Positions 1 to 64,000 of a DNA stretch of 64,000 nt are shown here, piece after piece. Below the pieces are notes generated by a model. It did not search any database. It saw only the letters and a list, made by a program, of their open reading frames with translations, and had not been told where the DNA came from. A program made the position numbers and the translations under genes. Source of the DNA: Candidatus Daviesbacteria bacterium (GTDB lineage: Bacteria; Patescibacteriota; Microgenomatia; Daviesbacterales; UBA10151). Position 1 is the stretch's first letter; every line of letters starts with the position of its first letter. The stretch lies in NCBI GenBank assembly GCA_016187025.1, contig JACPKM010000004.1, positions 228,887 to 292,886 of the forward strand. Direction: 5' to 3'.

Positions 1-1
1 T

Positions 2-1195
2 AATGCCTGTGTTACTCCCACTACCGGTACTACTGCCTGCGCCCAGCCTACAAACCCAAATCCCCCATCCGGTTGTACCGGAGGGCTTTGTTGTGCTGTC
101 TGCGGGGACGGGATATGTGATGGGTATAACGGAGAAAATGCTTCTAATTGCAACAGTGATTGCGGATCAGGCGGAGGTGGGGGCGGTGGAGGTAGTAATC
201 CTTGCGACGGTTTAGCTGCTACAGGCAGAGGAGCAGGAGCATGTTGCAGTTCAGACAGCCAGTGTACAGATGGGCTTTGTTGTAACAGTAATGGTACGTG
301 CGGGACTTGTGGGAACATCAGGAGCCCTGGTACGGCCGGATGTGGCTTTAACTGTGCCGGAGGTGGCAATAGCCTTTGTGCAAACTTTTTGCATTGCGTT
401 GGGACTGATGAATCAATGAATCCGCCATATCCTCCCAAAGATACCTGCTGGGAACCAAGCCGAGGATTAGATGATCCATGCGGAGGCGACCATTGCAGCT
501 GTGGTGCCGGCCTTTTCTGCGGATGGACCGGCTCAGGTGCGAGATGCGTTTGTGCCACCTCATGCGCACCGGCAAGCTCTGTGGCCTGCGGAACTCAGGC
601 TAGAAACTGCGGTGCAGACTGCGGATACACCGGAACATATTGTCCGACCGCGGGTGAAGTATGCATAAGCAACCGGTGCCTGCCTCAGCCCAACCCTCCT
701 GTCCATGTCTGCTATCCGGCCTCCGGATTACCACAGGATATTGACCTGTGTAATAACGAAGCTGCCATCTCTTTGGCCAAGACAAACATCTCTTTAAAGA
801 ATGCCGGGCCGGCTAATGCCTGCAGCACCCATACATTCAGGTTTTGGATCTTTACCAATCCCGACTATATTACCGGCCCCCTTCCTCTGCCAAGCGGTGG
901 CAATAATCCTGCAGAGGTGGTCTATGATTCGGGCTGGATGACTTCTGACCTGAAAAATTTTAACCAGGTCTTATCCATATCTGCGGGTTTGGCTCTTGGT
1001 TATGACTCAATTTTGTTTGATGGTACTTCGTATTATTGGAGGGCCCAGGCCTGGTCGGAATCCTGTAACCTGTTTTCTGCCCTTTCCAATGCCTGGATGT
1101 TTAAATATACCCCTGTTGACCCGTATCTTCAAACTACCCAGGGGGATGTGCATACAAACAAAGAGATAGATGTTTCAGGCGGGCCTCCTAACTAA
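2..1195 (+). CDS. Cysteine-rich secreted repeat protein (5' partial; continues from before window in frame 2)
   Basis: Frame 2 is open from nt 2 to the stop at 1195. The listed ORFs 3..215 and 389..1195 are fragments; true reading frame joins them. Many CxxC/CC...C...DG.C spacings (e.g. GGLCCAVCGDGICDG, CCSSDSQCTDGLCCNSNGTCGTCG), Gly-run linker, no catalytic motif recognised. Confidence 0.5.
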   Translation, partial: NACVTPTTGTTACAQPTNPNPPSGCTGGLCCAVCGDGICDGYNGENASNCNSDCGSGGGGGGGGSNPCDGLAATGRGAGACCSSDSQCTDGLCCNSNGTCGTCGNIRSPGTAGCGFNCAGGGNSLCANFLHCVGTDESMNPPYPPKDTCWEPSRGLDDPCGGDHCSCGAGLFCGWTGSGARCVCATSCAPASSVACGTQARNCGADCGYTGTYCPTAGEVCISNRCLPQPNPPVHVCYPASGLPQDIDLCNNEAAISLAKTNISLKNAGPANACSTHTFRFWIFTNPDYITGPLPLPSGGNNPAEVVYDSGWMTSDLKNFNQVLSISAGLALGYDSILFDGTSYYWRAQAWSESCNLFSALSNAWMFKYTPVDPYLQTTQGDVHTNKEIDVSGGPPN

Positions 1196-1204
1196 ACCAA
1201 AAGA

Positions 1205-4200
1205 ATGAGAAAAATTAAGCTTGCTGCTACCGTAATCATAATACTTATATTAACAGTTATTTTTTCCATTCAATACCAAAGCCCTGTTTTTGCCCAAAGT
1301 TCATGTGACCCAGCCAACATTGGAACCAACCAATTAGTAGGATGTTTATATAACTGGACAAGCACAAGTAACTACTTTGCAACACTGGATACAGATGCCC
1401 CATCATCTGATATAATTTCCTCTGTAAATACCTCCCAAGTTGTTTTCGGGCACGATTGGGGTATAAGTTCTGCTTCAAGCACAACAGGAGCTGATACTTT
1501 CTCATCCAGATGGAAAGGTAATATTACCTTTCCGCCAGGGACATATAAATTCTATACCAACTCTGATGACGGAACTAGGGTATACCTCGGAGTTGGAAGC
1601 ACTGCAAACATACTTAAAAATAATGGTACTACAGCTTCCTGGTCTGACCATGCAGCAACTTTAAGGTTTGAATCAAACCCTGTTTATATTGGTACCCAAA
1701 CTAACCAGCTTGTTACTTTAGAATTCTATGAGAATACCACGAATGCTTCAATCATATTTGGTTGGGATTATTCCAAGGCTGACCTTTATATACCAGACCT
1801 TTCAGCACCAGGCCCATATTCCAGGGGAGGCAATTATACATTTACTGCTACAGTAACCAATGGGGGCCAGGGCGTATCTCCTGCAGTAAGAGGCAGGTTT
1901 TGTATAGATAACCCAAGTTGCAGCTCAAATACCTCGGGAAGGATAGGCATTGATGACATATTAATTAACAATTTTTCTTCAGGTTTTTCAACAACTATTA
2001 CTTCACCAACCTGGACAGCTACCACAGATTCCCACACTGTGACTTTTTGTGCTGATGTAGCGGGGGTGGTTAATGAGACAGATGAAACAAATAACTGCAG
2101 AACCACTGAATTTATTGTCTTGCAACGCTGCGAACCGAACACAGCTGGAACTAACCAGTTATTAGGTTGTATGTATAGCGGCACTAATTTTAATGCCCTC
2201 AGTATAACTGCACCTGAAGGAATTATACTATCCCCTCCTGCTTCCGCTGTACCTGATTCTGCCCTGGCTATCTCCCGGGACTGGGAGATTAGCCCAAACC
2301 TCACAGGTAGTTTAGGAACAACTGATTTCTCTGCCAGATGGAAAGGTAATTTTTACTTTAAAGCTGGAACTTATCATTTCCGCGGTGGGTCAGATGACGG
2401 TATAAGAGTATATATAGATGGAGTTTTGAAAACCGGAGATTTAGAAGAATGGATAAACAGAAGTTATAGTGAGCATGGCCTTTTTTCTGTCACTTTCGAT
2501 GCACCAGGGTACTACCTGGTAACACTTGAGTATTATCAAGGAACAGGGGGTGCCAAAGTAAAATTGGGTTGGGATAAGGACCAGTCTACCTCTTCCGACC
2601 CGGTTAGTCTTTCTTTTTGTCAATCTAACGAACGGAACGAAGGCTTGATTTCTGCCAAAAGCATTACGGATGAGAGTATTTTTGGTAACCTGAACCAAAT
2701 TTGTGTAGTGGACCCGGAAAAAGCACCCTTTGTCCCTTTTAAAATCCCCAAATATGATGATTTGAAATCAATTTACTTTGACCAGGCTAAACAACCAGCC
2801 TCTTTCACCAAACATGAATCCCTAACAGGTGATAAAAACCACAATGATATTTCAACGGCAGGCAGTACCAGCCATTTGTATCATATAAAAAAAACCACTC
2901 CATTCTCTGCCGATGGTAACCTAAGCATTAGGGGTAATTTTCTAGGTGACCAAACCGGTACTCAAACCAGAGTAGTGTTTGTTGACGGCGATTTAAATAT
3001 AGGCCCTACGCCAAATAACACGTTTAAACATGGGGATGGACAATCGGGCATAGTGTTTGTAGTAAAGGGAGATATAAATATAGACAAGGGTATGGAAGAA
3101 ATTGACGGGGTATATATTTCTGAAGGGAACATATGCACATCCTTTAATGGCATAAGCTGCGATATCGTTGACATCCGGGTCTTTACATCCCAACTAATAG
3201 TCAACGGAAGCCTTATTTCCTTAAACCCGGCAAAGCCTATACAATTCAGAAGAAACTTAATTGATAATACTGAGCCCGGGGAAAAGGTTATTACTCAGGT
3301 AAAATATCTGGTAATCTTAAAAGATATATTTTCAGATACTTTACAAAGATGGTCTGAAATTCCGGCAGATGTGCCGATTCCCGGAAGCCTATGCGGTGCT
3401 GCCAGAACATCCTCGGATTGTCGACAGAGAAGTATATATGGTGCCGGTGCATGCGAATGGAAAGAGTGTAACAGTGGGGTTGTTTCAGCTTGCTGGCCCG
3501 AGGGAACAAGCGACTTAATTGCCTGTCCGCTTTCAGCCACTTGTACAGCCAATTCTACCTTTGTTGGAATAAACCAAGATGTAGTATGGAATATACAGGC
3601 CTCAGGCGGAATTAATACTCCCTATGAATATTTTTGGAATGAAGGCGCGGGTCTGGCAGCAGGCAATCAAACCCTAACCAAAAGATATACAACTACAAAT
3701 GATGCTGTTAATGTTTCAATCAGGGTTGAGCAATCAGGTAGTAGTCAATACGCTACTAATGCCTGTCCTACAGTTTCTGTTGGATGTATGAAGTATGTAG
3801 ATAGTGATGGAGATACTTATGGAGATGAAGATGGAGAGCTGCAACGGATAGATTGCTCTACAGCCGGGTATGTTGCCAATAATACTGACTGTGATGATAG
3901 TAATAATAAAATTTATCAAACTTTATCTACAGCAGCAAGAGATGAAGACAGAGACGGTTACACTCCGGCCGCTGTATCTAATCAATGCGTGGGTGGGACA
4001 TCTGCTATCAGCGGCAGGACTTATTATAAAGATGCAGCAGGCGCTTTTACCTGGTTAGCTGCAGCTTCTACAAGCATAGATTGCTATGATAAAAATGCCA
4101 TTGCTCATCCATATCCATCTGGCAGCAACCCCGCTTACCAGACAGTACGCAGGGGAGGAGCGGCTGTCACCGCCATCTCTACTAATCCTGATTCAGCAAG

Positions 4201-4480
4201 GAATTCAGGTTACTCCTTTGACTATAATTGTAATGGAAAAGTAGACATGAACCGTAGTACGCGAAGAACTGGAACAGATTATTGCGAAGATACTGGTAAT
4301 AATGTAAGTTATTATAAAAGCTGTGGTGATGTGAACATTGGAGAGGCTGAATGTGGCACAACAGTTTCCATTGCATGTACATCCTCCACGGTTTGTAATA
4401 CGAAATGTGGTCCAGATGGTTGTTACTTTACTGCATACCAGGGAGATAATAACAATACTCAAACAGTTGCGTGTTATTAA
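1205..4480 (+). CDS. Large secreted surface protein with two PA14-like domains and MopE-like Asp-rich metal-binding motifs
   Basis: N-terminal signal/TM (cleavage-like VFA-QSS). Two copies of the PA14/GLEYA signature (FSSRWKGNITFPPGTYKFYTNSDDGTRVYLG and FSARWKGNFYFKAGTYHFRGGSDDGIRVYIDG). C-terminal DGDTYGDEDG / TDCDDSNNKIY / DEDRDGYTP motifs resembling putative metal-binding (MopE-type) repeats. Confidence 0.6.
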   Translation: MRKIKLAATVIIILILTVIFSIQYQSPVFAQSSCDPANIGTNQLVGCLYNWTSTSNYFATLDTDAPSSDIISSVNTSQVVFGHDWGISSASSTTGADTFSSRWKGNITFPPGTYKFYTNSDDGTRVYLGVGSTANILKNNGTTASWSDHAATLRFESNPVYIGTQTNQLVTLEFYENTTNASIIFGWDYSKADLYIPDLSAPGPYSRGGNYTFTATVTNGGQGVSPAVRGRFCIDNPSCSSNTSGRIGIDDILINNFSSGFSTTITSPTWTATTDSHTVTFCADVAGVVNETDETNNCRTTEFIVLQRCEPNTAGTNQLLGCMYSGTNFNALSITAPEGIILSPPASAVPDSALAISRDWEISPNLTGSLGTTDFSARWKGNFYFKAGTYHFRGGSDDGIRVYIDGVLKTGDLEEWINRSYSEHGLFSVTFDAPGYYLVTLEYYQGTGGAKVKLGWDKDQSTSSDPVSLSFCQSNERNEGLISAKSITDESIFGNLNQICVVDPEKAPFVPFKIPKYDDLKSIYFDQAKQPASFTKHESLTGDKNHNDISTAGSTSHLYHIKKTTPFSADGNLSIRGNFLGDQTGTQTRVVFVDGDLNIGPTPNNTFKHGDGQSGIVFVVKGDINIDKGMEEIDGVYISEGNICTSFNGISCDIVDIRVFTSQLIVNGSLISLNPAKPIQFRRNLIDNTEPGEKVITQVKYLVILKDIFSDTLQRWSEIPADVPIPGSLCGAARTSSDCRQRSIYGAGACEWKECNSGVVSACWPEGTSDLIACPLSATCTANSTFVGINQDVVWNIQASGGINTPYEYFWNEGAGLAAGNQTLTKRYTTTNDAVNVSIRVEQSGSSQYATNACPTVSVGCMKYVDSDGDTYGDEDGELQRIDCSTAGYVANNTDCDDSNNKIYQTLSTAARDEDRDGYTPAAVSNQCVGGTSAISGRTYYKDAAGAFTWLAAASTSIDCYDKNAIAHPYPSGSNPAYQTVRRGGAAVTAISTNPDSARNSGYSFDYNCNGKVDMNRSTRRTGTDYCEDTGNNVSYYKSCGDVNIGEAECGTTVSIACTSSTVCNTKCGPDGCYFTAYQGDNNNTQTVACY

Positions 4481-4569
4481 ACACCTCCCTCTTGACTTAA
4501 GGGTGGAAATTATGAATAAATGTAATAAAGGACGAAAAAATTTTACATCGTCTATTTTTAAGAAAGGGG

Positions 4570-5154
4570 GTGAAAATTTTGAGAAAAACTGCTCATTTGC
4601 GGGTTTACCGCAATTTAATCTCTTCAAAGAAACCTTCAGGTTTCACATTAGTTGAACTCTTAGTTGTTATTGCAATTATTGCAGTTCTGGCAGCAGTTAT
4701 TGTGCTCATTATTAACCCTCTTGAGTTAACCAGGAGAAGCAGGGATGCAGCCCGTCTTACAGACCTTTCTAACTTGCAGCAAGCAATTAATGTTGCTGTG
4801 CAGGAGGCTACAACATCCGGTGCAGCTATTCTATGTAAGAGCGCGGGAGCATATCCTTGTAATGGCTCTTCTCATACGGGTACCAGGGCTTCGGATGGTA
4901 CAGGATGGGTTAAAGCTGATCTGAGTGCACAAAAAAGCGTTTCAGTTCCAACATTACCTATTGATCCGATTAACGACACAGCAAAACATTATACATACTG
5001 TGCAGATACTGATGCATGGGAGATCAATACCGCATTAGAGTCGGACCAGCTTAAGGTGAAGATGACCAGTGACGGTGGTGACGAGGATGATAAGTATGAA
5101 GTTGGGTCGAAACTGGATTTAATTATGGCAACCGGAGGATCTTGTACATATTAA
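4570..5154 (+). CDS. Type IV pilin (candidate major pilin), GTG/TTG start
   Basis: Class III signal: KKPSG-FTLVELLVVIAIIAVLAAV (G|FTLVE prepilin cleavage/methylation motif). 4 Cys in C-terminal half. First pilin of the operon. RBS-like AAAGGGGGTG upstream. Confidence 0.7.
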   Translation: MKILRKTAHLRVYRNLISSKKPSGFTLVELLVVIAIIAVLAAVIVLIINPLELTRRSRDAARLTDLSNLQQAINVAVQEATTSGAAILCKSAGAYPCNGSSHTGTRASDGTGWVKADLSAQKSVSVPTLPIDPINDTAKHYTYCADTDAWEINTALESDQLKVKMTSDGGDEDDKYEVGSKLDLIMATGGSCTY

Positions 5155-6050
5155 TGTTTAGTATTTGGTTTGGTTTAATAGTTGGAGCGGTTTTAGGCAG
5201 CTTTATCAAGGCAATTGCTGATAGAAGCTTACAAAACCGCTCCTTTTTTGGCAGGTCAAACTGCCAAAGATGCAATAAAAATATTGCCTGGTATGACCTT
5301 TTTCCTATAATTTCCTTTTTAATCCTTCGGGGTAAATGTAGAAATTGCGGTAAAAACATTGGGAAAGAGTATGTTTTGGTGGAGGTGGTATCAGCAGTAA
5401 TATTTGCCTTTTTTTTCTTCCAAATTTTTAAAACTTTTCCCGGGACGGAAAATTTACTAAAACTTACACTTTTTTTAGCTGATTTAGCTACAAAAACCTT
5501 TTTTATAACTATACTTTTGATTTTAACTATTACAGACCTTAAAAAAATGCTGATTCCTGACCGGGTAATACTCCCCTCTTTGCTTATTCTGGGAGCATTA
5601 CTGGTTCTTTTCACCGGTTATAAAATTTGGTATCTATATTATTCCCTTTCTCAAAACCCAATTGGTCTATATTTACTCCCCCCCCACAGTGATTATTTCA
5701 TCAGGCATGTTTTAGCCATAATAGATCCCCTTAAGTGGTCATTTTTAATGTTAGTTTTAATTTCCGGTTTTTTTATAACGTTAATTTTAATAACTAAAGG
5801 AAAAGGGATGGGGGGCGGTGATGTTAAGCTGGGAGCATTTATGGGCCTTGGTTTGGGGTTTCCAGGTGCACTGGTGGGGATAATGGTTGCCTTTTTTTCA
5901 GGGGCAATAATTTCGCTTTTTTTAATAGCTTTCAGAAAGAAAAGTTTTGGGGAGTCTGTTCCTTTTGGCCCCTTTTTAGTTTTAGGTAGTGTAATTGCCC
6001 TATTTTGGCAAACTGCAATTATTAATTGGTATTTAAACCTTTCGTTTTGA
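5142..6050 (+). CDS. pilD: Prepilin peptidase (A24 family, PilD-like)
   Basis: N-terminal tetracysteine CQRC...CRNC zinc motif, multiple TM helices, GGGDVKLGAFMGLGLGF catalytic-region signature typical of A24 prepilin peptidases. Confidence 0.8.
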   Translation: MYILMFSIWFGLIVGAVLGSFIKAIADRSLQNRSFFGRSNCQRCNKNIAWYDLFPIISFLILRGKCRNCGKNIGKEYVLVEVVSAVIFAFFFFQIFKTFPGTENLLKLTLFLADLATKTFFITILLILTITDLKKMLIPDRVILPSLLILGALLVLFTGYKIWYLYYSLSQNPIGLYLLPPHSDYFIRHVLAIIDPLKWSFLMLVLISGFFITLILITKGKGMGGGDVKLGAFMGLGLGFPGALVGIMVAFFSGAIISLFLIAFRKKSFGESVPFGPFLVLGSVIALFWQTAIINWYLNLSF

Positions 6051-6076
6051 GGCTAATTTTTCAAAAATCTGATATA

Positions 6077-6106
6077 TTGACAAGGTTTAGCAGTTGTGTG
6101 TACTAT
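6077..6106 (+). promoter_or_regulatory. sigma70-like promoter candidate (TTGACA-18-TACTAT) upstream of pilin gene
   Basis: TTGACA at 6077-6082 and TACTAT at 6101-6106 seen directly in sequence. Lies ~10 nt before ATG at 6117. Confidence 0.35.
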
Positions 6107-6116
6107 TAATTTAGTT

Positions 6117-6605
6117 ATGAAAAAGTTACTGCCCAAATCCGCAAATAACCCCAAAGGTTTTACTTTAATAGAGCTTTTGGTGGTTATCACAATAATTGCA
6201 ATACTGGCTACAGTAGGGGTGATATCGTACACGAATGTACAAAAGAGAGCCAGGGATGACAGAAGAATACAAGATGTTAACCAGATAATTGCAGCATGGT
6301 TAACTAATACACCTGCAGGTGGGCAACCAGGAGCTCTTGATGCCACCTGGTTTGCAAACGGCCAGGTTCCTACGGATCCTATGACCGGTCAGATGAAATG
6401 TGGAACAAATAATACTGCTACATGTAAATACTGTTTGAGAACAAATGCAGATTTTTGCTCTGCACCAGATGAAGATGGGAATGGGGGTGATACTGAGGTA
6501 ATCGATGAGATGAATCCAACAGTTCCTTTGACTGTTTGTGCAAATATGGAAAATGATATCAAAACCGGAACTGCTATAACTAGATATTATTGTAAGTCTA
6601 TATAA
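6117..6605 (+). CDS. Type IV pilin/pseudopilin
   Basis: NPKG-FTLIELLVVITIIAILATVGV prepilin N-terminus. Start chosen at ATG 6117 rather than upstream GTG 6096. Confidence 0.65.
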   Translation: MKKLLPKSANNPKGFTLIELLVVITIIAILATVGVISYTNVQKRARDDRRIQDVNQIIAAWLTNTPAGGQPGALDATWFANGQVPTDPMTGQMKCGTNNTATCKYCLRTNADFCSAPDEDGNGGDTEVIDEMNPTVPLTVCANMENDIKTGTAITRYYCKSI

Positions 6606-6620
6606 ACCCTTCTTAGGTTA

Positions 6621-7139
6621 ATGTACATCTGGCCAAACTCTCTGAAAGGCAGAAGAAATAATTTTGGATTTACCATGGTTGAGTTGCTGGTGGTAATTAC
6701 CATTATTGCCATCCTTACAACCATTGGAGTTGTTTCATATAGCAGGATAATGGCAAATACCAGGGATTCAAAAAGAGCTACTGATTTAAACATTGTCCAG
6801 AGCGCCCTGGAGCAATACCATGCTGACCAACACTATTATCCCGCTGCAATAAGCTTTACTGACTCATTTACAAATCAAACCGGTAATCCCATTACCATAC
6901 CACTAGCTTCCATCATAACTTATTTAAATGAAATGCCGTCTGATCCCCTATCCACCCGTCTGTACAATTATGCAGCTTCTCCAACCGGCTGCACAAATAG
7001 CAGTGGTAGTATTTGCAAAAGTTATTGTTTATATGCCAAGGTGGAAAACCCCACTAAAAATGCAAAAGCCCGGGCAGATTGCCCAACATTAACAATCGAC
7101 GAAACAACAACCTATGATTTAGAAATGGGTCCTCCTTAA
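6621..7139 (+). CDS. Type IV pilin/pseudopilin
   Basis: NNFG-FTMVELLVVITIIAILTTIGV prepilin N-terminus. Confidence 0.65.
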   Translation: MYIWPNSLKGRRNNFGFTMVELLVVITIIAILTTIGVVSYSRIMANTRDSKRATDLNIVQSALEQYHADQHYYPAAISFTDSFTNQTGNPITIPLASIITYLNEMPSDPLSTRLYNYAASPTGCTNSSGSICKSYCLYAKVENPTKNAKARADCPTLTIDETTTYDLEMGPP

Positions 7140-7179
7140 ATCTCTAGTAACTTAAATTTAAATATGCTACCGTTAATAT

Positions 7180-7719
7180 ATGCCCAAAGGTTTCACCCTT
7201 GTAGAAATTTTAGTTGTTGTGACAATTATAGGTGTTTTATCAGCTACTACCTTTGTCAAGTTAGGCCCAGTCACATCTGTGCAAATAATAAATAAAGCCT
7301 TGACAGAAACCCAGAGTTTAATAAGAACTGCCCAAAGCAATGCTACAACTTCAACCATCTGTGACACTAGAAGCGCCCTTTCCTGGTCTGTATACTTTGA
7401 CAGTACTGACCAGACTAAAATATACTTAAAATGCAATGACCGAACTACCCCAATAAAAACCCTAGCTTTAGAAAAAGCCAAAATAGAATCTATTGCCGGT
7501 AACGGAAACTCCTGTTTTAGCCAAGGAGCTACCACTTCTTATCCTACATCAAATGTCACAATAAAATTTTATACTTTGTACAGCAAAATGGAGTTTTTAG
7601 GGGATGATTGTATAGCTGAAAGTACAAGGCTGACAGTAACTCTAAAGACAGATAATACCTCAGTAGAAAAAACTACTGATTTTACAATAGACCAGGGCGG
7701 AGGCATTAATGTCAACTAA
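7180..7719 (+). CDS. Type IV pilin/pseudopilin
   Basis: MPKG-FTLVEILVVVTIIGVLSA prepilin N-terminus. Confidence 0.65.
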   Translation: MPKGFTLVEILVVVTIIGVLSATTFVKLGPVTSVQIINKALTETQSLIRTAQSNATTSTICDTRSALSWSVYFDSTDQTKIYLKCNDRTTPIKTLALEKAKIESIAGNGNSCFSQGATTSYPTSNVTIKFYTLYSKMEFLGDDCIAESTRLTVTLKTDNTSVEKTTDFTIDQGGGINVN

Positions 7720-8239
7720 AAATTCATCACAAAGCGGCCAGAGCTTAATTGAACTTATTATAGTTATTATGCTGGGAGTTTTAATTGTGGGGGCCCTGAC
7801 TTTTGCCACAATTGCCTCATTGAGAAATTCCCAGCTTGCAAAAACCCAATCCCAGGCTACAAAACTGGCTCAGGAGGGATTGGAAGCTGTCAGAAGGATC
7901 AGGGATGCTGATAAAAGGGTAACCTACACCTATGTTCCCAGCAGCGGAACCTCTACAACGACTGATGAATTTAGTGATTTATGGTCAGTCCCCTGCCCTT
8001 CAACCGGCAAGTGCTATTTTATTCTATCAAGTTCAAATACTGTTCTTCAGGAAGGGGGTTCAAGTAGCTATGAAGATATTTCAGGGAGGTTTACAAGGAG
8101 GTTTACAAGGCAGGTGATAATAGAAGATGGAAAAAGTACCGGAGTGGAAAAACTGGTGACGGTTTTGGTCAAATGGACTGATTTTGCCGGTGAACATGAA
8201 TCCAAGGTAACAACAATTCTAAGAAATAGAGATCTGTAA
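7709..8239 (+). CDS. Pilin-like minor pilin (atypical +1 residue)
   Basis: SQSG-QSLIELIIVIMLGVLIVGAL: class III-like signal with Gln instead of Phe at +1. Overlaps previous gene by 11 nt (operonic). Confidence 0.5.
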   Translation: MSTKNSSQSGQSLIELIIVIMLGVLIVGALTFATIASLRNSQLAKTQSQATKLAQEGLEAVRRIRDADKRVTYTYVPSSGTSTTTDEFSDLWSVPCPSTGKCYFILSSSNTVLQEGGSSSYEDISGRFTRRFTRQVIIEDGKSTGVEKLVTVLVKWTDFAGEHESKVTTILRNRDL

Positions 8240-8241
8240 AA

Positions 8242-8871
8242 ATGCAAAAAATATTAAATAAAAAGGGGTTTACACTTGTTGAAATGCTGGTGGTTATTGC
8301 CATACTGGGTATTTTTGGTTTAATGATGAGTGTTATATATATCCGTTCTTTAAAGGGAAGTTATAAATCCGAAGTTCTTTCTGCAATTAAAAGAAACGGA
8401 CAGCAGGTTTTGGAGGTAATGGATAAAACAATCCGTAATGCTGATAATATAGTTTGTGTAAATAATGCTTTCACTACTAATGATAGGACTTTAAAAGTAA
8501 TTGTTGTAGAGAAAGAAGGAAAATATACCAGATTTAGCTATATCCCCCCTGTTACCTCATCTCCAAAAAGGAACGGTTATATAGCCCAGGATAATTTAGA
8601 CTATGATCCAAATGAGTTACCATCTACTTTATGCGCGGAAAATATTGAGCAGGCATCTTCAACTTATAAAGTATTAACAGACAGCACACCTGCTGCTGGT
8701 TCTGGTTTGAGCGTCTCAGTTACAGATGCAGAAATTACCAGTGACAAATTGGCAGGGTTTAAGGACTTGGTTACCATATCTTTGTCAATTGAAGAAGGGG
8801 TTTCAATTTCATCTGATTTGGCAGGAGAAATTAGTCCGGAGACATTCCAAACAACCATTCAGTTGAGGTAA
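8242..8871 (+). CDS. Type IV pilin/pseudopilin
   Basis: NKKG-FTLVEMLVVIAILGIFG prepilin N-terminus. Confidence 0.65.
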   Translation: MQKILNKKGFTLVEMLVVIAILGIFGLMMSVIYIRSLKGSYKSEVLSAIKRNGQQVLEVMDKTIRNADNIVCVNNAFTTNDRTLKVIVVEKEGKYTRFSYIPPVTSSPKRNGYIAQDNLDYDPNELPSTLCAENIEQASSTYKVLTDSTPAAGSGLSVSVTDAEITSDKLAGFKDLVTISLSIEEGVSISSDLAGEISPETFQTTIQLR

Positions 8872-8881
8872 TATTAAAATA

Positions 8882-9781
8882 ATGAAAATCCACCAAACTC
8901 AGGGACAAACAATATTAATTTTACTCCTGGTAATGAGTGTGGCTTTGGCTTTAGGAGTTTCAATTATCCAAAGGAGCTTAACTGATGTTGCTACCTCCAC
9001 AAAAGTTGAGCAATCTACCAGGGCGTTTTATACAGCTGAAGCTGGTATAGAGAGGGCCTTAACAGGTGATAGTACGGGAGTAACCTTCAGTGATAACAAC
9101 TCACAAGCTATAGTTTTTGATTCAGGATTACTTCCCGCCCAGTCTACGCAGGAAGGCCAAGCAGGACAAGCTTTGGAATATCCCCCGGTATCTAAAGAAG
9201 ATATTGCCCAAGTCTGGTTGGCGAATCCTTCTACAAACCCTATGGCCCCTCATTACAGGCAATCTTCGCTAGATATATATTGGGGTGAACAAAATATTAA
9301 TACTACAGACTCTGATAATATGCCAGCAATTGCAATTGTACTTATTTATGAAGACCAGGGGGAATATAAGGCATCACGGTTTTATTTAGATTCTGATTTC
9401 AGGAGGATAGAATCTAACGGATTTAGGGATGCTACAATTGGGTCCGGTTCATGTGGGAATATATCTATAGAGACTAGTATGGGGCCAGGCCGGAGGTTTT
9501 ATTGTAAGTATACCCTGACAGATTTACCTTTAAGCATGATACTGCTAAGAGCAAGGATGTTATACAATAAATCAAACCAACCCTTTGCAGTCGGACCTAA
9601 ATGCGTAAACGATGACCCTGATTACCCAAATGATTGTTCTCTGCCCCCGCAAGCTAGAGTGATTACATCAATTGGTGTTTCCGGTGAAACTGAAAGAAGA
9701 GTACAGCTATTTAAACTCGATAAAGTAGTTCCGCCGTACTTTGATTACGCTATTTTCTCTGCCGGAGAAATATCTAAATAA
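8882..9781 (+). CDS. PilX-N-like minor pilin
   Basis: N-terminal GQTILILLLVMSVALALGVS hydrophobic segment followed by STRAFYTAEAGIERAL, matching the PilX N-terminal (..RAF.AAEAG..) pattern. Confidence 0.55.
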   Translation: MKIHQTQGQTILILLLVMSVALALGVSIIQRSLTDVATSTKVEQSTRAFYTAEAGIERALTGDSTGVTFSDNNSQAIVFDSGLLPAQSTQEGQAGQALEYPPVSKEDIAQVWLANPSTNPMAPHYRQSSLDIYWGEQNINTTDSDNMPAIAIVLIYEDQGEYKASRFYLDSDFRRIESNGFRDATIGSGSCGNISIETSMGPGRRFYCKYTLTDLPLSMILLRARMLYNKSNQPFAVGPKCVNDDPDYPNDCSLPPQARVITSIGVSGETERRVQLFKLDKVVPPYFDYAIFSAGEISK

Positions 9782-10203
9782 TGAACTTTTTCCGTAAAAA
9801 TCTGTTTCCACAAAGAGGCTTTTCTTTAATAGAGATTATGCTGGCAATTTCAACAATCTCTATCTTAATTATTTTAATCGCCAGTTTCCCCAATGCTATT
9901 AACTTAGTCACTAAAAGCCAGCATCAGAGCCTGGCAAGAGAAATCATATCCAAACAAATTGAAGATTTAAGAAGCCTTTCGTATATAAATTTGAGCTTAG
10001 GAGAAACACAACTGCTGGATTCGCGGCTGTCATTGCTTCCCAATGGAAACGGAAAAGTATTAGTTGAAAGCTGTGACGGAACTACTTGCTCAAATAATGA
10101 AAAAACTAAAAAAATTACTGTTAGGGTTTCTTGGAAAGAAGGTTCAAGAACTCAGGATGTCAATGTTTCAACCTTAATATCTGAAGGGGGCTTAAGTAAA
10201 TGA
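9781..10203 (+). CDS. Pseudopilin (GspJ/PilV-like)
   Basis: PQRG-FSLIEIMLAISTISILIILIAS prepilin N-terminus. Start overlaps previous stop (ATGA). Confidence 0.6.
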   Translation: MNFFRKNLFPQRGFSLIEIMLAISTISILIILIASFPNAINLVTKSQHQSLAREIISKQIEDLRSLSYINLSLGETQLLDSRLSLLPNGNGKVLVESCDGTTCSNNEKTKKITVRVSWKEGSRTQDVNVSTLISEGGLSK

Positions 10204-10778
10204 AAATGAAAAAAAACGAAGGTGGTTTCACTCTTGTAGAAGTGTTAATGGCACTTTTAATATTTTCTGTACTATCAGGCTTCCTTCTTTTGATATTCAC
10301 AAATAGTGCAGGTGTGTTTCAAAGCGAATCAATAAAAATTGAGCAGGGGTTAAACGTAAACGATGCTTTGGCCAAAATTAGGGAAAAAGTTAAACTGGCA
10401 AGTTTCGTGTCAGAACAATTCCAGGATGGTGCAGCAACATTTATTTCCGGTAATGAAATTCTAATCCTGGCAGAATCAAGTATTGACTCAAGCGGAAACT
10501 TAATTCAGGATACCTTTGATTATCATGTTTTTACCAAAGAGGGTGATAAGTTATGGTTTAAGTTATTTGCAAATACTCAAAGCAGCAGAAAAAACCAAAA
10601 CCAGTTACTTACAAAAAATGTAGCAAATATTAAATTTGAGTACTTTGATGCAAATAACCTACCGGTTGCCCCTAAGGATTCTGATAAGGTGAAGGTAACT
10701 TTGGCCTTAAACCAAAAAAATGGATTAAACTTATCAACTATTATTGCAACATCAGATGCAACACTGAGAAATAATTAA
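10200..10778 (+). CDS. Pseudopilin
   Basis: NEGG-FTLVEVLMALLIFSVLSG prepilin N-terminus. Confidence 0.6.
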   Translation: MKMKKNEGGFTLVEVLMALLIFSVLSGFLLLIFTNSAGVFQSESIKIEQGLNVNDALAKIREKVKLASFVSEQFQDGAATFISGNEILILAESSIDSSGNLIQDTFDYHVFTKEGDKLWFKLFANTQSSRKNQNQLLTKNVANIKFEYFDANNLPVAPKDSDKVKVTLALNQKNGLNLSTIIATSDATLRNN

Positions 10779-10779
10779 T

Positions 10780-12558
10780 ATGTTTTTTAAACCTAGAAAC
10801 GAGTCCGGTCAGCTTTTTGCAGCGGTTTTGATAATAACTGCTTTTGTTTTGTTTATTACCCTGATAATAATAACTGGCTCTCAGCTTTACTTCCAAAATA
10901 GCAGCTATTCAATTGAGTCAGAAAAAGCTGTAGCTTTAGCTGAGGCAGGAGTTGATAAAGCTATAGCATCTTTGAATATTACAGGAGGAGCCTACAACGG
11001 AGATGAGGAGGTTAATCTGGGGGAAGGTTCTTTTTCTGTTAATGTTGTTTCCCAGGATGCTGCGACAAAGTTGATTGAGGCAATTGGATATGTGCCCGGT
11101 AAACAAAAACCTAAAATAAAAAGAAAGGTTAAAATCAAACTTACAAAAGGGACTGGTATATCATTTATTTACGGTATTCAAGTGGGTGAAGGGGGGATGG
11201 ATTTAGGAAACGATAATGTAGTAGCCGGGTCTGTATATTCCAATGGTAGTATTACTGCCAAAAATAATAATCAGGTTTCAGGTGATATTTGGGTTGCTAG
11301 TGCTCCTCAAGCCACACCAGACCAAACACAAGACTGTGTAGGGGTGAATTGCCAAGACTTCTTATTTGGAAAAAATATCGGAGGTGAGGTCATTTTAGAT
11401 TTAGCCCAAAGTTTTACCCTTTCTCAATCTAATAATCTAAATAGAGTTAAAGTCAAAATGAAAAAAACCGGTAATCCCTCTGATGTGACAGTAAGAATAA
11501 TGGCAGATAAAAACAACAAGCCAGATAAAAATACCGTACTTGCAACCGGAAACTTAAATAGTAATCTGGTAACTTCTGAATATGGTTGGGTAGAAGTAGC
11601 TTTTGATAAAACACCTGCTCTTTTGGCCGGTACAACATACTGGTTAATGGTTGATACCTCTTTAGATAGCAGTAATTACTGGTCATGGCAAAACGATTTG
11701 GCCAGAAGTTATGGTATGGGAACAGCTTATTGGTCTGATGATTGGCAGAAGGGAAATCCAGTTTGGAGTGAGATATCAGGAGATTTGAGTTTTGAAATCA
11801 TTATGGGTGGATCTCCTAATGTAGTCGATTCTGAACAAGTTTTTAGTGTAGGCGGAGATGTCCACGCCAATACTATCAAAAATCTAACAATTCAAGGAAG
11901 TGCCTACTATAAAACTATTATTACCTCTATGGCTTCCAGTTATTTCCCTGATTCCGAGGATCCCTCTCCTAAAACATTTCCTATCTCAGATGCGAATGTT
12001 GAAAGTTGGAAAGCTGAGGCAGAGACAAACGGTACAGTAACAGGAGATATTGACAGTTGTGTTTCTGCCTTGGAATCAAAAAAAATTGTCGGTAATGTAA
12101 TCTTTAATAGTAATTGCTCGGTAACTATTAAAAGTCCAATTTGGATTACAGGAAATCTAACCTTAAATACCAATAATTCTCTCGTTTTATCAAGTGAATA
12201 CGGCACTACCTCAGGTATTATTATTGTTGATGGGGCTATTGAATTGGGAAGCAATAATAGACTAGAGGGAACTGGTCAAGGCAGTAGTTTATTAATGACT
12301 CTTTCAAGTTATGATTCGAGGACCAATGGTATTTCAGCTATCAAGTTAACCAATATTGGAAACAGCGGAGTGTTTTATGCCAGTAAGGGTATTATCGAAC
12401 CTGGAAATAAGAACAAGTTCAAGGAGCTTACTGCTTGGAAAATAAAGCTTCTCAATAACAGCGAGATAAATTATGAAACTGGTTTGTCCAGCACATTGTT
12501 TTCTTCAGGGCCTTCCGGTTCTTTTTCTCTGGTTAAGGGATCATACCAAGTTAAATAA
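10780..12558 (+). CDS. Large (592 aa) PilX-N-like pilus-associated protein, candidate tip/adhesin subunit
   Basis: N-terminal ESGQLFAAVLIITAFVLFITLIIITG then AVALAEAGVDKAIASLN (PilX_N-like). Long beta-rich C-terminal region with no catalytic motifs. Last pilin-like gene before pilM. Confidence 0.5.
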   Translation: MFFKPRNESGQLFAAVLIITAFVLFITLIIITGSQLYFQNSSYSIESEKAVALAEAGVDKAIASLNITGGAYNGDEEVNLGEGSFSVNVVSQDAATKLIEAIGYVPGKQKPKIKRKVKIKLTKGTGISFIYGIQVGEGGMDLGNDNVVAGSVYSNGSITAKNNNQVSGDIWVASAPQATPDQTQDCVGVNCQDFLFGKNIGGEVILDLAQSFTLSQSNNLNRVKVKMKKTGNPSDVTVRIMADKNNKPDKNTVLATGNLNSNLVTSEYGWVEVAFDKTPALLAGTTYWLMVDTSLDSSNYWSWQNDLARSYGMGTAYWSDDWQKGNPVWSEISGDLSFEIIMGGSPNVVDSEQVFSVGGDVHANTIKNLTIQGSAYYKTIITSMASSYFPDSEDPSPKTFPISDANVESWKAEAETNGTVTGDIDSCVSALESKKIVGNVIFNSNCSVTIKSPIWITGNLTLNTNNSLVLSSEYGTTSGIIIVDGAIELGSNNRLEGTGQGSSLLMTLSSYDSRTNGISAIKLTNIGNSGVFYASKGIIEPGNKNKFKELTAWKIKLLNNSEINYETGLSSTLFSSGPSGSFSLVKGSYQVK

Positions 12559-12559
12559 T

Positions 12560-12593
12560 GTACAATTTACAATAAACAATTTACAATAAAGTT
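12560..12593 (+). repeat. Direct repeat (ACAATTTACAATAAA x2) immediately upstream of pilM
   Basis: tgtACAATTTACAATAAAcAATTTACAATAAAgtt read directly in the 35-nt gap before the pilM ATG. Confidence 0.3.
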
Positions 12594-13631
12594 ATGGCAA
12601 AAACTAGTATAGGTTTAGATATAGGTTCCTCAATAATAAGGGTTGTTGAACTTGAAAAAGATAAGGAGAGAGTTAAACTAAGATCTTTGGCCAGTATCGC
12701 TTCCCCTCAACCAGGTATGAATGGAGAGGGTGATGTTGAGTTGGAAGCAGTCGCAAGTACCATTAAAAGTCTTCTTACGGCTGCCAAAATTGAGGGTAAA
12801 GATGTTGTTGTTGCACTGCCTGAGTCCAAAGTGTTCACCCGGGTAATTGATGACTTACCCTATTTAACAGATAAAGAACTTTCCTCCTCTATCACCTATG
12901 CTGCTGAAGAGTTTATTCCTCTGCCCCTGACAGATGTGAACCTAAATTGGCAGATACTTTATAGATCAAACCCTAAAGATAAAAATCCGCGTACTGTGGT
13001 ATTTTTAATTGCTTCACCAAAAACCTTAATTAACAAATATGTTAAGGTTTTAACTTATGCAGGAGTTAGGCCTAAAGCCTTAGAAACAGAAACCATGGGA
13101 GCGACCAGGTCTTTGGTTGGCCCTAATCCTTTTGCTCCTACAACCATAATAATTCAGATAGGTAGTTCAACAACGGATTTAACAATTGTATCCAAAGGGT
13201 TAATTTGGTTAACAAGGTCACTGTCTACCGGAGGTTTAGCTCTAACAAGAGCTATAGCCCAGCATTTTAACTTTGAGATGAGTCAGGCTGAGGAGTATAA
13301 AAAAGTGTATGGGATGTTGGAAGATCAGTTGGATGGCAAGGTATACGAGGTCTTAAAACCTCTAATTGATATTATTGCCCAGGAGAGTAAAAGAGTAATC
13401 CAGGCTTTTGCAGAAAAATACCCCACCAGCCAAATAAAAAGAGTTGTTTTGAGCGGAGGTGGAGCGAAAATGCCTGGAATTGTTATTTACTTTGCCTCAC
13501 TCTTAGGGTTGGAAGTCCAGGAAGCTGATCCCTGGTATACAATCATAAAGGACCAAACTCTTGCTACCAAGCTTTCCCAGGATGCTCCAGCTTATTCAGT
13601 CGCGGTTGGCTTGGCGTTAAGAGAGGAGTGA
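12594..13631 (+). CDS. pilM: Type IV pilus assembly protein PilM (actin-like ATPase fold)
   Basis: N-terminus SIGLDIGSSIIRVVEL (actin/Hsp70-like phosphate-1 motif), ~345 aa, followed by pilN/pilO-like genes. Confidence 0.8.
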   Translation: MAKTSIGLDIGSSIIRVVELEKDKERVKLRSLASIASPQPGMNGEGDVELEAVASTIKSLLTAAKIEGKDVVVALPESKVFTRVIDDLPYLTDKELSSSITYAAEEFIPLPLTDVNLNWQILYRSNPKDKNPRTVVFLIASPKTLINKYVKVLTYAGVRPKALETETMGATRSLVGPNPFAPTTIIIQIGSSTTDLTIVSKGLIWLTRSLSTGGLALTRAIAQHFNFEMSQAEEYKKVYGMLEDQLDGKVYEVLKPLIDIIAQESKRVIQAFAEKYPTSQIKRVVLSGGGAKMPGIVIYFASLLGLEVQEADPWYTIIKDQTLATKLSQDAPAYSVAVGLALREE

Positions 13632-13635
13632 AATT

Positions 13636-14187
13636 ATGCAAAAATTTGCCATATCTATAAACTTGCTTCCTGAAGAATTTATCAAACAGCAGATAAAAAC
13701 GAAGAAATTTTACCAGATTCAGCTAATTGGAACGGTCGTCCTGCTGACCTTCATATTTTTATCCTCTTTCACTACGGCTTTAACTATTTTGCAAAACCAA
13801 AAACTAAAGCGGGTTCAAACAGAGGTATCTGCTGCCCAAACAACAGTTACCAGTTTTGGCAAGACAGAACTGGATCTATTACTACTAAAGAACCGTTTAC
13901 AAGTTGTTAACCAGCTCATAGAGGTTCCTTCAAAGCAGAGGGAGATTTATGAAAAATTATATAAATCCTTACCTCCTTCTATTGTAGTAAGCTCATTTAG
14001 TGTTGATAGTACGGGTAACGTATTAACATCACTTGTCAGTACCGATATTAAGATTTTAGATGATTTTATAAATAAACTTACAAGCGAAAATGAGCAATAT
14101 AAATTTGTCAAAGAAGTAAAAATTGAGACTCTAAACAGAGGAAGAGACGGAGCTTTTAGATCTACCATAAGAATCAATAACCAATAA
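13636..14187 (+). CDS. pilN: PilN-like pilus assembly protein
   Basis: INLLP motif near N-terminus (ISINLLPEEF) followed by single TM helix. Position after pilM. Confidence 0.6.
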   Translation: MQKFAISINLLPEEFIKQQIKTKKFYQIQLIGTVVLLTFIFLSSFTTALTILQNQKLKRVQTEVSAAQTTVTSFGKTELDLLLLKNRLQVVNQLIEVPSKQREIYEKLYKSLPPSIVVSSFSVDSTGNVLTSLVSTDIKILDDFINKLTSENEQYKFVKEVKIETLNRGRDGAFRSTIRINNQ

Positions 14188-14190
14188 TGT

Positions 14191-14886
14191 ATGCAACAGA
14201 AATCTCTCTTAGCTTTATACACAAAATATAAATTATATATTTACCCGGTACTTATAGTTTTGGCTTGCCTGATACTAACTTTTACAGTCATTCTTTCGCA
14301 GGTGACAAAGTTTTTAACAAATAGTAAAACCGAATCAGAACTGGTAAATAAGTTAAAAAATATGGAAGTGAAAGCAGATGAACTTGAACAGCTGAGTAAT
14401 AGAGACTTGTCTAAAGATGTTAATGTGGCTTTGTTTGCTTACCCAAGTGAAAAAGATTACGGGCAAGTTATTGGCCTGGTGCAGAGAATTACGGCACAAT
14501 CAGGATTTAATATTAGTAATTTTCAGTTTAATGATATTTCTGAAGCAGCACAATTTGGATCAGCCTATGGAATTAAGTTAGAGGTTTTAGGAGCCAAAGA
14601 CAGGCTTAGCGAGCTGATTGAAAAGCTGGAGGCTCCGCCAAGATTACTCAAGGTAAGAACTTTAGGTATAAACTCGGGAGCAGATAATACTATAGTTACA
14701 GCTGTAATCTCTTTGCATGCTTATTACTCTGACTTATCGAAAAATGCGAAAGTCCTTCCTGATCAGCCGCTATCTAAGCTTTCTGATACAGATGAGGGTG
14801 TTTTGCGTGAACTGTCGAGATATGATGTTTTGAGTGGGTCTTCCAATTTATATAAACCTCATGGTAAAGTAAACCCATTTGAGTAA
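14191..14886 (+). CDS. PilO-like pilus assembly protein
   Basis: Single N-terminal TM helix, coiled-coil region, size and position after pilN. No strong motif. Confidence 0.45.
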   Translation: MQQKSLLALYTKYKLYIYPVLIVLACLILTFTVILSQVTKFLTNSKTESELVNKLKNMEVKADELEQLSNRDLSKDVNVALFAYPSEKDYGQVIGLVQRITAQSGFNISNFQFNDISEAAQFGSAYGIKLEVLGAKDRLSELIEKLEAPPRLLKVRTLGINSGADNTIVTAVISLHAYYSDLSKNAKVLPDQPLSKLSDTDEGVLRELSRYDVLSGSSNLYKPHGKVNPFE

Positions 14887-14889
14887 AGT

Positions 14890-15579
14890 TTAAGTTTTTT
14901 GCACTAAATCAGGGCGTACTTTTTCCGTTTTTTCAATAGATTTTTTACCTCTCCACTCTTTTATCAGTTTATGATCACCTGAGAGTAAAATAGAGGGAAC
15001 TGCTAAACCTTCAAAGTTTTCCGGCCGGGTATATTGTGGATGCTCCAACGTGTTGTCAGTGAAAGATTCATTGATTGTTGCTTCCTCTTTTTCTAAAACA
15101 CCGGGTATAAGTCTTGTGACTGAATCAACTATTACAAGAGCAGGAATCTCCCCTCCGGTTAAAACATAATCACCAATGGTAATTTCCTCATCAACGTAGT
15201 TATCAATAAACCTTTGGTCAACTCCCTCATAGTGACCACAAACTATGATGAGATGATCTAACTCTGAAAATTCTTTAGCTTTAGATTGTTTATACGGAAT
15301 GCCGGAAGCAGACATTAAAACAGTTTTTAGTTCGTAGTTTTTAGTTCGTAGTTTGAGAAGCGGTTTTACAGCTTTAGCTAAGATGTCTGCACGGAAAACC
15401 ATACCTGCTCCCCCACCATATGGCCGGTCATCAACTACCTTATGCTTACCTTCACCAAAATCCCGCAAATTAACAAGATCAAAAACTACTTTGCCTTTTT
15501 GCTGAGCTCTTTTGAGAATACTGCTGTTTAAGAATGGTTCAATGCTTTCTGGAAAAAGGGTGATTATGGAAATCTTCAT
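14890..15579 (-). CDS. trmD: tRNA (guanine37-N1)-methyltransferase TrmD
   Basis: MKISIITLFPE...RPYGGGAGMV signature of TrmD (SPOUT fold). Stop is 3 nt from the convergent pilO stop. Confidence 0.9.
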   Translation of the reverse strand: MKISIITLFPESIEPFLNSSILKRAQQKGKVVFDLVNLRDFGEGKHKVVDDRPYGGGAGMVFRADILAKAVKPLLKLRTKNYELKTVLMSASGIPYKQSKAKEFSELDHLIIVCGHYEGVDQRFIDNYVDEEITIGDYVLTGGEIPALVIVDSVTRLIPGVLEKEEATINESFTDNTLEHPQYTRPENFEGLAVPSILLSGDHKLIKEWRGKKSIEKTEKVRPDLVQKT

Positions 15580-15612
15580 GTTAAGTAACTCGTAACTTGT
15601 GACAAGTAAATT

Positions 15613-15885
15613 CTAACTTGTTACTTGTGCCTTGTCACCTGTTACCCCAGTAGCTGGTTCAACAAGTTGCAGATTAACCCTGACATTTTCTGCAATAGCC
15701 CGGACTGTTAGGAGTTTTCTTATTGCTTTAATAGTTTGTCCTTTTTTGCCAATAATAATTCCCATATCTTCCGGAGCAACAGTCAAGGTCAAATTAACAT
15801 CTCCTTCATCGGTTTGCTCACCAATTTCGACTGCGTCTGGCTTTGTCACGAGGCTTGTAACGATGTAGCTTAAAAGATCTTTCAT
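15613..15885 (-). CDS. KH-domain RNA-binding protein (YlqC-like)
   Basis: GIIIGKKGQTIKAIRKLL KH motif. Sits between rpsP and trmD as in the rpsP-ylqC-(rimM)-trmD cluster. Confidence 0.7.
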   Translation of the reverse strand: MKDLLSYIVTSLVTKPDAVEIGEQTDEGDVNLTLTVAPEDMGIIIGKKGQTIKAIRKLLTVRAIAENVRVNLQLVEPATGVTGDKAQVTS

Positions 15886-16229
15886 TCCGTAACTTCCTTT
15901 TTCTCAGATTCAACAGCAATTTCTGGTTGTGGTTGAGGAGTTGCCTGGGATTCTACTGGAGCGCTTTTTGCTTTTTTAGGTTTTCCCGGTGCTCTTTGAG
16001 GAGCTTTGCCAATGATTCTTAAAAACCCAACTGATAGTTGAGCGCCATTTTTTACCCAGTGGTCGATTCTGTCTTGATTTAGTTTAACCTCTTTTGGTTG
16101 GGTCAGGGGGTTATAAGTGCCGAGAGATTCGATATAACCACCGGTTCTTTTAGAACGTTCATCAACCGCCACCACGCGGTAAAATGGCCTTTTTCTTGAA
16201 CCTATTCTCATCAGTCTTACTTTAAGCAT
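15882..16229 (-). CDS. rpsP: 30S ribosomal protein S16 with Lys/Pro-rich C-terminal extension
   Basis: MLKVRLMRIGSRKRPFYRVVAVDERSKRTGGYIESLGTYNP. Start taken at internal Met (ORF extends to 16265). C-terminal tail APGKPKKAKSAPVESQATPQPQPE. Confidence 0.85.
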   Translation of the reverse strand: MLKVRLMRIGSRKRPFYRVVAVDERSKRTGGYIESLGTYNPLTQPKEVKLNQDRIDHWVKNGAQLSVGFLRIIGKAPQRAPGKPKKAKSAPVESQATPQPQPEIAVESEKKEVTE

Positions 16230-16277
16230 GGAATGAATTTTAACAATTACTGCACCAAATGGCAATCCCTGATTAAT

Positions 16278-16973
16278 TTATGGGGTGGTGAGGACTTTTA
16301 AGGCATTTGCTGCTGCGTTTTCTTCAGCTTCCTGTTTATTGCTGCCTTTACCTTTGCTGATGTTTTTGCCTGATATAAATACCCCGACTGTAAACTCTTT
16401 TGCATGGTCCGGGCCCTCAGTTGTTATGACCCGGTATTGAGGAGATTCCTTAAGTTTCTCCTGAACAACTTCTTGGAGTTGGCTTTTGGCATCTTTTGGA
16501 GGCCCAAAATGAATCTCTTTTTCAAACAGCGGAAGAAGGGTTTTTTCTATAAAGCTTTTGGCTGCCTCTAAACCTTTATCAATAAAAATGGTACCGATTA
16601 ATGCTTCATAGGTGTTGGCAAGAAGTTGTGGGTTTTCCCTTCCACCTGAGGCATCCTCCCCTTTGGACAAAAACAAATACTCACCCAAACCAAGCTGCTG
16701 GGCTGCCTTTGCCAAAGAAGGTGTTTTTACAATATATGACCTAAGGTTTGTTAAATCCCCTTCTGTATCGTCTGGTCTTTTGACATACAAAATATTTGAA
16801 ATCACAAAGGACAAGATAGTGTCACCTAAAAACTCCAATCTCTCATTTGACTGGATTTTTATTTTGGTCTCATTTAAGTAAGACCTGTGTATAAATGCTT
16901 GTTTTAGGAGATTTGAATCATCAAACTTGAGACCCAAACTTACCAAAAGTTTGTTAAACTTACCTTCACCCAT
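16278..16973 (-). CDS. rnc: Ribonuclease III
   Basis: FIHRSY...NERLEFLGDTILSFVIS RNase III signature box plus C-terminal dsRBD-like region. Confidence 0.9.
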   Translation of the reverse strand: MGEGKFNKLLVSLGLKFDDSNLLKQAFIHRSYLNETKIKIQSNERLEFLGDTILSFVISNILYVKRPDDTEGDLTNLRSYIVKTPSLAKAAQQLGLGEYLFLSKGEDASGGRENPQLLANTYEALIGTIFIDKGLEAAKSFIEKTLLPLFEKEIHFGPPKDAKSQLQEVVQEKLKESPQYRVITTEGPDHAKEFTVGVFISGKNISKGKGSNKQEAEENAAANALKVLTTP

Positions 16974-16977
16974 AAAC

Positions 16978-17214
16978 TTATTCTAAAGAGTTATCTTCTA
17001 CAAGCACCAAAAGATCTTCTAACTTCTGCAAGTTTTCAACATCTTCAGGCTCAAAAGTGATGTTGTATTTTTGAGATAACTCATGCAAAAGATCATTTAA
17101 CTCAATTGGTCCTAACCCGAGATCTTCTCTTAACAGACTTTGTTTATCAAGATCTTCGGCAGATAACCCTAAATGTTCTGCTATTGTTTCCAAGATTTCT
17201 CTATTTGTTGGCAT
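16978..17214 (-). CDS. Acyl-carrier-protein-like protein lacking the phosphopantetheine Ser
   Basis: 78 aa, acidic, 4-helix ACP-like spacing. Region EDLGLGPIELNDLL aligns to ACP EDLGADSLDTVELV, with the DSL Ser replaced by Pro. Sits directly upstream of rnc as acpP often does. Confidence 0.5.
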   Translation of the reverse strand: MPTNREILETIAEHLGLSAEDLDKQSLLREDLGLGPIELNDLLHELSQKYNITFEPEDVENLQKLEDLLVLVEDNSLE

Positions 17215-17230
17215 ATAGACACCTCCTTAA

Positions 17231-17593
17231 TTATATGATTTTTTCTGATTCTATTAACTTTCCCAAGACTCCATTAATAAAACCCGGGCTTGACTGGGCT
17301 CCAAACTCTTTGGCCAATTCAATTGCTTCATCTACGACCACTTTTGGTGGTGTGCCCTTCTTAATTATTAACTCAAAAATTGCTAAACGCAAGATAGCTA
17401 AATCAACCCGGTTGATTTGTTCTACAGGCCTATCTGGAGCCGATTGGGCTATAAGTTTATCAATCTTTTTTAAATTGTCAACTATAGGTTTAGATTTGCT
17501 AGACACAGTATTTACGTTGCTAAAATTCCAGGAAAAAAGCTCTTGCATCAGCCGGATACGTTTGATGTGTCTTGGGTCTGATTTGGTTTTCAT
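17231..17593 (-). CDS. nusB: Transcription antitermination factor NusB-like
   Basis: DPRHIKRIRLMQELF N-terminus and size (~120 aa) consistent with NusB. Confidence 0.65.
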   Translation of the reverse strand: MKTKSDPRHIKRIRLMQELFSWNFSNVNTVSSKSKPIVDNLKKIDKLIAQSAPDRPVEQINRVDLAILRLAIFELIIKKGTPPKVVVDEAIELAKEFGAQSSPGFINGVLGKLIESEKII

Positions 17594-17790
17594 TAAACCT
17601 TTGTTACTTTGACGGCTCCAGAGGAAACTTGTTTGTCACCATAAAAACCACACTCTTTACAAACAATGTGTGGAAGAGTTGGCTTGCCGCAATTCTTGCA
17701 TACAACCAAACTTGCTTGCTTTAACATTATTGAAGCACGTCTTGTTCTTTTCCGTGCTTTAGAGTGTCTACGCTTCGGTTCCTGAGACAT
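17593..17790 (-). CDS. rpmF: 50S ribosomal protein L32
   Basis: KRRHSKARKRTRRA...CKNCGK...CKECGFY zinc-ribbon L32 signature. Confidence 0.85.
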   Translation of the reverse strand: MSQEPKRRHSKARKRTRRASIMLKQASLVVCKNCGKPTLPHIVCKECGFYGDKQVSSGAVKVTKV

Positions 17791-17799
17791 AAAAATTTA

Positions 17800-19818
17800 C
17801 TAGTCAGGCATTACTTCTTTTGCCAAACTGGATAATTTTGCCTGAAGGGGTGGATATTTGTCAAGCGTAGGATCATCAGACAAAATATTTTTTGCAGCCT
17901 CCCTTGTTTTTTCAATTAATGTCAGATCAGAAAATGAGGCTATTTTTAAATCAAACCTGCCTGATTGTCTGGTGCCAAAAATTTCCCCTGCTCCCCTAAT
18001 TTTTAAATCTAGTTCTGCCAATTTTAATCCATCATCAATTTTTTCTAGGTTTTTTAGCCTGCTTATGGCTGATGAGTCAGAGCCTTCAGTAAAAAGCAAA
18101 CAATAAGATTGCTTCTCACCTCTGCCTACCCTGCCTCTTAGCTGATGCAGTTGTGCCAAACCAAACCTTTCAGCAGACTCTATTACCATGATTGTGGCAT
18201 TTGTTACATCAACCCCTACTTCGACAACGGAGGTGGCAACCAGGATATCTATTTTTTTATCTTTAAAACCGTTTAACACTTGCTCCTTCTCTTTTGATTT
18301 TAGTCTTCCATGTAAAATTCCAAGTTTTAGATCAGAAAAAACTTGCTTTTGTAGTTTTTCATACTCATAAGTTGCAGCTTTTGCCGAGGTTAAGGTTTCT
18401 GAAAGCTCAATTAAGGGGGTAATTATGTAAGCCTGATCACCGTCTTTAACTTTTTTTCTGATAAACTCATATGCATCAGTTCGTTTTTTTGATGGAACCA
18501 CATGAGTATTTATCTTTTTCCGGCCTTTTGGCAGCTCATCTATTACTGAGATATCCAAATCTCCATATAAAGTTAAGGCAACAGTCCTTGGAATGGGTGT
18601 AGCAGTAGTTGTTAAAAAATGGGGTAGTTTGCCCCTGCTTCTCAAAACCGTTCTCTGCCCTACCCCAAACCTTTGCTGCTCATCTATGATGACTAAACCT
18701 ACATCTTCGGTAATTAATTTATCTGAGAGTAAAGCATGGGTGCCGATTATCACATCTCCTTTTTCAGATTTTCTGCTTCCTGTATAAATTCCAACTTTGA
18801 TCCCCATTGGCTCAAGCAGTCTTGAAACAGTAGACAGATGCTGAAAAGCCAAAACCTCAGTAGGAGCCATAAAAAGAGTTTTGAGGCTGTTTAAATAAGT
18901 TACATACATAATCACAGCTGCAACAACAGTTTTACCAGAGCCTACCTCGCCTTGTATCAGCCGGTTCATCGGTTGGTTTCTCCCCAAATCATTTAGAACA
19001 TCTTTTATTACTCTTTTTTGAGCAGAGGTTAGCTCAAATGGCAGCCCTTTTATAAACTTTTCTACTTTTTTTATATTGGGGTTTAAAGGTTTGGTAGCAG
19101 GTTTATTTTTCCAGCTCAACCTCATCTTTTGGGTTGCCAGCTGAATATAGAAAAGCTCATCAAAGCCGAGTCTCTCTTTTGCTTTTTGCACATCTTCATA
19201 ATTTTTTGGAAAATGTATTTTGGAAATTGCATCATCTAAATCAAGCATGCTATCTTTAACCTCCTTTGGCAAAGGATCACTGATTTGCTCTTTCACCTTG
19301 GGAAGCATTTGAGAGATTTTTGCTCTTAACCATTTCGAAGTCAGCCCATAAGTTTCAGGATAAACAGGAACCAGTCTGCCAGTATGTAAGGTTGTAGTGG
19401 GTAGTGAGTAGGTTTCAGGTAACTTCTCCCAAACAGGGGCAACTATAGAGATTTTATTTTTGTATTTGCTCACTTTGCCTGAAACCTGTAACCTGTCACC
19501 TGTTTTTATCTGTTTTGTGAGCCAGCTTTGGTGAAACCAGGTTAACTCAATAGGACTGGTGCCATCATTAAAAATTGCCTGAGTAATGATTTTTCTTGAT
19601 CTGGTGAAGATGTTTCTAATTGACCAAATTTCGCCCTGTAAGGTCACTTTTTCACCTACTTTAGCATCTAAAGCACTAGATACATTGGAAAAATCATCAT
19701 ACCTAAAAGGGAAATGATAAATTAGATCTTCCAGAGTATAAAGGTTTAGCCTCTCTAGCTTTTTTGCAGTTGTGTACCCGATTCCTGATATTTGACTTAG
19801 CTGAAGCTTTAAATCCAT
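17800..19818 (-). CDS. recG: ATP-dependent DNA helicase RecG
   Basis: N-terminal wedge domain, Walker A GEVGSGKTVVA, DEQQRFGV (DExH), motif VI QLHQLRGRVGRG. 672 aa. Confidence 0.9.
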   Translation of the reverse strand: MDLKLQLSQISGIGYTTAKKLERLNLYTLEDLIYHFPFRYDDFSNVSSALDAKVGEKVTLQGEIWSIRNIFTRSRKIITQAIFNDGTSPIELTWFHQSWLTKQIKTGDRLQVSGKVSKYKNKISIVAPVWEKLPETYSLPTTTLHTGRLVPVYPETYGLTSKWLRAKISQMLPKVKEQISDPLPKEVKDSMLDLDDAISKIHFPKNYEDVQKAKERLGFDELFYIQLATQKMRLSWKNKPATKPLNPNIKKVEKFIKGLPFELTSAQKRVIKDVLNDLGRNQPMNRLIQGEVGSGKTVVAAVIMYVTYLNSLKTLFMAPTEVLAFQHLSTVSRLLEPMGIKVGIYTGSRKSEKGDVIIGTHALLSDKLITEDVGLVIIDEQQRFGVGQRTVLRSRGKLPHFLTTTATPIPRTVALTLYGDLDISVIDELPKGRKKINTHVVPSKKRTDAYEFIRKKVKDGDQAYIITPLIELSETLTSAKAATYEYEKLQKQVFSDLKLGILHGRLKSKEKEQVLNGFKDKKIDILVATSVVEVGVDVTNATIMVIESAERFGLAQLHQLRGRVGRGEKQSYCLLFTEGSDSSAISRLKNLEKIDDGLKLAELDLKIRGAGEIFGTRQSGRFDLKIASFSDLTLIEKTREAAKNILSDDPTLDKYPPLQAKLSSLAKEVMPD

Positions 19819-19955
19819 TACGGGGATATTTTACTATAGATTGGTTTGCTACGGGGTTACTAATAACTAAACAAGCTAGTAATTCGGGTTTTATTTGGTA
19901 TAAACTGGAGTAAGCAGTTGATGCTATAATTCGAGCAAAGCGAGAATCCTAAAAT

Positions 19956-20350
19956 ATGCTTCCCAATAGAGTTTATTGTTATGTTGATGAAAGTGGCCAA
20001 GATACTGAAGGTGAAATCTTTCTATACTAACAATTGCTAAAACAGTTTTTGCCATTAAAGACTATAAAGAGCACAGATTTATTGTTTTAGTAGATGGGTT
20101 AGGTAAAAAGGATCAAAAATATTATGGTTCAGAGCTTAGAAAACTTGGTGTTCCCTCAAGGGAGGTAAAAGGAGTAACGAGAGATCAAAGTGATGCCTTA
20201 ATAAGGCTTGCTGATAGCATAGCTGGTTTTGTTAGAGATGTAATTGAGAGTAAAGATAAGGATAAGCAGAGCTTGCAAGATAAATCTTTTAAAAAGCTTG
20301 AATCGCTTTTTGAAAAGGCGGTTGATGATAACATACTGGTTGAGGTTTAG
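19956..20350 (+). pseudogene. Frameshifted/truncated DUF3800-family remnant
   Basis: Frame 1 MLPNRVYCYVDESGQDTEGEIFLY then stop at 20028-20030. Out-of-frame continuation ...IVLVDGLGKK...DALIRLADSIAGFVRDV...*. YVDESG N-terminal and LADxxAG C-terminal motifs match DUF3800 but total length is under 60% of typical. Confidence 0.45.
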
Positions 20351-20353
20351 GCC

Positions 20354-20379
20354 ATAAAAAACCCCCTATTGCTAGGGGG
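20354..20379 (-). terminator. Rho-independent terminator (minus strand)
   Basis: Perfect 7-bp stem CCCCCTA/TAGGGGG with 4-nt loop (20362-20379), preceded on + strand by ATAAAAAA, i.e. a U-tract after the stem on the minus strand. Downstream of the island operon/recG fragment. Confidence 0.5.
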
Positions 20380-20498
20380 AGCAGCCTAGTCCTTCGATTT
20401 CTCTCAGAACAGCTCACCTGTACGATTAGTCTTCGGCTGAACTTTAAATAAATCCTACCACAAAACTTTATCTTTGTCAAAAAAAACATTCTTTTGTG

Positions 20499-20720
20499 TT
20501 AAGCGAAGTTTAAATTTCTAATTGACCAAATTTCGCCCTGTAAGGTCACTTTTTCACCTACTTTAGCACCTAAAGCACTAGATACATTGGAAAAATCATC
20601 ATACCTAAAAGGAAAATGATAAATCAAATCCTCAATAGTGTTTAAACTAAAGAAGCTTAGTTTATAGGCAAGGAATGATCCGATACCTGAGATTTGAATT
20701 AGAGTAGTTTTGAGATCCAT
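20499..20720 (-). pseudogene. Duplicated 5' fragment of recG (codons 1-~70), truncated
   Basis: Encodes MDLKTTLIQISGIG...EDLIYHFPFRYDDFSNVSSALGAKVGEKVTLQGEIWSIRN then stop. nt 20516-~20632 are near-identical (1-2 mismatches in ~115 nt) to recG nt 19614-~19730. More 5' part diverged. Confidence 0.6.
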
Positions 20721-20756
20721 GAAGATGTATTTTACTACTATTATCTTAATAGACTA

Positions 20757-22670
20757 TCAGGTGTTCTTGACTTTTTTGAAGTCAAAAGCTAGTTTCTTAC
20801 CTTGAGTAATCTGAAAACCAGATACTTCCCATCCAGGAGTTTTTTCTGTGAGCTTTTCTTTAATAATTCTATTTAAATTGGCAACATAACCTTCTATCTC
20901 TCCCCTTTTTAATTCAGCAATTCCTAAGTTTCCTACATGATGATTTTTAACACTTACTCCTCCTGAAGAATCATTTACAAGTTCAACATCAAATGTCGTA
21001 TCTACATTTACAGTTCCAAAAAAGGTTTTTTTCTCTGCATGGACTCCAGCAGAAATAGCCAGTCCTCCTTCAGGCGTAAACTGGTATTGAGGATTTAAGA
21101 TGCGACCATTTGCTGGAAGTGGTAACGTTTTAACATAATCTACAAGTCTGTCAACTCCTGCAACAATTCTTTGTCTTTCAGATCTACTTCCTCTTAATGT
21201 TTCGTTTAATTGATCTATCAGAGATACTCCTGGTTTAGGAGTAATTTCTGTGGTATGTACTTGTGGAACAGCAGGTTTTTCGCTCTTAGTTGGTGGAAAA
21301 GATGGACCCTTGTTTTCTGATATTACAGGTTTTGGTTGTAGATTATTGCTTGGCCTCAATATTACTGCGGGAGATAAGGTTAGTCCGTAGTATCTAATTA
21401 TATCCTGAACGGATTTATATACAGCTCGACCAATACTTGGATCAACAATTTGCACTTCTAAGTTTCCATCACTTGTTCTTCTTACTCTACGTCCAGGTAA
21501 TATAAAGCCTATTCGTCCTGTTTCAACACCTCTTGGACCAATAGTACAGTCATTAATAGGTAAAATTGCTACTGCTCCTTCTTCAACGTTTTGAAGTATA
21601 TCTGCAAGGGAGTTTGTTTCTCTAAATCTTATCTCAGGTGCTTGTAAAGATAATGCGGAAAGTAACTCCTTTATACTTCCACCTCTTTGATGCTCCGTAG
21701 CATATCTACTACCTCCAAGTGCTGCGATCAAAGCACCTTCAGCATGTCTAGAGTGATTAAACCCTTCTCCTAGAAGATGTCTTATAGCATTTTCAGCTGA
21801 AGCAAACACAGAGCTGTCCATTCCAAAAGGATCTGCCTGCGTTCTAATATTTCGTACAGGTTGAGGTTCACGTAAATGCATTAATCTTGGATATCTTTGC
21901 CTGACATCCTTCTCAGCTTCGCGAAACCTCATGAGAGTTTTATCATCAAAATTAAATCCTCTTTCTCTTGCTTCATTCCCCATCCTTGCAAGTTCATTTT
22001 CTAGAACCCTATCAAGTACCCTCCCTGAGTTTGGTGATCCAGAAGGAGTTTTAGTGTCTTTTTTTCCTTCTTTTTGTAATATTCTGGCTTGTTTTAGATA
22101 TACCCACTGTGAACCATAAATTACTGTGGCTGCCTCATCTATTGACTTTGCATATTCTGACTTTACTTTTTCTCTATCTTGAGGTTTATTAGCCTGCTCA
22201 ATTGTCTTTAAAAATCTTTGTGACATTTTTTCAAATTCTAAAGCTGTAGGATAATCTCTTGCTACTCTGTATATATCTCTTGGTACCAGCTGATTTTCTT
22301 GAGTAATATCTCCTCTTCTGGTGGCAAATGAGACCACTCTTCTTAAATGTCTATGGTCTGCATCTTCTCCTTTGAATCTATCAAATACAGCCACTGGATT
22401 TTCTCTATCAGATTGAGCATCAACAGGAGTGGGAATAACAGCTAACAGTTGTCTTAAATCTTTATCACCTATACTACCTGATACCAGTCCTTGATGGTAC
22501 TTATCTTTCTCATCAGTAGTTACATCTACTTTATCCAAAAGTACCAATCTTGGATTTCCTCTGACAATTGAGGCTACTATTTTATTTTGACGTCTAATAT
22601 TAGGGATAGGTTCTTGTTGGGCAACCATTAATGAAGCTGATATTTCAGATGAGTGTTCTGTACTTGCCAT
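20757..22670 (-). CDS. Lineage-specific protein: N-terminal shared domain A (~190 aa) + unique C-terminal region
   Basis: Residues ~25-215 (RRQNKIVASIVRGNPRLVLLD...YGSQWVYLKQARILQKEGKKDT) are paralogous to the N-terminus of 24237..25565 and the C-terminus of 25735..27741. Start set at MAS (22670). No signal peptide. Confidence 0.6.
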   Translation of the reverse strand: MASTEHSSEISASLMVAQQEPIPNIRRQNKIVASIVRGNPRLVLLDKVDVTTDEKDKYHQGLVSGSIGDKDLRQLLAVIPTPVDAQSDRENPVAVFDRFKGEDADHRHLRRVVSFATRRGDITQENQLVPRDIYRVARDYPTALEFEKMSQRFLKTIEQANKPQDREKVKSEYAKSIDEAATVIYGSQWVYLKQARILQKEGKKDTKTPSGSPNSGRVLDRVLENELARMGNEARERGFNFDDKTLMRFREAEKDVRQRYPRLMHLREPQPVRNIRTQADPFGMDSSVFASAENAIRHLLGEGFNHSRHAEGALIAALGGSRYATEHQRGGSIKELLSALSLQAPEIRFRETNSLADILQNVEEGAVAILPINDCTIGPRGVETGRIGFILPGRRVRRTSDGNLEVQIVDPSIGRAVYKSVQDIIRYYGLTLSPAVILRPSNNLQPKPVISENKGPSFPPTKSEKPAVPQVHTTEITPKPGVSLIDQLNETLRGSRSERQRIVAGVDRLVDYVKTLPLPANGRILNPQYQFTPEGGLAISAGVHAEKKTFFGTVNVDTTFDVELVNDSSGGVSVKNHHVGNLGIAELKRGEIEGYVANLNRIIKEKLTEKTPGWEVSGFQITQGKKLAFDFKKVKNT

Positions 22671-22779
22671 AATTATGTATTTTAACATAAATTATAGGAT
22701 AGATCTATCTAGTTAAGAACAAAACCTAACCAATATCAAACCTATAACACTTGACAAAAGGGCATTCATATTCAAGCTC

Positions 22780-24234
22780 CTACTGAATTGAAGAGGTGAC
22801 TGTAGTAGATGGTTCGCCCCTACCCAGTAATTTGTTTTTGACTAATTTTCTAATGGATTGCCAATATTTGTTTACTCTATCAGAAGTATAAGGATCTCCT
22901 CCATCTGGAATGAGCATATGTTGAGGTAGAAATCCGTTTTGAGCTTCATCTCGAATACTTTCTACCTGCATCCCTCTTACATGCTGGAAATTTACAATAT
23001 TATGTGCTCTGTTTACACCTCCGTCCCCCCAATAAGGGTCATGTATGATTATTTCTTTTTGAGGATCTGCTTCTGGTATTGTTGTATCGACATTACTTCT
23101 ATTAAGAAGTAGCTCTTTGGCAAGCCCTAAACCTGAAAGGCCAATAGTGAACAGATTTCCTAAATTTCCCATACCTACAGATAAAAGATTTCTATCAAAA
23201 TCCGGTTGCATCATTCCTTGATCAATTTCTGTTTGCATAAGGTCATAGAGTTCTTTTACAAAAAAGTAATTCTCCTTCACCTTTGATTGAAGCTTTTTTA
23301 ACAAAGCCTTAACCAGGACATTTTTACGATAACTTCTTTCGTCCTGTTTACCATCGGGGTTTTCATCCTCCGCCAGAATAAACCTCATTGCTGTTAAAGT
23401 ATCCATCTGCTGAGGACCGGCTTTAATAAGTTTTGGACCATATTCTTGACCACCTAGTTTAAAGGGTCCAGTTAGGTGATCTTTTTGCACCTGCACATCT
23501 AAAGGACCAACTTTATCCAAGAGATCTCTGATTACTGTATCTTTTATAACCATCTGGTAATCTATTGCCAAACCTGTGGCTTCTTCCACAACTTCTCGAA
23601 CTTGATCAAACTTTCCTTCACGATAAACATGACGCATATACATAGTTTGCACTCTTCCATCACTTTGTCTTTTTTCTAAATTCGGTGTTCTTATATCGCG
23701 GCTTAAAGATACTGACCTGATTTTTCCAGTTTTCAAATCATAAGAGATGACTGTAGGTGATCCACCATAGTTTGCATAACTTTCTCCATGCTCTTCCCAA
23801 TATACCCATAAAACTGCATTAACTGTGTTGTCGCTAAGTTCCTTATCAACCCTTTTACTATATTCCGGATCGTTTCTTTCTCTTTCTGCTCTTTTGCGGT
23901 ATGCCTGTTCAACAAAAGGTTTTAGGAGTTCATTAGTAAGTTTTACTTCTTTAACTGGTGGTTTAGTTGGTTCAGCAGTAGCGGTTGGAGGTAGTGGGGG
24001 TTGATCTCCTTTTGAAGGTATATTTGTAGGGGGAAAATGCTGATTTGATTCTACTCGAGGAGTTCGCAATAATCCTGGAACTAGTAAAGAGGCGAAACCC
24101 GCAGCGACAGCAGCACCACCACCCAATAAAAATCTTCTCCTGGAAGCATCCGGAGGGATAGCTCCAGATTCACCGAGTCTTATGAAATTAACTTTTCCTC
24201 CTAAAATTGGATCTATTTCAGATATTGGTTCCAT
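22780..24234 (-). CDS. LytR-CpsA-Psr (LCP) family protein with twin-arginine-type N-terminal signal/anchor
   Basis: SRRRFLLGGGAAVAAGFASLL (S-R-R-x-F-L motif + hydrophobic h-region). LCP-like blocks: VISYDLKTGKIRSVSLSRDI (cf. ...VSIPRDT), GLAIDYQMVIKDTVIRDLLDKVGPLDV (cf. IDYY..GF..IVDAVGGVDV), DTLTAMRFILAEDENPDGKQDER (cf. ALAFTR.R..D..GDF.R). Confidence 0.6.
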   Translation of the reverse strand: MEPISEIDPILGGKVNFIRLGESGAIPPDASRRRFLLGGGAAVAAGFASLLVPGLLRTPRVESNQHFPPTNIPSKGDQPPLPPTATAEPTKPPVKEVKLTNELLKPFVEQAYRKRAERERNDPEYSKRVDKELSDNTVNAVLWVYWEEHGESYANYGGSPTVISYDLKTGKIRSVSLSRDIRTPNLEKRQSDGRVQTMYMRHVYREGKFDQVREVVEEATGLAIDYQMVIKDTVIRDLLDKVGPLDVQVQKDHLTGPFKLGGQEYGPKLIKAGPQQMDTLTAMRFILAEDENPDGKQDERSYRKNVLVKALLKKLQSKVKENYFFVKELYDLMQTEIDQGMMQPDFDRNLLSVGMGNLGNLFTIGLSGLGLAKELLLNRSNVDTTIPEADPQKEIIIHDPYWGDGGVNRAHNIVNFQHVRGMQVESIRDEAQNGFLPQHMLIPDGGDPYTSDRVNKYWQSIRKLVKNKLLGRGEPSTTVTSSIQ

Positions 24235-24236
24235 AA

Positions 24237-25565
24237 TTATCTTAATTTAGGTAATCTTATACCTAAGAATTTAGATCTTGCCGGTTTTGGCGATAAATCT
24301 AAAAGAATCTTTGCGCAGTAGCTTAAAGCTAATAATTTACCATTTATCTCAGGTGTTGGAGCATAGCCCCTCCTACCTACATTTTGTGTATATTCATAGA
24401 TATCTTTATAAACTTCTCTGTCAGCAAAAGGCTTGGTCCTGGGATGCTGCATCCTGGAATTAATATGGTTAACAATTAAGTTTGCAAGACTCGCCTTTTG
24501 GCTTATTGTAAGAGTAGTATCTCTAAGAAAGGTTGAAGACAAATGTTGATAGACTCTACGAACCAGATCTGATGATAAATTAGTTAAATTTCTGGCAACA
24601 TTGGGCCAATCTGAGGCCAGGCCTTGAAAAATAAAGGTTAACTCTGGATTGGAAAGAGCTGTAAAATTTCTTCTATTTTCTTCTGTGTCGAAAAATAATG
24701 GCCTGGAAAAATAAAGTCCTAATTTTACCCGAAGCAATGAACGTTGTTCTGGTGTTAGACTCATAGTTTGAGTTGTGTGATCCACAAGCGATTCAATCAT
24801 GGAAGCTACAGTTGTAGCTTCTGCAGGTTGAAGGTCGGGAACCGGGTTTATATTTACTATGTCTGCTTCAGCGGGTTTTAAGACTATCTCGACATCTGGT
24901 GCTGCAACAACTTTTACCTTGGCTGCTTCAGTGTCTTTCCTTCCTTCTTTTTGTAATATTCTAGCTTGTTTGAGATAAGTCCATTGGCCGGCATAAATAG
25001 CTTGTCCGATAGTATCAAGTGTACCGATATACTCTAGCCTAACTTTTTCTCTATCTTCTGGCCTGTTTGCTTCTGAAACAGCTTTTAGTACTTGTGGAAT
25101 TACTTGTTCAAAATCTAAAGCAGTAGGTAGTTTTTCAGTTACGGCATAAAGATCTGATGCTTTGATTTGGTCTTGTGGAGTGATGCTTCCTCTGGTAATA
25201 AAGGCTACCGCTCTTCTCATGTGTCGTTGTTGGAAACCATCTCCCTCAAATCTTGCAAACAAATGTACTGGATTTCTACTATCTGGTGCAGCTTGAACAG
25301 CTGTCGGTAATATGGATACAGCTTTTTTAAAGTCTATTGCAGCTATAGTTCCTTCTCTAATACCTTTGGCAAAGTTTGCTCTTTCATAATCGCTTATTGG
25401 TACTACATCAGGTAATAGTAAACGGGGATTGCCGCGCAATACAGCTGCAATTATTTTATCTTGTCTTCTTGGATTAGGCTCTAGTCTTTCAGGGGGTAAT
25501 AAAGTTATTGAAGAGCTATCAGTTCCTAAAGGATTAGATGAATTACTTTCTGCTGCCTCTGCCAT
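24237..25565 (-). CDS. Lineage-specific protein: N-terminal shared domain A + unique C-terminal region
   Basis: RRQDKIIAAVLRGNPRLLLPD...YAGQWTYLKQARILQKEGRKDT domain A (aa ~30-215). C-terminal 220 aa unrelated to 20757 gene. Start 3 nt after LCP gene stop. Confidence 0.6.
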   Translation of the reverse strand: MAEAAESNSSNPLGTDSSSITLLPPERLEPNPRRQDKIIAAVLRGNPRLLLPDVVPISDYERANFAKGIREGTIAAIDFKKAVSILPTAVQAAPDSRNPVHLFARFEGDGFQQRHMRRAVAFITRGSITPQDQIKASDLYAVTEKLPTALDFEQVIPQVLKAVSEANRPEDREKVRLEYIGTLDTIGQAIYAGQWTYLKQARILQKEGRKDTEAAKVKVVAAPDVEIVLKPAEADIVNINPVPDLQPAEATTVASMIESLVDHTTQTMSLTPEQRSLLRVKLGLYFSRPLFFDTEENRRNFTALSNPELTFIFQGLASDWPNVARNLTNLSSDLVRRVYQHLSSTFLRDTTLTISQKASLANLIVNHINSRMQHPRTKPFADREVYKDIYEYTQNVGRRGYAPTPEINGKLLALSYCAKILLDLSPKPARSKFLGIRLPKLR

Positions 25566-25734
25566 ACTTTAATATTATTATCTGGAGAGTGAAAAATACA
25601 ACAATTATCTTTTCAAAGCTCGTATATTAAGTATAATTGCTCTTGTTACTAGATCAGGTTTCTGATTGGTACCCTCAGTAGCTTTTTGAGTGTGTCTTCC
25701 TTGCTTTTTCATTCTCCACTCAGGATAGTGTTGA

Positions 25735-27741
25735 TTATTTTCCTTGTCGCATTTGTTGCTCTAATATTCTGGCTTGTTTGAGATAGACCCATTGTGAGCC
25801 ATAAATTGTCATACCAACCTTATCTAAAACACTAACATACTCTAATCTAATCCTCTCTCTATCTTCTCGTTTATTTGCTTGCTCAACTGCAAGTAATAGC
25901 GTTGGTATTGTTTGCTCAAAATTAAGGGCAGTTGGAAACCGTTTTGCAAAAAAAGCAAGATCTGCAGCGGTTATTTGATCATGAGAGGTAAGATTACCTT
26001 TTGTCACATAAGAAACAATTCTACGCATCCTCCGAGCATCATCCGTAGCTTCCTTAAATTTAGCGAACAGACTTACTGGGCTTTCTGGATCTTTTTCATA
26101 TGCTAAAGAAGTTCGAATAACTTTAATCATATTTAAATACTGTGTTGATCCAATAACACCATCACGAACTCCCTTTTGGAAGAGTGCTCGCTCTGCTTCT
26201 GAAACGACAACTTTATCAACCAACACAAGACGATGATCTCCCCTTACAATCGCTGCAATTATTTTATCTTGTCTTCTTGGATCCGGAGAAGTATTTAGCT
26301 CAACTTGTGATTGTTCAGATGGCTTTTGTCTTACTTGGGATTCCCCTGTTTTGGTAGAGGATGGTAATTGGGGGCCTTGATTCCATGAGTCCATATAAAC
26401 GGTTGCCATATTAGTTTCGCCCCTTTTTATTGACTCTTGCATTCTTCTAGATCTTTCTATAAATCTGCTCATGTCTGTAATTACTATCCGGCTTCCGTGG
26501 ATATCTTTAGGGTCTCCTATGATTGTATATTGAATACCAACCATTTCTAGGTGAGTTCTATAAAACCAAGAATTCTTGCCCAAATGTTCTCCTTCCTCGT
26601 AGCCATTAATCACTTTATTTAATATTTGAGTTATTTCCGCTTTAAGTTGCTCTACCTTTGCTGGATTAGAATAATCAAACATGGGGAACTGATTTACATC
26701 TAAAGCCCTCATCTTAGCTTCTGCAGATGTATCACCAAATGGAATCTGTCTTCCTTGGCCTTCTAAATAGCTGCTTAATCCCCGCCTATTATTTGTGATT
26801 AATACTGTTCCATCACCGGCATATCCGAGTGTTCCTTTTGCTTTTCTTAGTGATCGTATTGTTTTCCCAGTCCATTCTTGTTCTCCTGTTTTTAGCGCAG
26901 AAGGGTAACCTCCAATCGCAGAGTAAATCGATGACTTCATTACAGAGTTTGCCCCAAATAAGTTTACATTTCCATTAATAAAACCACGTTTATCAAGCAG
27001 ATTGACAAATTCTGTTTTAGCATGAACAGCTGGAAATCTGGTAAAGGATTGAGGATCAAATAAAAGGTTTCCAACAGCACCTTCTTTATCAGGATGTTCT
27101 CTAAAATATTTTAAATATTCTTCTAGGTATTGTGGATTTAAGCCCTCACAATCAGCATCGTTACTCAGTAGTAATATATCCTTATAAACTCCCGCATTTT
27201 CTGTTCTTATTAGTGCAAGATCAGTTTGAATTTTTCTAATATTCCCAATCTTTACCTGCTCGTCTGGTAAGGTTGCTGCCACTAAGCGAATATTTAACCT
27301 AGGGAAAGTTTTTCCAGCACGTTTCACTTCTACAACAGTGGCTTTGTATGCGTCTTTTTTACTCTGCATTTGGGATTCAGGAGCGTTCACAAAAACGATT
27401 AACTCAAATTTTTTTGAGTCTAGTGTTTGTTCAGAGTAAAGTTTTAATGTCTTAAATATATTCCTTGCTTCTTGTATACCAGCAACCGGTATACAAACTA
27501 CGGCTTCTGTTTCAGGACGCATGCTTTTACCAATTTGACTATCTAGTCTTTTCAGTTGTGCTAAGTATTTTGGATCCTGTCTTTGTAGGTAACTTCTTCT
27601 TTCTGTGACCGGGTCTAATTTAGCATTTGGATTTTGTAATAATGTCGGAGAGGCAGCTACTCGATCAACTAAACTTACTTGTCTTAAGGTAAATGGGTTA
27701 TCAGGTGTGGATATGATATCTGCTGTTGGATCTTGGTCCAT
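25735..27741 (-). CDS. GT-A-like glycosyltransferase-domain protein with C-terminal domain A
   Basis: aa ~78-430 paralogous to the giant protein region aa ~1310-1710 (AVVCIPVAGIQE..., DxD-like SNDADC, GANSVMKSSIYSAIGGYP, EEGEHLGKNSWFYRTHLEMVGIQY). aa ~487-668 = domain A (PRRQDKIIAAIVRGDHRLVL...SQWVYLKQARILEQQ). Confidence 0.6.
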   Translation of the reverse strand: MDQDPTADIISTPDNPFTLRQVSLVDRVAASPTLLQNPNAKLDPVTERRSYLQRQDPKYLAQLKRLDSQIGKSMRPETEAVVCIPVAGIQEARNIFKTLKLYSEQTLDSKKFELIVFVNAPESQMQSKKDAYKATVVEVKRAGKTFPRLNIRLVAATLPDEQVKIGNIRKIQTDLALIRTENAGVYKDILLLSNDADCEGLNPQYLEEYLKYFREHPDKEGAVGNLLFDPQSFTRFPAVHAKTEFVNLLDKRGFINGNVNLFGANSVMKSSIYSAIGGYPSALKTGEQEWTGKTIRSLRKAKGTLGYAGDGTVLITNNRRGLSSYLEGQGRQIPFGDTSAEAKMRALDVNQFPMFDYSNPAKVEQLKAEITQILNKVINGYEEGEHLGKNSWFYRTHLEMVGIQYTIIGDPKDIHGSRIVITDMSRFIERSRRMQESIKRGETNMATVYMDSWNQGPQLPSSTKTGESQVRQKPSEQSQVELNTSPDPRRQDKIIAAIVRGDHRLVLVDKVVVSEAERALFQKGVRDGVIGSTQYLNMIKVIRTSLAYEKDPESPVSLFAKFKEATDDARRMRRIVSYVTKGNLTSHDQITAADLAFFAKRFPTALNFEQTIPTLLLAVEQANKREDRERIRLEYVSVLDKVGMTIYGSQWVYLKQARILEQQMRQGK

Positions 27742-27779
27742 ATTTAAATAATTACTTGATTAGTTTGAGCTTGCATTGT

Positions 27780-30700
27780 CTATTTGAGTTGATTATAGGC
27801 GTTAGATAAATCTATTAACATTTGATCAGTAGTTTGGTATCTATTTCTTGGTTCTGGATCAAGCCCCTTAATAAATATTCTTTTAATACTATCAGGTATG
27901 TTTGCTGGAATTTCAAATCTTCCATTCGTATGGGCTTCATATTCTCTTTCTAGTAATCTTTGCGTTGATTCACCTTTAAATCTTGGAACATTAAATGGGA
28001 AATTACCAGTCATTAACTTATATAGCAATACTGTTAATTCATAGGTATCGCAGCTTAAAGTAACATTAGGGTTTTCTCTAAAAAGTTCTGGAGGTCTAAT
28101 ATGTCTATTTCCTCCTACAAACCCTCTCCTAAATTTCCCCCCGGTACCTTTAATGCTACCTGCATCAAAGTCGATTATTTTTATACCTTGCTCGCCCAGT
28201 AGGATATTAGAAAGTGCAATATCAAGATGTACAATACCTGCATTATGAAGCTCTCTTATAGTTTCTGCAATTTTTATAGTAGTAGCAATTGCTTGCTGGG
28301 GTGGTAAAGACCTATTTGTCGCAAAGTAATGCTCTAAATCAGTATTTTGAAGTGGATAAATTTTAATGATTTCGTCACCGTTATCAATTTCATCTATAAA
28401 AGTACCAAATGTAGGGCTTGTTGTTTGTGCCTTGATTATTGTTTCTAGATCTTTTACTCCATCTGGATAACGATTTGCTTTTGCAATGTATTCTCTTTCA
28501 CTCTTTTTTACCCTTTTAAACGACAAAATCTGTCCAGTTGTTTTATTGTATCCTGCAACAATTTGTCCCATTTGACCTGATCCTAAAGGTTTATCTAAAC
28601 AAACCACATAATCACCAAATTCTTGAATTTGCGTGCTCTCCTTTAGCTTTTCTAGATCATACTTTGGAGCAGTTGTTGTAGGTATAACTACTGGGTTTTC
28701 CTTATTAAACTGATCCAAAGCGTTATCCGCTTCTGCTTTTTCTGCTAACTCACGTTCTTTTCTTGTGATATCCAAGTTTTCTAGTTCTTTTTGGAATTCA
28801 TCCTCAAGTCTGGTAAGCTCAGCCAAAGTTTCTGGAGTTCCTTTACCTGCTTTTATATCTCTGAGTAATACTCCAATCTTTTGATAGTGTTTTAATCCTC
28901 TAACTAAAACATCCATATTTATTATAACCACATTACCATTTACTACTTTGTACTGGATTCCCGACCATCGTAGTGCACGTTGGTAATATTCAGAGTCCTT
29001 GCCAAGTCTTTCGCCATGTTCGTAAATATCAAGTGTTTTATTAATAACTGTCTCCAATCCTTCTTTGAATTTAGCAAGTTGAGCGGGATCATCGTAATTA
29101 ATATTTTCTCCTTCCCCAAGTTGCATTCTTCTGATTTCATCATCGAAGGCACTGAATTCTTTTTGCCATTGATCTAAAGGAACAATTCCATCCTTGATTG
29201 CGGCTATGGCTCGTCTGGCTGATGTGTATAGCCTGGATACTCTTGTTCCCGCGAAGGTAACTCTTTTATGGTCCTGTCGACCTTCAATAATTCCCCAGCC
29301 AATCGCAATATCTTCCCCGCCTTCAGAACCTGGTAAATAACCACCAATAGCAGCATAAATACTTCCACGAAACGCAAAGTTTGCTCCACTTGAAGGCATT
29401 CGCCCGCTGCGGTGGCGACCAATTACGGCTAAATTCTGAAACAAACGCGTACCAATATGTAATAGTGGATATTTAATATAAGCTTCCGGATCCCAATCGA
29501 GTTGACCCAGCATTCCATCTACTTGCGGGTTTTGTTCAAACTTCTGAATGAAGTTACTTAAATATGTTGGAGCAATACCTTTGTTATCTGCATCGTTACT
29601 TATTAAGATTATATCTTCTGCTTTAGGACCTCTCTGATATTGCCTAAAAAGTGCAATATCATTTAAATACTTTCTGATAGTGCCAATGTTTGCCTGCTTT
29701 ATAGGGAGCGCTTTAACTACCACTCTAATAGGCACATCAGGATGATCTTTTCTAAATCGTTCTATTTCTGATAAGGTGTTATCGGGTTTGACTGGTTCTC
29801 CTTGTTTATCAGTTTGTGGGTAATTTACAAAAAGCAAGATCTCATATTGGTCCTTAGAAGCATCCTGAGGTAGATAATTTGCCAAAGAGTTATAAATATT
29901 TCCTCCTTCTTGATGTCCTGCTACCGGAATACAAACTATAGCCTTTAAGTTCACCGAAGGTTCTTCTTTAATCTGTCCTGTTAACTGTTTTATTTCTTGA
30001 TAATATGCTGGATTCTGCTTTTCAAAATACATCTGTGCTTCTTGGTATGAATTTAGTTTTGCATTGGGGTTTTGCTTTAATGTTTTAGATCTATTTTTTG
30101 CTAAGATTTTCAAAATTTCCTCTCTTGGCCTGCCTCCATAAAGAGAGCCAGGAGGTATAAGTCTTTCTTCAAATGGTAGAGGGTGATATGGGGCAAAAGG
30201 GGTTGCCCAGAGCTTATCTGCAGGTATTTCTGCTGGTAAAGGTGGGATATATTTAATTGCTTCAGGCGGGGTAAGCTTAAACCCTTCGTGAGGCGGTCTG
30301 GGCTCAGGAATAGGAATTGCCTCCCCCGGAATAGTAGTTGGAATCTTTTGAACTTCCCCCGGACCAACTGTTGTTGAAAGTATAGTTCTTACCATGGATC
30401 CATCCGGCCTTTTTTCAACATGCGCAACCTCAATAAATTCTACATTCTGAAAGTTTCCCCATTTGTTCCTAATGGGATTTCCATTTTGATCCAGATTAAA
30501 TAAAGCTTTTGTTAAAGGAGAGTTAGCATCTAAATTAAGTTTTCCCTGCATAAGCTCCGGATGGGTTTGGGCATTAATTACCACTACTTGTCTTGCCTCA
30601 TCAGCTGCATGATCAGGAGTAATTAAAATCTCAAAATTTCGATAACCATTTTGAGAAATATCTTTTGCAAGCCTGCCGTATTGTGAATCAATGGAAAAAT

Positions 30701-33700
30701 CCCAGTTTACCCCTCTTTTTCCATCAGGCAGAAGCTGTGATCTCATCTGGGAAAAGTCCAGCTCAACTTGTCCATCTTTTACCCTGTGATGAAATTGCAG
30801 TTCTTTGCCGTCTATTCCAATTATATTGCCAGTATCCTTACTGCCTGCTGGTCTGCCGTCAGCAAATCTTCTTATGGTGTCGTTATCATGCCAAAGATCA
30901 CGTCTGGCCCGGTCTACCTCCCCAATTTCTTTATGTTCTCTTATAAAACCAAAAAAATCTTTATCAACAATCTTATCGGGACTTTTCTCATATCTTATTC
31001 CAGGAGGTGTTTCAAATTGCTTAGACTCAATTGCCCATCCTTCTGTTTTGAGCCTGGATTGGACACTGTCCCAGTTAACATTTGCATTAGCCGGATCCTG
31101 CGGGTCAAAAGACAAAGCTCCTTCCTGGTCAAAATGGCCCACAATCCAAGCATTATCAGGGCTTTTTATATCAGGGTTACCCAGAAAAATAGAAACAGAG
31201 CCACGGTCTTTGTTCAAATCCACAATTGAGCTTCCGTGGATAAAAGTTAAGTCCTGCTCCGGTGAGCTGGCAAAATTCTTAATCTTTTGATGAATATTAA
31301 AATCAGGGTTATCATAGATTTCTCTTGTCCATCCTGTATCAGTTACTAAATTTTTAATTTTTGGATCAAGGCTGGCTTCAGCTCCTGAAATAACCAGTGA
31401 GCCTTCTGAGGTAACCCTCACCGGAGGACCGGCAATTGTCTGCCCGGTAGCCCTGTCTATAAAATGTGCATTGTGCCCATTATCCGCTCCATAGTTTGTT
31501 GCTAAAGTCAGATCATTGTTAAGGTCGTAATTTTTAGGATTATCAAAAGTTTGTTTGAAAGTATCCCTTGCTAATCCAGGTGCTCTTGTAGGTGTCCACC
31601 TGGTTTCAAAAAAGCCCCTTCCATCCATCATGTTTTGAACACCCCTGACAGCCAGTCCTCCTGCAAATCCTAAGGTAGATGCAAAAATTGTTGCTCCAGC
31701 TGCCTGGCGGACTCTGTAGTTTCTTGCTGCTCCATTTTTTGCTCTTTTGTCATCACTGATTTCCTGGTCAACAACATCAAATTGCTCTGACAGTAAAGTA
31801 TTAAGTTGTGCCGCATCTGTAATCTGGGACCTTAACTTTTGCTCAAGCCTTGCTGCAGCATCAACCAACTGAGCAACTTCCTGATCTGCTAAAACATAAT
31901 TTTTACCGTAAGTTATATACTCACTTTTTTCTCTTCTTCCTCTAATAAGTCTTACTCTAATTTCCTGCATTCTTCTTGCTACTTCTTGCTGGTTGGTCGT
32001 GTTGGATAAATCCAATGTGAGTAATTGATCAACTCCCGCTTGGAGATGATTTTGACCTCCGCCATCAAGCAGTTGCTTTGCAGAAAAGGTTTGGTAGCGG
32101 GATCTTTCCATATCCCGCCTTCTTTCTGTACCACGCAGTCTTCCCCATAGCCCTCCATTTGCCTGCATATCAGGTACTGTTCCACCTAAAGCAACCTCTG
32201 CTGCATGCATTTTTTGCTGATGTGCGACCTCTCCTAGTCTTCTTAACCCTACAACTCCTCCTCCTGCAACCGCACCAAGAATTAATCCTCCTAATGGTCC
32301 TGCTAAAGCTGTGCCTCCAACTACAGCGCCTATCCTCACCCCGCCATTTGCAGCTTTTAGCAGCCCATCTGCCCCCAGCGAAACCGCTGCTCCCACAAAC
32401 AGAGGGTTTAGAATTGTTCCTGCCAGCAGACTGTCGCCGCCCTTTACTAAACTTTCAGCCCGTCTTCTTCTTGCCCAGGCAACAGTTTTATCTGTGGCTG
32501 TGAGGTTTTCGGTATTACCGGCAAATCTTGCATTTGCAAGCCTTATGGTGACATAAGCATCAATTTGGTCAGCTCCTTCCTGGTGTTTTGCCAGATTATC
32601 TTTGAGCTTTAGCCCCATTTCCAAAAGATCTGTTGCAAAATAATCAGCAATCTGCCCAAAACTTTCAGCTTGATTACCAAATAGTTGCCTGATTAAAGGA
32701 TTATCCATATTGTTTTGGACAAACTGAGTTAACTGCCTTCTAACATCTTCTTTTCTTTGTCTAATTTCAGCTTCATTTTGAGGAACATTACCAGTAACAA
32801 TAGGGGTAAGGATGTCTTTAATAATTTTGCCTCTTAAGTCATTTTGTTCAGGAGTGTTTTTATCTAGTGTAATAATTTGCTCTCCATTTAGAGTTTGATT
32901 TGCTTTTAATCTGCCCAACACTGCTTGCTGTTGCGCATCGGTACTGTGTCTTAGATCATTTAGTCTTTGTGCAGCTTCTTGAGAGAGGCCTCTCACTGGA
33001 GAGCCATCAAAAAATGATTTTCTCATCTTTTCGTACATTAGATTAACCGCTCCACCTCTGCCGAGTCTTACTCCTATCATTGAGGGAATTCTCCAAATAT
33101 CCCTCCAGCCTTTAAACTTCAAAAACTTTTCTACCTCTTTTTGTGCGTCCAGGTGCAAAACTTTTTCAATAACGTCTGTATTTCTGGTAATATTTATTTC
33201 AACCTCTCTTTGTTCTGGCTGAGAAGATGGAGATGGTTCTACTCCTGGTCTTCCTGGGGTGTCAACAGGTGCAGGAGCTGCAGCAGGTGCGCCGCCTGGA
33301 GCAGAAGCTGCAGGAGCTGGGGAGGGGGCAGCAGGCTGTTTGACAGGTTGCAGAGTATCTGGATCAACCAGCTCCCTTCTTGCCTCCAATGCAGGCTTGG
33401 CAACCTCAAGCCAGTCTTTATCTGGTTCTCCTCTTTTTCTGGAATCCTGATATGCAAAATACGCCTCTTGTTGTAAACGGGCTTTAAATTGTGGACTTGA
33501 TTCATCGTGAGCATCAGGATGCACCTCTTTATAAGCCTTACTGCTTGCTTTTAAAACTTTAATTGCATTTTGAATTTTCTTCCTCTCATTTTTATTAGTT
33601 GTAAAAAGAGCTTCCTCGTTTAACAGTTCAAGAAGCCCGTCAATCGGAACACCCTCACTTTGGCTGAAAGCTTGCCCTGTTTGGGGATCTGTAAAGTTGT

Positions 33701-34010
33701 TTGTAAAACTAAACCCGCCCTTTGCGATATCAGCTTTATTTTTAGGATCAGGTTGATTGCTGCTATCCGGGTGGGGTGCAAAAGCGCCTTGGATAGCTTC
33801 ATAAGCATGTCTTGCCTTGTTTATCTTACCTGTTTGATTGGGGTCTGCAAGCAAACTTGGGTTATTTAAAAGCCCCTCAATTTTTGTTAGTCCAAAACGT
33901 AGAGCATTTTTGACTTGTTGCCGGCTAGGAATTTCCGGGGTGTTAATTTTACCAGGATGACTTTCTATATCTTGAACTGAGACAGGGTTTTCTGTTGGTT
34001 GGCCGTTCAT
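27780..34010 (-). CDS. Giant (2076 aa) multidomain protein: Pro/Ala-rich linker, glycine-zipper hydrophobic segments, GT-A-like domain, C-terminal Ser/Thr protein kinase-like domain
   Basis: Pro/Ala-rich aa ~221-267 (nt ~33210-33350, locally GC-rich). Gly-rich hydrophobic aa ~528-589 and ~769-790 (GAAVSLGADGLL...GAVAGGGVVGL). GT-A-like aa ~1355-1580 (AIVCIPVAGHQEGGNI; ILISNDADN DxD). Pro-rich linker aa ~1222-1290. Kinase aa ~1795-2076: LGSGQMGQIV G-loop, LSFKRVKK, HNAGIVHLDIALSNILL catalytic loop, IIDFDAG (DFG-like). Confidence 0.7.
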   Translation of the reverse strand: MNGQPTENPVSVQDIESHPGKINTPEIPSRQQVKNALRFGLTKIEGLLNNPSLLADPNQTGKINKARHAYEAIQGAFAPHPDSSNQPDPKNKADIAKGGFSFTNNFTDPQTGQAFSQSEGVPIDGLLELLNEEALFTTNKNERKKIQNAIKVLKASSKAYKEVHPDAHDESSPQFKARLQQEAYFAYQDSRKRGEPDKDWLEVAKPALEARRELVDPDTLQPVKQPAAPSPAPAASAPGGAPAAAPAPVDTPGRPGVEPSPSSQPEQREVEINITRNTDVIEKVLHLDAQKEVEKFLKFKGWRDIWRIPSMIGVRLGRGGAVNLMYEKMRKSFFDGSPVRGLSQEAAQRLNDLRHSTDAQQQAVLGRLKANQTLNGEQIITLDKNTPEQNDLRGKIIKDILTPIVTGNVPQNEAEIRQRKEDVRRQLTQFVQNNMDNPLIRQLFGNQAESFGQIADYFATDLLEMGLKLKDNLAKHQEGADQIDAYVTIRLANARFAGNTENLTATDKTVAWARRRRAESLVKGGDSLLAGTILNPLFVGAAVSLGADGLLKAANGGVRIGAVVGGTALAGPLGGLILGAVAGGGVVGLRRLGEVAHQQKMHAAEVALGGTVPDMQANGGLWGRLRGTERRRDMERSRYQTFSAKQLLDGGGQNHLQAGVDQLLTLDLSNTTNQQEVARRMQEIRVRLIRGRREKSEYITYGKNYVLADQEVAQLVDAAARLEQKLRSQITDAAQLNTLLSEQFDVVDQEISDDKRAKNGAARNYRVRQAAGATIFASTLGFAGGLAVRGVQNMMDGRGFFETRWTPTRAPGLARDTFKQTFDNPKNYDLNNDLTLATNYGADNGHNAHFIDRATGQTIAGPPVRVTSEGSLVISGAEASLDPKIKNLVTDTGWTREIYDNPDFNIHQKIKNFASSPEQDLTFIHGSSIVDLNKDRGSVSIFLGNPDIKSPDNAWIVGHFDQEGALSFDPQDPANANVNWDSVQSRLKTEGWAIESKQFETPPGIRYEKSPDKIVDKDFFGFIREHKEIGEVDRARRDLWHDNDTIRRFADGRPAGSKDTGNIIGIDGKELQFHHRVKDGQVELDFSQMRSQLLPDGKRGVNWDFSIDSQYGRLAKDISQNGYRNFEILITPDHAADEARQVVVINAQTHPELMQGKLNLDANSPLTKALFNLDQNGNPIRNKWGNFQNVEFIEVAHVEKRPDGSMVRTILSTTVGPGEVQKIPTTIPGEAIPIPEPRPPHEGFKLTPPEAIKYIPPLPAEIPADKLWATPFAPYHPLPFEERLIPPGSLYGGRPREEILKILAKNRSKTLKQNPNAKLNSYQEAQMYFEKQNPAYYQEIKQLTGQIKEEPSVNLKAIVCIPVAGHQEGGNIYNSLANYLPQDASKDQYEILLFVNYPQTDKQGEPVKPDNTLSEIERFRKDHPDVPIRVVVKALPIKQANIGTIRKYLNDIALFRQYQRGPKAEDIILISNDADNKGIAPTYLSNFIQKFEQNPQVDGMLGQLDWDPEAYIKYPLLHIGTRLFQNLAVIGRHRSGRMPSSGANFAFRGSIYAAIGGYLPGSEGGEDIAIGWGIIEGRQDHKRVTFAGTRVSRLYTSARRAIAAIKDGIVPLDQWQKEFSAFDDEIRRMQLGEGENINYDDPAQLAKFKEGLETVINKTLDIYEHGERLGKDSEYYQRALRWSGIQYKVVNGNVVIINMDVLVRGLKHYQKIGVLLRDIKAGKGTPETLAELTRLEDEFQKELENLDITRKERELAEKAEADNALDQFNKENPVVIPTTTAPKYDLEKLKESTQIQEFGDYVVCLDKPLGSGQMGQIVAGYNKTTGQILSFKRVKKSEREYIAKANRYPDGVKDLETIIKAQTTSPTFGTFIDEIDNGDEIIKIYPLQNTDLEHYFATNRSLPPQQAIATTIKIAETIRELHNAGIVHLDIALSNILLGEQGIKIIDFDAGSIKGTGGKFRRGFVGGNRHIRPPELFRENPNVTLSCDTYELTVLLYKLMTGNFPFNVPRFKGESTQRLLEREYEAHTNGRFEIPANIPDSIKRIFIKGLDPEPRNRYQTTDQMLIDLSNAYNQLK

Positions 34011-34012
34011 TA

Positions 34013-34351
34013 CTAGTTTGTAACTGGTGTAGAAATAACTGTATTCCCAAGATATAAATCCCTAAAATCCAACATAGCTTTGGCAAACACATCCTCTGAG
34101 TTGGGAATTTTTTCTTTTAAGAATTGTTGAATTTCTTGTTGTGGCCTTTTTTGGTCCACCATTTGGCTGAATTGGTCTAAATGTTCAGGGGGCAAATTAT
34201 CCAAAATAGTTGTAGACAGGAAATTATCAAGTCTGACATATAAATCATCGATTAGCTGCTTGTGCATATTCCCGTCTGCAGCAGTGATACCTGCCTCTGT
34301 TAATAGATTGTCTAAATAGCCCCTAACTTCTGGTGGAATTTGGTTATCCAA
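34013..34351 (-). CDS. Small acidic protein translationally coupled to the giant gene (candidate chaperone/adaptor)
   Basis: 112 aa, acidic, helical-looking. Its TAG stop is separated by 2 nt from the giant gene ATG (TAG-ta-ATG). 250-bp AT-rich putative promoter region upstream. Confidence 0.5.
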   Translation of the reverse strand: MDNQIPPEVRGYLDNLLTEAGITAADGNMHKQLIDDLYVRLDNFLSTTILDNLPPEHLDQFSQMVDQKRPQQEIQQFLKEKIPNSEDVFAKAMLDFRDLYLGNTVISTPVTN

Positions 34352-34602
34352 AAAACTTCACCTCCTTATTCATACTTAATTCCAGTATTTCACTAATAAT
34401 AATATGTTGTCAACAGGAAACCCGCTATTTATACTTAAAACACATGTTATTTGTTTTTGTGTTTTTACTTGAGTTGTTTTTGTTGTATTTCTTATCTAAA
34501 AATTTGATAAAAGAGTTATCCGTAATTCTTCTAAAAATAAGCAAGTATAACCATTCATTTACTGTTAATATTTTGGCTGTAGTTTTTTTGCCTGGGACAA
34601 TA

Positions 34603-35139
34603 ATGCATGAGCTTGCTCATCTTTTAATAGCCGGAGTTTTGATGGTCCCTGTTGGCGAGTTAGAAGTGATCCCTGAGATAACAGATAAAGGAGTCAAACT
34701 GGGAAGTGTCCAAGTTGGCCAAACAGACCCTTTTAGAAGAATTTTAATAGGAGTTGCTCCGGTTTTAGTAGGGATTGCCACCATTACCTTTATAATTTTT
34801 TTCAACCTTGATACTTTAAAAAATTTATCTTCCTGGTTGATTATCTCTTCGGTTGTTTATGGACTCTTTGAGGTTTCTAACACTATGTTTTCCAGTAAAA
34901 AAGATATAGAGGGGGCTTTAGTGTTTCTTGGTGCTTTGGTAGTTGTTGGAGTAATACTGTTTGGGGCATTTTTATTCACAGGACAATCAATTCCTAACAG
35001 TTGGCTAAAACTTGTTGATTTTTCCTCTGTTTATATCTTTTTTAAAATGGTTAGTTTATATATGCTCCTGCCTTTGATAATTGATTTGTGCTTTTTTGCA
35101 GTTTTTAAACTGGTTAACCTAGCCTTAAATCGAGGTTAA
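34603..35139 (+). CDS. Membrane protein with N-terminal HExxH (putative zincin-like, DUF3267-like)
   Basis: MHELAHLLIAG at N-terminus followed by 4-5 TM helices. Start chosen at ATG 34603 because upstream part of the listed ORF runs through AT-rich intergenic-looking DNA. Confidence 0.4.
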   Translation: MHELAHLLIAGVLMVPVGELEVIPEITDKGVKLGSVQVGQTDPFRRILIGVAPVLVGIATITFIIFFNLDTLKNLSSWLIISSVVYGLFEVSNTMFSSKKDIEGALVFLGALVVVGVILFGAFLFTGQSIPNSWLKLVDFSSVYIFFKMVSLYMLLPLIIDLCFFAVFKLVNLALNRG

Positions 35140-35336
35140 AAGTGGCAGTAGTGAAAACAGCAGGATTGATATCCCTGCAATTACTGACAAAACAATCCAA
35201 AAAATTCTAAACTTTTTTGAATACATCATACTTTTATATTCCGGGCATAGAGAGTATTTCAAGCTCTGCTTATATTATAATATTTGCTTTTTAAAAAGAA
35301 AAGATATATAAATTAATTTTAGAAGGAAGTCAAAAG

Positions 35337-35636
35337 ATGAGTACTATAGAAGCAGATGCACCAATTGCGTACAGGCCAGAAAGCCTGTTTTCAACTATGC
35401 CTGTTGATACTTATAGAGGTGCCAGGAGATTTTGGCGGACCGTAATAGATTGGACCGTAGTAGGTGCAGGAGCCTTTCTTGGGTCTGCTTTAGCCATGCA
35501 TACAGGATTAGTAGATCCTGGACTTGTGCTTCATGAAGCTGTGTTATATCAAGGTGCAATTGGCGGTGGGGTAATGGTGGGTTTTGTTACAGCTTCACTT
35601 CAAGCCAATCCAATGGAGATGATAGCAAGGTCCTAG
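35337..35636 (+). CDS. Small hypothetical membrane-associated protein
   Basis: 99-aa ORF with Gly/Ala-rich hydrophobic segments. No motif recognised. Confidence 0.3.
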   Translation: MSTIEADAPIAYRPESLFSTMPVDTYRGARRFWRTVIDWTVVGAGAFLGSALAMHTGLVDPGLVLHEAVLYQGAIGGGVMVGFVTASLQANPMEMIARS

Positions 35637-36736
35637 ATTTTTGCTGTAAGGAGTTCTATTTCCTCTAAGGCAGATTTTTTGACAGGGTCTTCAAAATATT
35701 TTCTTGCAGGTTCTAATTTTTCGATTAGCCACTCTGCCACAGCCACCTTCAGATCCTGGGGGTGGAGTTTTTTTTCTGCATAGTCTTTTTCTAAATCCTT
35801 ATAAGAGGTGTAAGTTAAATTCCCTCCCCACTTTTCAGGGCGTTTAATTGTTAGGCTGGAATTTTCATAGTAAAAAATTAAATGTTTTGTCCAGTCTAAG
35901 ATAGGGTTAAATTCCACTTCCCCTTCCGGTGCATAAGCATTATTAACCTTTCTTTTGATCTCTTCTGGTGAGTCCGTAATAAAAACAGCAGTATCCGGTT
36001 TGGATTTGCTCATTTTGGTTGCTTCCAAATCCAAAACTTTTTTTCCAGTTTCATCGGTGGTGAAAGTTGGTGTTAAAAGCCCTTGTAAAAGGTGATGATG
36101 TATGGCAACAGGTTTTTTCTCCCCTAAGCTTGGTGCTGCCTCCCTTGCCACAACATGAACGTTTCTTTGGTCAGTTCCGGCATGAGCAATATTGATCCCT
36201 AAAGCAAATATATCAGCAGACTGCATGGCTGGATAAATTAACATGGCAGTGTCGGATATTTCAGATTCTTTTCTGCCCATAATAGTGGTGGATCTAATCA
36301 TCCTGGAAACGGTGGTAGCTTTGGCTACTTTAATTACCAAAGCCCAATATTTTGAACCCATTTTTTCGTAAAACTCACTCCCTAAAATAAAGTTGATTTT
36401 GCCCGGATCTGCACCGGCGACAGTTGCACATGCCCTTAATGCTTGCTCAAAATAATCGCGCCCTAGCCTTTTGGCAGTCTCCAGTGTGCCATCTAGTTTT
36501 TTATTCAACCAGGTATGCCAATCAGCTAACAGGACATTTGTTTCCACCTCCGCATCTTGCAAGTCTTTGAATTTCATCATCATAAAGACCCACCCTACAT
36601 GTGCCTTCCCAGAAATTTCTAAGCCGATGTAATGTTTTAAAGGTGTGCCTGAATCTATTAAGGCTTTTAGTTCTTCTGAAGTTAGAACCTCTTCTAAATT
36701 TCTTGTAATTAAATTGTATTTTTCCTCTGATGTCAT
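35633..36736 (-). CDS. tyrS: Tyrosyl-tRNA synthetase, archaeal/eukaryal type
   Basis: Class I aaRS with KMSKS. C-terminal block LTIKRPEKWGGNLTYTSYKDLEKDYAEKKLHPQDLKVAVAEWLIEKLEPARKYF is near-colinear with M. jannaschii TyrRS (LTIKRPEKFGGDLTVNSYEELESLFKNKELHPMDLKNAVAEELIKILEPIRKRL). HIGH region reads GLEISGKAHVGW. Confidence 0.85.
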   Translation of the reverse strand: MTSEEKYNLITRNLEEVLTSEELKALIDSGTPLKHYIGLEISGKAHVGWVFMMMKFKDLQDAEVETNVLLADWHTWLNKKLDGTLETAKRLGRDYFEQALRACATVAGADPGKINFILGSEFYEKMGSKYWALVIKVAKATTVSRMIRSTTIMGRKESEISDTAMLIYPAMQSADIFALGINIAHAGTDQRNVHVVAREAAPSLGEKKPVAIHHHLLQGLLTPTFTTDETGKKVLDLEATKMSKSKPDTAVFITDSPEEIKRKVNNAYAPEGEVEFNPILDWTKHLIFYYENSSLTIKRPEKWGGNLTYTSYKDLEKDYAEKKLHPQDLKVAVAEWLIEKLEPARKYFEDPVKKSALEEIELLTAKI

Positions 36737-36796
36737 AGCTGTATATTACTTTTTTATGCAAAACAAAACAAGAATCTATTATGATATTATTGGCCA

Positions 36797-37231
36797 ATGA
36801 GTGTAATAAAGCTTCCTTTTAAGGACTACAAAGCAATTTATTCAAAAGTACCCAGGCTGTGTGTGGATTTAGTAATTAAAGATAGTACTGGGCTGTTGTT
36901 GACTTTAAGGGATATTGAGCCAAGAAAAGGCTTTTGGCATTTACCAGGAGGTACGGTACTTTATGGAGAAAGTCTTGAAAGTGCAGTTGAAAGAATTGCA
37001 AAGGAAGAACTGGGTATAGATGTTAATATACAAAAATTTTTAGGATCTATAGAATTTTTAAATAATCCAAAAATTGCTGAGCATGCAGTATCTTTAGTCT
37101 ATCTTGTTAAACCTGTAACAAAAGATATAATGCTAAACCATCAAGCATCAAAGTTTGACTTTTTTAAGCTCTTGCCCAAAAATACAGTAGCAGAACATAA
37201 AAATTTCCTGCTGGCATCCTGCCTTCTTTAA
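36797..37231 (+). CDS. Nudix hydrolase
   Basis: Nudix box GGTVLYGESLESAVERIAKEELGI (GX5EX7REUXEEXGU). Confidence 0.7.
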   Translation: MSVIKLPFKDYKAIYSKVPRLCVDLVIKDSTGLLLTLRDIEPRKGFWHLPGGTVLYGESLESAVERIAKEELGIDVNIQKFLGSIEFLNNPKIAEHAVSLVYLVKPVTKDIMLNHQASKFDFFKLLPKNTVAEHKNFLLASCLL

Positions 37232-37233
37232 GT

Positions 37234-38811
37234 ATGAATGAGTCACGTACGCTTTCAAAGCTTGCCAGTTTACTAATTTCTTCCTTTGACAAACAAGTTA
37301 AGGAGTCAGAAGAAAAGAAAATTTCTGTTAACTCAGTTGTAGCCGAAATTGCCAGCTGGTATGAAAAAATCCGCACCGCCATGGATTATAGAGAAGATGA
37401 GGTTATTTTAAGATCCTCTATAGAAAGAATTCTAAAGAGGAGATTTTTACTTGGTGGTAACGGAAAATATGTGGCAGGACCTTTGATCCGTGAGCTTGTC
37501 TGGGCCAGGTATTTTCCAGATAGCAGCGTTCCTGAAACTATCGTTGCCGATGTAGAAAAAATAATATCTAGGTTTTTAAAGCTTCAGGAGCATCTATATT
37601 CCCTTAAGATTTTAAATAGACAAGAGATAAGAGAGTGGATTCTGCAGCTGATGTCTTCTGATATTGAGGATGTACTCCGTCCTGAAAGATATAAAGAGCT
37701 GATGAGTAATTTCATCTATCAGATTTTTCAGGATGATATTGAAATTACCGATGATAGTGAGGAAACAAAAAACGCTCAGGTTTTTATTGCTGTCAGACGC
37801 GCTTATGCCAAAGAGGATTTGGCACTTTTGCGGTACCATCTATTTTGTCAGTACTTTGGTAAGTTAACTGATGACAATGTTGAACAAGTTGCAGATAATT
37901 TTTTGGATGGGTTCAATGAAATAAACAAGCAGCTTAACTATCCTTTAAAAGATAGGATTTATTCATATGTCAGAAACCAAATTCCTCCTTTCTATATTTT
38001 GGAGGATGTTTTACGCAACAATAAAGGTCAAGCCCGCTTTTTAGTCAGCGATGAAGATGAGTTTGACCGGCAAATTATTGATGCTGCTGCCAGCCGCTAT
38101 AAAAGCATTGTTGATAAGGTCAAAAGAGCAGTTGTCAGAAGCGTGATCTTTATCTTTGTGACAAAGATGGTTTTTACCTTGGCAGTTGAAGGGGCTTTTG
38201 AAAGCCTAATTTATGGAAAGATATTTTGGCCCTCAATTCTTTTAAATACCCTAGTGCCTCCAGGGTTGATGACTCTGGCTGGAGTTTTTATCAAAACCCC
38301 TGGAAAAGAAAACACAAAAAAAATCTTAGACAAAATCCATAGGATTTTATATCAGGAACGGCCTCAGCTGGATCATAAATTAATCTTAAAAAAGACTGCC
38401 AAGAAAGTGGACCCTTTACTCGATATTTTATTTGTGGCTTTGTGGATGATCGCTTTTACAATCAGCTTTGGGGCAACCATTTTTATTCTGACAAAACTTC
38501 ATTTTAATGCAGTAAGCCAAGGGGTGTTTGTTTTCTTTTTGGCAATAGTTTCATTTTTGGCTTACAGGATTAACCAAACAGCCCATGTTTACACTATCAA
38601 AGATCAGAAAGAAGGAATAAATCAGGTGCTTTTTGACTTTTTCTTTATGCCTTTTATACAAGCCGGAAGAAATCTAACTATGGGGATTTCGCAAATCAAT
38701 ATCTTTTTATTTTTATTTGATTACATTATTGAGGCACCATTTAAAAGCTTGTTTGCCTTTTTTGAACAATGGTTTCTTTACCTTAGAACTCAAAGAGAAA
38801 AACTTGAGTAA
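37234..38811 (+). CDS. Hypothetical protein with C-terminal transmembrane region
   Basis: 525-aa ORF, soluble N-terminal ~300 aa then several hydrophobic helices. No motif recognised. Confidence 0.4.
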   Translation: MNESRTLSKLASLLISSFDKQVKESEEKKISVNSVVAEIASWYEKIRTAMDYREDEVILRSSIERILKRRFLLGGNGKYVAGPLIRELVWARYFPDSSVPETIVADVEKIISRFLKLQEHLYSLKILNRQEIREWILQLMSSDIEDVLRPERYKELMSNFIYQIFQDDIEITDDSEETKNAQVFIAVRRAYAKEDLALLRYHLFCQYFGKLTDDNVEQVADNFLDGFNEINKQLNYPLKDRIYSYVRNQIPPFYILEDVLRNNKGQARFLVSDEDEFDRQIIDAAASRYKSIVDKVKRAVVRSVIFIFVTKMVFTLAVEGAFESLIYGKIFWPSILLNTLVPPGLMTLAGVFIKTPGKENTKKILDKIHRILYQERPQLDHKLILKKTAKKVDPLLDILFVALWMIAFTISFGATIFILTKLHFNAVSQGVFVFFLAIVSFLAYRINQTAHVYTIKDQKEGINQVLFDFFFMPFIQAGRNLTMGISQINIFLFLFDYIIEAPFKSLFAFFEQWFLYLRTQREKLE

Positions 38812-38812
38812 G

Positions 38813-39436
38813 TTACATTCTAGCTAGTCTTTTTGCTATTCCGGAAGGAAAATCTGCCTTTTCTTCTTTCATCCAACAAATTACATCTGATAGCAGACTT
38901 GCTTTTGGGAAATGTAAAAGTAAACATGCCTCTAATGCAAGGACCGTAGTACGGGCAATTTCAGGATTTCCATGAAATTGTCCAAGAAAAAACCCATAGC
39001 CTTCAAGTAAGAGACCAGAGGCAAGTTGATTGGGGTTTTGAATTTGAGTTGCAAACGTAAATGGGTTTTCTTTGGCTACAATTAATCTGTTTAATCTGGC
39101 GTATGTACCATCAAAAAACCGCGGCGTAGCAGCAAAAGCTTCACCTTTTAAGCCTTCTTGGTACATACCCACCCACTCATCAAGCGTATGGGGATGATCA
39201 GCTCCTAATTGAAGCTTTAAGGCGCTTATATCACGATAGAGTCTAGGATTTAATCTGTTTCTTCCAAAAAGAGAACCTGTTTGTAAAATTGCTGCTTCCA
39301 GCTCTGCGGTTCTCTGAGCAAAATCTGCTGGAGATGTATTAATTATATTCAGAGCTGTCCTAACATTTGTAGCTTCACTCAATCTTTTTCTTGCTTCATA
39401 CCTTATGATTCGGGGAATCTCAGTTATCATAAGCAT
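38813..39436 (-). CDS. Hypothetical protein
   Basis: 207-aa ORF, convergent with previous gene (1-nt gap). No confident motif. Confidence 0.35.
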   Translation of the reverse strand: MLMITEIPRIIRYEARKRLSEATNVRTALNIINTSPADFAQRTAELEAAILQTGSLFGRNRLNPRLYRDISALKLQLGADHPHTLDEWVGMYQEGLKGEAFAATPRFFDGTYARLNRLIVAKENPFTFATQIQNPNQLASGLLLEGYGFFLGQFHGNPEIARTTVLALEACLLLHFPKASLLSDVICWMKEEKADFPSGIAKRLARM

Positions 39437-39525
39437 ATATTTTAACTTATTTATAGACAGAATTCAAACTATAGGGTTAAATTATGAATTTAAATATTTA
39501 GAAAATTAGCAAATAAATGACAGAA

Positions 39526-40581
39526 TTAACTCTTTAAATACTTATCAAAAAAGCTTATTGATCTTTCCATTGCTTCCTCAAAGTTAGGAGAAGACAGATT
39601 ATGGTCTCCATTTTGATAGTTAAAAAATTCAACTTCTTTTCCAAGGCTTTTTAAACTGTTATATAAATTTTCGGATAGTTGCCAGGGTACTGTTTCATCT
39701 GATAAACCATGATGAAGTTGTACTGGTCCTGAGATATCTGCTAAATAACTGTTAGGAGAAATAGAATTCCAAAATTGGGGATTTTGCTCTGGCGTACCAT
39801 ACTCATCAATAAACCTTTGTCTAGTTAGCCTTCGCGTTTGTTGTTCCTTAGCTGATGGTGACCAGGGCGAGTTTCTAAAAAACCTATCAAACATATCAGA
39901 ATATGATCCTACTACCCCTCCCCAAATTACCCCTGCTTTTATATCTTTTGAAACTACCATTGAGCGTAAAGTTATATGTCCACCTAAAGAATGACCCCAC
40001 ATTCCAATCTTTTCAGGATTGACATCCTCGTATTTTTTTATGGAAGAGAGAGCATTTAGAATATCTGTGGTATAAGCAGGAGAAAAATATGCTCCTTCGG
40101 GGTTTCCTTCTGAGTCTCCGTGTCCTCTATAATCAGGCTTTAGTACTATATAGCCATTTTTTGCAAAACTATCTAAATAAGCAACATAGCGCTCAGTAGT
40201 GCGGTATTGTTCTGGGGGAATATAGCCATGATTGAAAATAATTACAGGAAAACCCTCTTGAGGTTGTTCTTCTTGCGGAACAGTTAGTAAAGCATTAATT
40301 TTTAACCCTTCAGATTTATATGAAACAATATAGCGATTATAGTTACTTCCTGGTTCTAACTCTTGCTCAATTGCAATATCGCCTCCTGGATAGTCTTTTT
40401 TTCTCATCTCCTCAATCCTTAGAGGATGAGTTTTAACATTGGCTGTTTTCTGATCTGATATCTGACTTGATCCACCCCTTTTTTCTTCTGGTTGTTTTCT
40501 TTGCAAATTTACTGCTACTGCGGTAATTAAAAACATTAGAGTTACTAATAAAACTACTCTGGATACACTGCTTTGGAGCAT
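39526..40581 (-). CDS. Secreted/membrane-anchored alpha/beta hydrolase (S9/dienelactone-hydrolase-like)
   Basis: N-terminal TM/signal (VVLLVTLMFLITAVAV), nucleophile elbow GHSLGG, and downstream Asp/His (LHHGLSDETVP) consistent with Ser-Asp-His triad. Confidence 0.65.
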   Translation of the reverse strand: MLQSSVSRVVLLVTLMFLITAVAVNLQRKQPEEKRGGSSQISDQKTANVKTHPLRIEEMRKKDYPGGDIAIEQELEPGSNYNRYIVSYKSEGLKINALLTVPQEEQPQEGFPVIIFNHGYIPPEQYRTTERYVAYLDSFAKNGYIVLKPDYRGHGDSEGNPEGAYFSPAYTTDILNALSSIKKYEDVNPEKIGMWGHSLGGHITLRSMVVSKDIKAGVIWGGVVGSYSDMFDRFFRNSPWSPSAKEQQTRRLTRQRFIDEYGTPEQNPQFWNSISPNSYLADISGPVQLHHGLSDETVPWQLSENLYNSLKSLGKEVEFFNYQNGDHNLSSPNFEEAMERSISFFDKYLKS

Positions 40582-40612
40582 AAAAGATGTCTTGTAAATT
40601 ATATCAAATGGA

Positions 40613-40641
40613 TTGCGTTAACAATGTAATTTGAGTACAAT
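40613..40641 (+). promoter_or_regulatory. sigma70-like promoter candidate for atp operon (TTGCGT-17-TACAAT)
   Basis: TTGCGT 40613-40618, TACAAT 40636-40641, ~50 nt upstream of atpB ATG. Confidence 0.4.
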
Positions 40642-40689
40642 ACTTTTTTAGTTAACCGAAGGATAACATTTTAAAATTTATATTGATAT

Positions 40690-41628
<939 letters not shown>

Positions 41629-41630
<2 letters not shown>

Positions 41631-41690
41631 GTTGTAGTGGGTAGTGAGTAGGCTGTAGTTGATTACTACCACCTACAACCTAAAACCTAC
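41629..41690 (+). promoter_or_regulatory. Intergenic imperfect hairpin between atpE and atpF
   Basis: GGTTGTAGTGGGTAGT...ACTACCACCTACAACC imperfect inverted repeat spanning the atpE stop. Contains a 24-nt exact copy of recG nt 19389-19412. Confidence 0.35.
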
Positions 41691-41702
41691 AAACTAATTT
41701 TT

Positions 41703-42197
41703 ATGGATATTTTAAGCCAGTTTGGAGTCCAACCAGTACTTTTGGCTGCGCAAGTGGTCAATTTTTTAATACTTCTTTTTATTTTAAAGAGGTTTTTGTA
41801 TAAACCTGTATTAAAGGTATTAGATGAAAGAAGAAAAAGAGTTGAAGAGAGTTTAAAAAACGCTGAAGAAATTGAAAAGAAATTATTAGAAACTGAAGAA
41901 GCCAAAAATAAAATTTTGGAAAAGGCCTCTTTAGATGTCCAAAAAATGTTGGATGAAACAAAGAAAGAAATTGAGGTGATGAAGGAGGAAGGTAAGGTAC
42001 AATCAGAGCAGATGGCAGCTCAAATAATTAAAAAAGGCCAGGAAGAAGCCCGGGCAGCTGTCGAAAAAATGGAACAGGAATTGATGAGTAAACTAGGAGA
42101 TATTGTGGCACTCGGTATGGAAAAAGTGACAGGAAAGGTTTTAAAAACATCGGATCAAAAAGAAATTATAGAAAAGACAGTTAGAGGTATGTCATGA
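41703..42197 (+). CDS. atpF: ATP synthase Fo subunit b
   Basis: N-terminal TM helix then long charged coiled-coil (EE/KK-rich). Operon position. Confidence 0.75.
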   Translation: MDILSQFGVQPVLLAAQVVNFLILLFILKRFLYKPVLKVLDERRKRVEESLKNAEEIEKKLLETEEAKNKILEKASLDVQKMLDETKKEIEVMKEEGKVQSEQMAAQIIKKGQEEARAAVEKMEQELMSKLGDIVALGMEKVTGKVLKTSDQKEIIEKTVRGMS

Positions 42198-42607
42198 AGA
42201 AGGATAAACAATTACAAAAGTTAATTAAAAAGCTGGTAGACTTAAGTTTTAAAGACGGAAAAATAGTGGAAAATCAAGTTATAAAATCCATTAAAAGTGT
42301 AAAATCTGCTCCAAAACCTCAAGCTATTTGGGCTTTGTCTGAATACCTAAAACAGTTAAAAAGAAAAGAAAGACAGTTTACTATGTATATTGAGTCAGCC
42401 ATCCCCCTTTCCCCCATTCAAGTCATGAAAATGAAAAGGATCGTTGAAAAAAAGGCAAAAATTACCAAAGTGTTAGTAAATATTAATCCTGAGATTTTGG
42501 GTGGATTTAAGTTAAGGTTAGGGGATGAAATTTGGGATGAATCATTGGTAGGTAAGATCCAACAGGTAAAGGAGGTAATCCATGGCAGATCTAATAAATC
42601 AAATTGA
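42194..42607 (+). CDS. atpH: ATP synthase F1 subunit delta (short form)
   Basis: Position between atpF and atpA, overlapping both. 137 aa (shorter than typical ~175 aa). Confidence 0.55.
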
Positions 42608-44102
42608 GTCGGAAATAAAAGGCTTAAAACTAAAAGCTGTCAGACAAAATGTAGGAAAGGTTACTGAAGTTGGTGACGGAGTGGCCCGTATTGAAGGACT
42701 CTCTGATGTTTTGGCCTCAGAAATGATTGATTTTGGTGGCGGGGTTTTCGGCTTGGCTCTTAATTTGGAAGAGTACAACGTTGGTGCTGTAGTGTTGGGG
42801 GATTTTACCAAGATTAAAGAAGGTGATGAAGTTAAAACAACCGGAAAAGTTTTACAAGTGCCTGTGGGGGATGCTTTAATCGGCCGGGTGGTTGATGCTT
42901 TGGGTAATCCGATTGACGGTAAAGGGCCAATCAAGACAAAAACCTCTTATCCTGTGGAAAAGATTGCACCCGGAGTTATCACCAGACAATCTGTTACCAC
43001 CCCACTTCAGACCGGAATTAAAGCCATAGATGCACTTATCCCTATTGGTAGAGGGCAAAGAGAGTTAATTATTGGTGATCGTGGCACCGGGAAAACTACC
43101 ATAGCAATCGACACCATCATTAACCAAAAAGACGTGGTTTGCATTTATGTAGCGATCGGTCAAAAAACCTCCAAAGTGGCACAGCTTGTTGCAAAGCTGG
43201 AAGAAGCCGGAGCTATGGACCATACTATAATTGTTGCAGCCACAGCCTCTGATCCTGTGACCATGCAATATATTGCCCCCTACTCCGGTGTGGCTATGGG
43301 CGAGTATTTTATGGACCAGGGAAAAGATGCTTTGATTATCTACGATGATCTGTCAAAGCATGCCTGGGCATACCGGCAGATGTCGCTACTTTTAAGGAGG
43401 CCTTCCGGACGTGAGGCATATCCGGGAGATGTGTTTTATCTTCACTCCAGGCTGTTAGAGCGGGCTGCCAGGCTGAATAAAGATTATGGTGGAGGATCTT
43501 TGACAGCTTTACCTATTATTGAAACTCAAGCAGGTGATGTGTCTGCTTACATTCCTACAAATGTTATTTCTATTACTGACGGGCAGATTTATCTGGAGAC
43601 AGACTTGTTTTTTGCCGGGATTAGACCGGCACTAAATGTGGGATTATCTGTTTCCAGGGTTGGTGGTGCTGCCCAAACTAAAGCTATGAAATCTGTGGCA
43701 GGAAGGTTAAAGCTTGATTTAGCCCAATTTAGAGAGCTAGCAGCTTTTGCCCAATTTGCCTCAGATTTAGATCCAGGAACAAAACAACAGATAGAGAGAG
43801 GAAAAAGGATCACAGAGGTATTAAAACAACCTCCCTACTCCCCTGTCCCAGTTGAAGAACAGGTAGTAGTACTTTGGGCTGTGACTAATGGATATTTAGA
43901 TGAGGTGGAAATAGAAAGGGTTAAGGAATTTGAGCAAAGATATATACAACACTTAAAACTGAGAAATAAGCAAAGCTTGCCATCTAAAGATGGTAAAAAA
44001 CTTTTAAGTGAGTTAGCAGAGAAAAAGGTTTTGGATGAAGGAATGGTTAAGGAATTGGAAAAAACTACTAAGGAGTTTACAAAAACCTATGGCAAGTACT
44101 AG
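42582..44102 (+). CDS. atpA: ATP synthase F1 subunit alpha
   Basis: P-loop GDRGTGKT, ...[42 protein letters not shown] alpha-subunit signature. Confidence 0.9.
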
Positions 44103-44928
44103 AGAACTAAGACGCAGAATAAGATCTGTCAAAAATACCAGCCAGATTACCAAAGCCATGCAGATGGTGGCGGCGACTAAAATGAGAAGAGCCCAAAACC
44201 AGGCTGTAAACGGCAGGCCTTATTCGGGAAATTTAATAGAATCACTTTCCAGATTACTTCCCAGGATTAACCCTGAGGATCATCTGTTACTTTCCGGAGA
44301 CGGTTCCCAAACTGCTGGAGTGGTAGTTTTGTCTACAGATAAAGGTCTGGTTGGAGCATTAAATACCAATATTGTCAGATCTCTAATGTCTGCTAATTTT
44401 CCAACAAAGACATTGTTTTACACAATCGGTAAAAAAGGTAGAAGTTTTGTGGCCAGAACCGGAAAGGATTTAAAAGCTGATTTTGAAAATACTGATGCTA
44501 TAACTTTCAGACAAGCTAAACAGCTGGCTAAGTTGTTAATTGATTCGTTTATGGCTGGTGAGATCGGAGAGGCCTATGTAATTTATCCTCACTTTGTGTC
44601 TACTTTAAGACAGGAAGCAACAAAAGTGAAGGTGTTGCCAATAGAAGCTGCAGAACTAAAAATTAGCAACGGAGAATTTTTGATAGAACCTAATCCTGAT
44701 GAGCTATTGGATGAGCTTTTAACCCATTTTGTAGAGATCAAGATTTATCAGGCGCTTTTGGAAACTAAAGCTTCTGAACATTCTGCCAGGATGATTGCCA
44801 TGAAAAATGCCACAGACAATGCAAAGGAGTTGATTGAAGATCTGCAGTTAACATATAATCAGACCCGCCAGGATGCGATAACCAAAGAAATTTTAGAAAT
44901 AGCAACAGCAGCAGTAGCAATGGAATAA
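44089..44928 (+). CDS. atpG: ATP synthase F1 subunit gamma
   Basis: [36 protein letters not shown] canonical gamma N-terminus. Start set at internal Met, overlapping atpA by 14 nt. Confidence 0.85.
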
Positions 44929-46299
<1,371 letters not shown>

Positions 46300-46402
46300 G
46301 ACTTCTTAAATTTCCAATTTCTAATTTTTAATTTTCAGTGAGTTTTCAACGATTAAATTTTAAAAGCCTGTACCTAGTCTAATTTAGTGTCAAGTAGAGA
46401 TA

Positions 46403-46810
46403 TTATAAAGATTCGTCAGGTTGCTCTAGCCTTATACCTGTAGCAATCAGTGAGCGTACTAAAGCATCATGAGTTAGGTCAACACCTTGACCGAGTGAAA
46501 ATTGTACCTGTTCAATAACTGGTTTGTCGTCTACCCAGTGGGCAATACAGGATGATGTGGCAAGAGTAATGTTTTGTTGGAGAATCATCAAGACCATAAC
46601 CCTGGGTAGTCTTGTATTTGGAAAATGTAGTACAGGCATGGTAGTGATAACTCCGTCATTGATATGTCTGGTTTCTGGTACTCTATCTGTGTTAAAACCA
46701 AATGCCACCATCTCCTTTGGCGTCATATGACTACGATAAACAAAGGCACGGTATACTCCAGTCCAGGCATCGATTGCTTCCTGTTGTGAAGTTGGTTGTT
46801 CTGCTGACAT
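46403..46810 (-). CDS. Hypothetical protein (first gene of accessory insertion)
   Basis: 135-aa ORF, noticeably GC-richer codons than neighbours. No motif recognised. Confidence 0.3.
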   Translation of the reverse strand: MSAEQPTSQQEAIDAWTGVYRAFVYRSHMTPKEMVAFGFNTDRVPETRHINDGVITTMPVLHFPNTRLPRVMVLMILQQNITLATSSCIAHWVDDKPVIEQVQFSLGQGVDLTHDALVRSLIATGIRLEQPDESL

Positions 46811-46879
46811 ATCGGCAAATTTTACAAGATTATAGGATTAAAATCAATTTATCCTAATCTGATTAGGTTTCAAATGGAG

Positions 46880-47104
46880 TTATTTGACAAGTTTCTCAAG
46901 TTCTCCTTTACTTAAATCAGCTTGTCTGAGGATACTACGAAAGGTGCCTAAGGCTATTTCTTTGTGATTTGGAACAATAACAACTAGAGTTGCACCTGGC
47001 TTATTTTTTACTAGCTTGATATGGCTACCCCTTTGACTAATCTCAGAAAAACCAGCTCTTTTTAAAGCTGACAACACTTGTTTCGCTGAGTATAACTTTG
47101 GCAT
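46880..47104 (-). CDS. hicA: HicA-like mRNA interferase toxin
   Basis: 74 aa: KQVLSALKRAGFSEISQRGSHIKL...VVIVPNHKEIALGTFRSILRQADL matches HicA (GSH motif, dsRBD-like). Confidence 0.7.
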   Translation of the reverse strand: MPKLYSAKQVLSALKRAGFSEISQRGSHIKLVKNKPGATLVVIVPNHKEIALGTFRSILRQADLSKGELEKLVK

Positions 47105-47143
47105 AACACCACAAGCATATCAGATAATTAGGTCATTTATAAG

Positions 47144-47356
47144 TTAACTGAAGGAAATTGTGAAATCCTGAATTTTTGGTTTTTTAATAGGTACAACCTC
47201 TGCTTTTTTGTTGTCTTCGAAGTATAATTCGACAGCCTCTTTTAGATTTCTTAAAGCCTCTTTTTCAGTTTTGCCTTGAGAAGCTACCTCTATCTCTAGA
47301 GCCTTAGCCACAAACCATTTATTTTCTTTCCAAATTACTGAATGAATCTGTTTCAT
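47144..47356 (-). CDS. hicB: HicB-like antitoxin (short form)
   Basis: 70 aa: WFVAKALEIEVASQGKTEKEALRNLKEAVELYFED resembles HicB N-terminal domain. Immediately upstream of hicA. Confidence 0.6.
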   Translation of the reverse strand: MKQIHSVIWKENKWFVAKALEIEVASQGKTEKEALRNLKEAVELYFEDNKKAEVVPIKKPKIQDFTISFS

Positions 47357-47477
47357 AAAATTATTCTAGCATAATAGATTTAAGAAAGATGTATGAAGTT
47401 TGCGCCTAATCTGATTTGGCGTCAAGGTACCTTTTTAAACTGAAATTCCCTAAGATTATTTATGCTAATATGAGGAT

Positions 47478-47702
47478 ATGGTTTTGGGCGCTGTTAATTC
47501 TAAAAATGGTGTGAAGGTTAGATTGACTGATGAGCGGTGGAACCATATTATAACCTCTCATTTAGAGATTAATCCTCAAGGGCATAAAAGAATTTTAAAT
47601 GCCATTGGAGATCCGGAAGTTATTTTTAAGGGTGATGTAGGAGAATTGTTAGCAGTTTGTAAATTACCTAGAAAGAGAATGTGGATTGTGGTAGCATATT
47701 AA
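47478..47702 (+). CDS. DUF4258-like small protein (RelE-fold putative toxin)
   Basis: VRLTDERWNHIITSH...ILNAIGDPEVI...GELLAVCKL..KRMWIVVAY follows the DUF4258 pattern (I..T.HA..R........PD.V......LLrVVyee.d.ivVItaY). Confidence 0.5.
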   Translation: MVLGAVNSKNGVKVRLTDERWNHIITSHLEINPQGHKRILNAIGDPEVIFKGDVGELLAVCKLPRKRMWIVVAY

Positions 47703-47783
47703 AGAAGTTACTAAGGAGGATGGATTTATCCTTACAGCCTATTTAACTACAGATAGTAAATGGTTATTTAAAAGGGAGATTTT

Positions 47784-48026
47784 ATGGAGCAAAGAATAGT
47801 AAACTCAGGAAAAATTGCTGCTTCGGATCTAGTCAAACTTGCCCAATTCGGGCAGGATAAATTATTTGTAGATTATGATCAGGAAGCTGATGTTTTATAT
47901 GTCAGCTTTGGTAAACCCCAGAAAGCTGAAGATTCTGTACAAGGTGAGGATGGAATTGTTAGAAGGAAAAAAGTTGGTAAGGTTGTGGGTTTAACTATTC
48001 TCAACGCCAGCCGCTTTAAAAGATAA
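47784..48026 (+). CDS. DUF2283-like small protein (putative antitoxin partner)
   Basis: KLFVDYDQEADVLYVSFGKP...DGIVRRKKVGKVVGLTILNAS matches DUF2283 (YD.eaDvLYi...........g.iVGieIlnaS), a family usually paired with DUF4258. Confidence 0.55.
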   Translation: MEQRIVNSGKIAASDLVKLAQFGQDKLFVDYDQEADVLYVSFGKPQKAEDSVQGEDGIVRRKKVGKVVGLTILNASRFKR

Positions 48027-48087
48027 CTTAAAGCCTGAGGATGCTTTCTATATAGTGCTGATGAAATTAGCAAAGCTGCTGAAGGAT

Positions 48088-48594
48088 TTAGATCTTCTTG
48101 TCTTCTAATAAATTAATTTCAGTTCTTGTATCAATGTAACTCCCTTTTATAAATCCCTCTCCATTTACCCAAAATTTTTCAGGAACTGCTTTATATATTC
48201 TTCTAGGAAATTGATCTGTAAGTTTTTTTTCTTCTCCCTCTGCAGGTTTTTGGTTAGTTCTTTTAGATAAGTAATTCAGAGCTTTCTTTATTTCCTCATC
48301 CTCCTCTACCATGTAAGCCTTAGCTTGAATGTAAACTCCCTCCCCTGTACCTTCAGGTGCAGTTGAGTCATAAATTACTATAAAAACCTGATTATTTTCT
48401 GCAATATTTTTGGAGTGAATATTCTCCTTCCAAGATGCCCAATAAAAATTGTAATCTTCATCATAAGCTGAATAAACCGGTGAGTTCCAAGGAATATTTT
48501 CCTTGGAAGAAGTGGCAATTGTTATATATATTATTTGCTCAATAATCTCTTTTGCTCTTTTTACCAGATGATCACTCATATCTGAAGTTTGCAC
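48088..48594 (-). CDS. Pyridoxamine 5'-phosphate oxidase-like (split-barrel FMN-binding) protein
   Basis: Size and N-terminal block IIYITIATSSKENIPWNSPVYSAYDEDYNFYWAS resemble PNPOx-like/general-stress-26 proteins. No cofactor motif verified. Confidence 0.4.
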   Translation of the reverse strand: MQTSDMSDHLVKRAKEIIEQIIYITIATSSKENIPWNSPVYSAYDEDYNFYWASWKENIHSKNIAENNQVFIVIYDSTAPEGTGEGVYIQAKAYMVEEDEEIKKALNYLSKRTNQKPAEGEEKKLTDQFPRRIYKAVPEKFWVNGEGFIKGSYIDTRTEINLLEDKKI

Positions 48595-48610
48595 TTTTGG
48601 AAGGAAAAAT

Positions 48611-49033
48611 TCAACCCTTATTCTTAAAATATTCCGGAAAGGTCCAGGATAAAGTTTTTGGATGGATTATACCTATTCCCCTAAAGCTTTTAAGTTGGAT
48701 TAAATCCTGATCCAATGTAACTATTAAGTCAGTTTTGCCTGATAAGGCGCATTCCAGAATCTTATTATCTGACGGATCGCGGGTTATCACCGACACTGTT
48801 TCAGTAATTGTTACAATTTCAGTAATAGTTCTAATTTTGTTAAGCAGTTGATTAACTTCCTCTTGAGGTAATTTGAGCTTATTTTTTAGCTTACTAGTGA
48901 GTTCTAACAGAATCTCTTCGGAGGTGATAATAGTAAATATTTTGTTTTTTGATATTATGTCAATAATTTCTGCTGAGAATGTATTTTTAATGGCTGCGGC
49001 AAAGTAAATATTAGTGTCAAAAACTATTTTCAT
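48611..49033 (-). CDS. PIN-domain ribonuclease toxin (VapC-like)
   Basis: MKIVFDTNIYFAAAI (Asp4), ...ITSEEILLEL..., VTLDQDLIQL acidic residues in PIN spacing. Overlaps upstream RHH gene by 4 nt. Confidence 0.7.
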   Translation of the reverse strand: MKIVFDTNIYFAAAIKNTFSAEIIDIISKNKIFTIITSEEILLELTSKLKNKLKLPQEEVNQLLNKIRTITEIVTITETVSVITRDPSDNKILECALSGKTDLIVTLDQDLIQLKSFRGIGIIHPKTLSWTFPEYFKNKG

Positions 49034-49251
49034 CCCAAAATTCTCTCAACATCTTCATCTGTTTTGATGTTGAATTTTTTGGCTATTTCTGCACCCCAAG
49101 CTCTAATTTTGAACCAATCTCTATCAAATTCGTATTTTCTAAAAGCCTCTCTTAAAAGCTCGCTTTGAGTCCTGTTTTCCTCTTTAGCTACTTTTTTAAT
49201 TCTTTTTGCCATAGCTTGCGGAACTGAAATGTTTATAATACTTCTTTGCAT
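49030..49251 (-). CDS. Ribbon-helix-helix (CopG-like) antitoxin
   Basis: MQRSIINISVPQAMAKRIKKVAKEENRTQSELLREAF: beta-strand + two helices of RHH. Start set at internal Met because the promoter lies inside the longer ORF. Confidence 0.55.
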   Translation of the reverse strand: MQRSIINISVPQAMAKRIKKVAKEENRTQSELLREAFRKYEFDRDWFKIRAWGAEIAKKFNIKTDEDVERILG

Positions 49252-49261
49252 ATTGTAACAA

Positions 49262-49290
49262 ATTGTATTACAGAACCAACTGCCTGTCAA
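49262..49290 (-). promoter_or_regulatory. sigma70-like promoter (TTGACA-17-TACAAT, minus strand) for RHH-PIN operon, with flanking CTGCCTG direct repeats
   Basis: On minus strand TTGACA (49285-49290) - 17 nt - TACAAT (49262-49267), ~10 nt before antitoxin ATG. CTGCCTG copies at 49280-49286 and 49301-49307 could be operator half-sites. Confidence 0.4.
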
Positions 49291-49299
49291 CAAGCCTTC

Positions 49300-49339
49300 C
49301 CTGCCTGCCCTCCTAACGGCGGGTAAACCGGCAGGCAGG
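49300..49339 (-). promoter_or_regulatory. GC-rich 10-bp-stem hairpin between hypothetical gene and RHH-PIN promoter
   Basis: CCTGCCTGCC (49300-49309) / GGCAGGCAGG (49330-49339) perfect inverted repeat, 20-nt loop. No U-tract, so terminator vs operator is unresolved. Confidence 0.35.
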
Positions 49340-49357
49340 TACATGAAGGGCACAATA

Positions 49358-49849
49358 CTACCTACAACCGCCTTTTTCTACTAAGTCTATATCTGCTCTT
49401 GTGTAGGTGCTATCTTCGGGAAGATTAGGATTTGTGTGCAAAGTACCTGCTAGCAAATCACGTTTTAATTTGTTTCTTAAATCCTTTATTCTACCCCGTC
49501 CATATGCTATTAAGGTAACTTCAACTAAGTCGCCTTGGTCAAACCTTTGCCTATTTCTATCTGCTTGCTCGCCTCTAGAAAGTACACTCGCATACCCTCC
49601 GCTCTCTGTTAAGGCGAGCCTTAACCTTAACTGAGGTTCAATTGATTTTTCTTGACCATTTGCACCGCTGACTATTCGTGCAGGTACGTAAAGTTCATTA
49701 ACTATACAGGCTTTTAAGGGATGACCCATAACATAATTTTGTTCCATTGGTGTGCTGCATGCAGCAAGCAGGACCGTTTCCGCGAAAGCTAATGCTCTAA
49801 AAGTGTTACGAAAAGAAGGTAATCTGCCTGCTAGGCTCTCAGTTCTCAT
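49358..49849 (-). CDS. Hypothetical protein (GC-richer; weak resemblance to RES-type toxin N-terminus only)
   Basis: 163-aa ORF, AGRLPSFRNTFRALAFAETVLL. No confident family assignment. Confidence 0.3.
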   Translation of the reverse strand: MRTESLAGRLPSFRNTFRALAFAETVLLAACSTPMEQNYVMGHPLKACIVNELYVPARIVSGANGQEKSIEPQLRLRLALTESGGYASVLSRGEQADRNRQRFDQGDLVEVTLIAYGRGRIKDLRNKLKRDLLAGTLHTNPNLPEDSTYTRADIDLVEKGGCR

Positions 49850-50011
49850 TTAAGCTGAGTATACAATAGAGCCATGTACAAAACAAACTATAGGGTCTTA
49901 GCGAGTGATCTATTTAGATTTCTAGAGGAGGTCAACATATATAATTCACATGCAGTTTTCTTACTGAAATCTGATTAAATTATAAACTGGTTTGGATAAT
50001 ATACGTTACTT

Positions 50012-50473
50012 ATGAACAAGAAGATAGAGGGTACTTTTTTAAAGATTATTTCTGCTATCGCGCTTTTTATAATCTTTTTTGAGTTTACTATAGTCTTCTT
50101 AACCCCTCAAGCAAATGCTCAGTGTGCAGCAGGTACACCTGCTAATTTAACAGCTACTCCCGGTACCACCCCTGGCACAATGATGCTGAGATGGAATCAG
50201 GCAACCAGTGCCAACCGCTATGCCCTGGTTTTTGGCCATTCCAGTAGAAATTACAATATGGGGTCTTTAAATATAGATGGCGGGTCTGATACAACGTATA
50301 TGGTCACCCATCTTGTTCCAGGAAACAGGTATTTTTTCCAGGTATGGGCATTTTGTGATAACAACGGTCCAGCCACAGCTTCTAATGAAGTTTCTGCTAT
50401 GGTTCCTGGAACTGCTATTACAACAACCTCCACAGGTCCGATTGCTCAAGGACAAACTACAGTAGATCCATAG
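50012..50473 (+). CDS. Secreted protein with fibronectin type III-like domain
   Basis: N-terminal TM/signal (IISAIALFIIFFEFTIVFL...ANAQ), then PANLTATPGTTPGTMMLRWNQ...YMVTHLVPGNRYFFQVWA FN3-like beta pattern. Confidence 0.45.
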   Translation: MNKKIEGTFLKIISAIALFIIFFEFTIVFLTPQANAQCAAGTPANLTATPGTTPGTMMLRWNQATSANRYALVFGHSSRNYNMGSLNIDGGSDTTYMVTHLVPGNRYFFQVWAFCDNNGPATASNEVSAMVPGTAITTTSTGPIAQGQTTVDP

Positions 50474-50483
50474 CACTAAAGTG

Positions 50484-51224
50484 TTAAGGATTGTTTACTA
50501 TACCTACAAGTTTGACTTCAGGTTCTTTCTTGTCAGCATTTACCTCATAAACAGGTAAGCCTGTTGCTAAGTTTTCCAAAGTGGCATTAAGCTGCATATC
50601 TGAATATCTTTTAAACTCTTCAAATTTCAGGCCTTTTATTTGAAAGTTTTTCCATAATTTTTTTGTATACTCTTCATCCCGGGTTTTATCATAAACAAAA
50701 TACATTTGATCGGATTTAGAATCGTAATGGTTAACAGTTTTTTTACTACCAGTTATTACTAATACCCCCTTTTCTTTATGTGATCCTTCAAGTTCCACCA
50801 TGCTGTAGTATTTTCTATCTTCAAGTTTTAGTCTTAAATAAGTTAAAGCGAGTTTTACATCTTGTGGATTAACCTTGTACATCTGGGCTGTTTTAGGATC
50901 TGCAGCTTTGGCTATATGCCCACAGCCTATCGAAGCCAGATCATCAGGGTTGGCATGAGAGTCTGTGTGCATATTAAAAGTAATCCCCATTCTCTCAACA
51001 GCCTCGACTGCCTTATCTACTACCTTACCAATTGTTAATTTTAGCCTTTTTCTTAAAGCAAGAAGAGTCATAATCCCTCTAAAATTTCCTCCTGGACGGG
51101 CAAGCATCCCAGAGTATTTAGCAGGATATCTTCCATCCACACATATAAATCCCGTTTTAGAAGGGACAGTGTTTTGCCTAACATAGTCTATAACCTCATT
51201 AATATTAAAGTTCACCTTTGTCAT
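50484..51224 (-). CDS. Hypothetical protein with CxDxR and CGH motifs
   Basis: 246-aa ORF. FICVDGRYP and HTDSHANPDDLASIGCGH could form a metal site. No family assigned. Confidence 0.3.
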   Translation of the reverse strand: MTKVNFNINEVIDYVRQNTVPSKTGFICVDGRYPAKYSGMLARPGGNFRGIMTLLALRKRLKLTIGKVVDKAVEAVERMGITFNMHTDSHANPDDLASIGCGHIAKAADPKTAQMYKVNPQDVKLALTYLRLKLEDRKYYSMVELEGSHKEKGVLVITGSKKTVNHYDSKSDQMYFVYDKTRDEEYTKKLWKNFQIKGLKFEEFKRYSDMQLNATLENLATGLPVYEVNADKKEPEVKLVGIVNNP

Positions 51225-51330
51225 AATCTAATATTATATACCAGATTACAAGTTGACTTATAGTGACAAAATACAATATATGGTGGTAGAATACCTACTT
51301 GCACAACAAGTGCTTTTTTATTGGATAAAT

Positions 51331-52086
51331 ATGTCTGGTGAACATACAGCGAAAACAGAGATGCTACGAGCGATAAGCTGGGCAGAAACAGGGGGAAATG
51401 ATCCATTAAGAGGTCTAGGAACCTTTCAAAGAAGATTCGATTCTCTACCGGATAGAGGTAGGGCATTCTCTTTACAAGATCAAATTCTGCGATGTATCGA
51501 CGAAGGTACTGTGGGAGGTGTACATTTAGCAGGTTCGGGGTTGTTTTATCGGGATAAGATCGGATCAGATTTTAGAGGTAGAGTCCATGGAGTATATAGC
51601 CACGAAGGTTGTGGGGCAGCCAAGCTTTTTGCCCAAACACATGGCATTCAAGTAGAGAATACAGACGGAGTTGGAGACCAAGAAGCAAAAGAAATAGCTG
51701 GAATTTTACAAGTGCCCTATCTTGGGAGAATTCCAGCTGAAGGAATGATGAGACCTAGAGAAATTCATGTTGCAAGGGCAGTTTACTATGTAGGAAGCAG
51801 AGAATTTGACCCAGCAGCAATCAATCTTCCTCCTGGATTTGTCATTAACAGGGAGATGATATCTGATGCCAGCTATGCACTCGCAGAAGTAGAGTTAGCA
51901 ACTCAGATCGCTCAAGGGGAACATGGTTTCGGAGATAGCTTTACCGGAGAAACCCCACTTTTTATAGTAGCAGTTTCTGATAGAAAGACACACTCAGTTC
52001 CTTTAGAAAGATTGGCGGAAGAATTAACTGATTTATCTAAGAGGCTTCGTGCAGTAGAGTTAGATACTATACAGTTTTCAGCTTAG
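51331..52086 (+). CDS. Hypothetical protein (GC-richer) with HEGCG motif
   Basis: Start set at ATG 51331 (listed ORF 51253 overlaps divergent neighbour). YSHEGCGAAKLF motif. No family assigned. Confidence 0.3.
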   Translation: MSGEHTAKTEMLRAISWAETGGNDPLRGLGTFQRRFDSLPDRGRAFSLQDQILRCIDEGTVGGVHLAGSGLFYRDKIGSDFRGRVHGVYSHEGCGAAKLFAQTHGIQVENTDGVGDQEAKEIAGILQVPYLGRIPAEGMMRPREIHVARAVYYVGSREFDPAAINLPPGFVINREMISDASYALAEVELATQIAQGEHGFGDSFTGETPLFIVAVSDRKTHSVPLERLAEELTDLSKRLRAVELDTIQFSA

Positions 52087-52633
52087 TTTTCAATACATCT
52101 ATTATTTCTGGAAATTCTCTTTTTACTCTGGGGTAGCCAAAATGTCCTTGATCCTTAAACTCATAATACTGTGTAGTTAGCTTTTCATGAATATACCTTG
52201 CTTCTTCTATTGGTATGAATGGATCATCAGCTGAATGAAATTGCACAATCCATTTTTGGTTATGTTTAATTTTTTTCCAATTCCAAACTTTATCATAATA
52301 TCCACTAATTTTTTCTGACTTCAATCCTAAATCTGTATAGCATGCTGATACTAAGATAGACCCTAAGATTTGATGTTTTTCAGCATATCTCAAAGCAGCT
52401 ACTGCCCCTGATGAATGGCCTATCAATATAGTATTCTCATCAGCTTCAAGCTTTTTTAAAAAAGGTAACCAATATTTTGCCCGGGCCTTTATTGGATCAG
52501 GAAAATTTTGGGAAATAACTTGCAAATTTAGTTTTTCTAATTTTCTTTTTAAATACGGGAACCATCCTTTGGGATCATTTACATCTCCCCCACCGTTTCC
52601 GTGGACAAATATAACCTTAATAAACTTGCTCAT
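52067..52633 (-). CDS. YdeN/RBBP9-like serine hydrolase (alpha/beta fold)
   Basis: IFVHGNGGG..., nucleophile elbow LIGHSSGAV, ...FHSADDPFIP...GHF (Ser-Asp-His spacing typical of the PF06821 family). 188 aa. Confidence 0.55.
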   Translation of the reverse strand: MSKFIKVIFVHGNGGGDVNDPKGWFPYLKRKLEKLNLQVISQNFPDPIKARAKYWLPFLKKLEADENTILIGHSSGAVAALRYAEKHQILGSILVSACYTDLGLKSEKISGYYDKVWNWKKIKHNQKWIVQFHSADDPFIPIEEARYIHEKLTTQYYEFKDQGHFGYPRVKREFPEIIDVLKTKLKTV

Positions 52634-53102
52634 CTATAAAATATTCCAAATCTTCTCTTATGCCCCGGTGATCAATCAAGTCTAGCGCAGCATCAGGCGT
52701 GACCCATTTATATTCTGTATGCTCATCAGAAAGGGTAACATTATCATCGCTGCCTTCAATTTTTGCCCAATAAACTACCCCAACCACCTCATTATCTGCA
52801 TCCTTCTCGCCCCTCATAAAAGAAAATACCTTAAGTGGTTTGATAATCTCTATCTCCAACCGTGTTTCTTCCCGGACTTCCCTTTTTAAGCCTTCAACTG
52901 GGTTTTCAAACTGTTTAATTCTCCCCATTGGATACTCCCAAATCTCAGGTTTATAGTCGTTGTCGTTTGATCTTTTAACCAAAAGTATTTGACCTAGCTC
53001 ATTTTCTATAATTGCACCCATTGCAACCATAAATCTTCCTTCGTCTACATTTGACATGTCGTAATTTTCCCATCTTGTAGGTATAATATCAACTATGAGC
53101 AC
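52617..53102 (-). CDS. Nudix hydrolase
   Basis: Nudix box GRIKQFENPVEGLKREVREETRLEI. Confidence 0.65.
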   Translation of the reverse strand: MLIVDIIPTRWENYDMSNVDEGRFMVAMGAIIENELGQILLVKRSNDNDYKPEIWEYPMGRIKQFENPVEGLKREVREETRLEIEIIKPLKVFSFMRGEKDADNEVVGVVYWAKIEGSDDNVTLSDEHTEYKWVTPDAALDLIDHRGIREDLEYFIDEQVY

Positions 53103-53505
53103 TCTTCAGCTAAAAATAGTGACTCCAGAAAAAGAGGTATTTAGTGATTTAGTCAATCAAGTGAGCCTTCCTTCTTCTGAGGGTGAGCTTGGGATACTTC
53201 CCCACCATGCTGCATTGATGGCAAAGCTTGTTCCAGGTGAGTTAAAGATAAAAAGAGGAGATAAAACAGATGTCCTAGCTGTTGGCGGAGGCTTTTTGCA
53301 GATGGCGGACAATACTTTGACTATTATGACTGATCTGGCTGTTGAGGAAAAAGACATAGATGAAGAGGTGGTGGAAGAAGCTAAGAAACGTGCCGAACAA
53401 GCTTTAGAGCAGACATTATCTGCTGAGGAATATGCAGAAACTTTGGCTATCCTAGAAAAATCCCTTGCTCAGCTAAAGATAAAAAGAAGGCACCGTGTCA
53501 GATAA
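53095..53505 (+). CDS. atpC: ATP synthase F1 subunit epsilon (separated from atpD by ~6.8 kb)
   Basis: LKIVTPEKEVFSDLVNQVSLPSSEGELGILPHHAALMAKLVPGELKIK canonical epsilon N-terminal beta-sandwich, C-terminal helical hairpin. Confidence 0.85.
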   Translation: MSTLQLKIVTPEKEVFSDLVNQVSLPSSEGELGILPHHAALMAKLVPGELKIKRGDKTDVLAVGGGFLQMADNTLTIMTDLAVEEKDIDEEVVEEAKKRAEQALEQTLSAEEYAETLAILEKSLAQLKIKRRHRVR

Positions 53506-53761
53506 ATTATTACTTGACTTGTCTAATATATTGTAGCCATAATAATATTAATGGCTAAAAAAGATTATCACTCCGGATCCTTGTCAGTAACAATTAACCA
53601 ATTGCTCGGAAAAATAGAATTTAGGAAAAGTAGTTACTTTGCTTTTGCTGCATCGTTTCTTCTTACATTTATGGCAGTAGTTTTATCCCGCCTTATCCAT
53701 TAACTTTTTTTACTTCCTGAATTATTAGCTTGCTTTCTTGTTTTGCGTGTGTAATTAGAAG

Positions 53762-53791
53762 TTGGATCGTGGGGACAAATTTAGGTATAAT
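53762..53791 (+). promoter_or_regulatory. Promoter candidate for tRNA-Tyr (TTGGAT-18-TATAAT)
   Basis: TATAAT at 53786-53791, TTGGAT at 53762-53767. tRNA 5' end 14 nt downstream. Confidence 0.4.
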
Positions 53792-53804
53792 ATTTAGGTT
53801 GTAA

Positions 53805-53886
53805 CCGGAGGTGGCAGAGTAGTCAATTGCACCAGACTGTAAATCTGGCGGGTTTCCCTTCGAAGGTGCGAATCCTTCCCTCCGGA
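53805..53886 (+). tRNA. tRNA-Tyr (anticodon GTA), long variable arm, CCA not encoded
   Basis: Hand-folded: acceptor CCGGAGG/CCTCCGG, D-stem GCAG/TTGC, anticodon stem CCAGA/TCTGG with loop CTGTAAA (GTA), 13-nt variable arm, T-stem GAAGG/CCTTC with unusual T-loop TGCGAAT, discriminator A. Confidence 0.7.
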
Positions 53887-53913
53887 CACCGGATTAGTTA
53901 TAATCTATTAATT

Positions 53914-56475
53914 ATGGTACAACATTCCTGGAAAGCCAGGAAAGAGTTTTCAAGAGTTTGGAAGTTTAAATTCCTCTCTAATCTTTCCACCAGTCTTTTA
54001 ATAGTAATCCTTGTTGGGATATTAAGCTTTTTTGGAATTATTGTATTTTTTGCTACCCAAATTCCTTCTCCTGATAATCTGTCAAGCAGATCTGTTGCCA
54101 AAGCAACCAAAATCTTTGATAAAGATGGAGAGCTTTTATACGATATTTACCAAGACGAAAACCGTACACCTATCAAACTTGATGAAATTCCAGATTATGT
54201 TACAGAGGCAACAATTGCCATTGAAGATAAAGACTTTTATAAACATCCTGGTTTTTCCATTGTTGGTATAGCCAGAGCTTCTTTTGACTCGCTTTTGAAC
54301 AGGAGAATAGAAGGCGGAGGTTCTACGCTAACCCAGCAGCTAGTTAAAAACGCCCTGCTTTCCGGAGAAAGAACATTAACCCGTAAGCTAAAAGAGTTTA
54401 TTTTGGCAATTCAGGTTGAAAGAGCTTATTCTAAGGACCAGATATTGGAAATGTATTTAAATGAGATTGCGTATGGTGGAACAGCCTATGGAATAGAAGC
54501 TGCAGCTAATTTATATTTTGGCAAAAGTGCAAAAGATTTAAATTTGGCAGAAGCTGCACTTTTGGCAGGTTTACCACAAAGGCCGTCTGTTTACTCCCCG
54601 TATGGGACAAAACCAGAACTTTCCCGTGTCAGGCAAAAAGAGGTGTTAAGAAGAATGGCTGAGGACGGATATATTTCCCATGCGCAAGCAGATGAGGCAG
54701 CAAAACAAGATTTGTCTTATAGAACCTCTCAGAGTGAACAGGGTTTTAAAGCGCCCCACTTTGTTTTATATGTTAAACAAAAATTAATTGAGCAGTTTGG
54801 AGATAAACTGGTTGAACAGGGAGGTTTAAGGGTAACAACAACCCTTGATTTTAAGCTTCAAGAAAAGGTTCAAGAAATTGTCAAAGAAGAAATTGAAAAA
54901 ATAAAAAGTAATAAAGTGGGAAATGGTGCAGCTGTGGTAATGGATGCAAAAACAGGACAGATTTTGGCGATGGTAGGTAGTAAAGATTATTTTGGCGAGT
55001 CTGAACCTGAAGAATGTGTTGAGGGTTTGTCCTGTGTTTTTGAACCTAATGTTAATGCAGCTATTTCTTTAAGGCAGCCAGGATCTGCCACCAAGCCTAT
55101 TACCTATGCTAAGTCTTTTGAAAAGGGATATACCGCAAACTCCACTATTTTGGATGTTAAAACAGAATTTCCCGGAGGAGCAGATAACCCTAACTATATT
55201 CCGGTAAACTATGATGGCCAGTATCATGGTCCTGTTCAGGTAAGGTACGCCTTGGGAAACTCATATAATATTCCAGCTGTCAAAATGCTTGCTTTGGTAG
55301 GAGTAAAAGATGTCATGGATTTGGCATATAGAATGGGAGTGAGTTCCTGGGAGCCATCAACAGAAAATGTGAACTCGGTTGGACTCAGTTTGACATTAGG
55401 AGGAAGAGAGTTAAGACTTTTGGATTTGGTTTCTGCTTATAGTGTTTTTGCAAGTAAAGGTGAACAGCATGATCCGATATCTATACTCAAAGTAACAGAC
55501 CACACAGGTAAGGTTTTATTTGAATATAAACCAACTGAGGGAAGAAAGGTGCTAGATTCAGGTATAGCCTACATCATCTCTGATATTTTATCAGATAACG
55601 GTGCAAGAACTGCAGCTTTTGGCTCCAACTCTATTTTAAATATTCCCGGAAAAACAGTAGCAGTCAAAACTGGTACTACTGATGAAAAAAGAGATAATTG
55701 GACAGTAGGATATACCCCGTCTATTGTAGTGGGTGTTTGGGTTGGTAACAATGATAATACCCCACTCGATCCAAAAATTGCCTCAGGTGTAACTGGTGCT
55801 TCCCCTATCTGGAATAAAGTCATCAGGGAGGCAATAAAAGACAAACCTAATGAAAGTTTTGAAAAGCCCTCGCATGTAGCGCAAGTTGAGGTGGATGGAC
55901 TGATGCCAGGAAAACCCCATGGCGGCTCTCCGACCAGGAAAGAATATTTCATTGGTGGTACAGAACCAAATAGTGAATCATCTGCATATCAGCGGGTAAA
56001 AGTCTGTAGGAGTAATCCTCACAGACTGGCAAATGATGGTGAAGAGGCTGATGATAAAGATACGGTAGTTTTAAAAGAAGATGACCCAACAGGTGCTAAT
56101 AAATGGCAAAAAGGGATTGATGATTGGGTTTTGACTGCTACTGATGCCAGGTTGGTTGGTGCTACAAAAGGATGCTCTGGTATTCCTGGATTTAGTGCAG
56201 GGACAGGTGGAGCTATAGAAATAGTAAATGTGGGAAATGGGGCAAATGTACCAAGAGTGTTTGATGTTTTAGCAAAAACCAATTCTCCAGCTGGTGTTAA
56301 AAAGGTTACTTGGAGTGTTGATGGAGCTCAGAAGTCCACTCAAACCTCAGAACCATTTGCTCTGCATGTGGAGTTTCCACCAGGAGATAAAGGTTCGCAC
56401 ACAATTACTGTGACACTTGAGGATAATAATGGAGCCCAACACTCAACCTCAATTGGAGTAACAGCCTCTCTTTAA
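53914..56475 (+). CDS. Class A penicillin-binding protein (bifunctional glycosyltransferase/transpeptidase, PBP1A-like) with extra C-terminal domain
   Basis: N-terminal TM anchor, GT51 motifs (EDKDFYKHPGF, GGSTLTQQLVKN, RKLKEFILAIQVE), transpeptidase SATKP (Ser-x-x-Lys), SYN, KTGTT. ~200-aa C-terminal extension. Start set at ATG 53914 because the longer ORF overlaps the tRNA. Confidence 0.85.
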   Translation: MVQHSWKARKEFSRVWKFKFLSNLSTSLLIVILVGILSFFGIIVFFATQIPSPDNLSSRSVAKATKIFDKDGELLYDIYQDENRTPIKLDEIPDYVTEATIAIEDKDFYKHPGFSIVGIARASFDSLLNRRIEGGGSTLTQQLVKNALLSGERTLTRKLKEFILAIQVERAYSKDQILEMYLNEIAYGGTAYGIEAAANLYFGKSAKDLNLAEAALLAGLPQRPSVYSPYGTKPELSRVRQKEVLRRMAEDGYISHAQADEAAKQDLSYRTSQSEQGFKAPHFVLYVKQKLIEQFGDKLVEQGGLRVTTTLDFKLQEKVQEIVKEEIEKIKSNKVGNGAAVVMDAKTGQILAMVGSKDYFGESEPEECVEGLSCVFEPNVNAAISLRQPGSATKPITYAKSFEKGYTANSTILDVKTEFPGGADNPNYIPVNYDGQYHGPVQVRYALGNSYNIPAVKMLALVGVKDVMDLAYRMGVSSWEPSTENVNSVGLSLTLGGRELRLLDLVSAYSVFASKGEQHDPISILKVTDHTGKVLFEYKPTEGRKVLDSGIAYIISDILSDNGARTAAFGSNSILNIPGKTVAVKTGTTDEKRDNWTVGYTPSIVVGVWVGNNDNTPLDPKIASGVTGASPIWNKVIREAIKDKPNESFEKPSHVAQVEVDGLMPGKPHGGSPTRKEYFIGGTEPNSESSAYQRVKVCRSNPHRLANDGEEADDKDTVVLKEDDPTGANKWQKGIDDWVLTATDARLVGATKGCSGIPGFSAGTGGAIEIVNVGNGANVPRVFDVLAKTNSPAGVKKVTWSVDGAQKSTQTSEPFALHVEFPPGDKGSHTITVTLEDNNGAQHSTSIGVTASL

Positions 56476-58169
56476 GAAAAAGCAGTTAAGTCTATTTCTA
56501 ACATTGCCACTCTTTTGTCTATCCCCATTTTATTTAAGAATCTGGGATGGACTTCGGCTAAAAAACCTATTTGCTTACTGTGTTTTTCAACAGAGGCAAA
56601 TCTTTTAGGGTGAAACGTATTTGTATTTACAGAAGCCTCTTTTAGTTCAGATTCTGAAATGAGTTTAGAATTAAGCAGTATGGAGATCAACTCTTCTATC
56701 GGATTATCAGATCCGTTCATTAAAGCAACACTTAATCTATAGCCTTCATTTGGCAAATCACCCAGTTTAGGGGAATACACCTTGCCTATTTCAAAAATGG
56801 CTATATCTTTAAAGCCTTGTCTTGTATTCCTATCAATTACTTCCAGTAAATTAGGCCAAATACTTTCTCTTAAATACTCGGTTTCCAAAGACATGGGATT
56901 AGCAATCCGGATAAGCTTACTTTTATCCTGGTCTGGGTTATTTAAAACTCTGGTTGAATAAAAAGAATAGGTTTGTATTTCTGTTAGGCCTAAGTTTACG
57001 AGGGTATCTTTTACGATTTTTATTTGGTTAAATAGTTTTTGAGTCGTTTGAAGTTTGTAGTTACCGGATAAGGCTTTTGCCGGAATTTTTTCATAACCAT
57101 AAAGCCTGGCTACCTCTTCTATTAAATCTTCTTCAATGTTTATATCTAACCTCCAGTATGGCACTGTTACATCCCAAACTACATTCCCACTTACGATGTG
57201 GGAATGTAGTTTAAAGTATAGCCTTGATAGATACTTCTCAACTTGTTTTTCATCAAAGTTTATCCCCACTAAGGCATTTAATTTATCTAAAGAAAGATTA
57301 ATTACCCTTTGCTGATTTTCAAAGTTATCAACAATGGATATAGCAGTTAACTTCCCGTCTAGCTCCCGATAAATCCTGATAGCTGCATTTAAAGCTTGCA
57401 GCAGCCTGAGTTTAGTTAAACCATGCTGAAATCTTTTACCGGCCTCAGATGGTAAGCCTAAACTGGTTACAGTTTGCCTTAAGTTGATAGGATCAAAAAT
57501 TGCCGCTTCAAGCAGAATTGTTGATGTGTCTGCTGTTACTTCACTATTTTGTCCTCCCATAACTCCGGCCAACCCCAGAGCTTTTTTAGAATCAGCGATT
57601 AGGAGGTCGTTTTTGGATAACTTTCTTTTTTTACCATCCAAAGTCACAAGCTCTTCACCATTTTTTGCAGTCCTGACAATGATCTCTTCATTTTCTACCT
57701 CCTTGGCATCGAATGCATGTAGAGGCTGACCGTATTCCAGCATCACCAGATTGGTAATATCTGCAATATTGTTTACAGATCTCATTCCACTATCTTCTAA
57801 TTTTTTTACCCACTCTGCCGGGGATTTTTCTACCTTTAACCCTTCTATTTTGGCAATGCAATAAAACGGGCAAAGCTTTGAATCTAAAACGTCAACCGGT
57901 ACTTGTGGTAAGCTTTCCTGATTCCAGACGAATTTAGCCTCCTGTAGCTCGCTAAACAAGGTGTTTGAGCCTAAAGTAGCACCTACCTCATAAGCCACGC
58001 CCCTTAAGGATAAGAGGTCTGCCCGGTTATAACCTTTCATGTCCAACTCAATATAGTTTTGGGTAGCTTCTTTTAAACCAATAGTCCTAAGAGGTAATAA
58101 ACGGATAAGTTCTTCAATGGGAACTTTCAGGTCAACTAATTCTTTTAGCCAGTCTATCGATATTTTCAT
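56472..58169 (-). CDS. pheT: Phenylalanyl-tRNA synthetase beta subunit, short form lacking N-terminal tRNA-binding domain
   Basis: Starts like bacterial PheT (MKISIDWLKELV...) but jumps after ~40 aa to the B3/4-like region (NRADLLSLRGVAYEV). 565 aa vs ~790 typical. Follows pheS. Confidence 0.8.
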   Translation of the reverse strand: MKISIDWLKELVDLKVPIEELIRLLPLRTIGLKEATQNYIELDMKGYNRADLLSLRGVAYEVGATLGSNTLFSELQEAKFVWNQESLPQVPVDVLDSKLCPFYCIAKIEGLKVEKSPAEWVKKLEDSGMRSVNNIADITNLVMLEYGQPLHAFDAKEVENEEIIVRTAKNGEELVTLDGKKRKLSKNDLLIADSKKALGLAGVMGGQNSEVTADTSTILLEAAIFDPINLRQTVTSLGLPSEAGKRFQHGLTKLRLLQALNAAIRIYRELDGKLTAISIVDNFENQQRVINLSLDKLNALVGINFDEKQVEKYLSRLYFKLHSHIVSGNVVWDVTVPYWRLDINIEEDLIEEVARLYGYEKIPAKALSGNYKLQTTQKLFNQIKIVKDTLVNLGLTEIQTYSFYSTRVLNNPDQDKSKLIRIANPMSLETEYLRESIWPNLLEVIDRNTRQGFKDIAIFEIGKVYSPKLGDLPNEGYRLSVALMNGSDNPIEELISILLNSKLISESELKEASVNTNTFHPKRFASVEKHSKQIGFLAEVHPRFLNKMGIDKRVAMLEIDLTAFS

Positions 58170-58173
58170 AATA

Positions 58174-59220
58174 TTAATACTTCTCCAAAAACTTTAAGTC
58201 TCCGCTTTTAAACAAACGGATATCTTCAACCCCGTACTTTAACATGGCCATTCTTTCAGGTCCTACTCCCCAGGCAATGCCTGAATATTCATTTGGGTCT
58301 ATTCCCCCATTTTTTAAAACCTGCGGATGAATCATGCCTGCGCCTGCCAGTTCCAGCCAACCTGTGCCACCGCAAACATTACAACCCTTTCCTTTGCAGA
58401 AAATGCAAAGACCGTCTACCCCTGCACCCGGCTCTACAAAAGGATAATATTTTGGCCGCAGTCTGGCTTTGATGTCTTTTCCTAAAATACCCTGGAAAAA
58501 GTACTCTGAAAGGTATTGCAAATTAGCCATACTAACGCCTTTATCTATATATACAATCTCAAATTGTTCCAAAGTATGTTCGTGTCTGGCATCTAAATTT
58601 TCATATCTAAAACAGCGGTCAAAAATCATAACTCTCATAGGGGGTTTTAATTGCCTCATTGCTCTGATTTGGCCATTTGAAGTATGAGTTCTAAGCAGTA
58701 GTTTCCCAGGCTGGATGCCGTATTTTTCAGAGTCTATATATAAAGTATCCCAAAGATCTCGGGCCGGGTGCCCTTCAGGGATATTTAAAAGTTCAAAGTT
58801 ATATTCATCAGTGTCAATATGAGGAGCATCAAATCTTTCAAAACCTAACTTGGAAAATAGCTCTATAGTTTCATTTAAAAGCTGAGTTGTGGGATGTAAA
58901 TGGCCTTGGCGTTTTTTAGCCTGCAACCTTCCAGGTTGACGCACAAACTTTTCATTTTCTAAAGATTTGTATATTTCTTCTTTAACTTCTTCTCGCTTTC
59001 TCTGGATGGCTTTTTCCAGCTCCTGCTTTATTTGGTTAAATAACGGGCTGACAACTCTTAGTTTATCTGGGGATAAGTTCTTGAACTCCTTGGGTAGTTG
59101 GTCCAACTTTCCATTTTTCCCAAAAAGCTCCAAGAAAATCCCATCAAGTTCCTTTAAGCTTTTGGCCTGATCTATTTTTTCTTTATAGTCCTGTTGGATA
59201 TTTTTAATCTTATCTTCCAC
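58174..59220 (-). CDS. pheS: Phenylalanyl-tRNA synthetase alpha subunit
   Basis: Class II motifs: FDAPHID..., RCFRYENLDARHEHTLEQFE (motif 2), GAGMIHPQVL... (motif 3). Confidence 0.9.
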   Translation of the reverse strand: MEDKIKNIQQDYKEKIDQAKSLKELDGIFLELFGKNGKLDQLPKEFKNLSPDKLRVVSPLFNQIKQELEKAIQRKREEVKEEIYKSLENEKFVRQPGRLQAKKRQGHLHPTTQLLNETIELFSKLGFERFDAPHIDTDEYNFELLNIPEGHPARDLWDTLYIDSEKYGIQPGKLLLRTHTSNGQIRAMRQLKPPMRVMIFDRCFRYENLDARHEHTLEQFEIVYIDKGVSMANLQYLSEYFFQGILGKDIKARLRPKYYPFVEPGAGVDGLCIFCKGKGCNVCGGTGWLELAGAGMIHPQVLKNGGIDPNEYSGIAWGVGPERMAMLKYGVEDIRLFKSGDLKFLEKY

Positions 59221-59273
59221 AAATTTGATTCTAGCATAAGAGGGAAGGTTTGGACTAGGCTGGAAGTTTAAGT

Positions 59274-59624
59274 TTAGGATTTAGAGGTTTCTACTACGAC
59301 TTTTTCAAACTCTTCTGGATGGTTTATAGCCAAGTCAGCAAGGATTTTGCGGTCCAGGTTAATGTTTTTTGCCTTTAGTGAAGCTATAAAGCGTGAATAA
59401 CTTATGCCTTGAGCTCTAACTGCATTTCCAAGCTGGACTATCCATAGTTTTCTCATATCTCTTTTTCTCAATTTTCTACCTGCAAAAGCGTACTCTCCCG
59501 CATGTAGTACAGAAGATTTGGCCTCCCTGATAAGCTTACTGCGGCCACCTCTATAGCCCTTTGCTAAATTGAGTATCTTTTTATGTTTTCTGTGTGATGT
59601 TACACCACGTTTTATTCTTGCCAT
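59274..59624 (-). CDS. rplT: 50S ribosomal protein L20
   Basis: MARIKRGVTSHRKHKKILNLAKGYRGGRSKLIR canonical L20. Confidence 0.9.
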   Translation of the reverse strand: MARIKRGVTSHRKHKKILNLAKGYRGGRSKLIREAKSSVLHAGEYAFAGRKLRKRDMRKLWIVQLGNAVRAQGISYSRFIASLKAKNINLDRKILADLAINHPEEFEKVVVETSKS

Positions 59625-59625
59625 A

Positions 59626-59829
59626 TTATGCTCCCAGCAACTTTTTTATTGTTCTTGCCTCACCTTTAAATAAAGTCACAACTTTTTTGTGTCTTTCTAG
59701 TGCACCTTTGGTTTTATTTCTTTTTAAATGACCACTGCCTAGCTGATGCCGCCTGAGGATCTTACCTGTTGTGGTTACTTTAAACCTTTTCGTAAATGCT
59801 TTTTTAGTTTTTTGTTTTGAGTGAGACAT
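59626..59829 (-). CDS. rpmI: 50S ribosomal protein L35
   Basis: MSHSKQKTKKAFTKRFKVTTTGKILRRHQ canonical L35. Confidence 0.9.
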   Translation of the reverse strand: MSHSKQKTKKAFTKRFKVTTTGKILRRHQLGSGHLKRNKTKGALERHKKVVTLFKGEARTIKKLLGA

Positions 59830-59830
59830 A

Positions 59831-60451
59831 TCAAACCACCCTTTTTTCTATTGTTGTATTATTGTTGCCAACTTGTTTGTCATCTTCCTCTGTTTTGCTG
59901 TTTTCTTTATTTGCACCCTTGCCTTTGGTAATAATTAAAGCAAGTTTTCTTCCTTCCCATTTTGGTTCTCTTTCTACAGTTACCTTATCGCCCAATATTT
60001 GTATTACCTGTTGCAAAACCTCAAACCCCAACTGCGGGTAAGCCATCTCTCTACCTTTAAACTTGACTGTCAGCTTAACCTTGCGGTTATCATCTAAAAA
60101 TCTTTCTGCCTGATTTAGCCTTACCCTTAAATCATGATCTGCAATTCTTGGTGAGAGCCATAACTCTTTTAACCCACCCTCGCTTGATCCTTTTCTTGCC
60201 AGCCTTTCTTTTTTACTAAGTTCGTATTTGAACTTCTGAAAATCTACAATCCTTACTACAGGGGGATTAGCCTGCGGGGCAATTTCTATTAGATCTAACT
60301 CTAGCTCTTTAGCTTTGGCTAAGGCTTCTTCCTTAGACAAGATACCAATTTGCTTACCGCCAGGGTCAAGCACTCTAAACTGAGCTCCAGGTATATTTTG
60401 GTTTAATCTAAAAAATTTCCCTATTTTATTTCCTCCTGAAATTTTCACCAA
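59831..60451 (-). CDS. infC: Translation initiation factor IF-3 (with C-terminal acidic extension)
   Basis: INQNIPGAQFRVLDPGGKQIGILSKEEALAKAKELELDLIEIAPQANPPVVRIVDF IF3 N-domain. Exact start uncertain (IF3 often uses a non-ATG start). Confidence 0.85.
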   Translation of the reverse strand: MVKISGGNKIGKFFRLNQNIPGAQFRVLDPGGKQIGILSKEEALAKAKELELDLIEIAPQANPPVVRIVDFQKFKYELSKKERLARKGSSEGGLKELWLSPRIADHDLRVRLNQAERFLDDNRKVKLTVKFKGREMAYPQLGFEVLQQVIQILGDKVTVEREPKWEGRKLALIITKGKGANKENSKTEEDDKQVGNNNTTIEKRVV

Positions 60452-60475
60452 GTACAGTGTGAAATAGTAGCATAT

Positions 60476-62209
60476 TTATCTCTTAGATTCAATCTCCATT
60501 AGAAGCTGTTGTAGGAACTCTTCAGCTTTTAAGCCATTTTGATTTTCACCGTTTCTTTTTCTAACTGATATTAGATTATCCTTTTCTTCTCTTTCACCCA
60601 CTATGATCATGTAAGGAATTTTTTGCAGCTGGGCACTTCTAATTTTGTTTTGCATAGTTTCGCTTCTATTATCAACCTCAGTCCTTATTTTTGCATTACT
60701 TAATTGTTCGAGTAACTTTTGTGCATGATCTAAATTCTTATCTGAAATGGGGATAATTTGTACTTGAGTAGGAGCAAGCCAAGCTGGAAAAGCTCCAGCG
60801 TAGTGTTCTATTAATATTCCAATAAATCTTTCAAGTGAGCCGTAAATAACTCTGTGGATTGCCACAGGTGTTTTCTCCTGTCCTGCTGCATCCGTATATT
60901 TAAGCTTGAAGTTTCTGGGTTGTTGAAAGTCAAGCTGTAATGTGCCCATTTGCCACTGCCTACCAAGAGAATCCTTCATTAAAATGTCTATCTTAGGACC
61001 ATAAAATGCTCCGTCTCCTTCCAAGATTACATATTTTTTTCCGCTTTCCTCAAGAATTTCTTGTAATTCTTTCTCTGCTTTGTTCCAGGTTTGTACATCT
61101 CCCATAAACTTTTCCGGTCTAGTTCCTAGTCTGAAGGAATATTCAAGTCCAAATATAGAATAAAATTTTTCAACTATTTCAAAAAGCCTTTGGTATTCTT
61201 GTTTTATCTGATCTTCACTAACAAATATATGAGCATCATCTTGCCTAAACTCTCTAGCTCGCAGTAAGCCATTTAAAACACCAGATAATTCATAACGATG
61301 AAGCGGATCAGTGTCAGATAATCTTAAGGGTAGATCTTTGTAGGATCTGGTTTTGAATCCAAAGATCACCATAGCATTAGGGCAATTCATCGCCTTTATT
61401 CCGTATTCTTCGTTTTGTCCCATATTAGCAACAAACATATCCTGCCAATAATGATCAAAGTGGCCAGACGTTATATAAAGCTCCTTTTTATTTAAAATGG
61501 GCGATACAGTTTCATAATAACCCCGTTTTTGATGTTCTTCCCTCCAGAATTCAATAAGTTTGTTGTATAAAATGACCCCTTTTGGGAGCCAGTAGGCCAT
61601 ACCCGGGGAGGTTTCATGAAAGAAGAATAGCTCAAGCTGTGGTCCTAGTTTTTTATGATCCCTTTTTTTGGCTTCCTCAAGCATTTCCAAATATTTATCT
61701 AACTCATCTTTATTTGTAAAACAGGTTCCGTAAATTCTGGTTAGCATTTTGTTTTTCTCGGATCCTCTCCAGTAAGCACCAGCAATAGATAAGAGTTTAA
61801 TTGCGCCAATATCCTGACTTGGGTTTTTAGAGTGTCCGCCCCGGCAAAGGTCCTCAAAGTCTCCGGATTTATAAATCGTAACCTTTTCACCCTTTTGGGA
61901 TATTTCATCGATTAACTCAAGTTTATAAGGATTGCCTTTAAAAATTTCTTTTGCTTCTTTTTCAGAGACTTCTCTATGCTCAAAGCTTTCCCAAGTTGGG
62001 AGAAGTTCGGTCATCTTTTTTTCGATCCTAGGTAAATCTTCCTCTGTAATTTTTAAATCTTCAAAATCAAAATCATAATAGAAACCGTTTTCGATTGCAG
62101 GGCCAATTGTCCTTTTAGCATCTGGCCAAAGGTCCAGGACAGCAGCTGCCAATAGATGTGCACAGCTATGATTTAGGTTATTTAAATCATTTTTATCTGA
62201 ATTAACCAT
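60476..62209 (-). CDS. thrS: Threonyl-tRNA synthetase lacking the N-terminal TGS domain
   Basis: Editing-domain HSCAHLLAAAV, class II motifs, HRVIYGSLERFIGILIEHYAGAFPAWLAP anticodon-binding region. 577 aa. Confidence 0.9.
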   Translation of the reverse strand: MVNSDKNDLNNLNHSCAHLLAAAVLDLWPDAKRTIGPAIENGFYYDFDFEDLKITEEDLPRIEKKMTELLPTWESFEHREVSEKEAKEIFKGNPYKLELIDEISQKGEKVTIYKSGDFEDLCRGGHSKNPSQDIGAIKLLSIAGAYWRGSEKNKMLTRIYGTCFTNKDELDKYLEMLEEAKKRDHKKLGPQLELFFFHETSPGMAYWLPKGVILYNKLIEFWREEHQKRGYYETVSPILNKKELYITSGHFDHYWQDMFVANMGQNEEYGIKAMNCPNAMVIFGFKTRSYKDLPLRLSDTDPLHRYELSGVLNGLLRAREFRQDDAHIFVSEDQIKQEYQRLFEIVEKFYSIFGLEYSFRLGTRPEKFMGDVQTWNKAEKELQEILEESGKKYVILEGDGAFYGPKIDILMKDSLGRQWQMGTLQLDFQQPRNFKLKYTDAAGQEKTPVAIHRVIYGSLERFIGILIEHYAGAFPAWLAPTQVQIIPISDKNLDHAQKLLEQLSNAKIRTEVDNRSETMQNKIRSAQLQKIPYMIIVGEREEKDNLISVRKRNGENQNGLKAEEFLQQLLMEIESKR

Positions 62210-62310
62210 TTTTCTGATTATACATATTTTTAGGCAATAATCATATACATTTTTCCATTAAAAATTTCTCCTTTCGCAGGTTTAATTAAATTTTAAATGC
62301 AGTCAAGCTA

Positions 62311-62553
62311 CTATTTTTGCAGCTGGAGGGAATTCGATGGTTTTTCAGGTAAGTCCCGCAAAAAATCTCCAACAAATGGCAAAAAGTTAAAAGACCTTAA
62401 AATAGAAAAAAGAATTGCAACAACTACAGTTGCACCAATTACAGTACCAACTCCCCAGGCGATTCCACCTAGGAAATTCCCTACAATTATATACTTTTTT
62501 TTGATATGCGAATTCGCAGTTAGATGCTTATGTATTTCTTTTGAGGTATCCAT
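62311..62553 (-). CDS. Small membrane protein (hypothetical)
   Basis: 80 aa with hydrophobic core YIIVGNFLGGIAWGVGTVIGATVVVAILFSIL. Preferred over the overlapping + strand ORF 62297..62560, which lacks protein-like features. Confidence 0.35.
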   Translation of the reverse strand: MDTSKEIHKHLTANSHIKKKYIIVGNFLGGIAWGVGTVIGATVVVAILFSILRSFNFLPFVGDFLRDLPEKPSNSLQLQK

Positions 62554-62612
62554 AACTTAAATATACTGGATAAAGCAAAATGATTCAATCAAGATAGATC
62601 TTACAAGAATAA

Positions 62613-62689
62613 TGGTGGGCGGTACAGGGATCGAACCTGTGAACCTTCCGCACGTCAAGCGGACGCTCTACCAGCTGAGCTAACCGCCC
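62613..62689 (-). tRNA. tRNA-Val (anticodon GAC), CCA encoded
   Basis: Minus strand GGGCGGTTAGCTCAGCTGGTAGAGCGTCCGCTTGACGTGCGGAAGGTTCACAGGTTCGATCCCTGTACCGCCCACCA. Canonical D-arm, anticodon loop TTGACGT, T-loop TTCGATC. Variable loop appears 6 nt. Confidence 0.75.
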
Positions 62690-62765
62690 TTAGGTTAGCA
62701 ATTTTTTTGCAGAATTTTTCTGTCACGGTTAATTTTAAGTTATGTTAGGTTGATATTCAAGGAGA

Positions 62766-63461
62766 TTAACCAGCATTACCACCACTTGAGGACATTACAT
62801 GCCCACCTTCAAAAATTTTCCTTTGATCTTCGTCAAATCCTTTAGTAGGTTTAGGACTTAAAGCAGGGTTTCCCTCCATAGCTTCTGGAGCAGATGTTAT
62901 TACGAGATTCTCTTTTTCCATTGCTATGGCATAAGCTATGGATCCAATATTAAGAATGTGTTCTCTAGAAACTCCAGCATTACCAGCTTTTTGCATCAAT
63001 TTTTGCTCTATTCCGAATAAGCCTTGCGGATCAAAGCGTTCAGCCATTTTTACCGCTTCCTTCTTTGTTTTTTCCCCTGCTTGAATTCGATCAGCTTCTT
63101 GCCTCTGATAACTTTCCCTTTCATGCCTTGCGGTTTCCCTGGTGTTTAATTCTTCTTCTGTAAGTTTTCCTTCAGTAGGTTTAGTTCCCTCTTTTCCGCC
63201 AATTTGATTTACGAATAAATCTCCAATAGCAGAGCCTGCTTCTTTTAAGCCGCCTTCAATAGGTCTTAAGTTTGGTATTTGAAAGTTTGCAAGTACCCCG
63301 AGAATTTTTACAGTCGGTAGGAGGTTTTCAGTTGGTGCCGGATTGAGGGGGTTATATTCTTCAAACCCATCAGGGGCAAAAAATCCTATACCCCTTCTCC
63401 AAAGAGGTACATTACTTCCTGTTTTCTGCTCTTTTTGTGGTTGCGCCGTTAAAGACGACAT
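62766..63461 (-). CDS. Hypothetical protein (Glu/Lys-rich central region)
   Basis: 231-aa ORF. No motif recognised. Confidence 0.4.
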   Translation of the reverse strand: MSSLTAQPQKEQKTGSNVPLWRRGIGFFAPDGFEEYNPLNPAPTENLLPTVKILGVLANFQIPNLRPIEGGLKEAGSAIGDLFVNQIGGKEGTKPTEGKLTEEELNTRETARHERESYQRQEADRIQAGEKTKKEAVKMAERFDPQGLFGIEQKLMQKAGNAGVSREHILNIGSIAYAIAMEKENLVITSAPEAMEGNPALSPKPTKGFDEDQRKIFEGGHVMSSSGGNAG

Positions 63462-64000
63462 TGTTTTTGCCTCTTTATAAGTATCCCGAGAGGCCCGGGA
63501 TTAGAGGATATTCTACTACATTCAAAATGAAAGTCAAATTATATCTGGTAAAAATTACGTAAGAAGTTTTTAAATGCGAGGTATTCTGGTTCAAGAATGA
63601 ATCTACCGCAAGCTCACGCATGCGGTAGATTCTTGTTTCCCGCCTTCGGTGGGTACTTGCTACGCTCGTACAAACTTCATCTCCTTGCTCAACGCAAGGA
63701 GTATTGCGTTTGAACAATAAACTAAAAAGCAGTTTTTCCGCTGAGTAGATCTTTTATAACGTATTCATACGTTTGCGGAAGGGCAGAAGGTAAACCACCA
63801 TCACATTGTTCTCTCAAATAATGCTTTAATACCTGTATTGGCCCGCTATCAATTCCTTTATCTCTTGCCCAGAGTAATGACCGCCTTAGGTTCTAAAACG
63901 AAGTGCAGATGTACTTTTTGTCATTGGAATAGTTCATATATACATTAACAGATAATATTTATCATGCAAGTTTTGGAAAAAAGTGCTATATTTCAGATAA

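Follow-up and report, generated by a model that had tools for sequence, protein, structure and literature searches.

Introduction

The icd gene of E. coli is a site of gene-end replacement by phage 21 and e14: the insert supplies a diverged 3' end and the target gene stays complete. Classical homology-facilitated illegitimate recombination, as seen in natural transformation (de Vries and Wackernagel 2002), usually deletes recipient DNA. Proteins of the DUF3800 family have been modelled with an RNase H-like fold, and they have been described as often tied to mobile elements and defence loci (PMC10910872, PMC13594972). Eleven DUF3800-associated RNA motifs, DUF3800-IX among them, of unknown function and several with terminators, were described by Weinberg et al. 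2017 (PMC5737381).

The locus analysed here lies at the start of the recG gene within a stretch of 64,000 nucleotides (the window) of a Candidatus Daviesbacteria genome. As with phage 21 and e14 at icd, a complete target gene is kept and the displaced original end is orphaned beyond the insert; however, it is here the 5' end that is concerned, the insert measures 0.9 kb, and there is neither an integrase nor a shared attachment core. With Campbell-type integration or homology-facilitated illegitimate recombination it shares one homologous anchor, one non-homologous joint, an additive outcome and duplication of the anchor, but unlike the classical form of the latter process, the recG scar duplicates rather than deletes. 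The RNA encoded in the insert resembles the DUF3800-IX RNA (RF02968) in its three-way junction of P1, P2 and P3, its conserved CCGAA, GUAU-type loop and UAGG, in the Rho-independent terminator after the RNA and in the tightly adjacent DUF3800 gene. It differs in that the window copy and its subfamily fall under the Rfam threshold (the subtype represented by the relative L159, through which solely the link to DUF3800-IX was made, reaches 26.2 bits with E = 7e-4, where 36.8 bits are required), in that P2 of this subfamily has a conserved purine-purine mismatch and a 5-nt loop, and in that an apparently intact RNA gene is paired, in the window, with a pseudogene of the protein partner.

The locus is of interest as a base-resolved case of accessory DNA entering a streamlined CPR genome beside an essential repair gene that was not destroyed, and it places the DUF3800/structured-RNA partnership in a datable context, with the protein gene dead and the RNA gene preserved. 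The survey of related loci adds about 75 loci of DUF3800-IX-like RNA outside the reach of the Rfam model, and about one-tenth of the modules are flanked by duplicated neighbour stubs, a hint on how such modules move. The recG scar itself is well resolved and essentially ordinary genome patching, by which current understanding is not overturned.

Structure of the recG locus

The coordinates of all features are given in Table 1.

Table 1. Features at the recG start, with positions in the window
Feature	Position	Strand	Description
Intact recG	17800-19818	minus	672-aa ORF with complete RecG domain set (Pfam)
Left repeat copy	19613-19836	minus	recG codons 1-68 and ~18 nt upstream
Left-copy core	19613-19722		Near-identical in both copies
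Left-copy transition zone	19723-19737		
Unique spacer, 40 nt	19837-19876		Separates the conserved module from the recG upstream region; outside the repeat, unaligned to L001/L002
DUF3800 upstream (promoter) region	19877-19955	plus	Conserved with L001/L002 upstream of intact DUF3800 genes
DUF3800 pseudogene	19956-20350	plus	Three-frame translation; alignment to intact relatives of 190-201 aa
DUF3800 N-terminal piece	19956-20030	plus	24 codons, then stop; encodes MLPNRVYCYVDESGQDTEGEIFLY
DUF3800 C-terminal piece			Other frame, 108 residues; stop at 20348-20350
Small-RNA gene, DUF3800-IX-like	20354-20444	minus	~90 nt; found by covariance model; convergent to DUF3800
Small-RNA fold			Three-way junction of P1 (CAGCC/GGCUG), P2 hairpin and P3 hairpin, then terminator hairpin
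Small-RNA intrinsic terminator	20356-20379	minus	CCCCCUAGCAAUAGGGGG then U6; stem 20362-20379; covaries across the family
Small-RNA promoter, sigma-70-type	20452-20480	minus	TTGACA, 17-nt spacer, TAGGAT; TG before the second hexamer
Unique spacer, 26 nt	20489-20514		Non-homologous joint with recG core at 20514/20515
Orphan recG 5' fragment	20499-20720	minus	73-codon ORF with RecG_wedge match; codons 1-29 of another recG allele, codons 30-68 near-identical to the intact gene, last 4 codons and stop spacer-derived
Right repeat copy	20515-20738	minus	Orphan-side copy of the recG start
643-aa ORF	20757-22688	minus	Function not assigned by Pfam or NCBIfam; stops 36 nt before the orphan ATG

The protein encoded by the intact recG scores above the Pfam cut-offs for RecG_wedge (71.3 bits), DEAD (76.7 bits), Helicase_C (67.4 bits) and RecG_dom3_C (45.3 bits), so that the wedge, the DEAD/Helicase_C motor and the C-terminal domain of a RecG helicase are united in a single polypeptide. 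The NCBI protein P0115, a RecG of Candidatus Daviesbacteria, has the same sequence (100% identity). The orphan fragment also matches RecG_wedge, at 23.6 bits and over the first 69 wedge residues only. Exact-protein look-ups with RecG and the orphan peptide gave no match.

The orphan and the intact gene share a direct repeat, detected by a repeat finder at 19613-19737 and 20515-20639 with a spacing of 902 nt and 94% identity over 125 nt; for the whole repeat, blastn returned E = 7e-53. Compared base by base, the core (19613-19722 against 20515-20624) is identical at 108 of 110 nt, the two copies then differ at five further positions within 19723-19737, and past 19738 identity falls to about 55%, a level that persists through the ATG and ~18 nt upstream. 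The opposite, gene-internal edge of the repeat is abrupt and lies at 19613/20515, after codon 68. A 45-nt probe from the core hits exactly two sites in the window, with none expected from shuffled sequences. Homology between recG of the window and that of its nearest relative, at locus L165, likewise begins at 19836. A preliminary description of this DNA, made by eye, had reported an intact recG, a second copy of its first ~70 codons, a near-identical tract next to diverged 5' codons, and a recombination scar at the recG 5' end with a complete recG beside an orphan; the anatomy described here agrees with it on all these points, and the similarity proved as long and as good as it had been read.

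The segment bounded by the repeat contains a DUF3800 pseudogene and an RNA gene, and nothing more. On its far side lies the 643-aa ORF, which matched no Pfam or NCBIfam family and found only itself in a homologue search at E <= 1e-10; within the window, its N-terminal 185 aa show 47% identity to a 442-aa ORF at 24237-25565.

The overall arrangement of the region rests on assemblies. An independent assembly (Logan contig L167, run SRR12113383) corresponds to window positions 22731-20593 over 2139 nt with no mismatch; it reproduces the junction of the 643-aa ORF with the orphan and ends within the repeat, and such a break is the expected behaviour of an assembler at repeats. A contig retrieved by an rpmF look-up begins within the recG 3' end and is uninformative about the repeat.

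The DUF3800 pseudogene and its small RNA

Relative to intact relatives of 201 aa, the DUF3800 gene has lost about 70 central codons (211 nt) at a deletion joint located at 20021/20022; the deletion also shifts the reading frame, and a stop follows codon 24. The preliminary description had rightly seen a DUF3800 remnant with a shifted frame, but since 211 nt are missing in the alignment, this is a deletion pseudogene and not a simple frameshift. The merged remnant of 132 aa has 114 homologues of ~190-200 aa, mainly from Microgenomates-type metagenomes and most of them with PF12686. The remnant itself scores 14.4 bits against PF12686, below the 21-bit cut-off and with no match at E <= 0.01, whereas intact relatives reach 22.9-30.6 bits, which places the full-length homologues in the family: P0001 (74% BLASTP identity to the remnant) scores 24.9 bits, P0002 (77%) 22.9 bits, P0006 (50%) 30.6 bits and P0033 (47%) 29.9 bits. 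The N-terminal YVDESGQD and C-terminal RLAD motifs are kept in the remnant. PADLOC gave a weak match only (DUF3800_VII, E = 5e-4), for one relative.

Conservation among the window, L001 and L002, of which the last two carry the most similar modules, is higher over the 140 nt that follow DUF3800 than over its coding sequence. An RNA profile built from three copies and scanned over 80 metagenome loci, fetched by DUF3800 alignment, placed the RNA directly after DUF3800 in most of them, and its strand was invariably the opposite one. Across 48 aligned copies, P1 is paired in 100% of the sequences and includes three covarying pairs; P2 is partly supported and has the conserved purine-purine mismatch, and P3 is a variable hairpin, often with a GNRA loop. 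A covariance model was built from 30 copies, with the window copy and its closest subtypes left out. It recovered the window RNA at full length with 68.2 bits (E = 4.7e-17), as the sole significant match in 64 kb, and also picked up the RNA in about 73 of the 80 metagenome loci, downstream of DUF3800 and antisense to it.

At gathering threshold, Rfam recognised only two tRNAs in the whole window and gave no matches in 20 related loci; a permissive scan of 19800-20800 yielded no credible family, and no DUF3800-family match at E <= 10. The consensus architecture of DUF3800-IX is nevertheless present, as the Rfam alignment of L159 shows, with a closing helix of 5 bp, the CCGAA junction, a hairpin with the GUAU-type loop, the second hairpin and the UAGG ahead of the closing strand, and a DUF3800 gene adjoins the RNA in the window, in L001 and L002 and in about 73 of 80 loci. 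Taken together, the comparisons of the RNA and the DUF3800 family indicate that the module is a known kind of gene-RNA pair, of a subfamily beyond the reach of the Rfam model.

The promoter of the small RNA has 10 of 12 consensus matches, and the family alignment keeps TTGACA-17-TATAAT in this position; similarity to L001 and L002 ends just past the first hexamer of this promoter and an A-run. With the promoter, all conserved nucleotides and the terminator kept, the RNA gene appears functional, as far as its sequence can tell. The intrinsic terminator noticed in the preliminary description is thus real, but it ends a minus-strand small-RNA gene that had gone unrecognised and is not a free terminator of the insert; nor is the ~0.9-kb insert anonymous sequence with a terminator, as had been supposed, being a recognisable module of DUF3800 and small RNA. 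As this terminator lies between the upstream operon and recG, recG probably relies on a start site in 19819-19955; a simple promoter scan found no promoter there, including the DUF3800 upstream region at 19877-19955.

RNA-guided targeting was rejected, because complementarity between the RNA and the flanking repeats does not rise above chance, the longest match being no better than with shuffled RNA. A viral origin was also rejected, as neither the RNA pattern nor relatives of the DUF3800 subfamily occur in a collection of 2.9 million viral contigs.

The two recG starts are different alleles

Within codons 1-29, the intact gene and the orphan differ at 39 of 87 nt (pS 0.66, pN 0.38); within codons 30-70, pS is 0.22 and pN 0.03. 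Across the core, over 117 nt, recG genes of other Daviesbacteria show 57-79% identity to either copy and that of L165 about 84%, so the 98% identity of the core reflects recent common descent and not constraint. The intact N-terminus, GIGYTTAKKLERLNLYTL, matches the nearest RecG, P0116, at 24 of 29 residues. The orphan N-terminus, GIGSFLAYKLSFFSLNTI, matches P0116 at 14 of 29 and has its best match, 20 of 29, in P0204, of the common Daviesbacteria type; a few of its residues are radical and lineage-unique, for example SFFS compared with SRLN in relatives.

The divergence and the N-terminal types of codons 1-29 mean that the two starts are different alleles, joined to one shared backbone from about codon 30. 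The switch from near-identity to strong divergence at this codon is, on the alignments, a genuine recombination breakpoint. The pS and pN values and the different N-terminal types speak against gene conversion between a duplicate and a decayed copy of it, a process to which the preliminary description had likened the pattern. The notion of a regenerated recG holds for the completeness of the gene; the supposedly regenerated end is the lineage-typical one, and the odd allele is the orphan, which lies beside the accessory ORF.

That a P0116-like donor recently supplied the 5' end of recG was considered and rejected: sliding-window identity to L165 peaks in the core, but this is also where recG is best conserved in every relative, so the comparison gives no clear recombination tract against L165.

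Comparison with related genomes

The comparison set consisted of 80 recG loci from GTDB species representatives, with 6 kb around recG. The best of these relatives show 70-72% protein identity and are all Daviesbacteria-like; in none of the 80 loci was a DUF3800 gene, the RNA or a second recG start found within 6 kb. The nearest RecG among 5.8 billion proteins, P0116, has 76% identity. At its locus, L165, gene order downstream of recG is as in the window (rpmF, nusB, acpP, rnc, rpsP, KH and trmD); upstream of recG there are LytR and an 84-aa ORF, but neither the module nor a second recG start nor the 643-aa ORF. The association of recG with the module is thus, judging by these loci, not a general one.

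No true empty site was found among the 80 loci and L165, because synteny is not kept upstream of recG in this group. A comparison with related genomes for an uninterrupted junction of the accessory island and recG, which the preliminary description had proposed, found none in the same loci, and its claim that an ancestral recG directly followed the accessory block gained no support: no relative has recG directly after the 643-aa ORF, and only the 36-nt spacing suggests such a succession. A search for the donor context through homologues of the 643-aa ORF returned the protein itself only.

Flanking repeats at other modules

L001 and L002, whose modules are most similar to that of the window (80-83% nucleotide identity), stand in unrelated contexts and are without flanking repeats. 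A comparison of module flanks in the metagenome loci revealed direct repeats in 13 loci and inverted repeats in none. Direct repeats at 300 nt or less from the module were present at 6 of 51 modules. Random control positions had none, whether taken from recG loci (0 of 316) or from other parts of the same loci (0 of 216; Fisher p at most 4e-5). The enrichment is heterogeneous, since tandem modules (L124) account for two of the six and some other repeats are multi-copy sequences without coding function (L128, L160). The repeats are unrelated to each other, comprising the 3' end of a penicillin-binding-protein gene (L087) and intergenic sequences (L128, L137, L090), and no attachment core recurs at independent module insertions. 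The right edge consistently lies 7-27 nt beyond the RNA promoter, and the left edge varies between 0 and 158 nt before the DUF3800 ATG. Inspection of five loci by eye showed no terminal repeats and no shared junction motif.

The L087 locus offers a second example. Its repeat consists of the last 42 codons of a 552-aa gene and is found on both sides of DUF3800 and the RNA; the continuous copy abuts the DUF3800 ATG through a TAATG overlap, and the orphan copy lies past the RNA promoter. As each copy can be read through to the same stop and the pair has pS 0.77 and pN 0.14, they represent two functional alleles and not a decayed target duplication. The same layout as at recG points to additive, homology-assisted recombination rather than to transposition or in-place duplication. 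Flanking copies derived from one target, with neutral evolution of the orphan, as a transposon would leave, were seen neither in the window nor at L087.

Origin of the duplicated recG start

The region may have been left by an additive (duplicative) recombination at the recG start, a reading to which we assign about an even chance; the most likely source of the scar is DNA of a related strain, added by recombination. The incoming DNA would have come from a related Daviesbacteria strain or lineage and would have carried an accessory module, namely a DUF3800 gene and a convergent DUF3800-IX-like small-RNA gene, together with an adjoining recG stub. The conserved recG codons 30-68 could have served as the homologous anchor for joining the chromosome, and the single non-homologous joint would have arisen at 20514/20515. 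The outcome would be two alternative recG-upstream haplotypes in series: one with the 643-aa ORF and its own recG start, now the orphan, and one with the module and the other recG start, running into the complete gene. The 110-nt core would then be the shared backbone, and the first 29 codons would represent two recG alleles. Afterwards the DUF3800 gene would have lost 211 nt and died, with the RNA gene retained. The incoming DNA may have been circular (Campbell-type) or linear (homology-facilitated illegitimate recombination), and either haplotype may have been the resident one; the order of events is inferred.

In favour of additive recombination speak the geometry of the repeat, the recent identity of its core, the different N-terminal types, the lack of the module and of a second recG start in the relatives compared, the layout of L087, the enrichment of flanking repeats at modules and the junction reproduced by the independent contig. 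Moreover, the module is a conserved portable unit, as its relationship to L001 and L002 in unrelated contexts demonstrates. Against it count the heterogeneity of the flanking-repeat enrichment (L124, L128, L160) and the failure to find, in the genomes compared, a donor-like genome with the module beside recG or an empty site of the same species, the nearest RecG being only 76% identical. A further point against it is that the parental haplotypes would have been near-identical downstream of codon 30 and 45% different upstream, and this presupposes a previous exchange with the same endpoint.

Alternatively, the recG start might have been duplicated in tandem in place and the module inserted, after which orphan codons 1-29 decayed and repeated gene conversion kept the core alone identical. 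The direct orientation of the copies, 902 nt apart, and the conversion-like pattern of identity fit this scheme, and the radical unique residues of the orphan would suit a decaying copy. It is nevertheless unlikely: codons 1-29 have reached saturation at synonymous sites (pS 0.66), their pN/pS being about 0.6, compared with 2% divergence in the adjoining core, the orphan N-terminus is the common Daviesbacteria type and not a scrambled version of the resident type, and both copies of the analogous L087 pair are under clear purifying selection.

The sharp outer edge of the identity block, the replaced gene end and the retained displaced fragment recall the remnant of a site-specific integrative element which carried a replacement gene start to the recG 5' end, used the 110-nt core as its attachment identity block and later lost its integrase. 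The 0.9-kb segment, however, holds only DUF3800 and the RNA, and no recombinase was found within it or among the neighbours tested (LytR, unknown ORFs, a kinase-containing giant protein, TrpRS and ATP synthase genes). The flanking repeats of other modules are unrelated and have no common core, and viral contigs lack both the RNA pattern and the DUF3800 subfamily, which makes such an origin distinctly unlikely.

A chimeric or mis-joined contig of two co-occurring strain haplotypes sharing the recG core is improbable. The source is a metagenome-assembled genome, the repeat divides two different recG-upstream haplotypes and the second assembly breaks within it, all of which an artefact would explain; but no switch between two simple haplotypes could create the joint of core and spacer at 20514/20515, which must exist in reads, the copies differ at two core positions, and the junction of the 643-aa ORF with the orphan is exactly reproduced in another run.

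Mobility of the DUF3800-RNA module itself, with an insertion, perhaps RNA-guided, that produces long target-site duplications (60-230 nt), can be largely dismissed: direct repeats are far commoner at modules than at control positions, they start 7-27 nt from the RNA promoter in several loci and DUF3800 has an RNase H-like fold (PMC10910872), yet the flanking copies are alleles that have diverged under selection and not decayed identical duplicates, such repeats occur at about 10% of modules only, neither terminal repeats nor a shared junction motif was seen, and complementarity of RNA and repeat is no greater than expected by chance.

A more speculative reading, to which little credence is given, is that modules of DUF3800 and DUF3800-IX-like RNA might be semi-autonomous cassettes of Patescibacteria that travel with a stub of their last neighbour's gene and re-insert additively at the homologous gene end, perhaps with the protein and RNA taking part in the joining; or the two might form a toxin/RNA-antitoxin-like pair. 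A pair of toxin and RNA antitoxin would account for the RNA gene outliving the protein gene.

Modules adjoining duplicated sequences

At L087, a related metagenome locus, the DUF3800-RNA module (a DUF3800 gene with a convergent small-RNA gene) sits between two direct copies of a gene end, which have diverged yet remain intact (73% nucleotide identity; pS 0.77, pN 0.14). Each copy terminates in TAATG, and that of the left copy supplies the ATG that serves as the DUF3800 start codon. Tandem arrangements, with two DUF3800 genes and/or two RNA copies, occur at some related loci (Table); in L110, a tRNA gene (4698-4769) lies immediately next to the second module.

Table. Features of the window and related loci
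Feature	Locus	Position	Strand	Remarks
Flanking direct copies	L087	1674-1800; 2510-2636	plus	last 42 codons of 552-aa gene
Tandem DUF3800 genes and/or RNA copies	L124	3109-4730		
Tandem DUF3800 genes and/or RNA copies	L110	2389-4700		
Tandem DUF3800 genes and/or RNA copies	L123, L158, L121			
HEARO RNA (RF02033)	L097	5606-5861		109 bits
2076-aa ORF	window	27780-34010	minus	C-terminal Ser/Thr protein kinase domain

At L097 a HEARO RNA lies about 1 kb downstream of the module, which suggests that the surroundings of this module are rich in mobile elements. At L128, PIN/RHH-like toxin-antitoxin pairs (3208-3857 and 5183-5614), assigned by eye from translations, are found on both sides of the module. 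The same locus carries a 62-nt repeat at 3908-3969 and 4713-4774, with partial copies at 5625-5646 and 6367-6407.

The small RNA of the window

The small RNA of the window (20354-20444) has its closest relatives in L001 and L002, and differs from them in a longer P3 hairpin, CUGUUCUGAGAGAAAUCGAAGGACUAG, compared with, for example, GAUAGAGAAAUCUAUC in L001. The second promoter hexamer is TAGGAT for the window RNA, versus TAGTAT or TATAAT in other copies.

Other features of the window

The first 1,000 nt of the window have a GC content of 53.5%, compared with about 35-44% over the remainder. A 268-aa ORF (389-1195) overlapping this GC-rich region matched no family in a Pfam search, and no RNA was reported within positions 1-1000 by Rfam at the gathering threshold.

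Upstream of the orphan recG fragment, the N-terminal ~185 residues of the 643-aa ORF (20757-22688, minus strand) share 47% identity (E = 1e-56) with those of the 442-aa ORF (24237-25565, minus strand), and the two are paralogues across that region. Searches of the 643-aa protein against Pfam and NCBIfam matched no families, and a homologue search at E <= 1e-10 returned only the self-match. The final ~180 residues of this protein are resembled by the C-terminus of a 1934-aa protein from L165, the locus of the nearest RecG relative. The 1934-aa protein occupies a position equivalent to that of the 2076-aa ORF of the window, and is similar to parts of it.

Follow-up and report, generated by a model that had tools for sequence, protein, structure and literature searches.

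Closest described systems

The block of six genes described here, found in a 64-kb window (the whole stretch of DNA that was analysed) of Candidatus Daviesbacteria, resembles several described systems in its individual parts. The closest known counterparts of its glycosyltransferase (GT) modules are the GT2-family GT-A enzymes acting on wall-polymer or lipid-linked acceptors, among them PcManGT (6yv7), TarP (6h1j), TarS (5tze), RmlT (8bz4) and the hyaluronan and cellulose synthases. One protein shares the N-terminal transmembrane (TM) anchor and extracytoplasmic domain of the LCP (LytR-CpsA-Psr) ligases, and further parts recall the Ser/Thr kinases PknB and StkP with their phosphatases PstP and PhpP. 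Polymorphic toxin families, such as the type VII LXG toxins, are built on a shared N-terminal trafficking domain and accompanied by Lap/WXG-like small helical partners, and the large glycosylating toxins TcdA/TcdB and PaTox are giant polypeptides in which a GT-A domain occurs together with another enzyme domain and a hydrophobic internal region.

Against this background, the block is tentatively explained, with a probability of roughly 0.4, as an expansion, specific to Daviesbacteria, of a conserved cassette on the chromosomes of Candidate Phyla Radiation (CPR) bacteria, a cassette predicted to encode a membrane-associated envelope glycosylation machine with a recurrent module, domain A, as its docking element. 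The invariant core of the cassette consists of a small DUF5663 protein and a giant, putatively membrane-associated glycosyltransferase protein. The system is undescribed, yet it is made of known enzyme folds.

Organisation of the block

Six open reading frames, designated g6 to g1 and lying, like the protein regions, promoter-like sites and hairpin located below, on the minus strand, occupy positions 20757-34351, which matches exactly the coordinates given in an earlier sequence-only reading; in the order g6 to g1, they are separated by 2, 38, 169, 2 and 91 nt. The best promoter-like match of the region, TTGACA-18-AATACT with an extended TG (34413-34384; 10 of 12 positions), is located upstream of g6, where a promoter had been proposed, and is a consensus match only. 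A strong Shine-Dalgarno sequence, AAGGAGG, lies 8 nt ahead of the TTG start codon of g6. The 169-nt and 91-nt gaps hold AT-rich promoter-like sequence (TTGNNN/TATAAT-like) near the start codons, so that co-transcription of all six genes in a transcript of ~14 kb is only putative.

A search for minus-strand terminator-like hairpins inside the block returned none. The terminator that had been claimed for its end does exist as a hairpin followed by a T-run (20362-20379; 7 pairs, 5/7 G-C), but it is found ~380 nt past the g1 stop codon, and a duplicated 5' recG fragment (20499-20720) and a separate promoter-like site just upstream of the hairpin (20480-20452) intervene, so that it may not terminate the block and its assignment is doubtful.

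The DUF5663 protein and the giant protein

The first gene, g6 (34013-34351), encodes an acidic, helical protein of 112 aa (pI 4.39) and ends 2 nt upstream of g5. It matches the Pfam family PF18908 (DUF5663) above its cut-off (E=1.7e-11) and shares 53% identity with the orthologue in the related locus L014, which supports the TTG start. No paper mentioning DUF5663 was found in the literature.

The giant g5 (27780-34010; 2076 aa), labelled by NCBI just as 'protein kinase [Candidatus Daviesbacteria bacterium]', is composed of a variable N-terminus, a conserved body, a glycosyltransferase module (GT-A1) and a kinase domain. The body (aa ~270-820; 31551-33203) is common to all giants and was detected by iterative HMM search in 33 of those mapped; it is 22-26% identical to the giants of loci L003, L008 and L014, and its profile has no match in the PDB. 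Across the giants, a conserved region of ~800 aa comprises Gly/Ala-rich hydrophobic segments and a beta-rich region and is accompanied by the glycosyltransferase. In g5, two adjoining Gly/Ala-rich segments of GxxxG type (aa 527-590; 32241-32432; Kyte-Doolittle maxima 1.70-1.75) form a putative membrane hairpin, and a third, weaker segment (aa 770-790; 31641-31703; 1.52), which reappears ~200 aa past the first pair in other giants, is a putative membrane crossing. Such segments occupy equal relative positions in most giants, and their hydrophobicity in g5 is marginal (1.5-1.8); three literal TM segments would implausibly place the glycosyltransferase and kinase outside the cell. Next comes a conserved region (aa ~1022-1300; 30111-30947; consensus WYDNDT...NEL.L.WGG..GTGID in alignment A10), which has ~40% identity to the giants of L001 and L008 and no match in Pfam or the PDB, followed by a Pro-rich linker.

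The likeness of g5 to TcdA/TcdB and PaTox, namely a GT-A domain, a second enzyme domain and an internal hydrophobic region, is accompanied by differences: g5 has its enzymes at the C-terminal end, the reverse of the toxin order, its glycosyltransferase resembles GT2 and not GT44 enzymes, neither an autoprotease nor a region of receptor-binding repeats is present, and the gene is single-copy, conserved and chromosomal, beside housekeeping genes.

Glycosyltransferase modules

GT-A1 (aa 1308-1711; 28878-30089) carries intact DXD (SNDADN) and canonical GT2-type ED (GGED) motifs in a GT2-type fold, the GT-A fold having been assigned on its paralogue in g4 and carried over to GT-A1. This paralogue, GT-A2 (aa 31-436; 26434-27651), forms the greater part of g4 (25735-27741; 668 aa), deposited at NCBI as hypothetical protein HYW42_04545, and is followed by a C-terminal domain A (aa 486-667; 25741-26286). 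GT-A2 retains SNDAD, has GEQEW in place of GGED and may be catalytically impaired. In contrast with the described GT2 enzymes, the module is recognised by no GT family model in Pfam, NCBIfam or PDB profile searches, is extended by helices at the N-terminus and by an alpha/beta subdomain at the C-terminus, sits in proteins of 1.2-2.4 kaa with a novel body, and comes together with a paralogue that reads EQ at the ED motif. Its relatives number 13 among 5.8 billion protein clusters.

The cassette in related genomes

The order DUF5663 gene, then giant (body plus glycosyltransferase), is preserved in ~35 metagenomic loci of uncultured relatives, the DUF5663 gene lying directly upstream of the giant wherever the contig reaches far enough. 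A glycosyltransferase is present in all of these cassettes, and glycosyl transfer is accordingly their constant predicted activity. Outside the window, 11 distinct loci include a kinase as a fusion or as a neighbour, and about two-thirds of cassettes have none within the contig; the second GT-A paralogue is confined to the nearest clade. The parts are also linked by fusions, of domain A with GT-A2 (g4 and its L003 counterpart P0002) and of kinase with GT-A2 (P0013), and the giants bear interchangeable C-terminal modules, namely GT-A, GT9, kinase and a module C. In L014, the giant has a body homologous to that of g5 (aa 19-1279, 25% identical, E=1e-55) and bears a GT9 (GT-B) domain in place of GT-A, with stand-alone GT9-domain paralogues downstream, which parallels the pair GT-A1 and GT-A2 of the window.

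The core is flanked by housekeeping genes (UvrD in 6-7 loci, RecG in 2, FtsH, RsmA), and a LysM-M23 peptidoglycan hydrolase gene adjoins it in 4-5 loci. The proposal that the six genes make up one conserved system was not borne out, as only DUF5663, giant with glycosyltransferase and, in part of the loci, kinase and GT-A2 occur together in relatives; comparison of neighbourhoods found the DUF5663-giant core constant, but domain A in three cassettes only and LCP at the window locus only (1 of ~35).

Domain A and its partner domains

Besides g4, two further proteins carry domain A. In g3 (24237-25565; 442 aa), it spans aa 31-212 (24930-25475), and the C-terminal region (aa 216-442) has no match in Pfam, the PDB or related loci. 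In g1 (20757-22688; 643 aa), for which the NCBI entry P0014 starts 6 codons later, domain A (aa 30-211; 22056-22601) precedes an orphan middle region and module C (aa 490-643; 20760-21221), the latter being 30% identical to the C-terminal end of the giant in L014 (E=1.9e-13), present twice in the L003 giant and, outside g1, found on giants only.

Domain A adopts a confidently assigned all-alpha, non-enzymatic fold with near-invariant Q, Y, G and L positions and no conserved catalytic-type residues; it has no relative in the PDB and 158 matches among 1.84 billion representatives. It is N-terminal in nearly all of ~150 proteins, and its fusion partners in relatives comprise GT-A2, transglutaminase-like peptidases and, often in other CPR bacteria, PP2C phosphatases. 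Pfam finds PP2C on 25 of the 102 scanned proteins, and clustering assigns 38 of 99 C-termini to a PP2C cluster, beside an uncharacterised cluster of 36, a group of three with a transglutaminase/EDR1-peptidase-like C-terminus, and many singletons, including g1 and P0002. A docking role is suggested by these fusions, which are its sole basis. The rarity of domain A and of the GT-A module, together with the DUF5663 literature search, agrees with the suggestion that the block is lineage-specific and undescribed.

The adjacency of the genes might be partly coincidental, with g6-g5-g4 as the sole functional unit and g3-g2 and g1 as separate transcription units that share only a duplicated domain. 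Related loci contain nothing comparable to the LCP protein, the C-terminal part of g3 or the middle of g1, other genomes have their domain A genes dispersed, and the promoter-like sequences in the two wider gaps point the same way. However, the only three copies of domain A in the window are clustered within 7 kb, their nearest non-self relatives, P0015 (L014) and P0002, both reside inside DUF5663-giant cassettes, module C ties g1 to the giants, and the block contains no minus-strand terminator. This is the least probable of the readings weighed here.

Foremost among the alternatives, although unlikely, is that the genes serve an episymbiotic CPR bacterium as an effector system, either host-directed or contact-dependent, in which the giant would be a secreted, self-translocating toxin-like protein whose Gly-zipper helices enter the target membrane and whose C-terminal glycosyltransferase and kinase serve as warheads. 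DUF5663 would then be a small acidic chaperone, and domain A a new N-terminal trafficking domain, opening one export route to polymorphic enzymes with GT-A, PP2C, transglutaminase-like peptidase and orphan domains as cargo. As in polymorphic toxins, an all-alpha N-terminal domain of ~180 aa precedes diverse C-terminal enzymatic domains, and a small acidic helical protein is encoded in close coupling with a large one; the swappable modules of the giants, the absence of signal peptides and several small unannotated ORFs after a domain A-peptidase gene in L012 also fit, as does the role in host interaction proposed for CPR giant proteins (PMC8080830). Against it, the housekeeping flanks of the core are conserved across loci, unlike those of variable islands, and every cassette retains a glycosyltransferase rather than a changing toxin domain. 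Neither an EssC/FtsK-type ATPase nor another secretion apparatus was found in the block or its immediate flanks, no immunity gene candidate follows g3, g4 or g1, and the small partner is found with the giant instead of with the domain A proteins. PADLOC and PHROGs matched the generic kinase domain only, and viral relatives or copies of the cassette were not found. The commonest cargo of domain A, PP2C, is not known as a typical toxin domain.

The kinase domain

The C-terminus of g5 (aa ~1796-2076; 27783-28625) is an atypical Hanks-type kinase with HLDIALSN, DFD and PPE motifs, which scores 90.6 bits against Pfam Pkinase (E=1.4e-25) and matches StkP and PknB in the PDB (E~1e-13). The beta-3 Lys, catalytic Asp and Asn are all preserved, as are the first Asp of DFD and the PPE motif, which is APE-like. 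It differs from PknB/StkP in lacking a PASTA sensor, in its catalytic loop (HxDxAxxN, the Lys replaced), in DFD instead of DFG, in a Gly-loop that is degenerate in relatives, and in its C-terminal fusion to GT-A within a giant.

An improbable alternative is a cytoplasmic hub of Ser/Thr phospho-signalling that, like PknB/StkP together with PstP/PhpP, would control wall growth or cell division. The giant would be a membrane scaffold-kinase, glycosylation one regulated output, and domain A the element that recruits to the kinase PP2C, whose gene would lie elsewhere in the genome, and further clients, those in the block being two glycosyltransferase-related and two orphan proteins. The prevalence of PP2C as the commonest fusion partner of domain A, the want of catalytic-type residues in the latter, the 11 cassettes with a kinase and the adjoining wall hydrolase genes are in its favour. 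Yet most cassettes have no kinase within the contig, unlike glycosyltransferases, the kinase itself is atypical, Pfam detects no PP2C in the block, and the domain A-PP2C genes examined, in Saccharibacteria L053 and L054, lie away from any DUF5663-giant cassette and adjoin ComEC and a PilB-like ATPase.

The LCP protein and the proposed envelope glycosylation model

The gene g2 (22780-24234) begins 2 nt past the stop codon of g3 and encodes a divergent LCP-family protein of 484 aa. Its N-terminus bears a Tat-like SRRRFLL motif, in line with the twin-arginine-type signal proposed before, and one TM or hydrophobic segment (aa 34-57), followed by a Pro-rich linker and the LCP domain (aa ~160-340). 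It passes the PF03816 cut-off (47.1 bits; cut-off 24.6), its SLxRD motif is preserved, and in the PDB it matches 3qfi (E=1.6e-4) and 3okz (E=8e-4), both of them LCP structures. Its score against TIGR00350 (36.2) is below the cut-off of 62.3 and far under equivalog cut-offs, the RxR region aligns poorly, a C-terminal extension of ~140 aa is present, and the gene does not accompany the cassette at the other loci. With this protein, all of the domains claimed by the sequence-only reading (GT-A, kinase, LCP, the shared module of ~190 aa and the small acidic partner) were recovered.

In the envelope glycosylation machine that we favour, DUF5663 would be made in step with the giant and serve as its partner or chaperone, and the giant would lie at the cytoplasmic membrane face, anchored by its Gly/Ala-rich hydrophobic hairpin(s). 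GT-A1 would use a nucleotide sugar to glycosylate an acceptor close to the membrane, which may be a glycan, either polyprenyl-linked or of a wall polymer, or a protein of the envelope, and GT-A2 could perform a second step or act as a non-catalytic partner. The kinase might regulate the machine or phosphorylate its product, and domain A would dock the accessory enzymes g4, g3 and g1 onto the complex. The extracytoplasmic LCP protein would finally ligate the finished polyprenyl-pyrophosphate-linked polymer to peptidoglycan, a step resting on a single gene neighbourhood, as LCP occurs in one of ~35 loci.

Weighed against this model were that same LCP distribution, the lack of polyprenyl-phosphate transferase, flippase and sugar-nucleotide genes in the block, the marginal hydrophobicity, a GT-A outside sequence models, the EQ of GT-A2, a kinase without the catalytic-loop Lys, and the promoter-like sequence in the 169-nt and 91-nt gaps. 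In its favour were counted the synteny, the constancy of the glycosyltransferase, the fusions between parts, the conserved hydrophobic positions, the start of the LCP gene 2 nt after g3, and the flanks, whose housekeeping and LysM-M23 genes fit a vertically inherited cell-envelope function.

Organization of the block

Six minus-strand open reading frames had been proposed by the sequence-only reading as a single co-directional effector or envelope-modification block in this contig of Candidatus Daviesbacteria, a CPR/Microgenomates lineage (source contig 300 kb, NCBI record), and all of them are present at exactly the coordinates it assigned. The block opens with g6 (34013-34351; 112 aa, pI 4.39), a DUF5663 protein, followed by the giant g5 (27780-34010; 2076 aa, named "protein kinase" of Candidatus Daviesbacteria at NCBI), in which a long body precedes a GT-A glycosyltransferase module (GT-A1) and a kinase. 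The next gene, g4 (25735-27741; 668 aa, hypothetical protein HYW42_04545), joins a paralogous module, GT-A2, to an all-alpha module termed domain A, and it is succeeded by the domain A protein g3 (24237-25565; 442 aa), the LCP protein g2 (22780-24234; 484 aa) and g1 (20757-22688; 643 aa), which carries domain A, an orphan middle region and a C-terminal module C. Every domain call made in that reading for these genes survives testing.

The intergenic gaps from g6 to g1 measure 2, 38, 169, 2, and 91 nt, and upstream of g6 there is a strong Shine-Dalgarno sequence as well as the region's best promoter-like site. No terminator-like hairpin was found on the minus strand inside the block. The hairpin that had been taken as its terminator (20379-20362) is real, but it lies about 380 nt beyond the g1 stop, past a duplicated recG 5' fragment and a promoter-like site of its own, while the AT-rich gaps of 169 and 91 nt contain promoter-like hexamers; that the six genes are all co-transcribed is therefore only plausible. 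The block lies in ordinary chromosome, between RecG, RNase III, S16 and TrmD at one end and a NUDIX protein with a class I aminoacyl-tRNA synthetase at the other; at a greater distance there are ATP synthase, a class A PBP, additional tRNA synthetases and a type IV pilus cluster. The Rfam search found no ncRNA within or adjoining the block.

The DUF5663-giant core

Neighbourhoods of the GT-A homologues, including 38 metagenome loci, were mapped with local HMMs, which revealed that a two-gene core of DUF5663 and giant glycosyltransferase genes recurs in about 35 loci, always with the DUF5663 gene directly upstream of a giant of 1226-2406 aa. The DUF5663 assignment of g6 is supported by a match to PF18908 covering 82 of 84 profile positions (E=1.7e-11; 45 bits against a cut-off of 23.7). 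The giants are constructed from a variable N-terminus, a conserved body of roughly 550-800 aa and the GT-A module, and they share two or three Gly/Ala-rich hydrophobic segments at conserved positions as well as a conserved region with the consensus WYDNDT...WGG..GTGID.

Structure prediction, carried out on GT-A2, gave the Rossmann-like alpha/beta/alpha architecture of the GT-A fold, and all 14 of 14 family members, like every giant-embedded copy, carry the DXD motif as S-N-D-A-D. At the catalytic-base position, which was assigned by alignment and not by superposition with a bound substrate, the GT-A1 copies including that of g5 have the canonical GGED motif and the GT-A2 copies including that of g4 have GEQ(E/D)W; GT-A2 of g4 is possibly a non-catalytic paralogue. 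Neither g4 nor the glycosyltransferase region of g5 matched any Pfam or NCBIfam model at E<=0.1, curated glycosyltransferase models such as PF00535 included, and the profile search of PDB sequences with the GT-A module returned zero matches. Likewise, sequence and profile searches of the PDB yielded nothing for g1, g3, g4, the giant's body or the domain A partner termed cluster 2. A word-indexed search with the N-terminal 1282 aa of the giant recovered only itself, its candidate list being saturated by low-complexity words.

The C-terminus of g5 is a Hanks-type kinase of an atypical subfamily. It matches Pkinase (PF00069) at aa 1807-2061 with 90.6 bits against a cut-off of 31.7, and StkP/PknB in the PDB at E~1e-13, and it retains the core catalytic residues, namely the beta-3 Lys (FK), the HxD Asp (HLD), the Asn (SN) and the first Asp of DFG (DFD), which are present throughout the cassette kinases. 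The Ser/Thr-type HRDxKxxN loop is not preserved, its Lys being replaced by Ala, Leu or His in all cassette kinases; the catalytic loop of the subfamily is HxDxAxxN and DFG is changed to DFD. Most relatives have a degenerate Gly-loop, that of g5 (GSGQMG) being intact. Besides the window, 11 distinct loci have the kinase, either as part of the giant or in an adjacent gene.

The wider block is conserved in part: the DUF5663-giant pair is constant among the cassettes, but domain A occurs in only three of them (the window, L003 with a domain A-GT-A2 fusion, and L014), the LCP gene was found solely in the window among the cassettes mapped, and GT-A2 is restricted to the nearest clade. In this Daviesbacteria lineage the cassette has grown by a possibly non-catalytic glycosyltransferase paralogue, an LCP ligase and three proteins with domain A. 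Fusions join the modules elsewhere, as in the kinase-GT-A2 protein P0013 and the domain A-GT-A2 protein P0002, and the L003 giant carries two copies of module C. The L014 giant, whose homology spans aa 19-1279 (E=1e-55), has a GT9 (GT-B) domain in place of GT-A, while its C-terminal module shares 30% identity with the g1 C-terminus (E=1.9e-13). Downstream of it lie split stand-alone paralogues of its own GT9 domain, followed by the closest non-self domain A protein, which implies that the pairing of a giant-embedded glycosyltransferase with a stand-alone paralogue recurs despite the swapped fold class.

The three genes on each side of 26 cassettes are mostly housekeeping genes (UvrD in 6-7 loci, RecG in 2, FtsH, RsmA), and a LysM-M23 peptidoglycan hydrolase is located near 4-5 of the 26. 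A defence-system or phage origin was considered and rejected, since no relatives of the cassette were found on viral contigs and the PADLOC and PHROGs libraries matched the generic kinase domain only, besides two matches weaker than E=0.005.

Additional genes were observed around individual cassettes. In L008 (12365-17036), the DUF5663-giant-kinase/GT-A2 cassette is directly followed by a 1445-aa protein and a second DUF5663 gene, and L028 and L029 also contain additional DUF5663 copies, so that these genes are multi-copy around such cassettes. In L014 (14579-20458), a conjugative/type IV secretion-like cluster lies some 4 kb downstream of the cassette, with PrgI, TraC-like and VirB4/TraG-type ATPase genes and next a protein of at least 989 aa; opposite-strand genes lie between cluster and cassette.

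Domain A and its partners

The three copies of domain A, at the C-terminus of g4 and the N-termini of g3 and g1, share 40-48% identity, and a confident predicted model shows a new all-alpha domain without a solved relative. A word-indexed search with a single domain A sequence missed even the window's own proteins, and an exhaustive profile search was accordingly required; among 1.84 billion representative proteins it returned only 158 matches at E<=1e-3. A profile search of genome contigs with an alignment of eight domain A sequences gave only two loci, neither of them inside a cassette. The named sources of domain A proteins are Saccharibacteria, Levyibacteriota and Daviesbacteria.

In 57 of the 60 best full-length matches listed, domain A begins within the first ~20-90 residues, and the regions downstream of it fall into 23 clusters among 99 proteins, giving a shared N-terminus with variable C-termini. 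The largest cluster (n=38) is a PP2C phosphatase, Pfam PP2C being detected in 25 of 102 scanned members; another (n=36) has a partner domain of ~340 aa without a Pfam family in the three members scanned and without a PDB match as a profile, and a small one is an EDR1/transglutaminase-like peptidase. The singletons include g1, the fusion P0002 (the L003 counterpart of g4) and one coiled-coil protein. Domain A genes with other partners reside in unrelated genomic contexts.

This shared N-terminus with exchangeable C-termini is what one would expect of an effector family, and it could be read as a sign that DUF5663, the giant and domain A constitute a previously unknown, CPR-specific system for delivering effectors into the host cell of the episymbionts. 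The giant would then act as a self-inserting translocator with glycosyltransferase and kinase warheads and DUF5663 as its chaperone, while domain A would be a new trafficking domain whose presence tags PP2C, GT-A, orphan and transglutaminase-like peptidase domains for export. We regard this as unlikely. The domain A genes are not followed by immunity genes: g4 precedes g3, g3 precedes the LCP gene, g1 precedes the recG fragment, and no small co-directional open reading frames are present. Moreover, no secretion apparatus occurs in the block, in its immediate flanks, or next to any of about 29 related cassettes, and a type IV pilus cluster (PilM, 12594-13631) is ~7 kb from the block, past housekeeping genes. 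Membership of the type VII (LXG/EssB-like) systems or of the large clostridial toxins was rejected for want of secretion ATPase genes, immunity genes and similarity to toxin-type glycosyltransferases.

Two Saccharibacteria domain A-PP2C genes (L053, 8001-9302; L054, 5297-6556) adjoin ComEC, with a PilB-type (T2SSE) ATPase a few genes away, and a pilin-like gene also adjoins the one in L053. This vicinity could reflect either the common ancestry of both genomes or a genuine link to pili or competence.

The LCP protein and a proposed role in the cell envelope

Profile matches place g2 as a divergent LCP protein, its score against PF03816 being above the cut-off (47.1 versus 24.6) and that against TIGR00350 below it (36.2 versus 62.3), with equivalog models far below their cut-offs. 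Its SLxRD motif aligns with the LCP structures 3qfi and 3okz, with an offset in the RxR region farther downstream. Ahead of the LCP domain there is one hydrophobic segment (aa 34-57) as an N-terminal anchor. The Tat-type motif SRRRFLL, followed by GGGAAVAAGFASLLVPGLL, was read directly from the sequence only, which shows no obvious AxA site past the hydrophobic stretch. LCP proteins normally retain their N-terminal hydrophobic segment as an anchor.

The constant glycosyltransferase, the weakly hydrophobic membrane-type segments, the coupled small partner and the vertically kept chromosomal position together suggest a glycosylation machine that is associated with the membrane and serves the cell envelope. 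In such a machine, domain A would dock accessory enzymes onto the giant/kinase complex, and the LCP protein would attach the product to peptidoglycan. Against this interpretation, the LCP linkage is limited to one locus, the block lacks an initiating transferase or flippase, three literal transmembrane segments would put glycosyltransferase and kinase outside the cell, and the kinase is atypical. A phospho-signalling hub and a partial coincidence of adjacency are further rivals to it.

Novelty and significance

CPR/Patescibacteria account for a large share of bacterial diversity, and to our knowledge next to nothing has been established on the construction of their envelopes or their engagement with hosts. 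The enzyme folds in the cassette are already known, whereas no description was found of the DUF5663-giant pairing, the giant's body, the sequence-undetectable GT-A family, the kinase subfamily, domain A or module C. No paper mentioning DUF5663 was found in the literature, and the general CPR literature refers to giant membrane proteins in unspecified terms only.

What is newly defined comprises the two-gene DUF5663-giant core with its distinctive kinase subfamily, and domain A, which is common to Microgenomates and Saccharibacteria and has phosphatases, peptidases and glycosyltransferases as partners. Expressible glycosyltransferase and kinase modules, together with a candidate docking domain in groups with cultivated members (for example Saccharibacteria), provide handles for experiments. 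If the cassette does serve the envelope, it would represent a wall-glycopolymer or protein-glycosylation pathway without a described counterpart; if it delivers effectors, no dedicated effector system would have been described for CPR episymbionts before it.

Further observations in the region

Beyond the g1 stop lies a minus-strand fragment of 73 codons (20499-20720) that repeats the 5' end of the intact recG (17800-19818). The two agree over ~113 nt at every position but one, and the initial ~95 nt of the gene have diverged. The ~680 bp that separate the copies hold a degenerate plus-strand open reading frame starting at 19956 (MLPNRVYCYVDESGQDTEGEIFLY*), whose YVDESG motif we take to be DUF3800-like. 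The stretch 19819-20720 looks like an old insertion at the recG 5' end that brought or regenerated a replacement 5' end. The minus strand has a good promoter-like site at 20480-20452 (TTGACA-17-TAGGAT, extended TG) ~70 nt upstream of the hairpin at 20379-20362, and the two may delimit a small transcript of ~90 nt; Rfam gave no match at 20362-20480 even at E<=1.

Divergent from g6, the plus-strand open reading frame 34333-35139 encodes a multi-pass hydrophobic protein of 268 aa with an HExxH-like motif (IMHELAHLL) and no Pfam match. The GTG annotated as its start overlaps the beginning of g6 by 19 nt, so the real start probably lies further downstream. At the far end, GC content reaches 53.5% over the first 1 kb of the window, compared with ~38% elsewhere, and the open reading frame 389-1195 in this GC-rich part has no Pfam match. 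The gene at 1205-4480 encodes a 1091-aa surface-type protein with CARDB and PA14 domains, and the type IV pilus cluster comes after it.

Follow-up and report, generated by a model that had tools for sequence, protein, structure and literature searches.

The closest described counterparts of the locus analysed here fall into several systems. Inverting GT2 glycosyltransferases (GTs) of the GT-A fold include PcManGT (6yv7), the wall-teichoic-acid enzymes TarP, TarS and RmlT, SpsA and K4CP, and the processive membrane GT2 synthases (hyaluronan synthase, BcsA and chitin synthase) bear hydrophobic helices on the same polypeptide. In the bacterial Hanks-type Ser/Thr kinases PknB and StkP the kinase domain is N-terminal and is followed by a transmembrane helix and a sensor domain. 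Large glycosylating toxins (TcdA/TcdB, PaTox, Legionella Lgt/SetA) and polymorphic toxin loci with small helical partner proteins (CdiA, Rhs, LXG) offer further comparisons.

The window, the whole stretch of 64,000 nucleotides analysed from a Candidatus Daviesbacteria contig, holds a minus-strand open reading frame for a giant protein of 2076 aa (Table 1), identical to an NCBI record named 'protein kinase [Candidatus Daviesbacteria bacterium]'; chance origin of a 2076-codon open frame in ~38% GC DNA would be far beyond expectation. A sequence-only reading had claimed this frame, and its residue numbers agree with the translation. The strand was absent from that reading, its numbering matching the minus strand. 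All its motifs were located, on the GT side IVCIPVAGHQE (aa 1358-1368) and ILISNDADN (aa 1468-1476), and in the kinase LGSGQMGQ (aa 1809-1816), HLDIALSNILL (aa 1928-1938) and IIDFDAG (aa 1945-1951), as were both of its linkers, one Pro/Ala-rich and one Pro-rich. The N-terminal region has neither a signal peptide nor a Pfam match and is matched by 9 of 150 relatives (phmmer); the middle region, for which a Pfam search likewise gave no match, is matched by only 8 of the 150.

Table 1. Features of the giant gene and its same-strand neighbourhood (positions in the window).
Feature	Position	Strand	Evidence
Promoter-like site TTGACA-18-AATACT, best on strand, just upstream of DUF5663 gene	34384..34413	-	consensus match only
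DUF5663 gene, 112 aa, upstream partner	34013..34351	-	Pfam PF18908, E 1.7e-11
Giant ORF, 2076 aa	27780..34010	-	translation, NCBI identity
N-terminal hydrophilic region, aa 1-221	33348..34010	-	translation; weak conservation
Pro/Ala low-complexity linker, aa 222-266	33213..33347	-	translation
Anchor module N2, conserved, aa 360-789	31644..32933	-	profile built from relatives
Hydrophobic segment 1, aa 527-551	32358..32432	-	Kyte-Doolittle 1.70
Hydrophobic segment 2, aa 559-590, glycine-zipper-like, then RR	32241..32336	-	hydrophobicity, insertion energy
Hydrophobic segment 3, aa 770-791	31638..31703	-	insertion energy
Middle region, aa 792-1221, variable	30348..31637	-	comparison of relatives
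Pro-rich linker, aa 1222-1292	30135..30347	-	translation
GT2-like GT-A domain, aa 1293-1720	28851..30134	-	model, Foldseek, conserved motifs
Atypical Hanks-type kinase domain, aa 1795-2076	27783..28628	-	Pfam Pkinase, PDB matches
668-aa leaderless protein: GT' domain, C-terminal X domain (~180 aa)	25735..27741	-	sequence comparison
442-aa leaderless protein, X domain first	24237..25565	-	sequence comparison
LCP (LytR-CpsA-Psr) protein, one N-terminal anchor	22780..24234	-	Pfam PF03816, E 3.7e-12
643-aa leaderless protein: N-terminal X domain, C-terminal domain	20757..22688	-	sequence comparison
Terminator-like hairpin, then T run, 3' of 643-aa gene	20362..20379	-	consensus match only

Sequence comparison places the protein in a large family of giant proteins, hitherto undescribed and spread across Patescibacteria (the candidate phyla radiation, CPR), which are ultra-small bacteria; the family is new, the folds it contains are already known. 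An exhaustive profile search returned 1048 cluster representatives, nearly all of 1000-2900 aa and 419 of them below 1e-30, and 48 family loci lie in MAGs mostly labelled CPR (Levyibacteriota, Paceibacterota, Saccharibacteria, Uhrbacteria and others). Some 20 records bear labels such as 'uncultured Gammaproteobacteria', 'Planctomycetales' or archaeal names, presumably mislabels. The conserved core is a ~400-aa anchor module with three Gly/Ala-rich helices (N2) together with a divergent GT2-type GT-A domain. N2, detected with its profile in 114 of the 150 top-ranked representatives and without a relative by sequence in Pfam or the PDB, runs from a helical region through two adjacent Gly/Ala-rich hydrophobic helices and an Arg-rich loop of ~180 aa to a third hydrophobic helix. 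The middle region and the tails are far more variable than the GT domain: a kinase follows the GT, in the same fusion order, in 30 of the 150 relatives (~20%), and other C-terminal tails comprise PP2C, which takes the kinase's position in some relatives, a calpain-like protease, a J domain (DnaJ) and, in one relative, a YkuD L,D-transpeptidase domain.

Conservation within the giant protein is highest in the GT domain (45-57% identity across phyla), which comprises a conserved helical lead-in (aa 1293-1339), the core (aa 1340-1720) and a helical/beta C-terminal extension. Its GT-A fold, as the sequence-only reading had supposed, is evident from a structure model (pLDDT 88.7) that gave 136 Foldseek matches in the PDB at E <= 1e-3, the best 50 of these 136 being GT-A enzymes, mostly GT2. 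As in GT2 enzymes, a DxD motif (DAD, D1473/D1475) lies after the fourth strand and an acidic ED motif (E1566/D1567) is present, its match to the GT2 catalytic Asp being presumed; an RR pair (R1599/R1600) is the remaining key element. The non-catalytic C-terminal extension resembles those of TarP and RmlT. However, sequence identity to the GT2 enzymes is just 11-18%, the domain is embedded from residue 1340 of 2076, and the invariant motifs IPVAGHQE, GQLDWDPE, SSGANFA and TSARRA are peculiar to the family. Relatives match Pfam Glyco_trans_2_3, as in the processive synthases, with which the giant protein shares hydrophobic helices on the same polypeptide, but here these precede the GT domain by ~550 residues, no channel-forming helices follow it, and the literal QxxRW motif is absent. 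The giant's own GT falls below the threshold of every Pfam GT model, as it might if the GT and kinase were degenerate binding modules of a largely non-catalytic structural envelope protein, a view also favoured by loss of the ED aspartate in all eight paralogous GT' copies and by a kinase with neither catalytic-loop Lys nor DFG Gly. We hold this to be very improbable, since DAD, ED and ~100 further GT positions are invariant among 12 relatives and, the loop Lys apart, the kinase retains all the residues needed to bind ATP and transfer phosphate.

The protein-kinase fold, likewise proposed beforehand, is established by a Pfam Pkinase match over aa 1807-2061 (90.6 bits, cut-off 31.7, E 1.4e-25) and by PDB sequence matches to StkP, PknB and Pim-1, the first two being the best. 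Key residues are the GSGQMG loop, K1832, E1856, H-L-D1930-I-A-L-S-N1935, D1947-F-D and PPE (1973-1975). Across 34 kinases of the family, conservation extends to K1832, E1856, D1930, N1935, D1947 and PPE as well as to the Asp of alpha-F and the Arg of RY. The domain shares with PknB and StkP the full-length match, Lys-Glu pair, catalytic Asp and Asn, Mg-binding Asp and APE-like motif. Unlike them it is non-RD (HLD), stands at the extreme C-terminus behind the GT, has lost the catalytic-loop Lys (Ala here, Ser or Ala in nearly all of the 34) and has DFD for DFG, as do most of the 34, many of which also have a degenerate glycine loop. Lacking the loop Lys and with DFD, it is an unusual Hanks-type subtype. 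The changed loop Lys, the DFD and the degenerate glycine loops would also suit a kinase that phosphorylates the sugar installed by the GT, so that an envelope polymer would carry a phosphorylated glycan. Analogues are the LPS core kinases WaaP and KdkA and the eukaryotic protein O-mannose kinase. The DFD gives a DxD as Kdo-type kinases have, a secondary Pfam match is to the Kdo/WaaP family (E 1.1e-5), and the GT-kinase order recurs among relatives. Such a pair is nevertheless improbable in our estimate: the Pkinase match extends over the APE-like PPE, alpha-F Asp and RY motif of the protein-substrate lobe, StkP and PknB lead the PDB matches, and the presence of a PP2C protein phosphatase in the kinase position points towards protein phosphorylation.

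The giant gene's ATG lies 2 nt after the DUF5663 stop codon, and the two proteins would be made together by translational coupling. Of 49 related loci, 31 have a DUF5663 homologue directly upstream in the same orientation, separated by at most 40 nt, and 38 have a DUF5663-like ORF at some position; in most of the others the contig ends within the giant ORF, leaving no upstream sequence to read, and DUF5663 is a conserved upstream partner in most loci with readable upstream sequence. It may act as a chaperone or adaptor; the supplements of PMC10633639 record that a Southlakia epibionticum DUF5663 protein has matches to two chaperone folds, trigger-factor C-terminal and LTXXQ, and that another DUF5663 protein is essential in Tn-seq. 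Downstream, the GT' domain of the 668-aa protein (aa 31-436), in which no hydrophobic segment was found, is 33% identical to giant aa 1308-1711; it keeps DAD and has EQ for ED, a GEQE/AEQE variant seen in 8 of 8 second-copy domains. GT', separate here, follows the first GT within one fused polypeptide in P0003, P0004, P0005, L020 and L021, and probably works with the giant protein. Residues 486-666 of the same protein are 49% identical to aa 30-210 of the 442-aa protein, to which the X domain of the 643-aa protein is 47% identical, and aa 461-640 of the latter match the tails of giant relatives P0018, P0010 and P0075; neither protein has a leader or hydrophobic segment. Promoter-like sites in the region are no more numerous than expected by chance.

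The hydrophobic segments that had been pointed out are indeed present. Segment 1 has a crude 19-residue insertion energy of +3.9, against at least 8.7 for the remainder of the giant protein, the pattern of segment 2 is conserved in the alignment of relatives, and segment 3 (+2.85) is similar to the single anchor of the LCP neighbour (+3.1). At +2.9 to +3.9 the three helices are only marginally hydrophobic, and membrane anchoring itself is therefore something we infer. The best reading, which we hold tentatively, is a membrane-anchored multi-enzyme using nucleotide sugar and ATP at the cytoplasmic membrane face; a membrane-anchored enzyme, the alternative already named in the sequence-only reading, fits at least as well as its toxin comparison. 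Held at this face, the GT would bind a nucleotide sugar via DAD and a divalent cation and pass the sugar, with inversion, onto an acceptor close to the membrane, either a protein or a lipid-linked glycopolymer of the envelope, and the kinase would phosphorylate a partner or the giant protein itself. GT2, kinase, PP2C and J domains depend on cytoplasmic cofactors. The GT', 442-aa and 643-aa domains are leaderless yet fused to the giant C-terminal half in relatives, which indicates one shared compartment, and the LCP gene of the same-strand cluster was also counted towards a cytoplasmic location. Against this, the LCP homologue occurs in none of 48 other family loci, one relative carries YkuD, normally active outside the membrane, and in 59 relatives helix 3 is preceded by a mean of 5.83 K+R and followed by a mean of 1.00, a strong positive-inside signature that, with a helix 1/2 hairpin, predicts a 1290-aa catalytic half outside the cell. 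The variability of the middle region and tails relative to the GT also counts against the multi-enzyme reading.

An exported catalytic half would be expected of a host-directed effector platform, with the N-terminal part in the episymbiont's cytoplasm and membrane, helix 3 as signal anchor, and a variable stalk, Pro-rich linker, GT and kinase reaching the host cell at the contact site. There the enzymes would modify host targets with host nucleotide sugar and ATP, while relatives would deliver PP2C, protease or J domain and DUF5663 would be the export chaperone. The sequence-only reading had likened the protein to glycosylating toxins and effectors; membership of the toxin family is not supported, as this is a chromosomal family across CPR with a conserved small partner gene, and an effector role is kept as a rival, albeit an unlikely one, because of the family-wide helix 3 asymmetry and the variation of the C-terminal domains (kinase, PP2C, calpain-like protease, DnaJ, YkuD), to which the variable middle region may be added. 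Membrane-inserting toxins also bear Gly/Ala-rich, marginally hydrophobic helices, and TcdA/TcdB-type toxins are likewise very large proteins pairing a GT-A domain with weakly hydrophobic helices. Like the producers of glycosylating toxins, the bacterium that makes the giant protein lives touching another cell. Cultivated CPR members are described as obligate epibionts (PMC10633639). As in polymorphic toxin loci, enzymatic tails vary, the gene just upstream encodes a small helical protein (with the S. epibionticum chaperone-fold matches in the PMC10633639 supplements), and downstream genes open with a segment homologous to the preceding gene's end, in the manner of orphan cassettes. In contrast to the toxins, the GT is GT2-like, toxin GTs being absent among the structural matches listed, the order of domains is reversed, with the GT late and behind the hydrophobic region, Pfam searches detected no autoprotease or receptor-binding repeats, and the family is conserved and chromosomal rather than an accessory virulence gene. 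In contrast to polymorphic toxin loci, the giant protein has no recognised trafficking domain, the locus has no immunity genes, and it is an enzyme domain, not a delivery scaffold, that is most conserved, which is unusual for an effector. Its closest folds are housekeeping GT2 enzymes, GT' and the other tail-domain proteins are soluble and leaderless, and a search for known secretion, adhesin, receptor-binding or immunity elements detected none, nor was machinery for crossing the host envelope identified at the locus.

The great length, the Gly-rich hydrophobic stretches and the enzymatic domains at the C-terminus, together with a local rise in GC at 30-34 kb of the window, could also suggest a tape-measure or ejection protein with enzymatic add-ons in a prophage or island. 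Such a mobile-element or phage origin is effectively refuted: neither the GT domain nor the anchor module was matched in 50,697 phage records, a plasmid gave one weak match only, and the window also holds recG, ATP synthase, a tRNA synthetase and a PBP, which indicate a chromosomal core setting, recG being nearby again in six other family loci. The GC rise is due to coding rich in Gly, Ala, Pro and Arg.

The open reading frame picked out in the sequence-only reading runs uninterrupted through 2076 codons on the minus strand, and all the motif strings quoted there lie at the residue numbers assigned to them (Table). An identical protein is on public record as 'protein kinase [Candidatus Daviesbacteria bacterium]', and the C-terminal kinase that had been proposed is borne out by a match to Pfam Pkinase (PF00069) over aa 1807-2061 (E 1.4e-25, 90.6 bits against a curated threshold of 31.7), spanning profile positions 5-255 of 263. 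Among solved structures, StkP, PknB and Pim-1 come closest to it in sequence; a match to the MADS6 defence kinase of NCBIfam was rejected as generic kinase similarity (50 bits against a cut-off of 460). We read conservation from an alignment of 34 distinct family kinase domains. The ATP-binding elements are present (GSGQMG, aa 1810-1815; β-3 Lys, K1832; α-C Glu, E1856), the Lys and Glu being conserved in at least 90% of the 34 and the glycine loop, canonical here, being degenerate in many relatives. D1930, N1935, D1947, the α-F Asp and the RY arginine are also conserved among the 34, as is PPE (aa 1973-1975) where APE is expected. The catalytic loop reads H-L-D1930-I-A1932-L-S-N1935, keeping the Asp and Asn with Leu for Arg and Ala for Lys; the giant kinase departs in this from the HRDxKxxN pattern, whose Lys is typical of Ser/Thr kinases, and the Lys position is Ser or Ala in nearly all relatives. 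The Mg-binding motif is DFD, with D1947 present, and DxD in most relatives. Non-Arg after His, Ser or Ala for the loop Lys and DxD for DFG are thus atypical traits common to the family kinases. As read from sequence, the domain is a bona fide kinase fold of unusual subtype and is likely to be catalytically competent; set beside both the atypical loop and the conserved catalytic residues, a largely non-catalytic scaffold is a very doubtful description of the giant protein.

Features of the giant protein, its gene and the downstream genes
Feature	Coordinates	Strand	Remarks
Giant ORF	27780-34010	minus	uninterrupted, 2076 codons
Low-complexity linkers	aa 222-266, aa 1222-1292		giant protein
Hydrophobic stretches	aa 527-551, 559-590, 770-791		giant protein
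IVCIPVAGHQE	aa 1358-1368		giant protein
ILISNDADN	aa 1468-1476		giant protein
LGSGQMGQ	aa 1809-1816		giant protein
HLDIALSNILL	aa 1928-1938		giant protein
IIDFDAG	aa 1945-1951		giant protein
668-aa GT' gene	25735-27741	minus	first gene downstream of giant gene
X domain copies	25735-26277, 24936-25478, 22065-22604	minus	~180 aa, 47-49% identity
C-terminal domain of 643-aa protein	aa 461-640, window 20766-21308	minus

Pfam has no match throughout aa 1-1300 of the giant protein, and the glycosyltransferase (GT) region alone has none at E ≤10, nor any in NCBIfam or PDB sequence searches. An AlphaFold model from a two-sequence alignment reached a pLDDT of only 38; the final model, for which a 25-sequence alignment was used, has a pLDDT of 88.7 and a pTM of 0.86 and shows the single Rossmann-like α/β/α domain of the GT-A fold. 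Foldseek finds 136 PDB matches to it at E ≤1e-3, headed by PcManGT, RmlT, TarS, TarP, hyaluronan synthase, BcsA and K4CP. The GT-A assignment first made from motifs therefore stands and can be refined, on this predicted model, to a divergent GT2-like GT-A domain. A family GT profile run against PDB sequences matches glycosyltransferases only, several annotated GT2 (E 0.012-0.17), and among the 25 relatives PF13632 (Glyco_trans_2_3) is matched by nine (best E 1.2e-5) and PF13641 by six, the giant protein's own GT domain having no membership in the curated GT2 sequence model of Pfam. The DAD motif (D1473-A-D1475) is invariant in alignments of 25 and of 12 relatives and kept in ~190 family GT domains, R1599-R1600 is invariant among aligned relatives, and E1566-D1567, a candidate counterpart of the catalytic Asp in the ED/TED motif of inverting GT2 enzymes, is invariant in first-copy GT domains.

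In its working the giant protein resembles a GT2 enzyme coupled with a Hanks-type kinase, and it departs from each of three known systems. Toxin glycosyltransferases (TcdB-like GT44, Lgt-like GT88) do not occur among the structural matches listed (the best 50 of 136), and neither an autoprotease, a delivery domain nor receptor-binding repeats were found by Pfam/NCBIfam in the giant protein and 22 full-length relatives. With the structural and architectural tests both failed, the toxin analogy drawn in the sequence-only reading falls as a statement of family membership and survives as a minority functional hypothesis. The processive GT2 synthases (BcsA, HAS, chitin synthase) carry channel helices behind the GT domain and a QxxRW motif, whereas the giant protein has no hydrophobic segment past aa 791, 150 relatives have none past the GT domain, and an invariant SxRR stands in the family where QxxRW is absent; this identity was also rejected. 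A recognised polymorphic toxin system was set aside in turn, as the giant protein has no recognised N-terminal trafficking domain and is followed not by a cognate immunity gene but by a GT paralogue, X-domain proteins and a LytR-CpsA-Psr (LCP) gene.

A word-indexed search with the non-kinase part of the protein returned a single relative, P0002, which aligns over aa 112-734 and aa 1273-1710 and keeps DAD and GED without a kinase; the same type of search gave mostly short fragments with the GT profile and no match with the anchor profile. An exhaustive profile search, started from a two-sequence profile with a cut-off of E ≤1e-3, found 1048 cluster representatives (419 at E ≤1e-30), nearly all 1000-2900 aa long. 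Scored with the family profile, the GT domain of the giant protein reaches 796 bits; for aa 360-789 the anchor profile of the family gives E 1.2e-106. As the anchor module (profile of aa 360-789) is detected in 114 among the best 150 of the 1048 representatives, the family core consists of anchor module, variable middle and GT domain. Behind the GT domain a homologous kinase follows directly in 30 among the same best 150, and other relatives carry a PP2C phosphatase (best E 7.5e-67), YkuD, a calpain-like cysteine protease, a J domain or a second GT domain. The idea that the kinase phosphorylates the very sugar the GT domain installs is improbable. The anchor module, the middle region and this GT subfamily all lie outside the curated families: at E ≤1 Pfam has no match for the N-terminal region, anchor, middle, X domain or neighbour tails, and the anchor profile finds only chance-level matches in the PDB. 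The family is new and widespread, built from known folds. Some members are larger still than the giant protein: the open frame crosses the whole of the fetched DNA in two loci labelled 'uncultured Planctomycetales', L047 (2-17536, at least 5845 aa) and L041 (2-11821, at least 3940 aa), both with the same GT domain. In the Peribacteria locus L008 (6632-11362 and 11417-13978) an 853-aa ORF without a leader encodes the GT-kinase module separately, starting 55 nt past a 1576-aa ORF that also has a GT domain; this may be a fission variant or an assembly frameshift.

A locus scan of one genome per species used the 12-sequence alignment, the 25-sequence alignment having no stretch conserved enough, and recovered 48 loci. 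Labels from the candidate phyla radiation (CPR) comprise Levyibacteriota, Paceibacterota, Saccharibacteria, Peribacteria, Uhrbacteria, Moraniibacteriota, Nomurabacteria, Magasanikbacteria, Buchananbacteria, Berkelbacteria and Gribaldobacteria, the loci L010, L020, L028 and L037-L039 being from Saccharibacteria; ~20 records labelled, for example, 'uncultured Gammaproteobacteria' or 'Planctomycetales', or with archaeal names, are presumed mislabels. The window is ordinary chromosomal DNA of a CPR bacterium, with core genes for recG, a class I tRNA synthetase, NUDIX, an F-type ATP synthase operon and a class A PBP, and recG also lies near the giant gene in six other loci. GC is raised to 0.41-0.44 at window 30001-34000 from 0.36-0.38 in the flanks, but this stretch is the one that encodes the N-terminal two-thirds of the giant protein, where Gly, Ala, Pro and Arg are abundant, and the rise so looks like an effect of coding composition and not of foreign DNA. 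No record in the phage collection has the GT domain or anchor module, the viral structure library yields only generic GT2 matches, and the plasmid collection gives one weak match, a hypothetical protein of Rhizobium rhizogenes plasmid pC6.5b (L050, record 76518-77249) with 30% identity over 61% of the GT domain (E 8e-5). The giant gene family is vertically inherited and chromosomal, not a mobile element, and an origin in a phage or mobile element is effectively refuted. The pC6.5b protein, which is the sole plasmid-collection match from outside the radiation, adjoins a condensation-domain protein and small-molecule enzymes.

Directly upstream of the giant gene lies a DUF5663 gene (112 aa) whose stop codon is 2 nt from the giant gene's ATG. 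A same-strand DUF5663 homologue with a gap of at most 40 nt is found in 31 of 49 related loci, and in most loci without one the giant ORF leaves the contig end, so that there is no upstream sequence. Anchor module, distinctive GT domain and adjacent same-strand DUF5663 gene thus occur together in the window. A literature search gave no mention of DUF5663. The tables of a study of the cultivated Saccharibacterium Southlakia epibionticum do list tandem DUF5663 genes, SEML1_0162 and SEML1_0163, one of which scored essential in Tn-seq, and its structure-based tables pair a DUF5663 protein with the trigger-factor C-terminal and LTXXQ folds (PMC10633639). These genes follow an essential 767-aa hypothetical protein and not a giant GT protein, and keyword look-up in those tables shows no kinase and no obvious giant-protein orthologue beside DUF5663 (PMC10633639), so DUF5663 is also found in other contexts.

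Downstream, the GT' protein shares 33% identity with the giant GT domain over ~400 residues. Such a second GT copy is fused directly behind the first in five relatives (P0003, P0004, P0005, L020 and L021) and is a separate downstream gene in three genomes. Second copies are seen in L038 and L011 as well as in those five and in the window, and all eight keep DAD and have GEQE or AEQE in place of the first-copy GED. GT' can accordingly be described, by its sequence, as a distinct conserved paralogue subfamily, possibly a non-catalytic partner. The X domain (P-x-x-RRQ-x-KI...QW-x-YLKQARIL) ends the 668-aa GT' protein and begins both a 442-aa and a 643-aa protein; it belongs to no Pfam family and has no match across the 48 related loci. 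With the end of one gene recurring at the start of those that follow, the arrangement resembles a spare-cassette layout. Over its last 180 residues the 643-aa protein is homologous to the tails of three relatives (P0018, P0010 and P0075), in one of which, P0010, this tail domain precedes a PP2C domain; the window therefore encodes in a gene apart a module that is fused to the giant protein elsewhere. The LCP gene lies between the 442-aa and 643-aa genes, and no homologue occurs in the other loci of the scan. Shortly before the DUF5663 gene lies the best promoter-like site on the minus strand, and past the 643-aa gene comes a hairpin with a T run; both are consensus matches only, and would fit a six-gene unit.

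Where the catalytic half of the giant protein resides is a matter on which the evidence conflicts. A crude 19-residue scan gives the three hydrophobic helices of the anchor module insertion energies of +2.9 to +3.9, against at least 8.7 in the rest of the protein and +3.1 on the same crude scale for the single anchor of the LCP protein. In 59 relatives the flanks of helix 3 carry a mean of 5.83 Lys+Arg on the N side and 1.00 on the C side; for a protein that lacks a signal peptide and has helices 1 and 2 paired as a hairpin, the positive-inside rule would make everything past aa 791 extracellular. GT2 enzymes, kinases, PP2C and J domains, however, need nucleotide sugars, ATP or cytoplasmic partners. 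The GT', 442-aa and 643-aa proteins have no leader and no hydrophobic segment, and as domains of these leaderless proteins are fused to the giant C-terminal half in relatives, a shared compartment is implied. The Cys content of the proteins was tried as a proxy for their location and is uninformative, as nearly all window proteins have at most 0.5% Cys.

We tentatively favour, at a little under an even chance, a membrane-anchored multi-enzyme at the cytoplasmic face. Here the giant protein would act together with the GT' paralogue and DUF5663, its GT2-type domain transferring sugar onto a membrane-proximal acceptor and its kinase phosphorylating a partner or the giant protein itself. The main rival is an effector platform directed at the host, with the C-terminal half exported and active inside the host cell. 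This would account for the charge asymmetry of helix 3, the swappable tails and variable middle, the small chaperone-like partner (DUF5663) and the cassette-like downstream genes, but is hard to square with so conserved a GT domain and with the leaderless partner proteins, and we regard it as possible and rather unlikely. A specific, contact-dependent version is more doubtful again: anchored in the symbiont membrane, the protein would export its C-terminal 1290 residues through helix 3, and the GT domain and cargo would enter the host, with DUF5663 as chaperone and the X genes as spare tail cassettes. The cargo would be the kinase here and PP2C, calpain-like protease, J domain or YkuD in relatives, and together with the GT domain it would reprogramme the host envelope or signalling.

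Patescibacteria have genomes of ~1 Mb and live attached to other microbes, and to our knowledge very few molecular means of their interaction with hosts have been described. That at least 0.5% of the genome is given to one gene, kept with its partner across many phylum-level lineages, indicates an important function. The public annotation reads only 'protein kinase', and the first 1800 residues have no curated family; as defined here, the family is marked by the anchor module, a new GT2-like subfamily, the DUF5663 linkage, the ED-to-EQ paralogue and the swappable tails, which make it a concrete target for genetically tractable Saccharibacteria. If the catalytic half is exported, the family would be a candidate for the long-sought host-manipulation machinery of CPR epibionts; if cytoplasmic, it would mark a lineage-specific envelope glycosylation system.

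Two further genes in the window deserve comment. A 1091-aa CARDB and PA14 protein (window 1205-4480, plus strand) has 34 cysteines (3.1%), compared with at most 0.5% in almost all other window proteins checked, and is probably a disulfide-rich surface protein. The TTG listed as the start of the class A PBP ORF (53827-56475, plus strand) falls within a tRNA-Tyr gene (window 53805-53887), and the true start of this PBP must therefore be further downstream.
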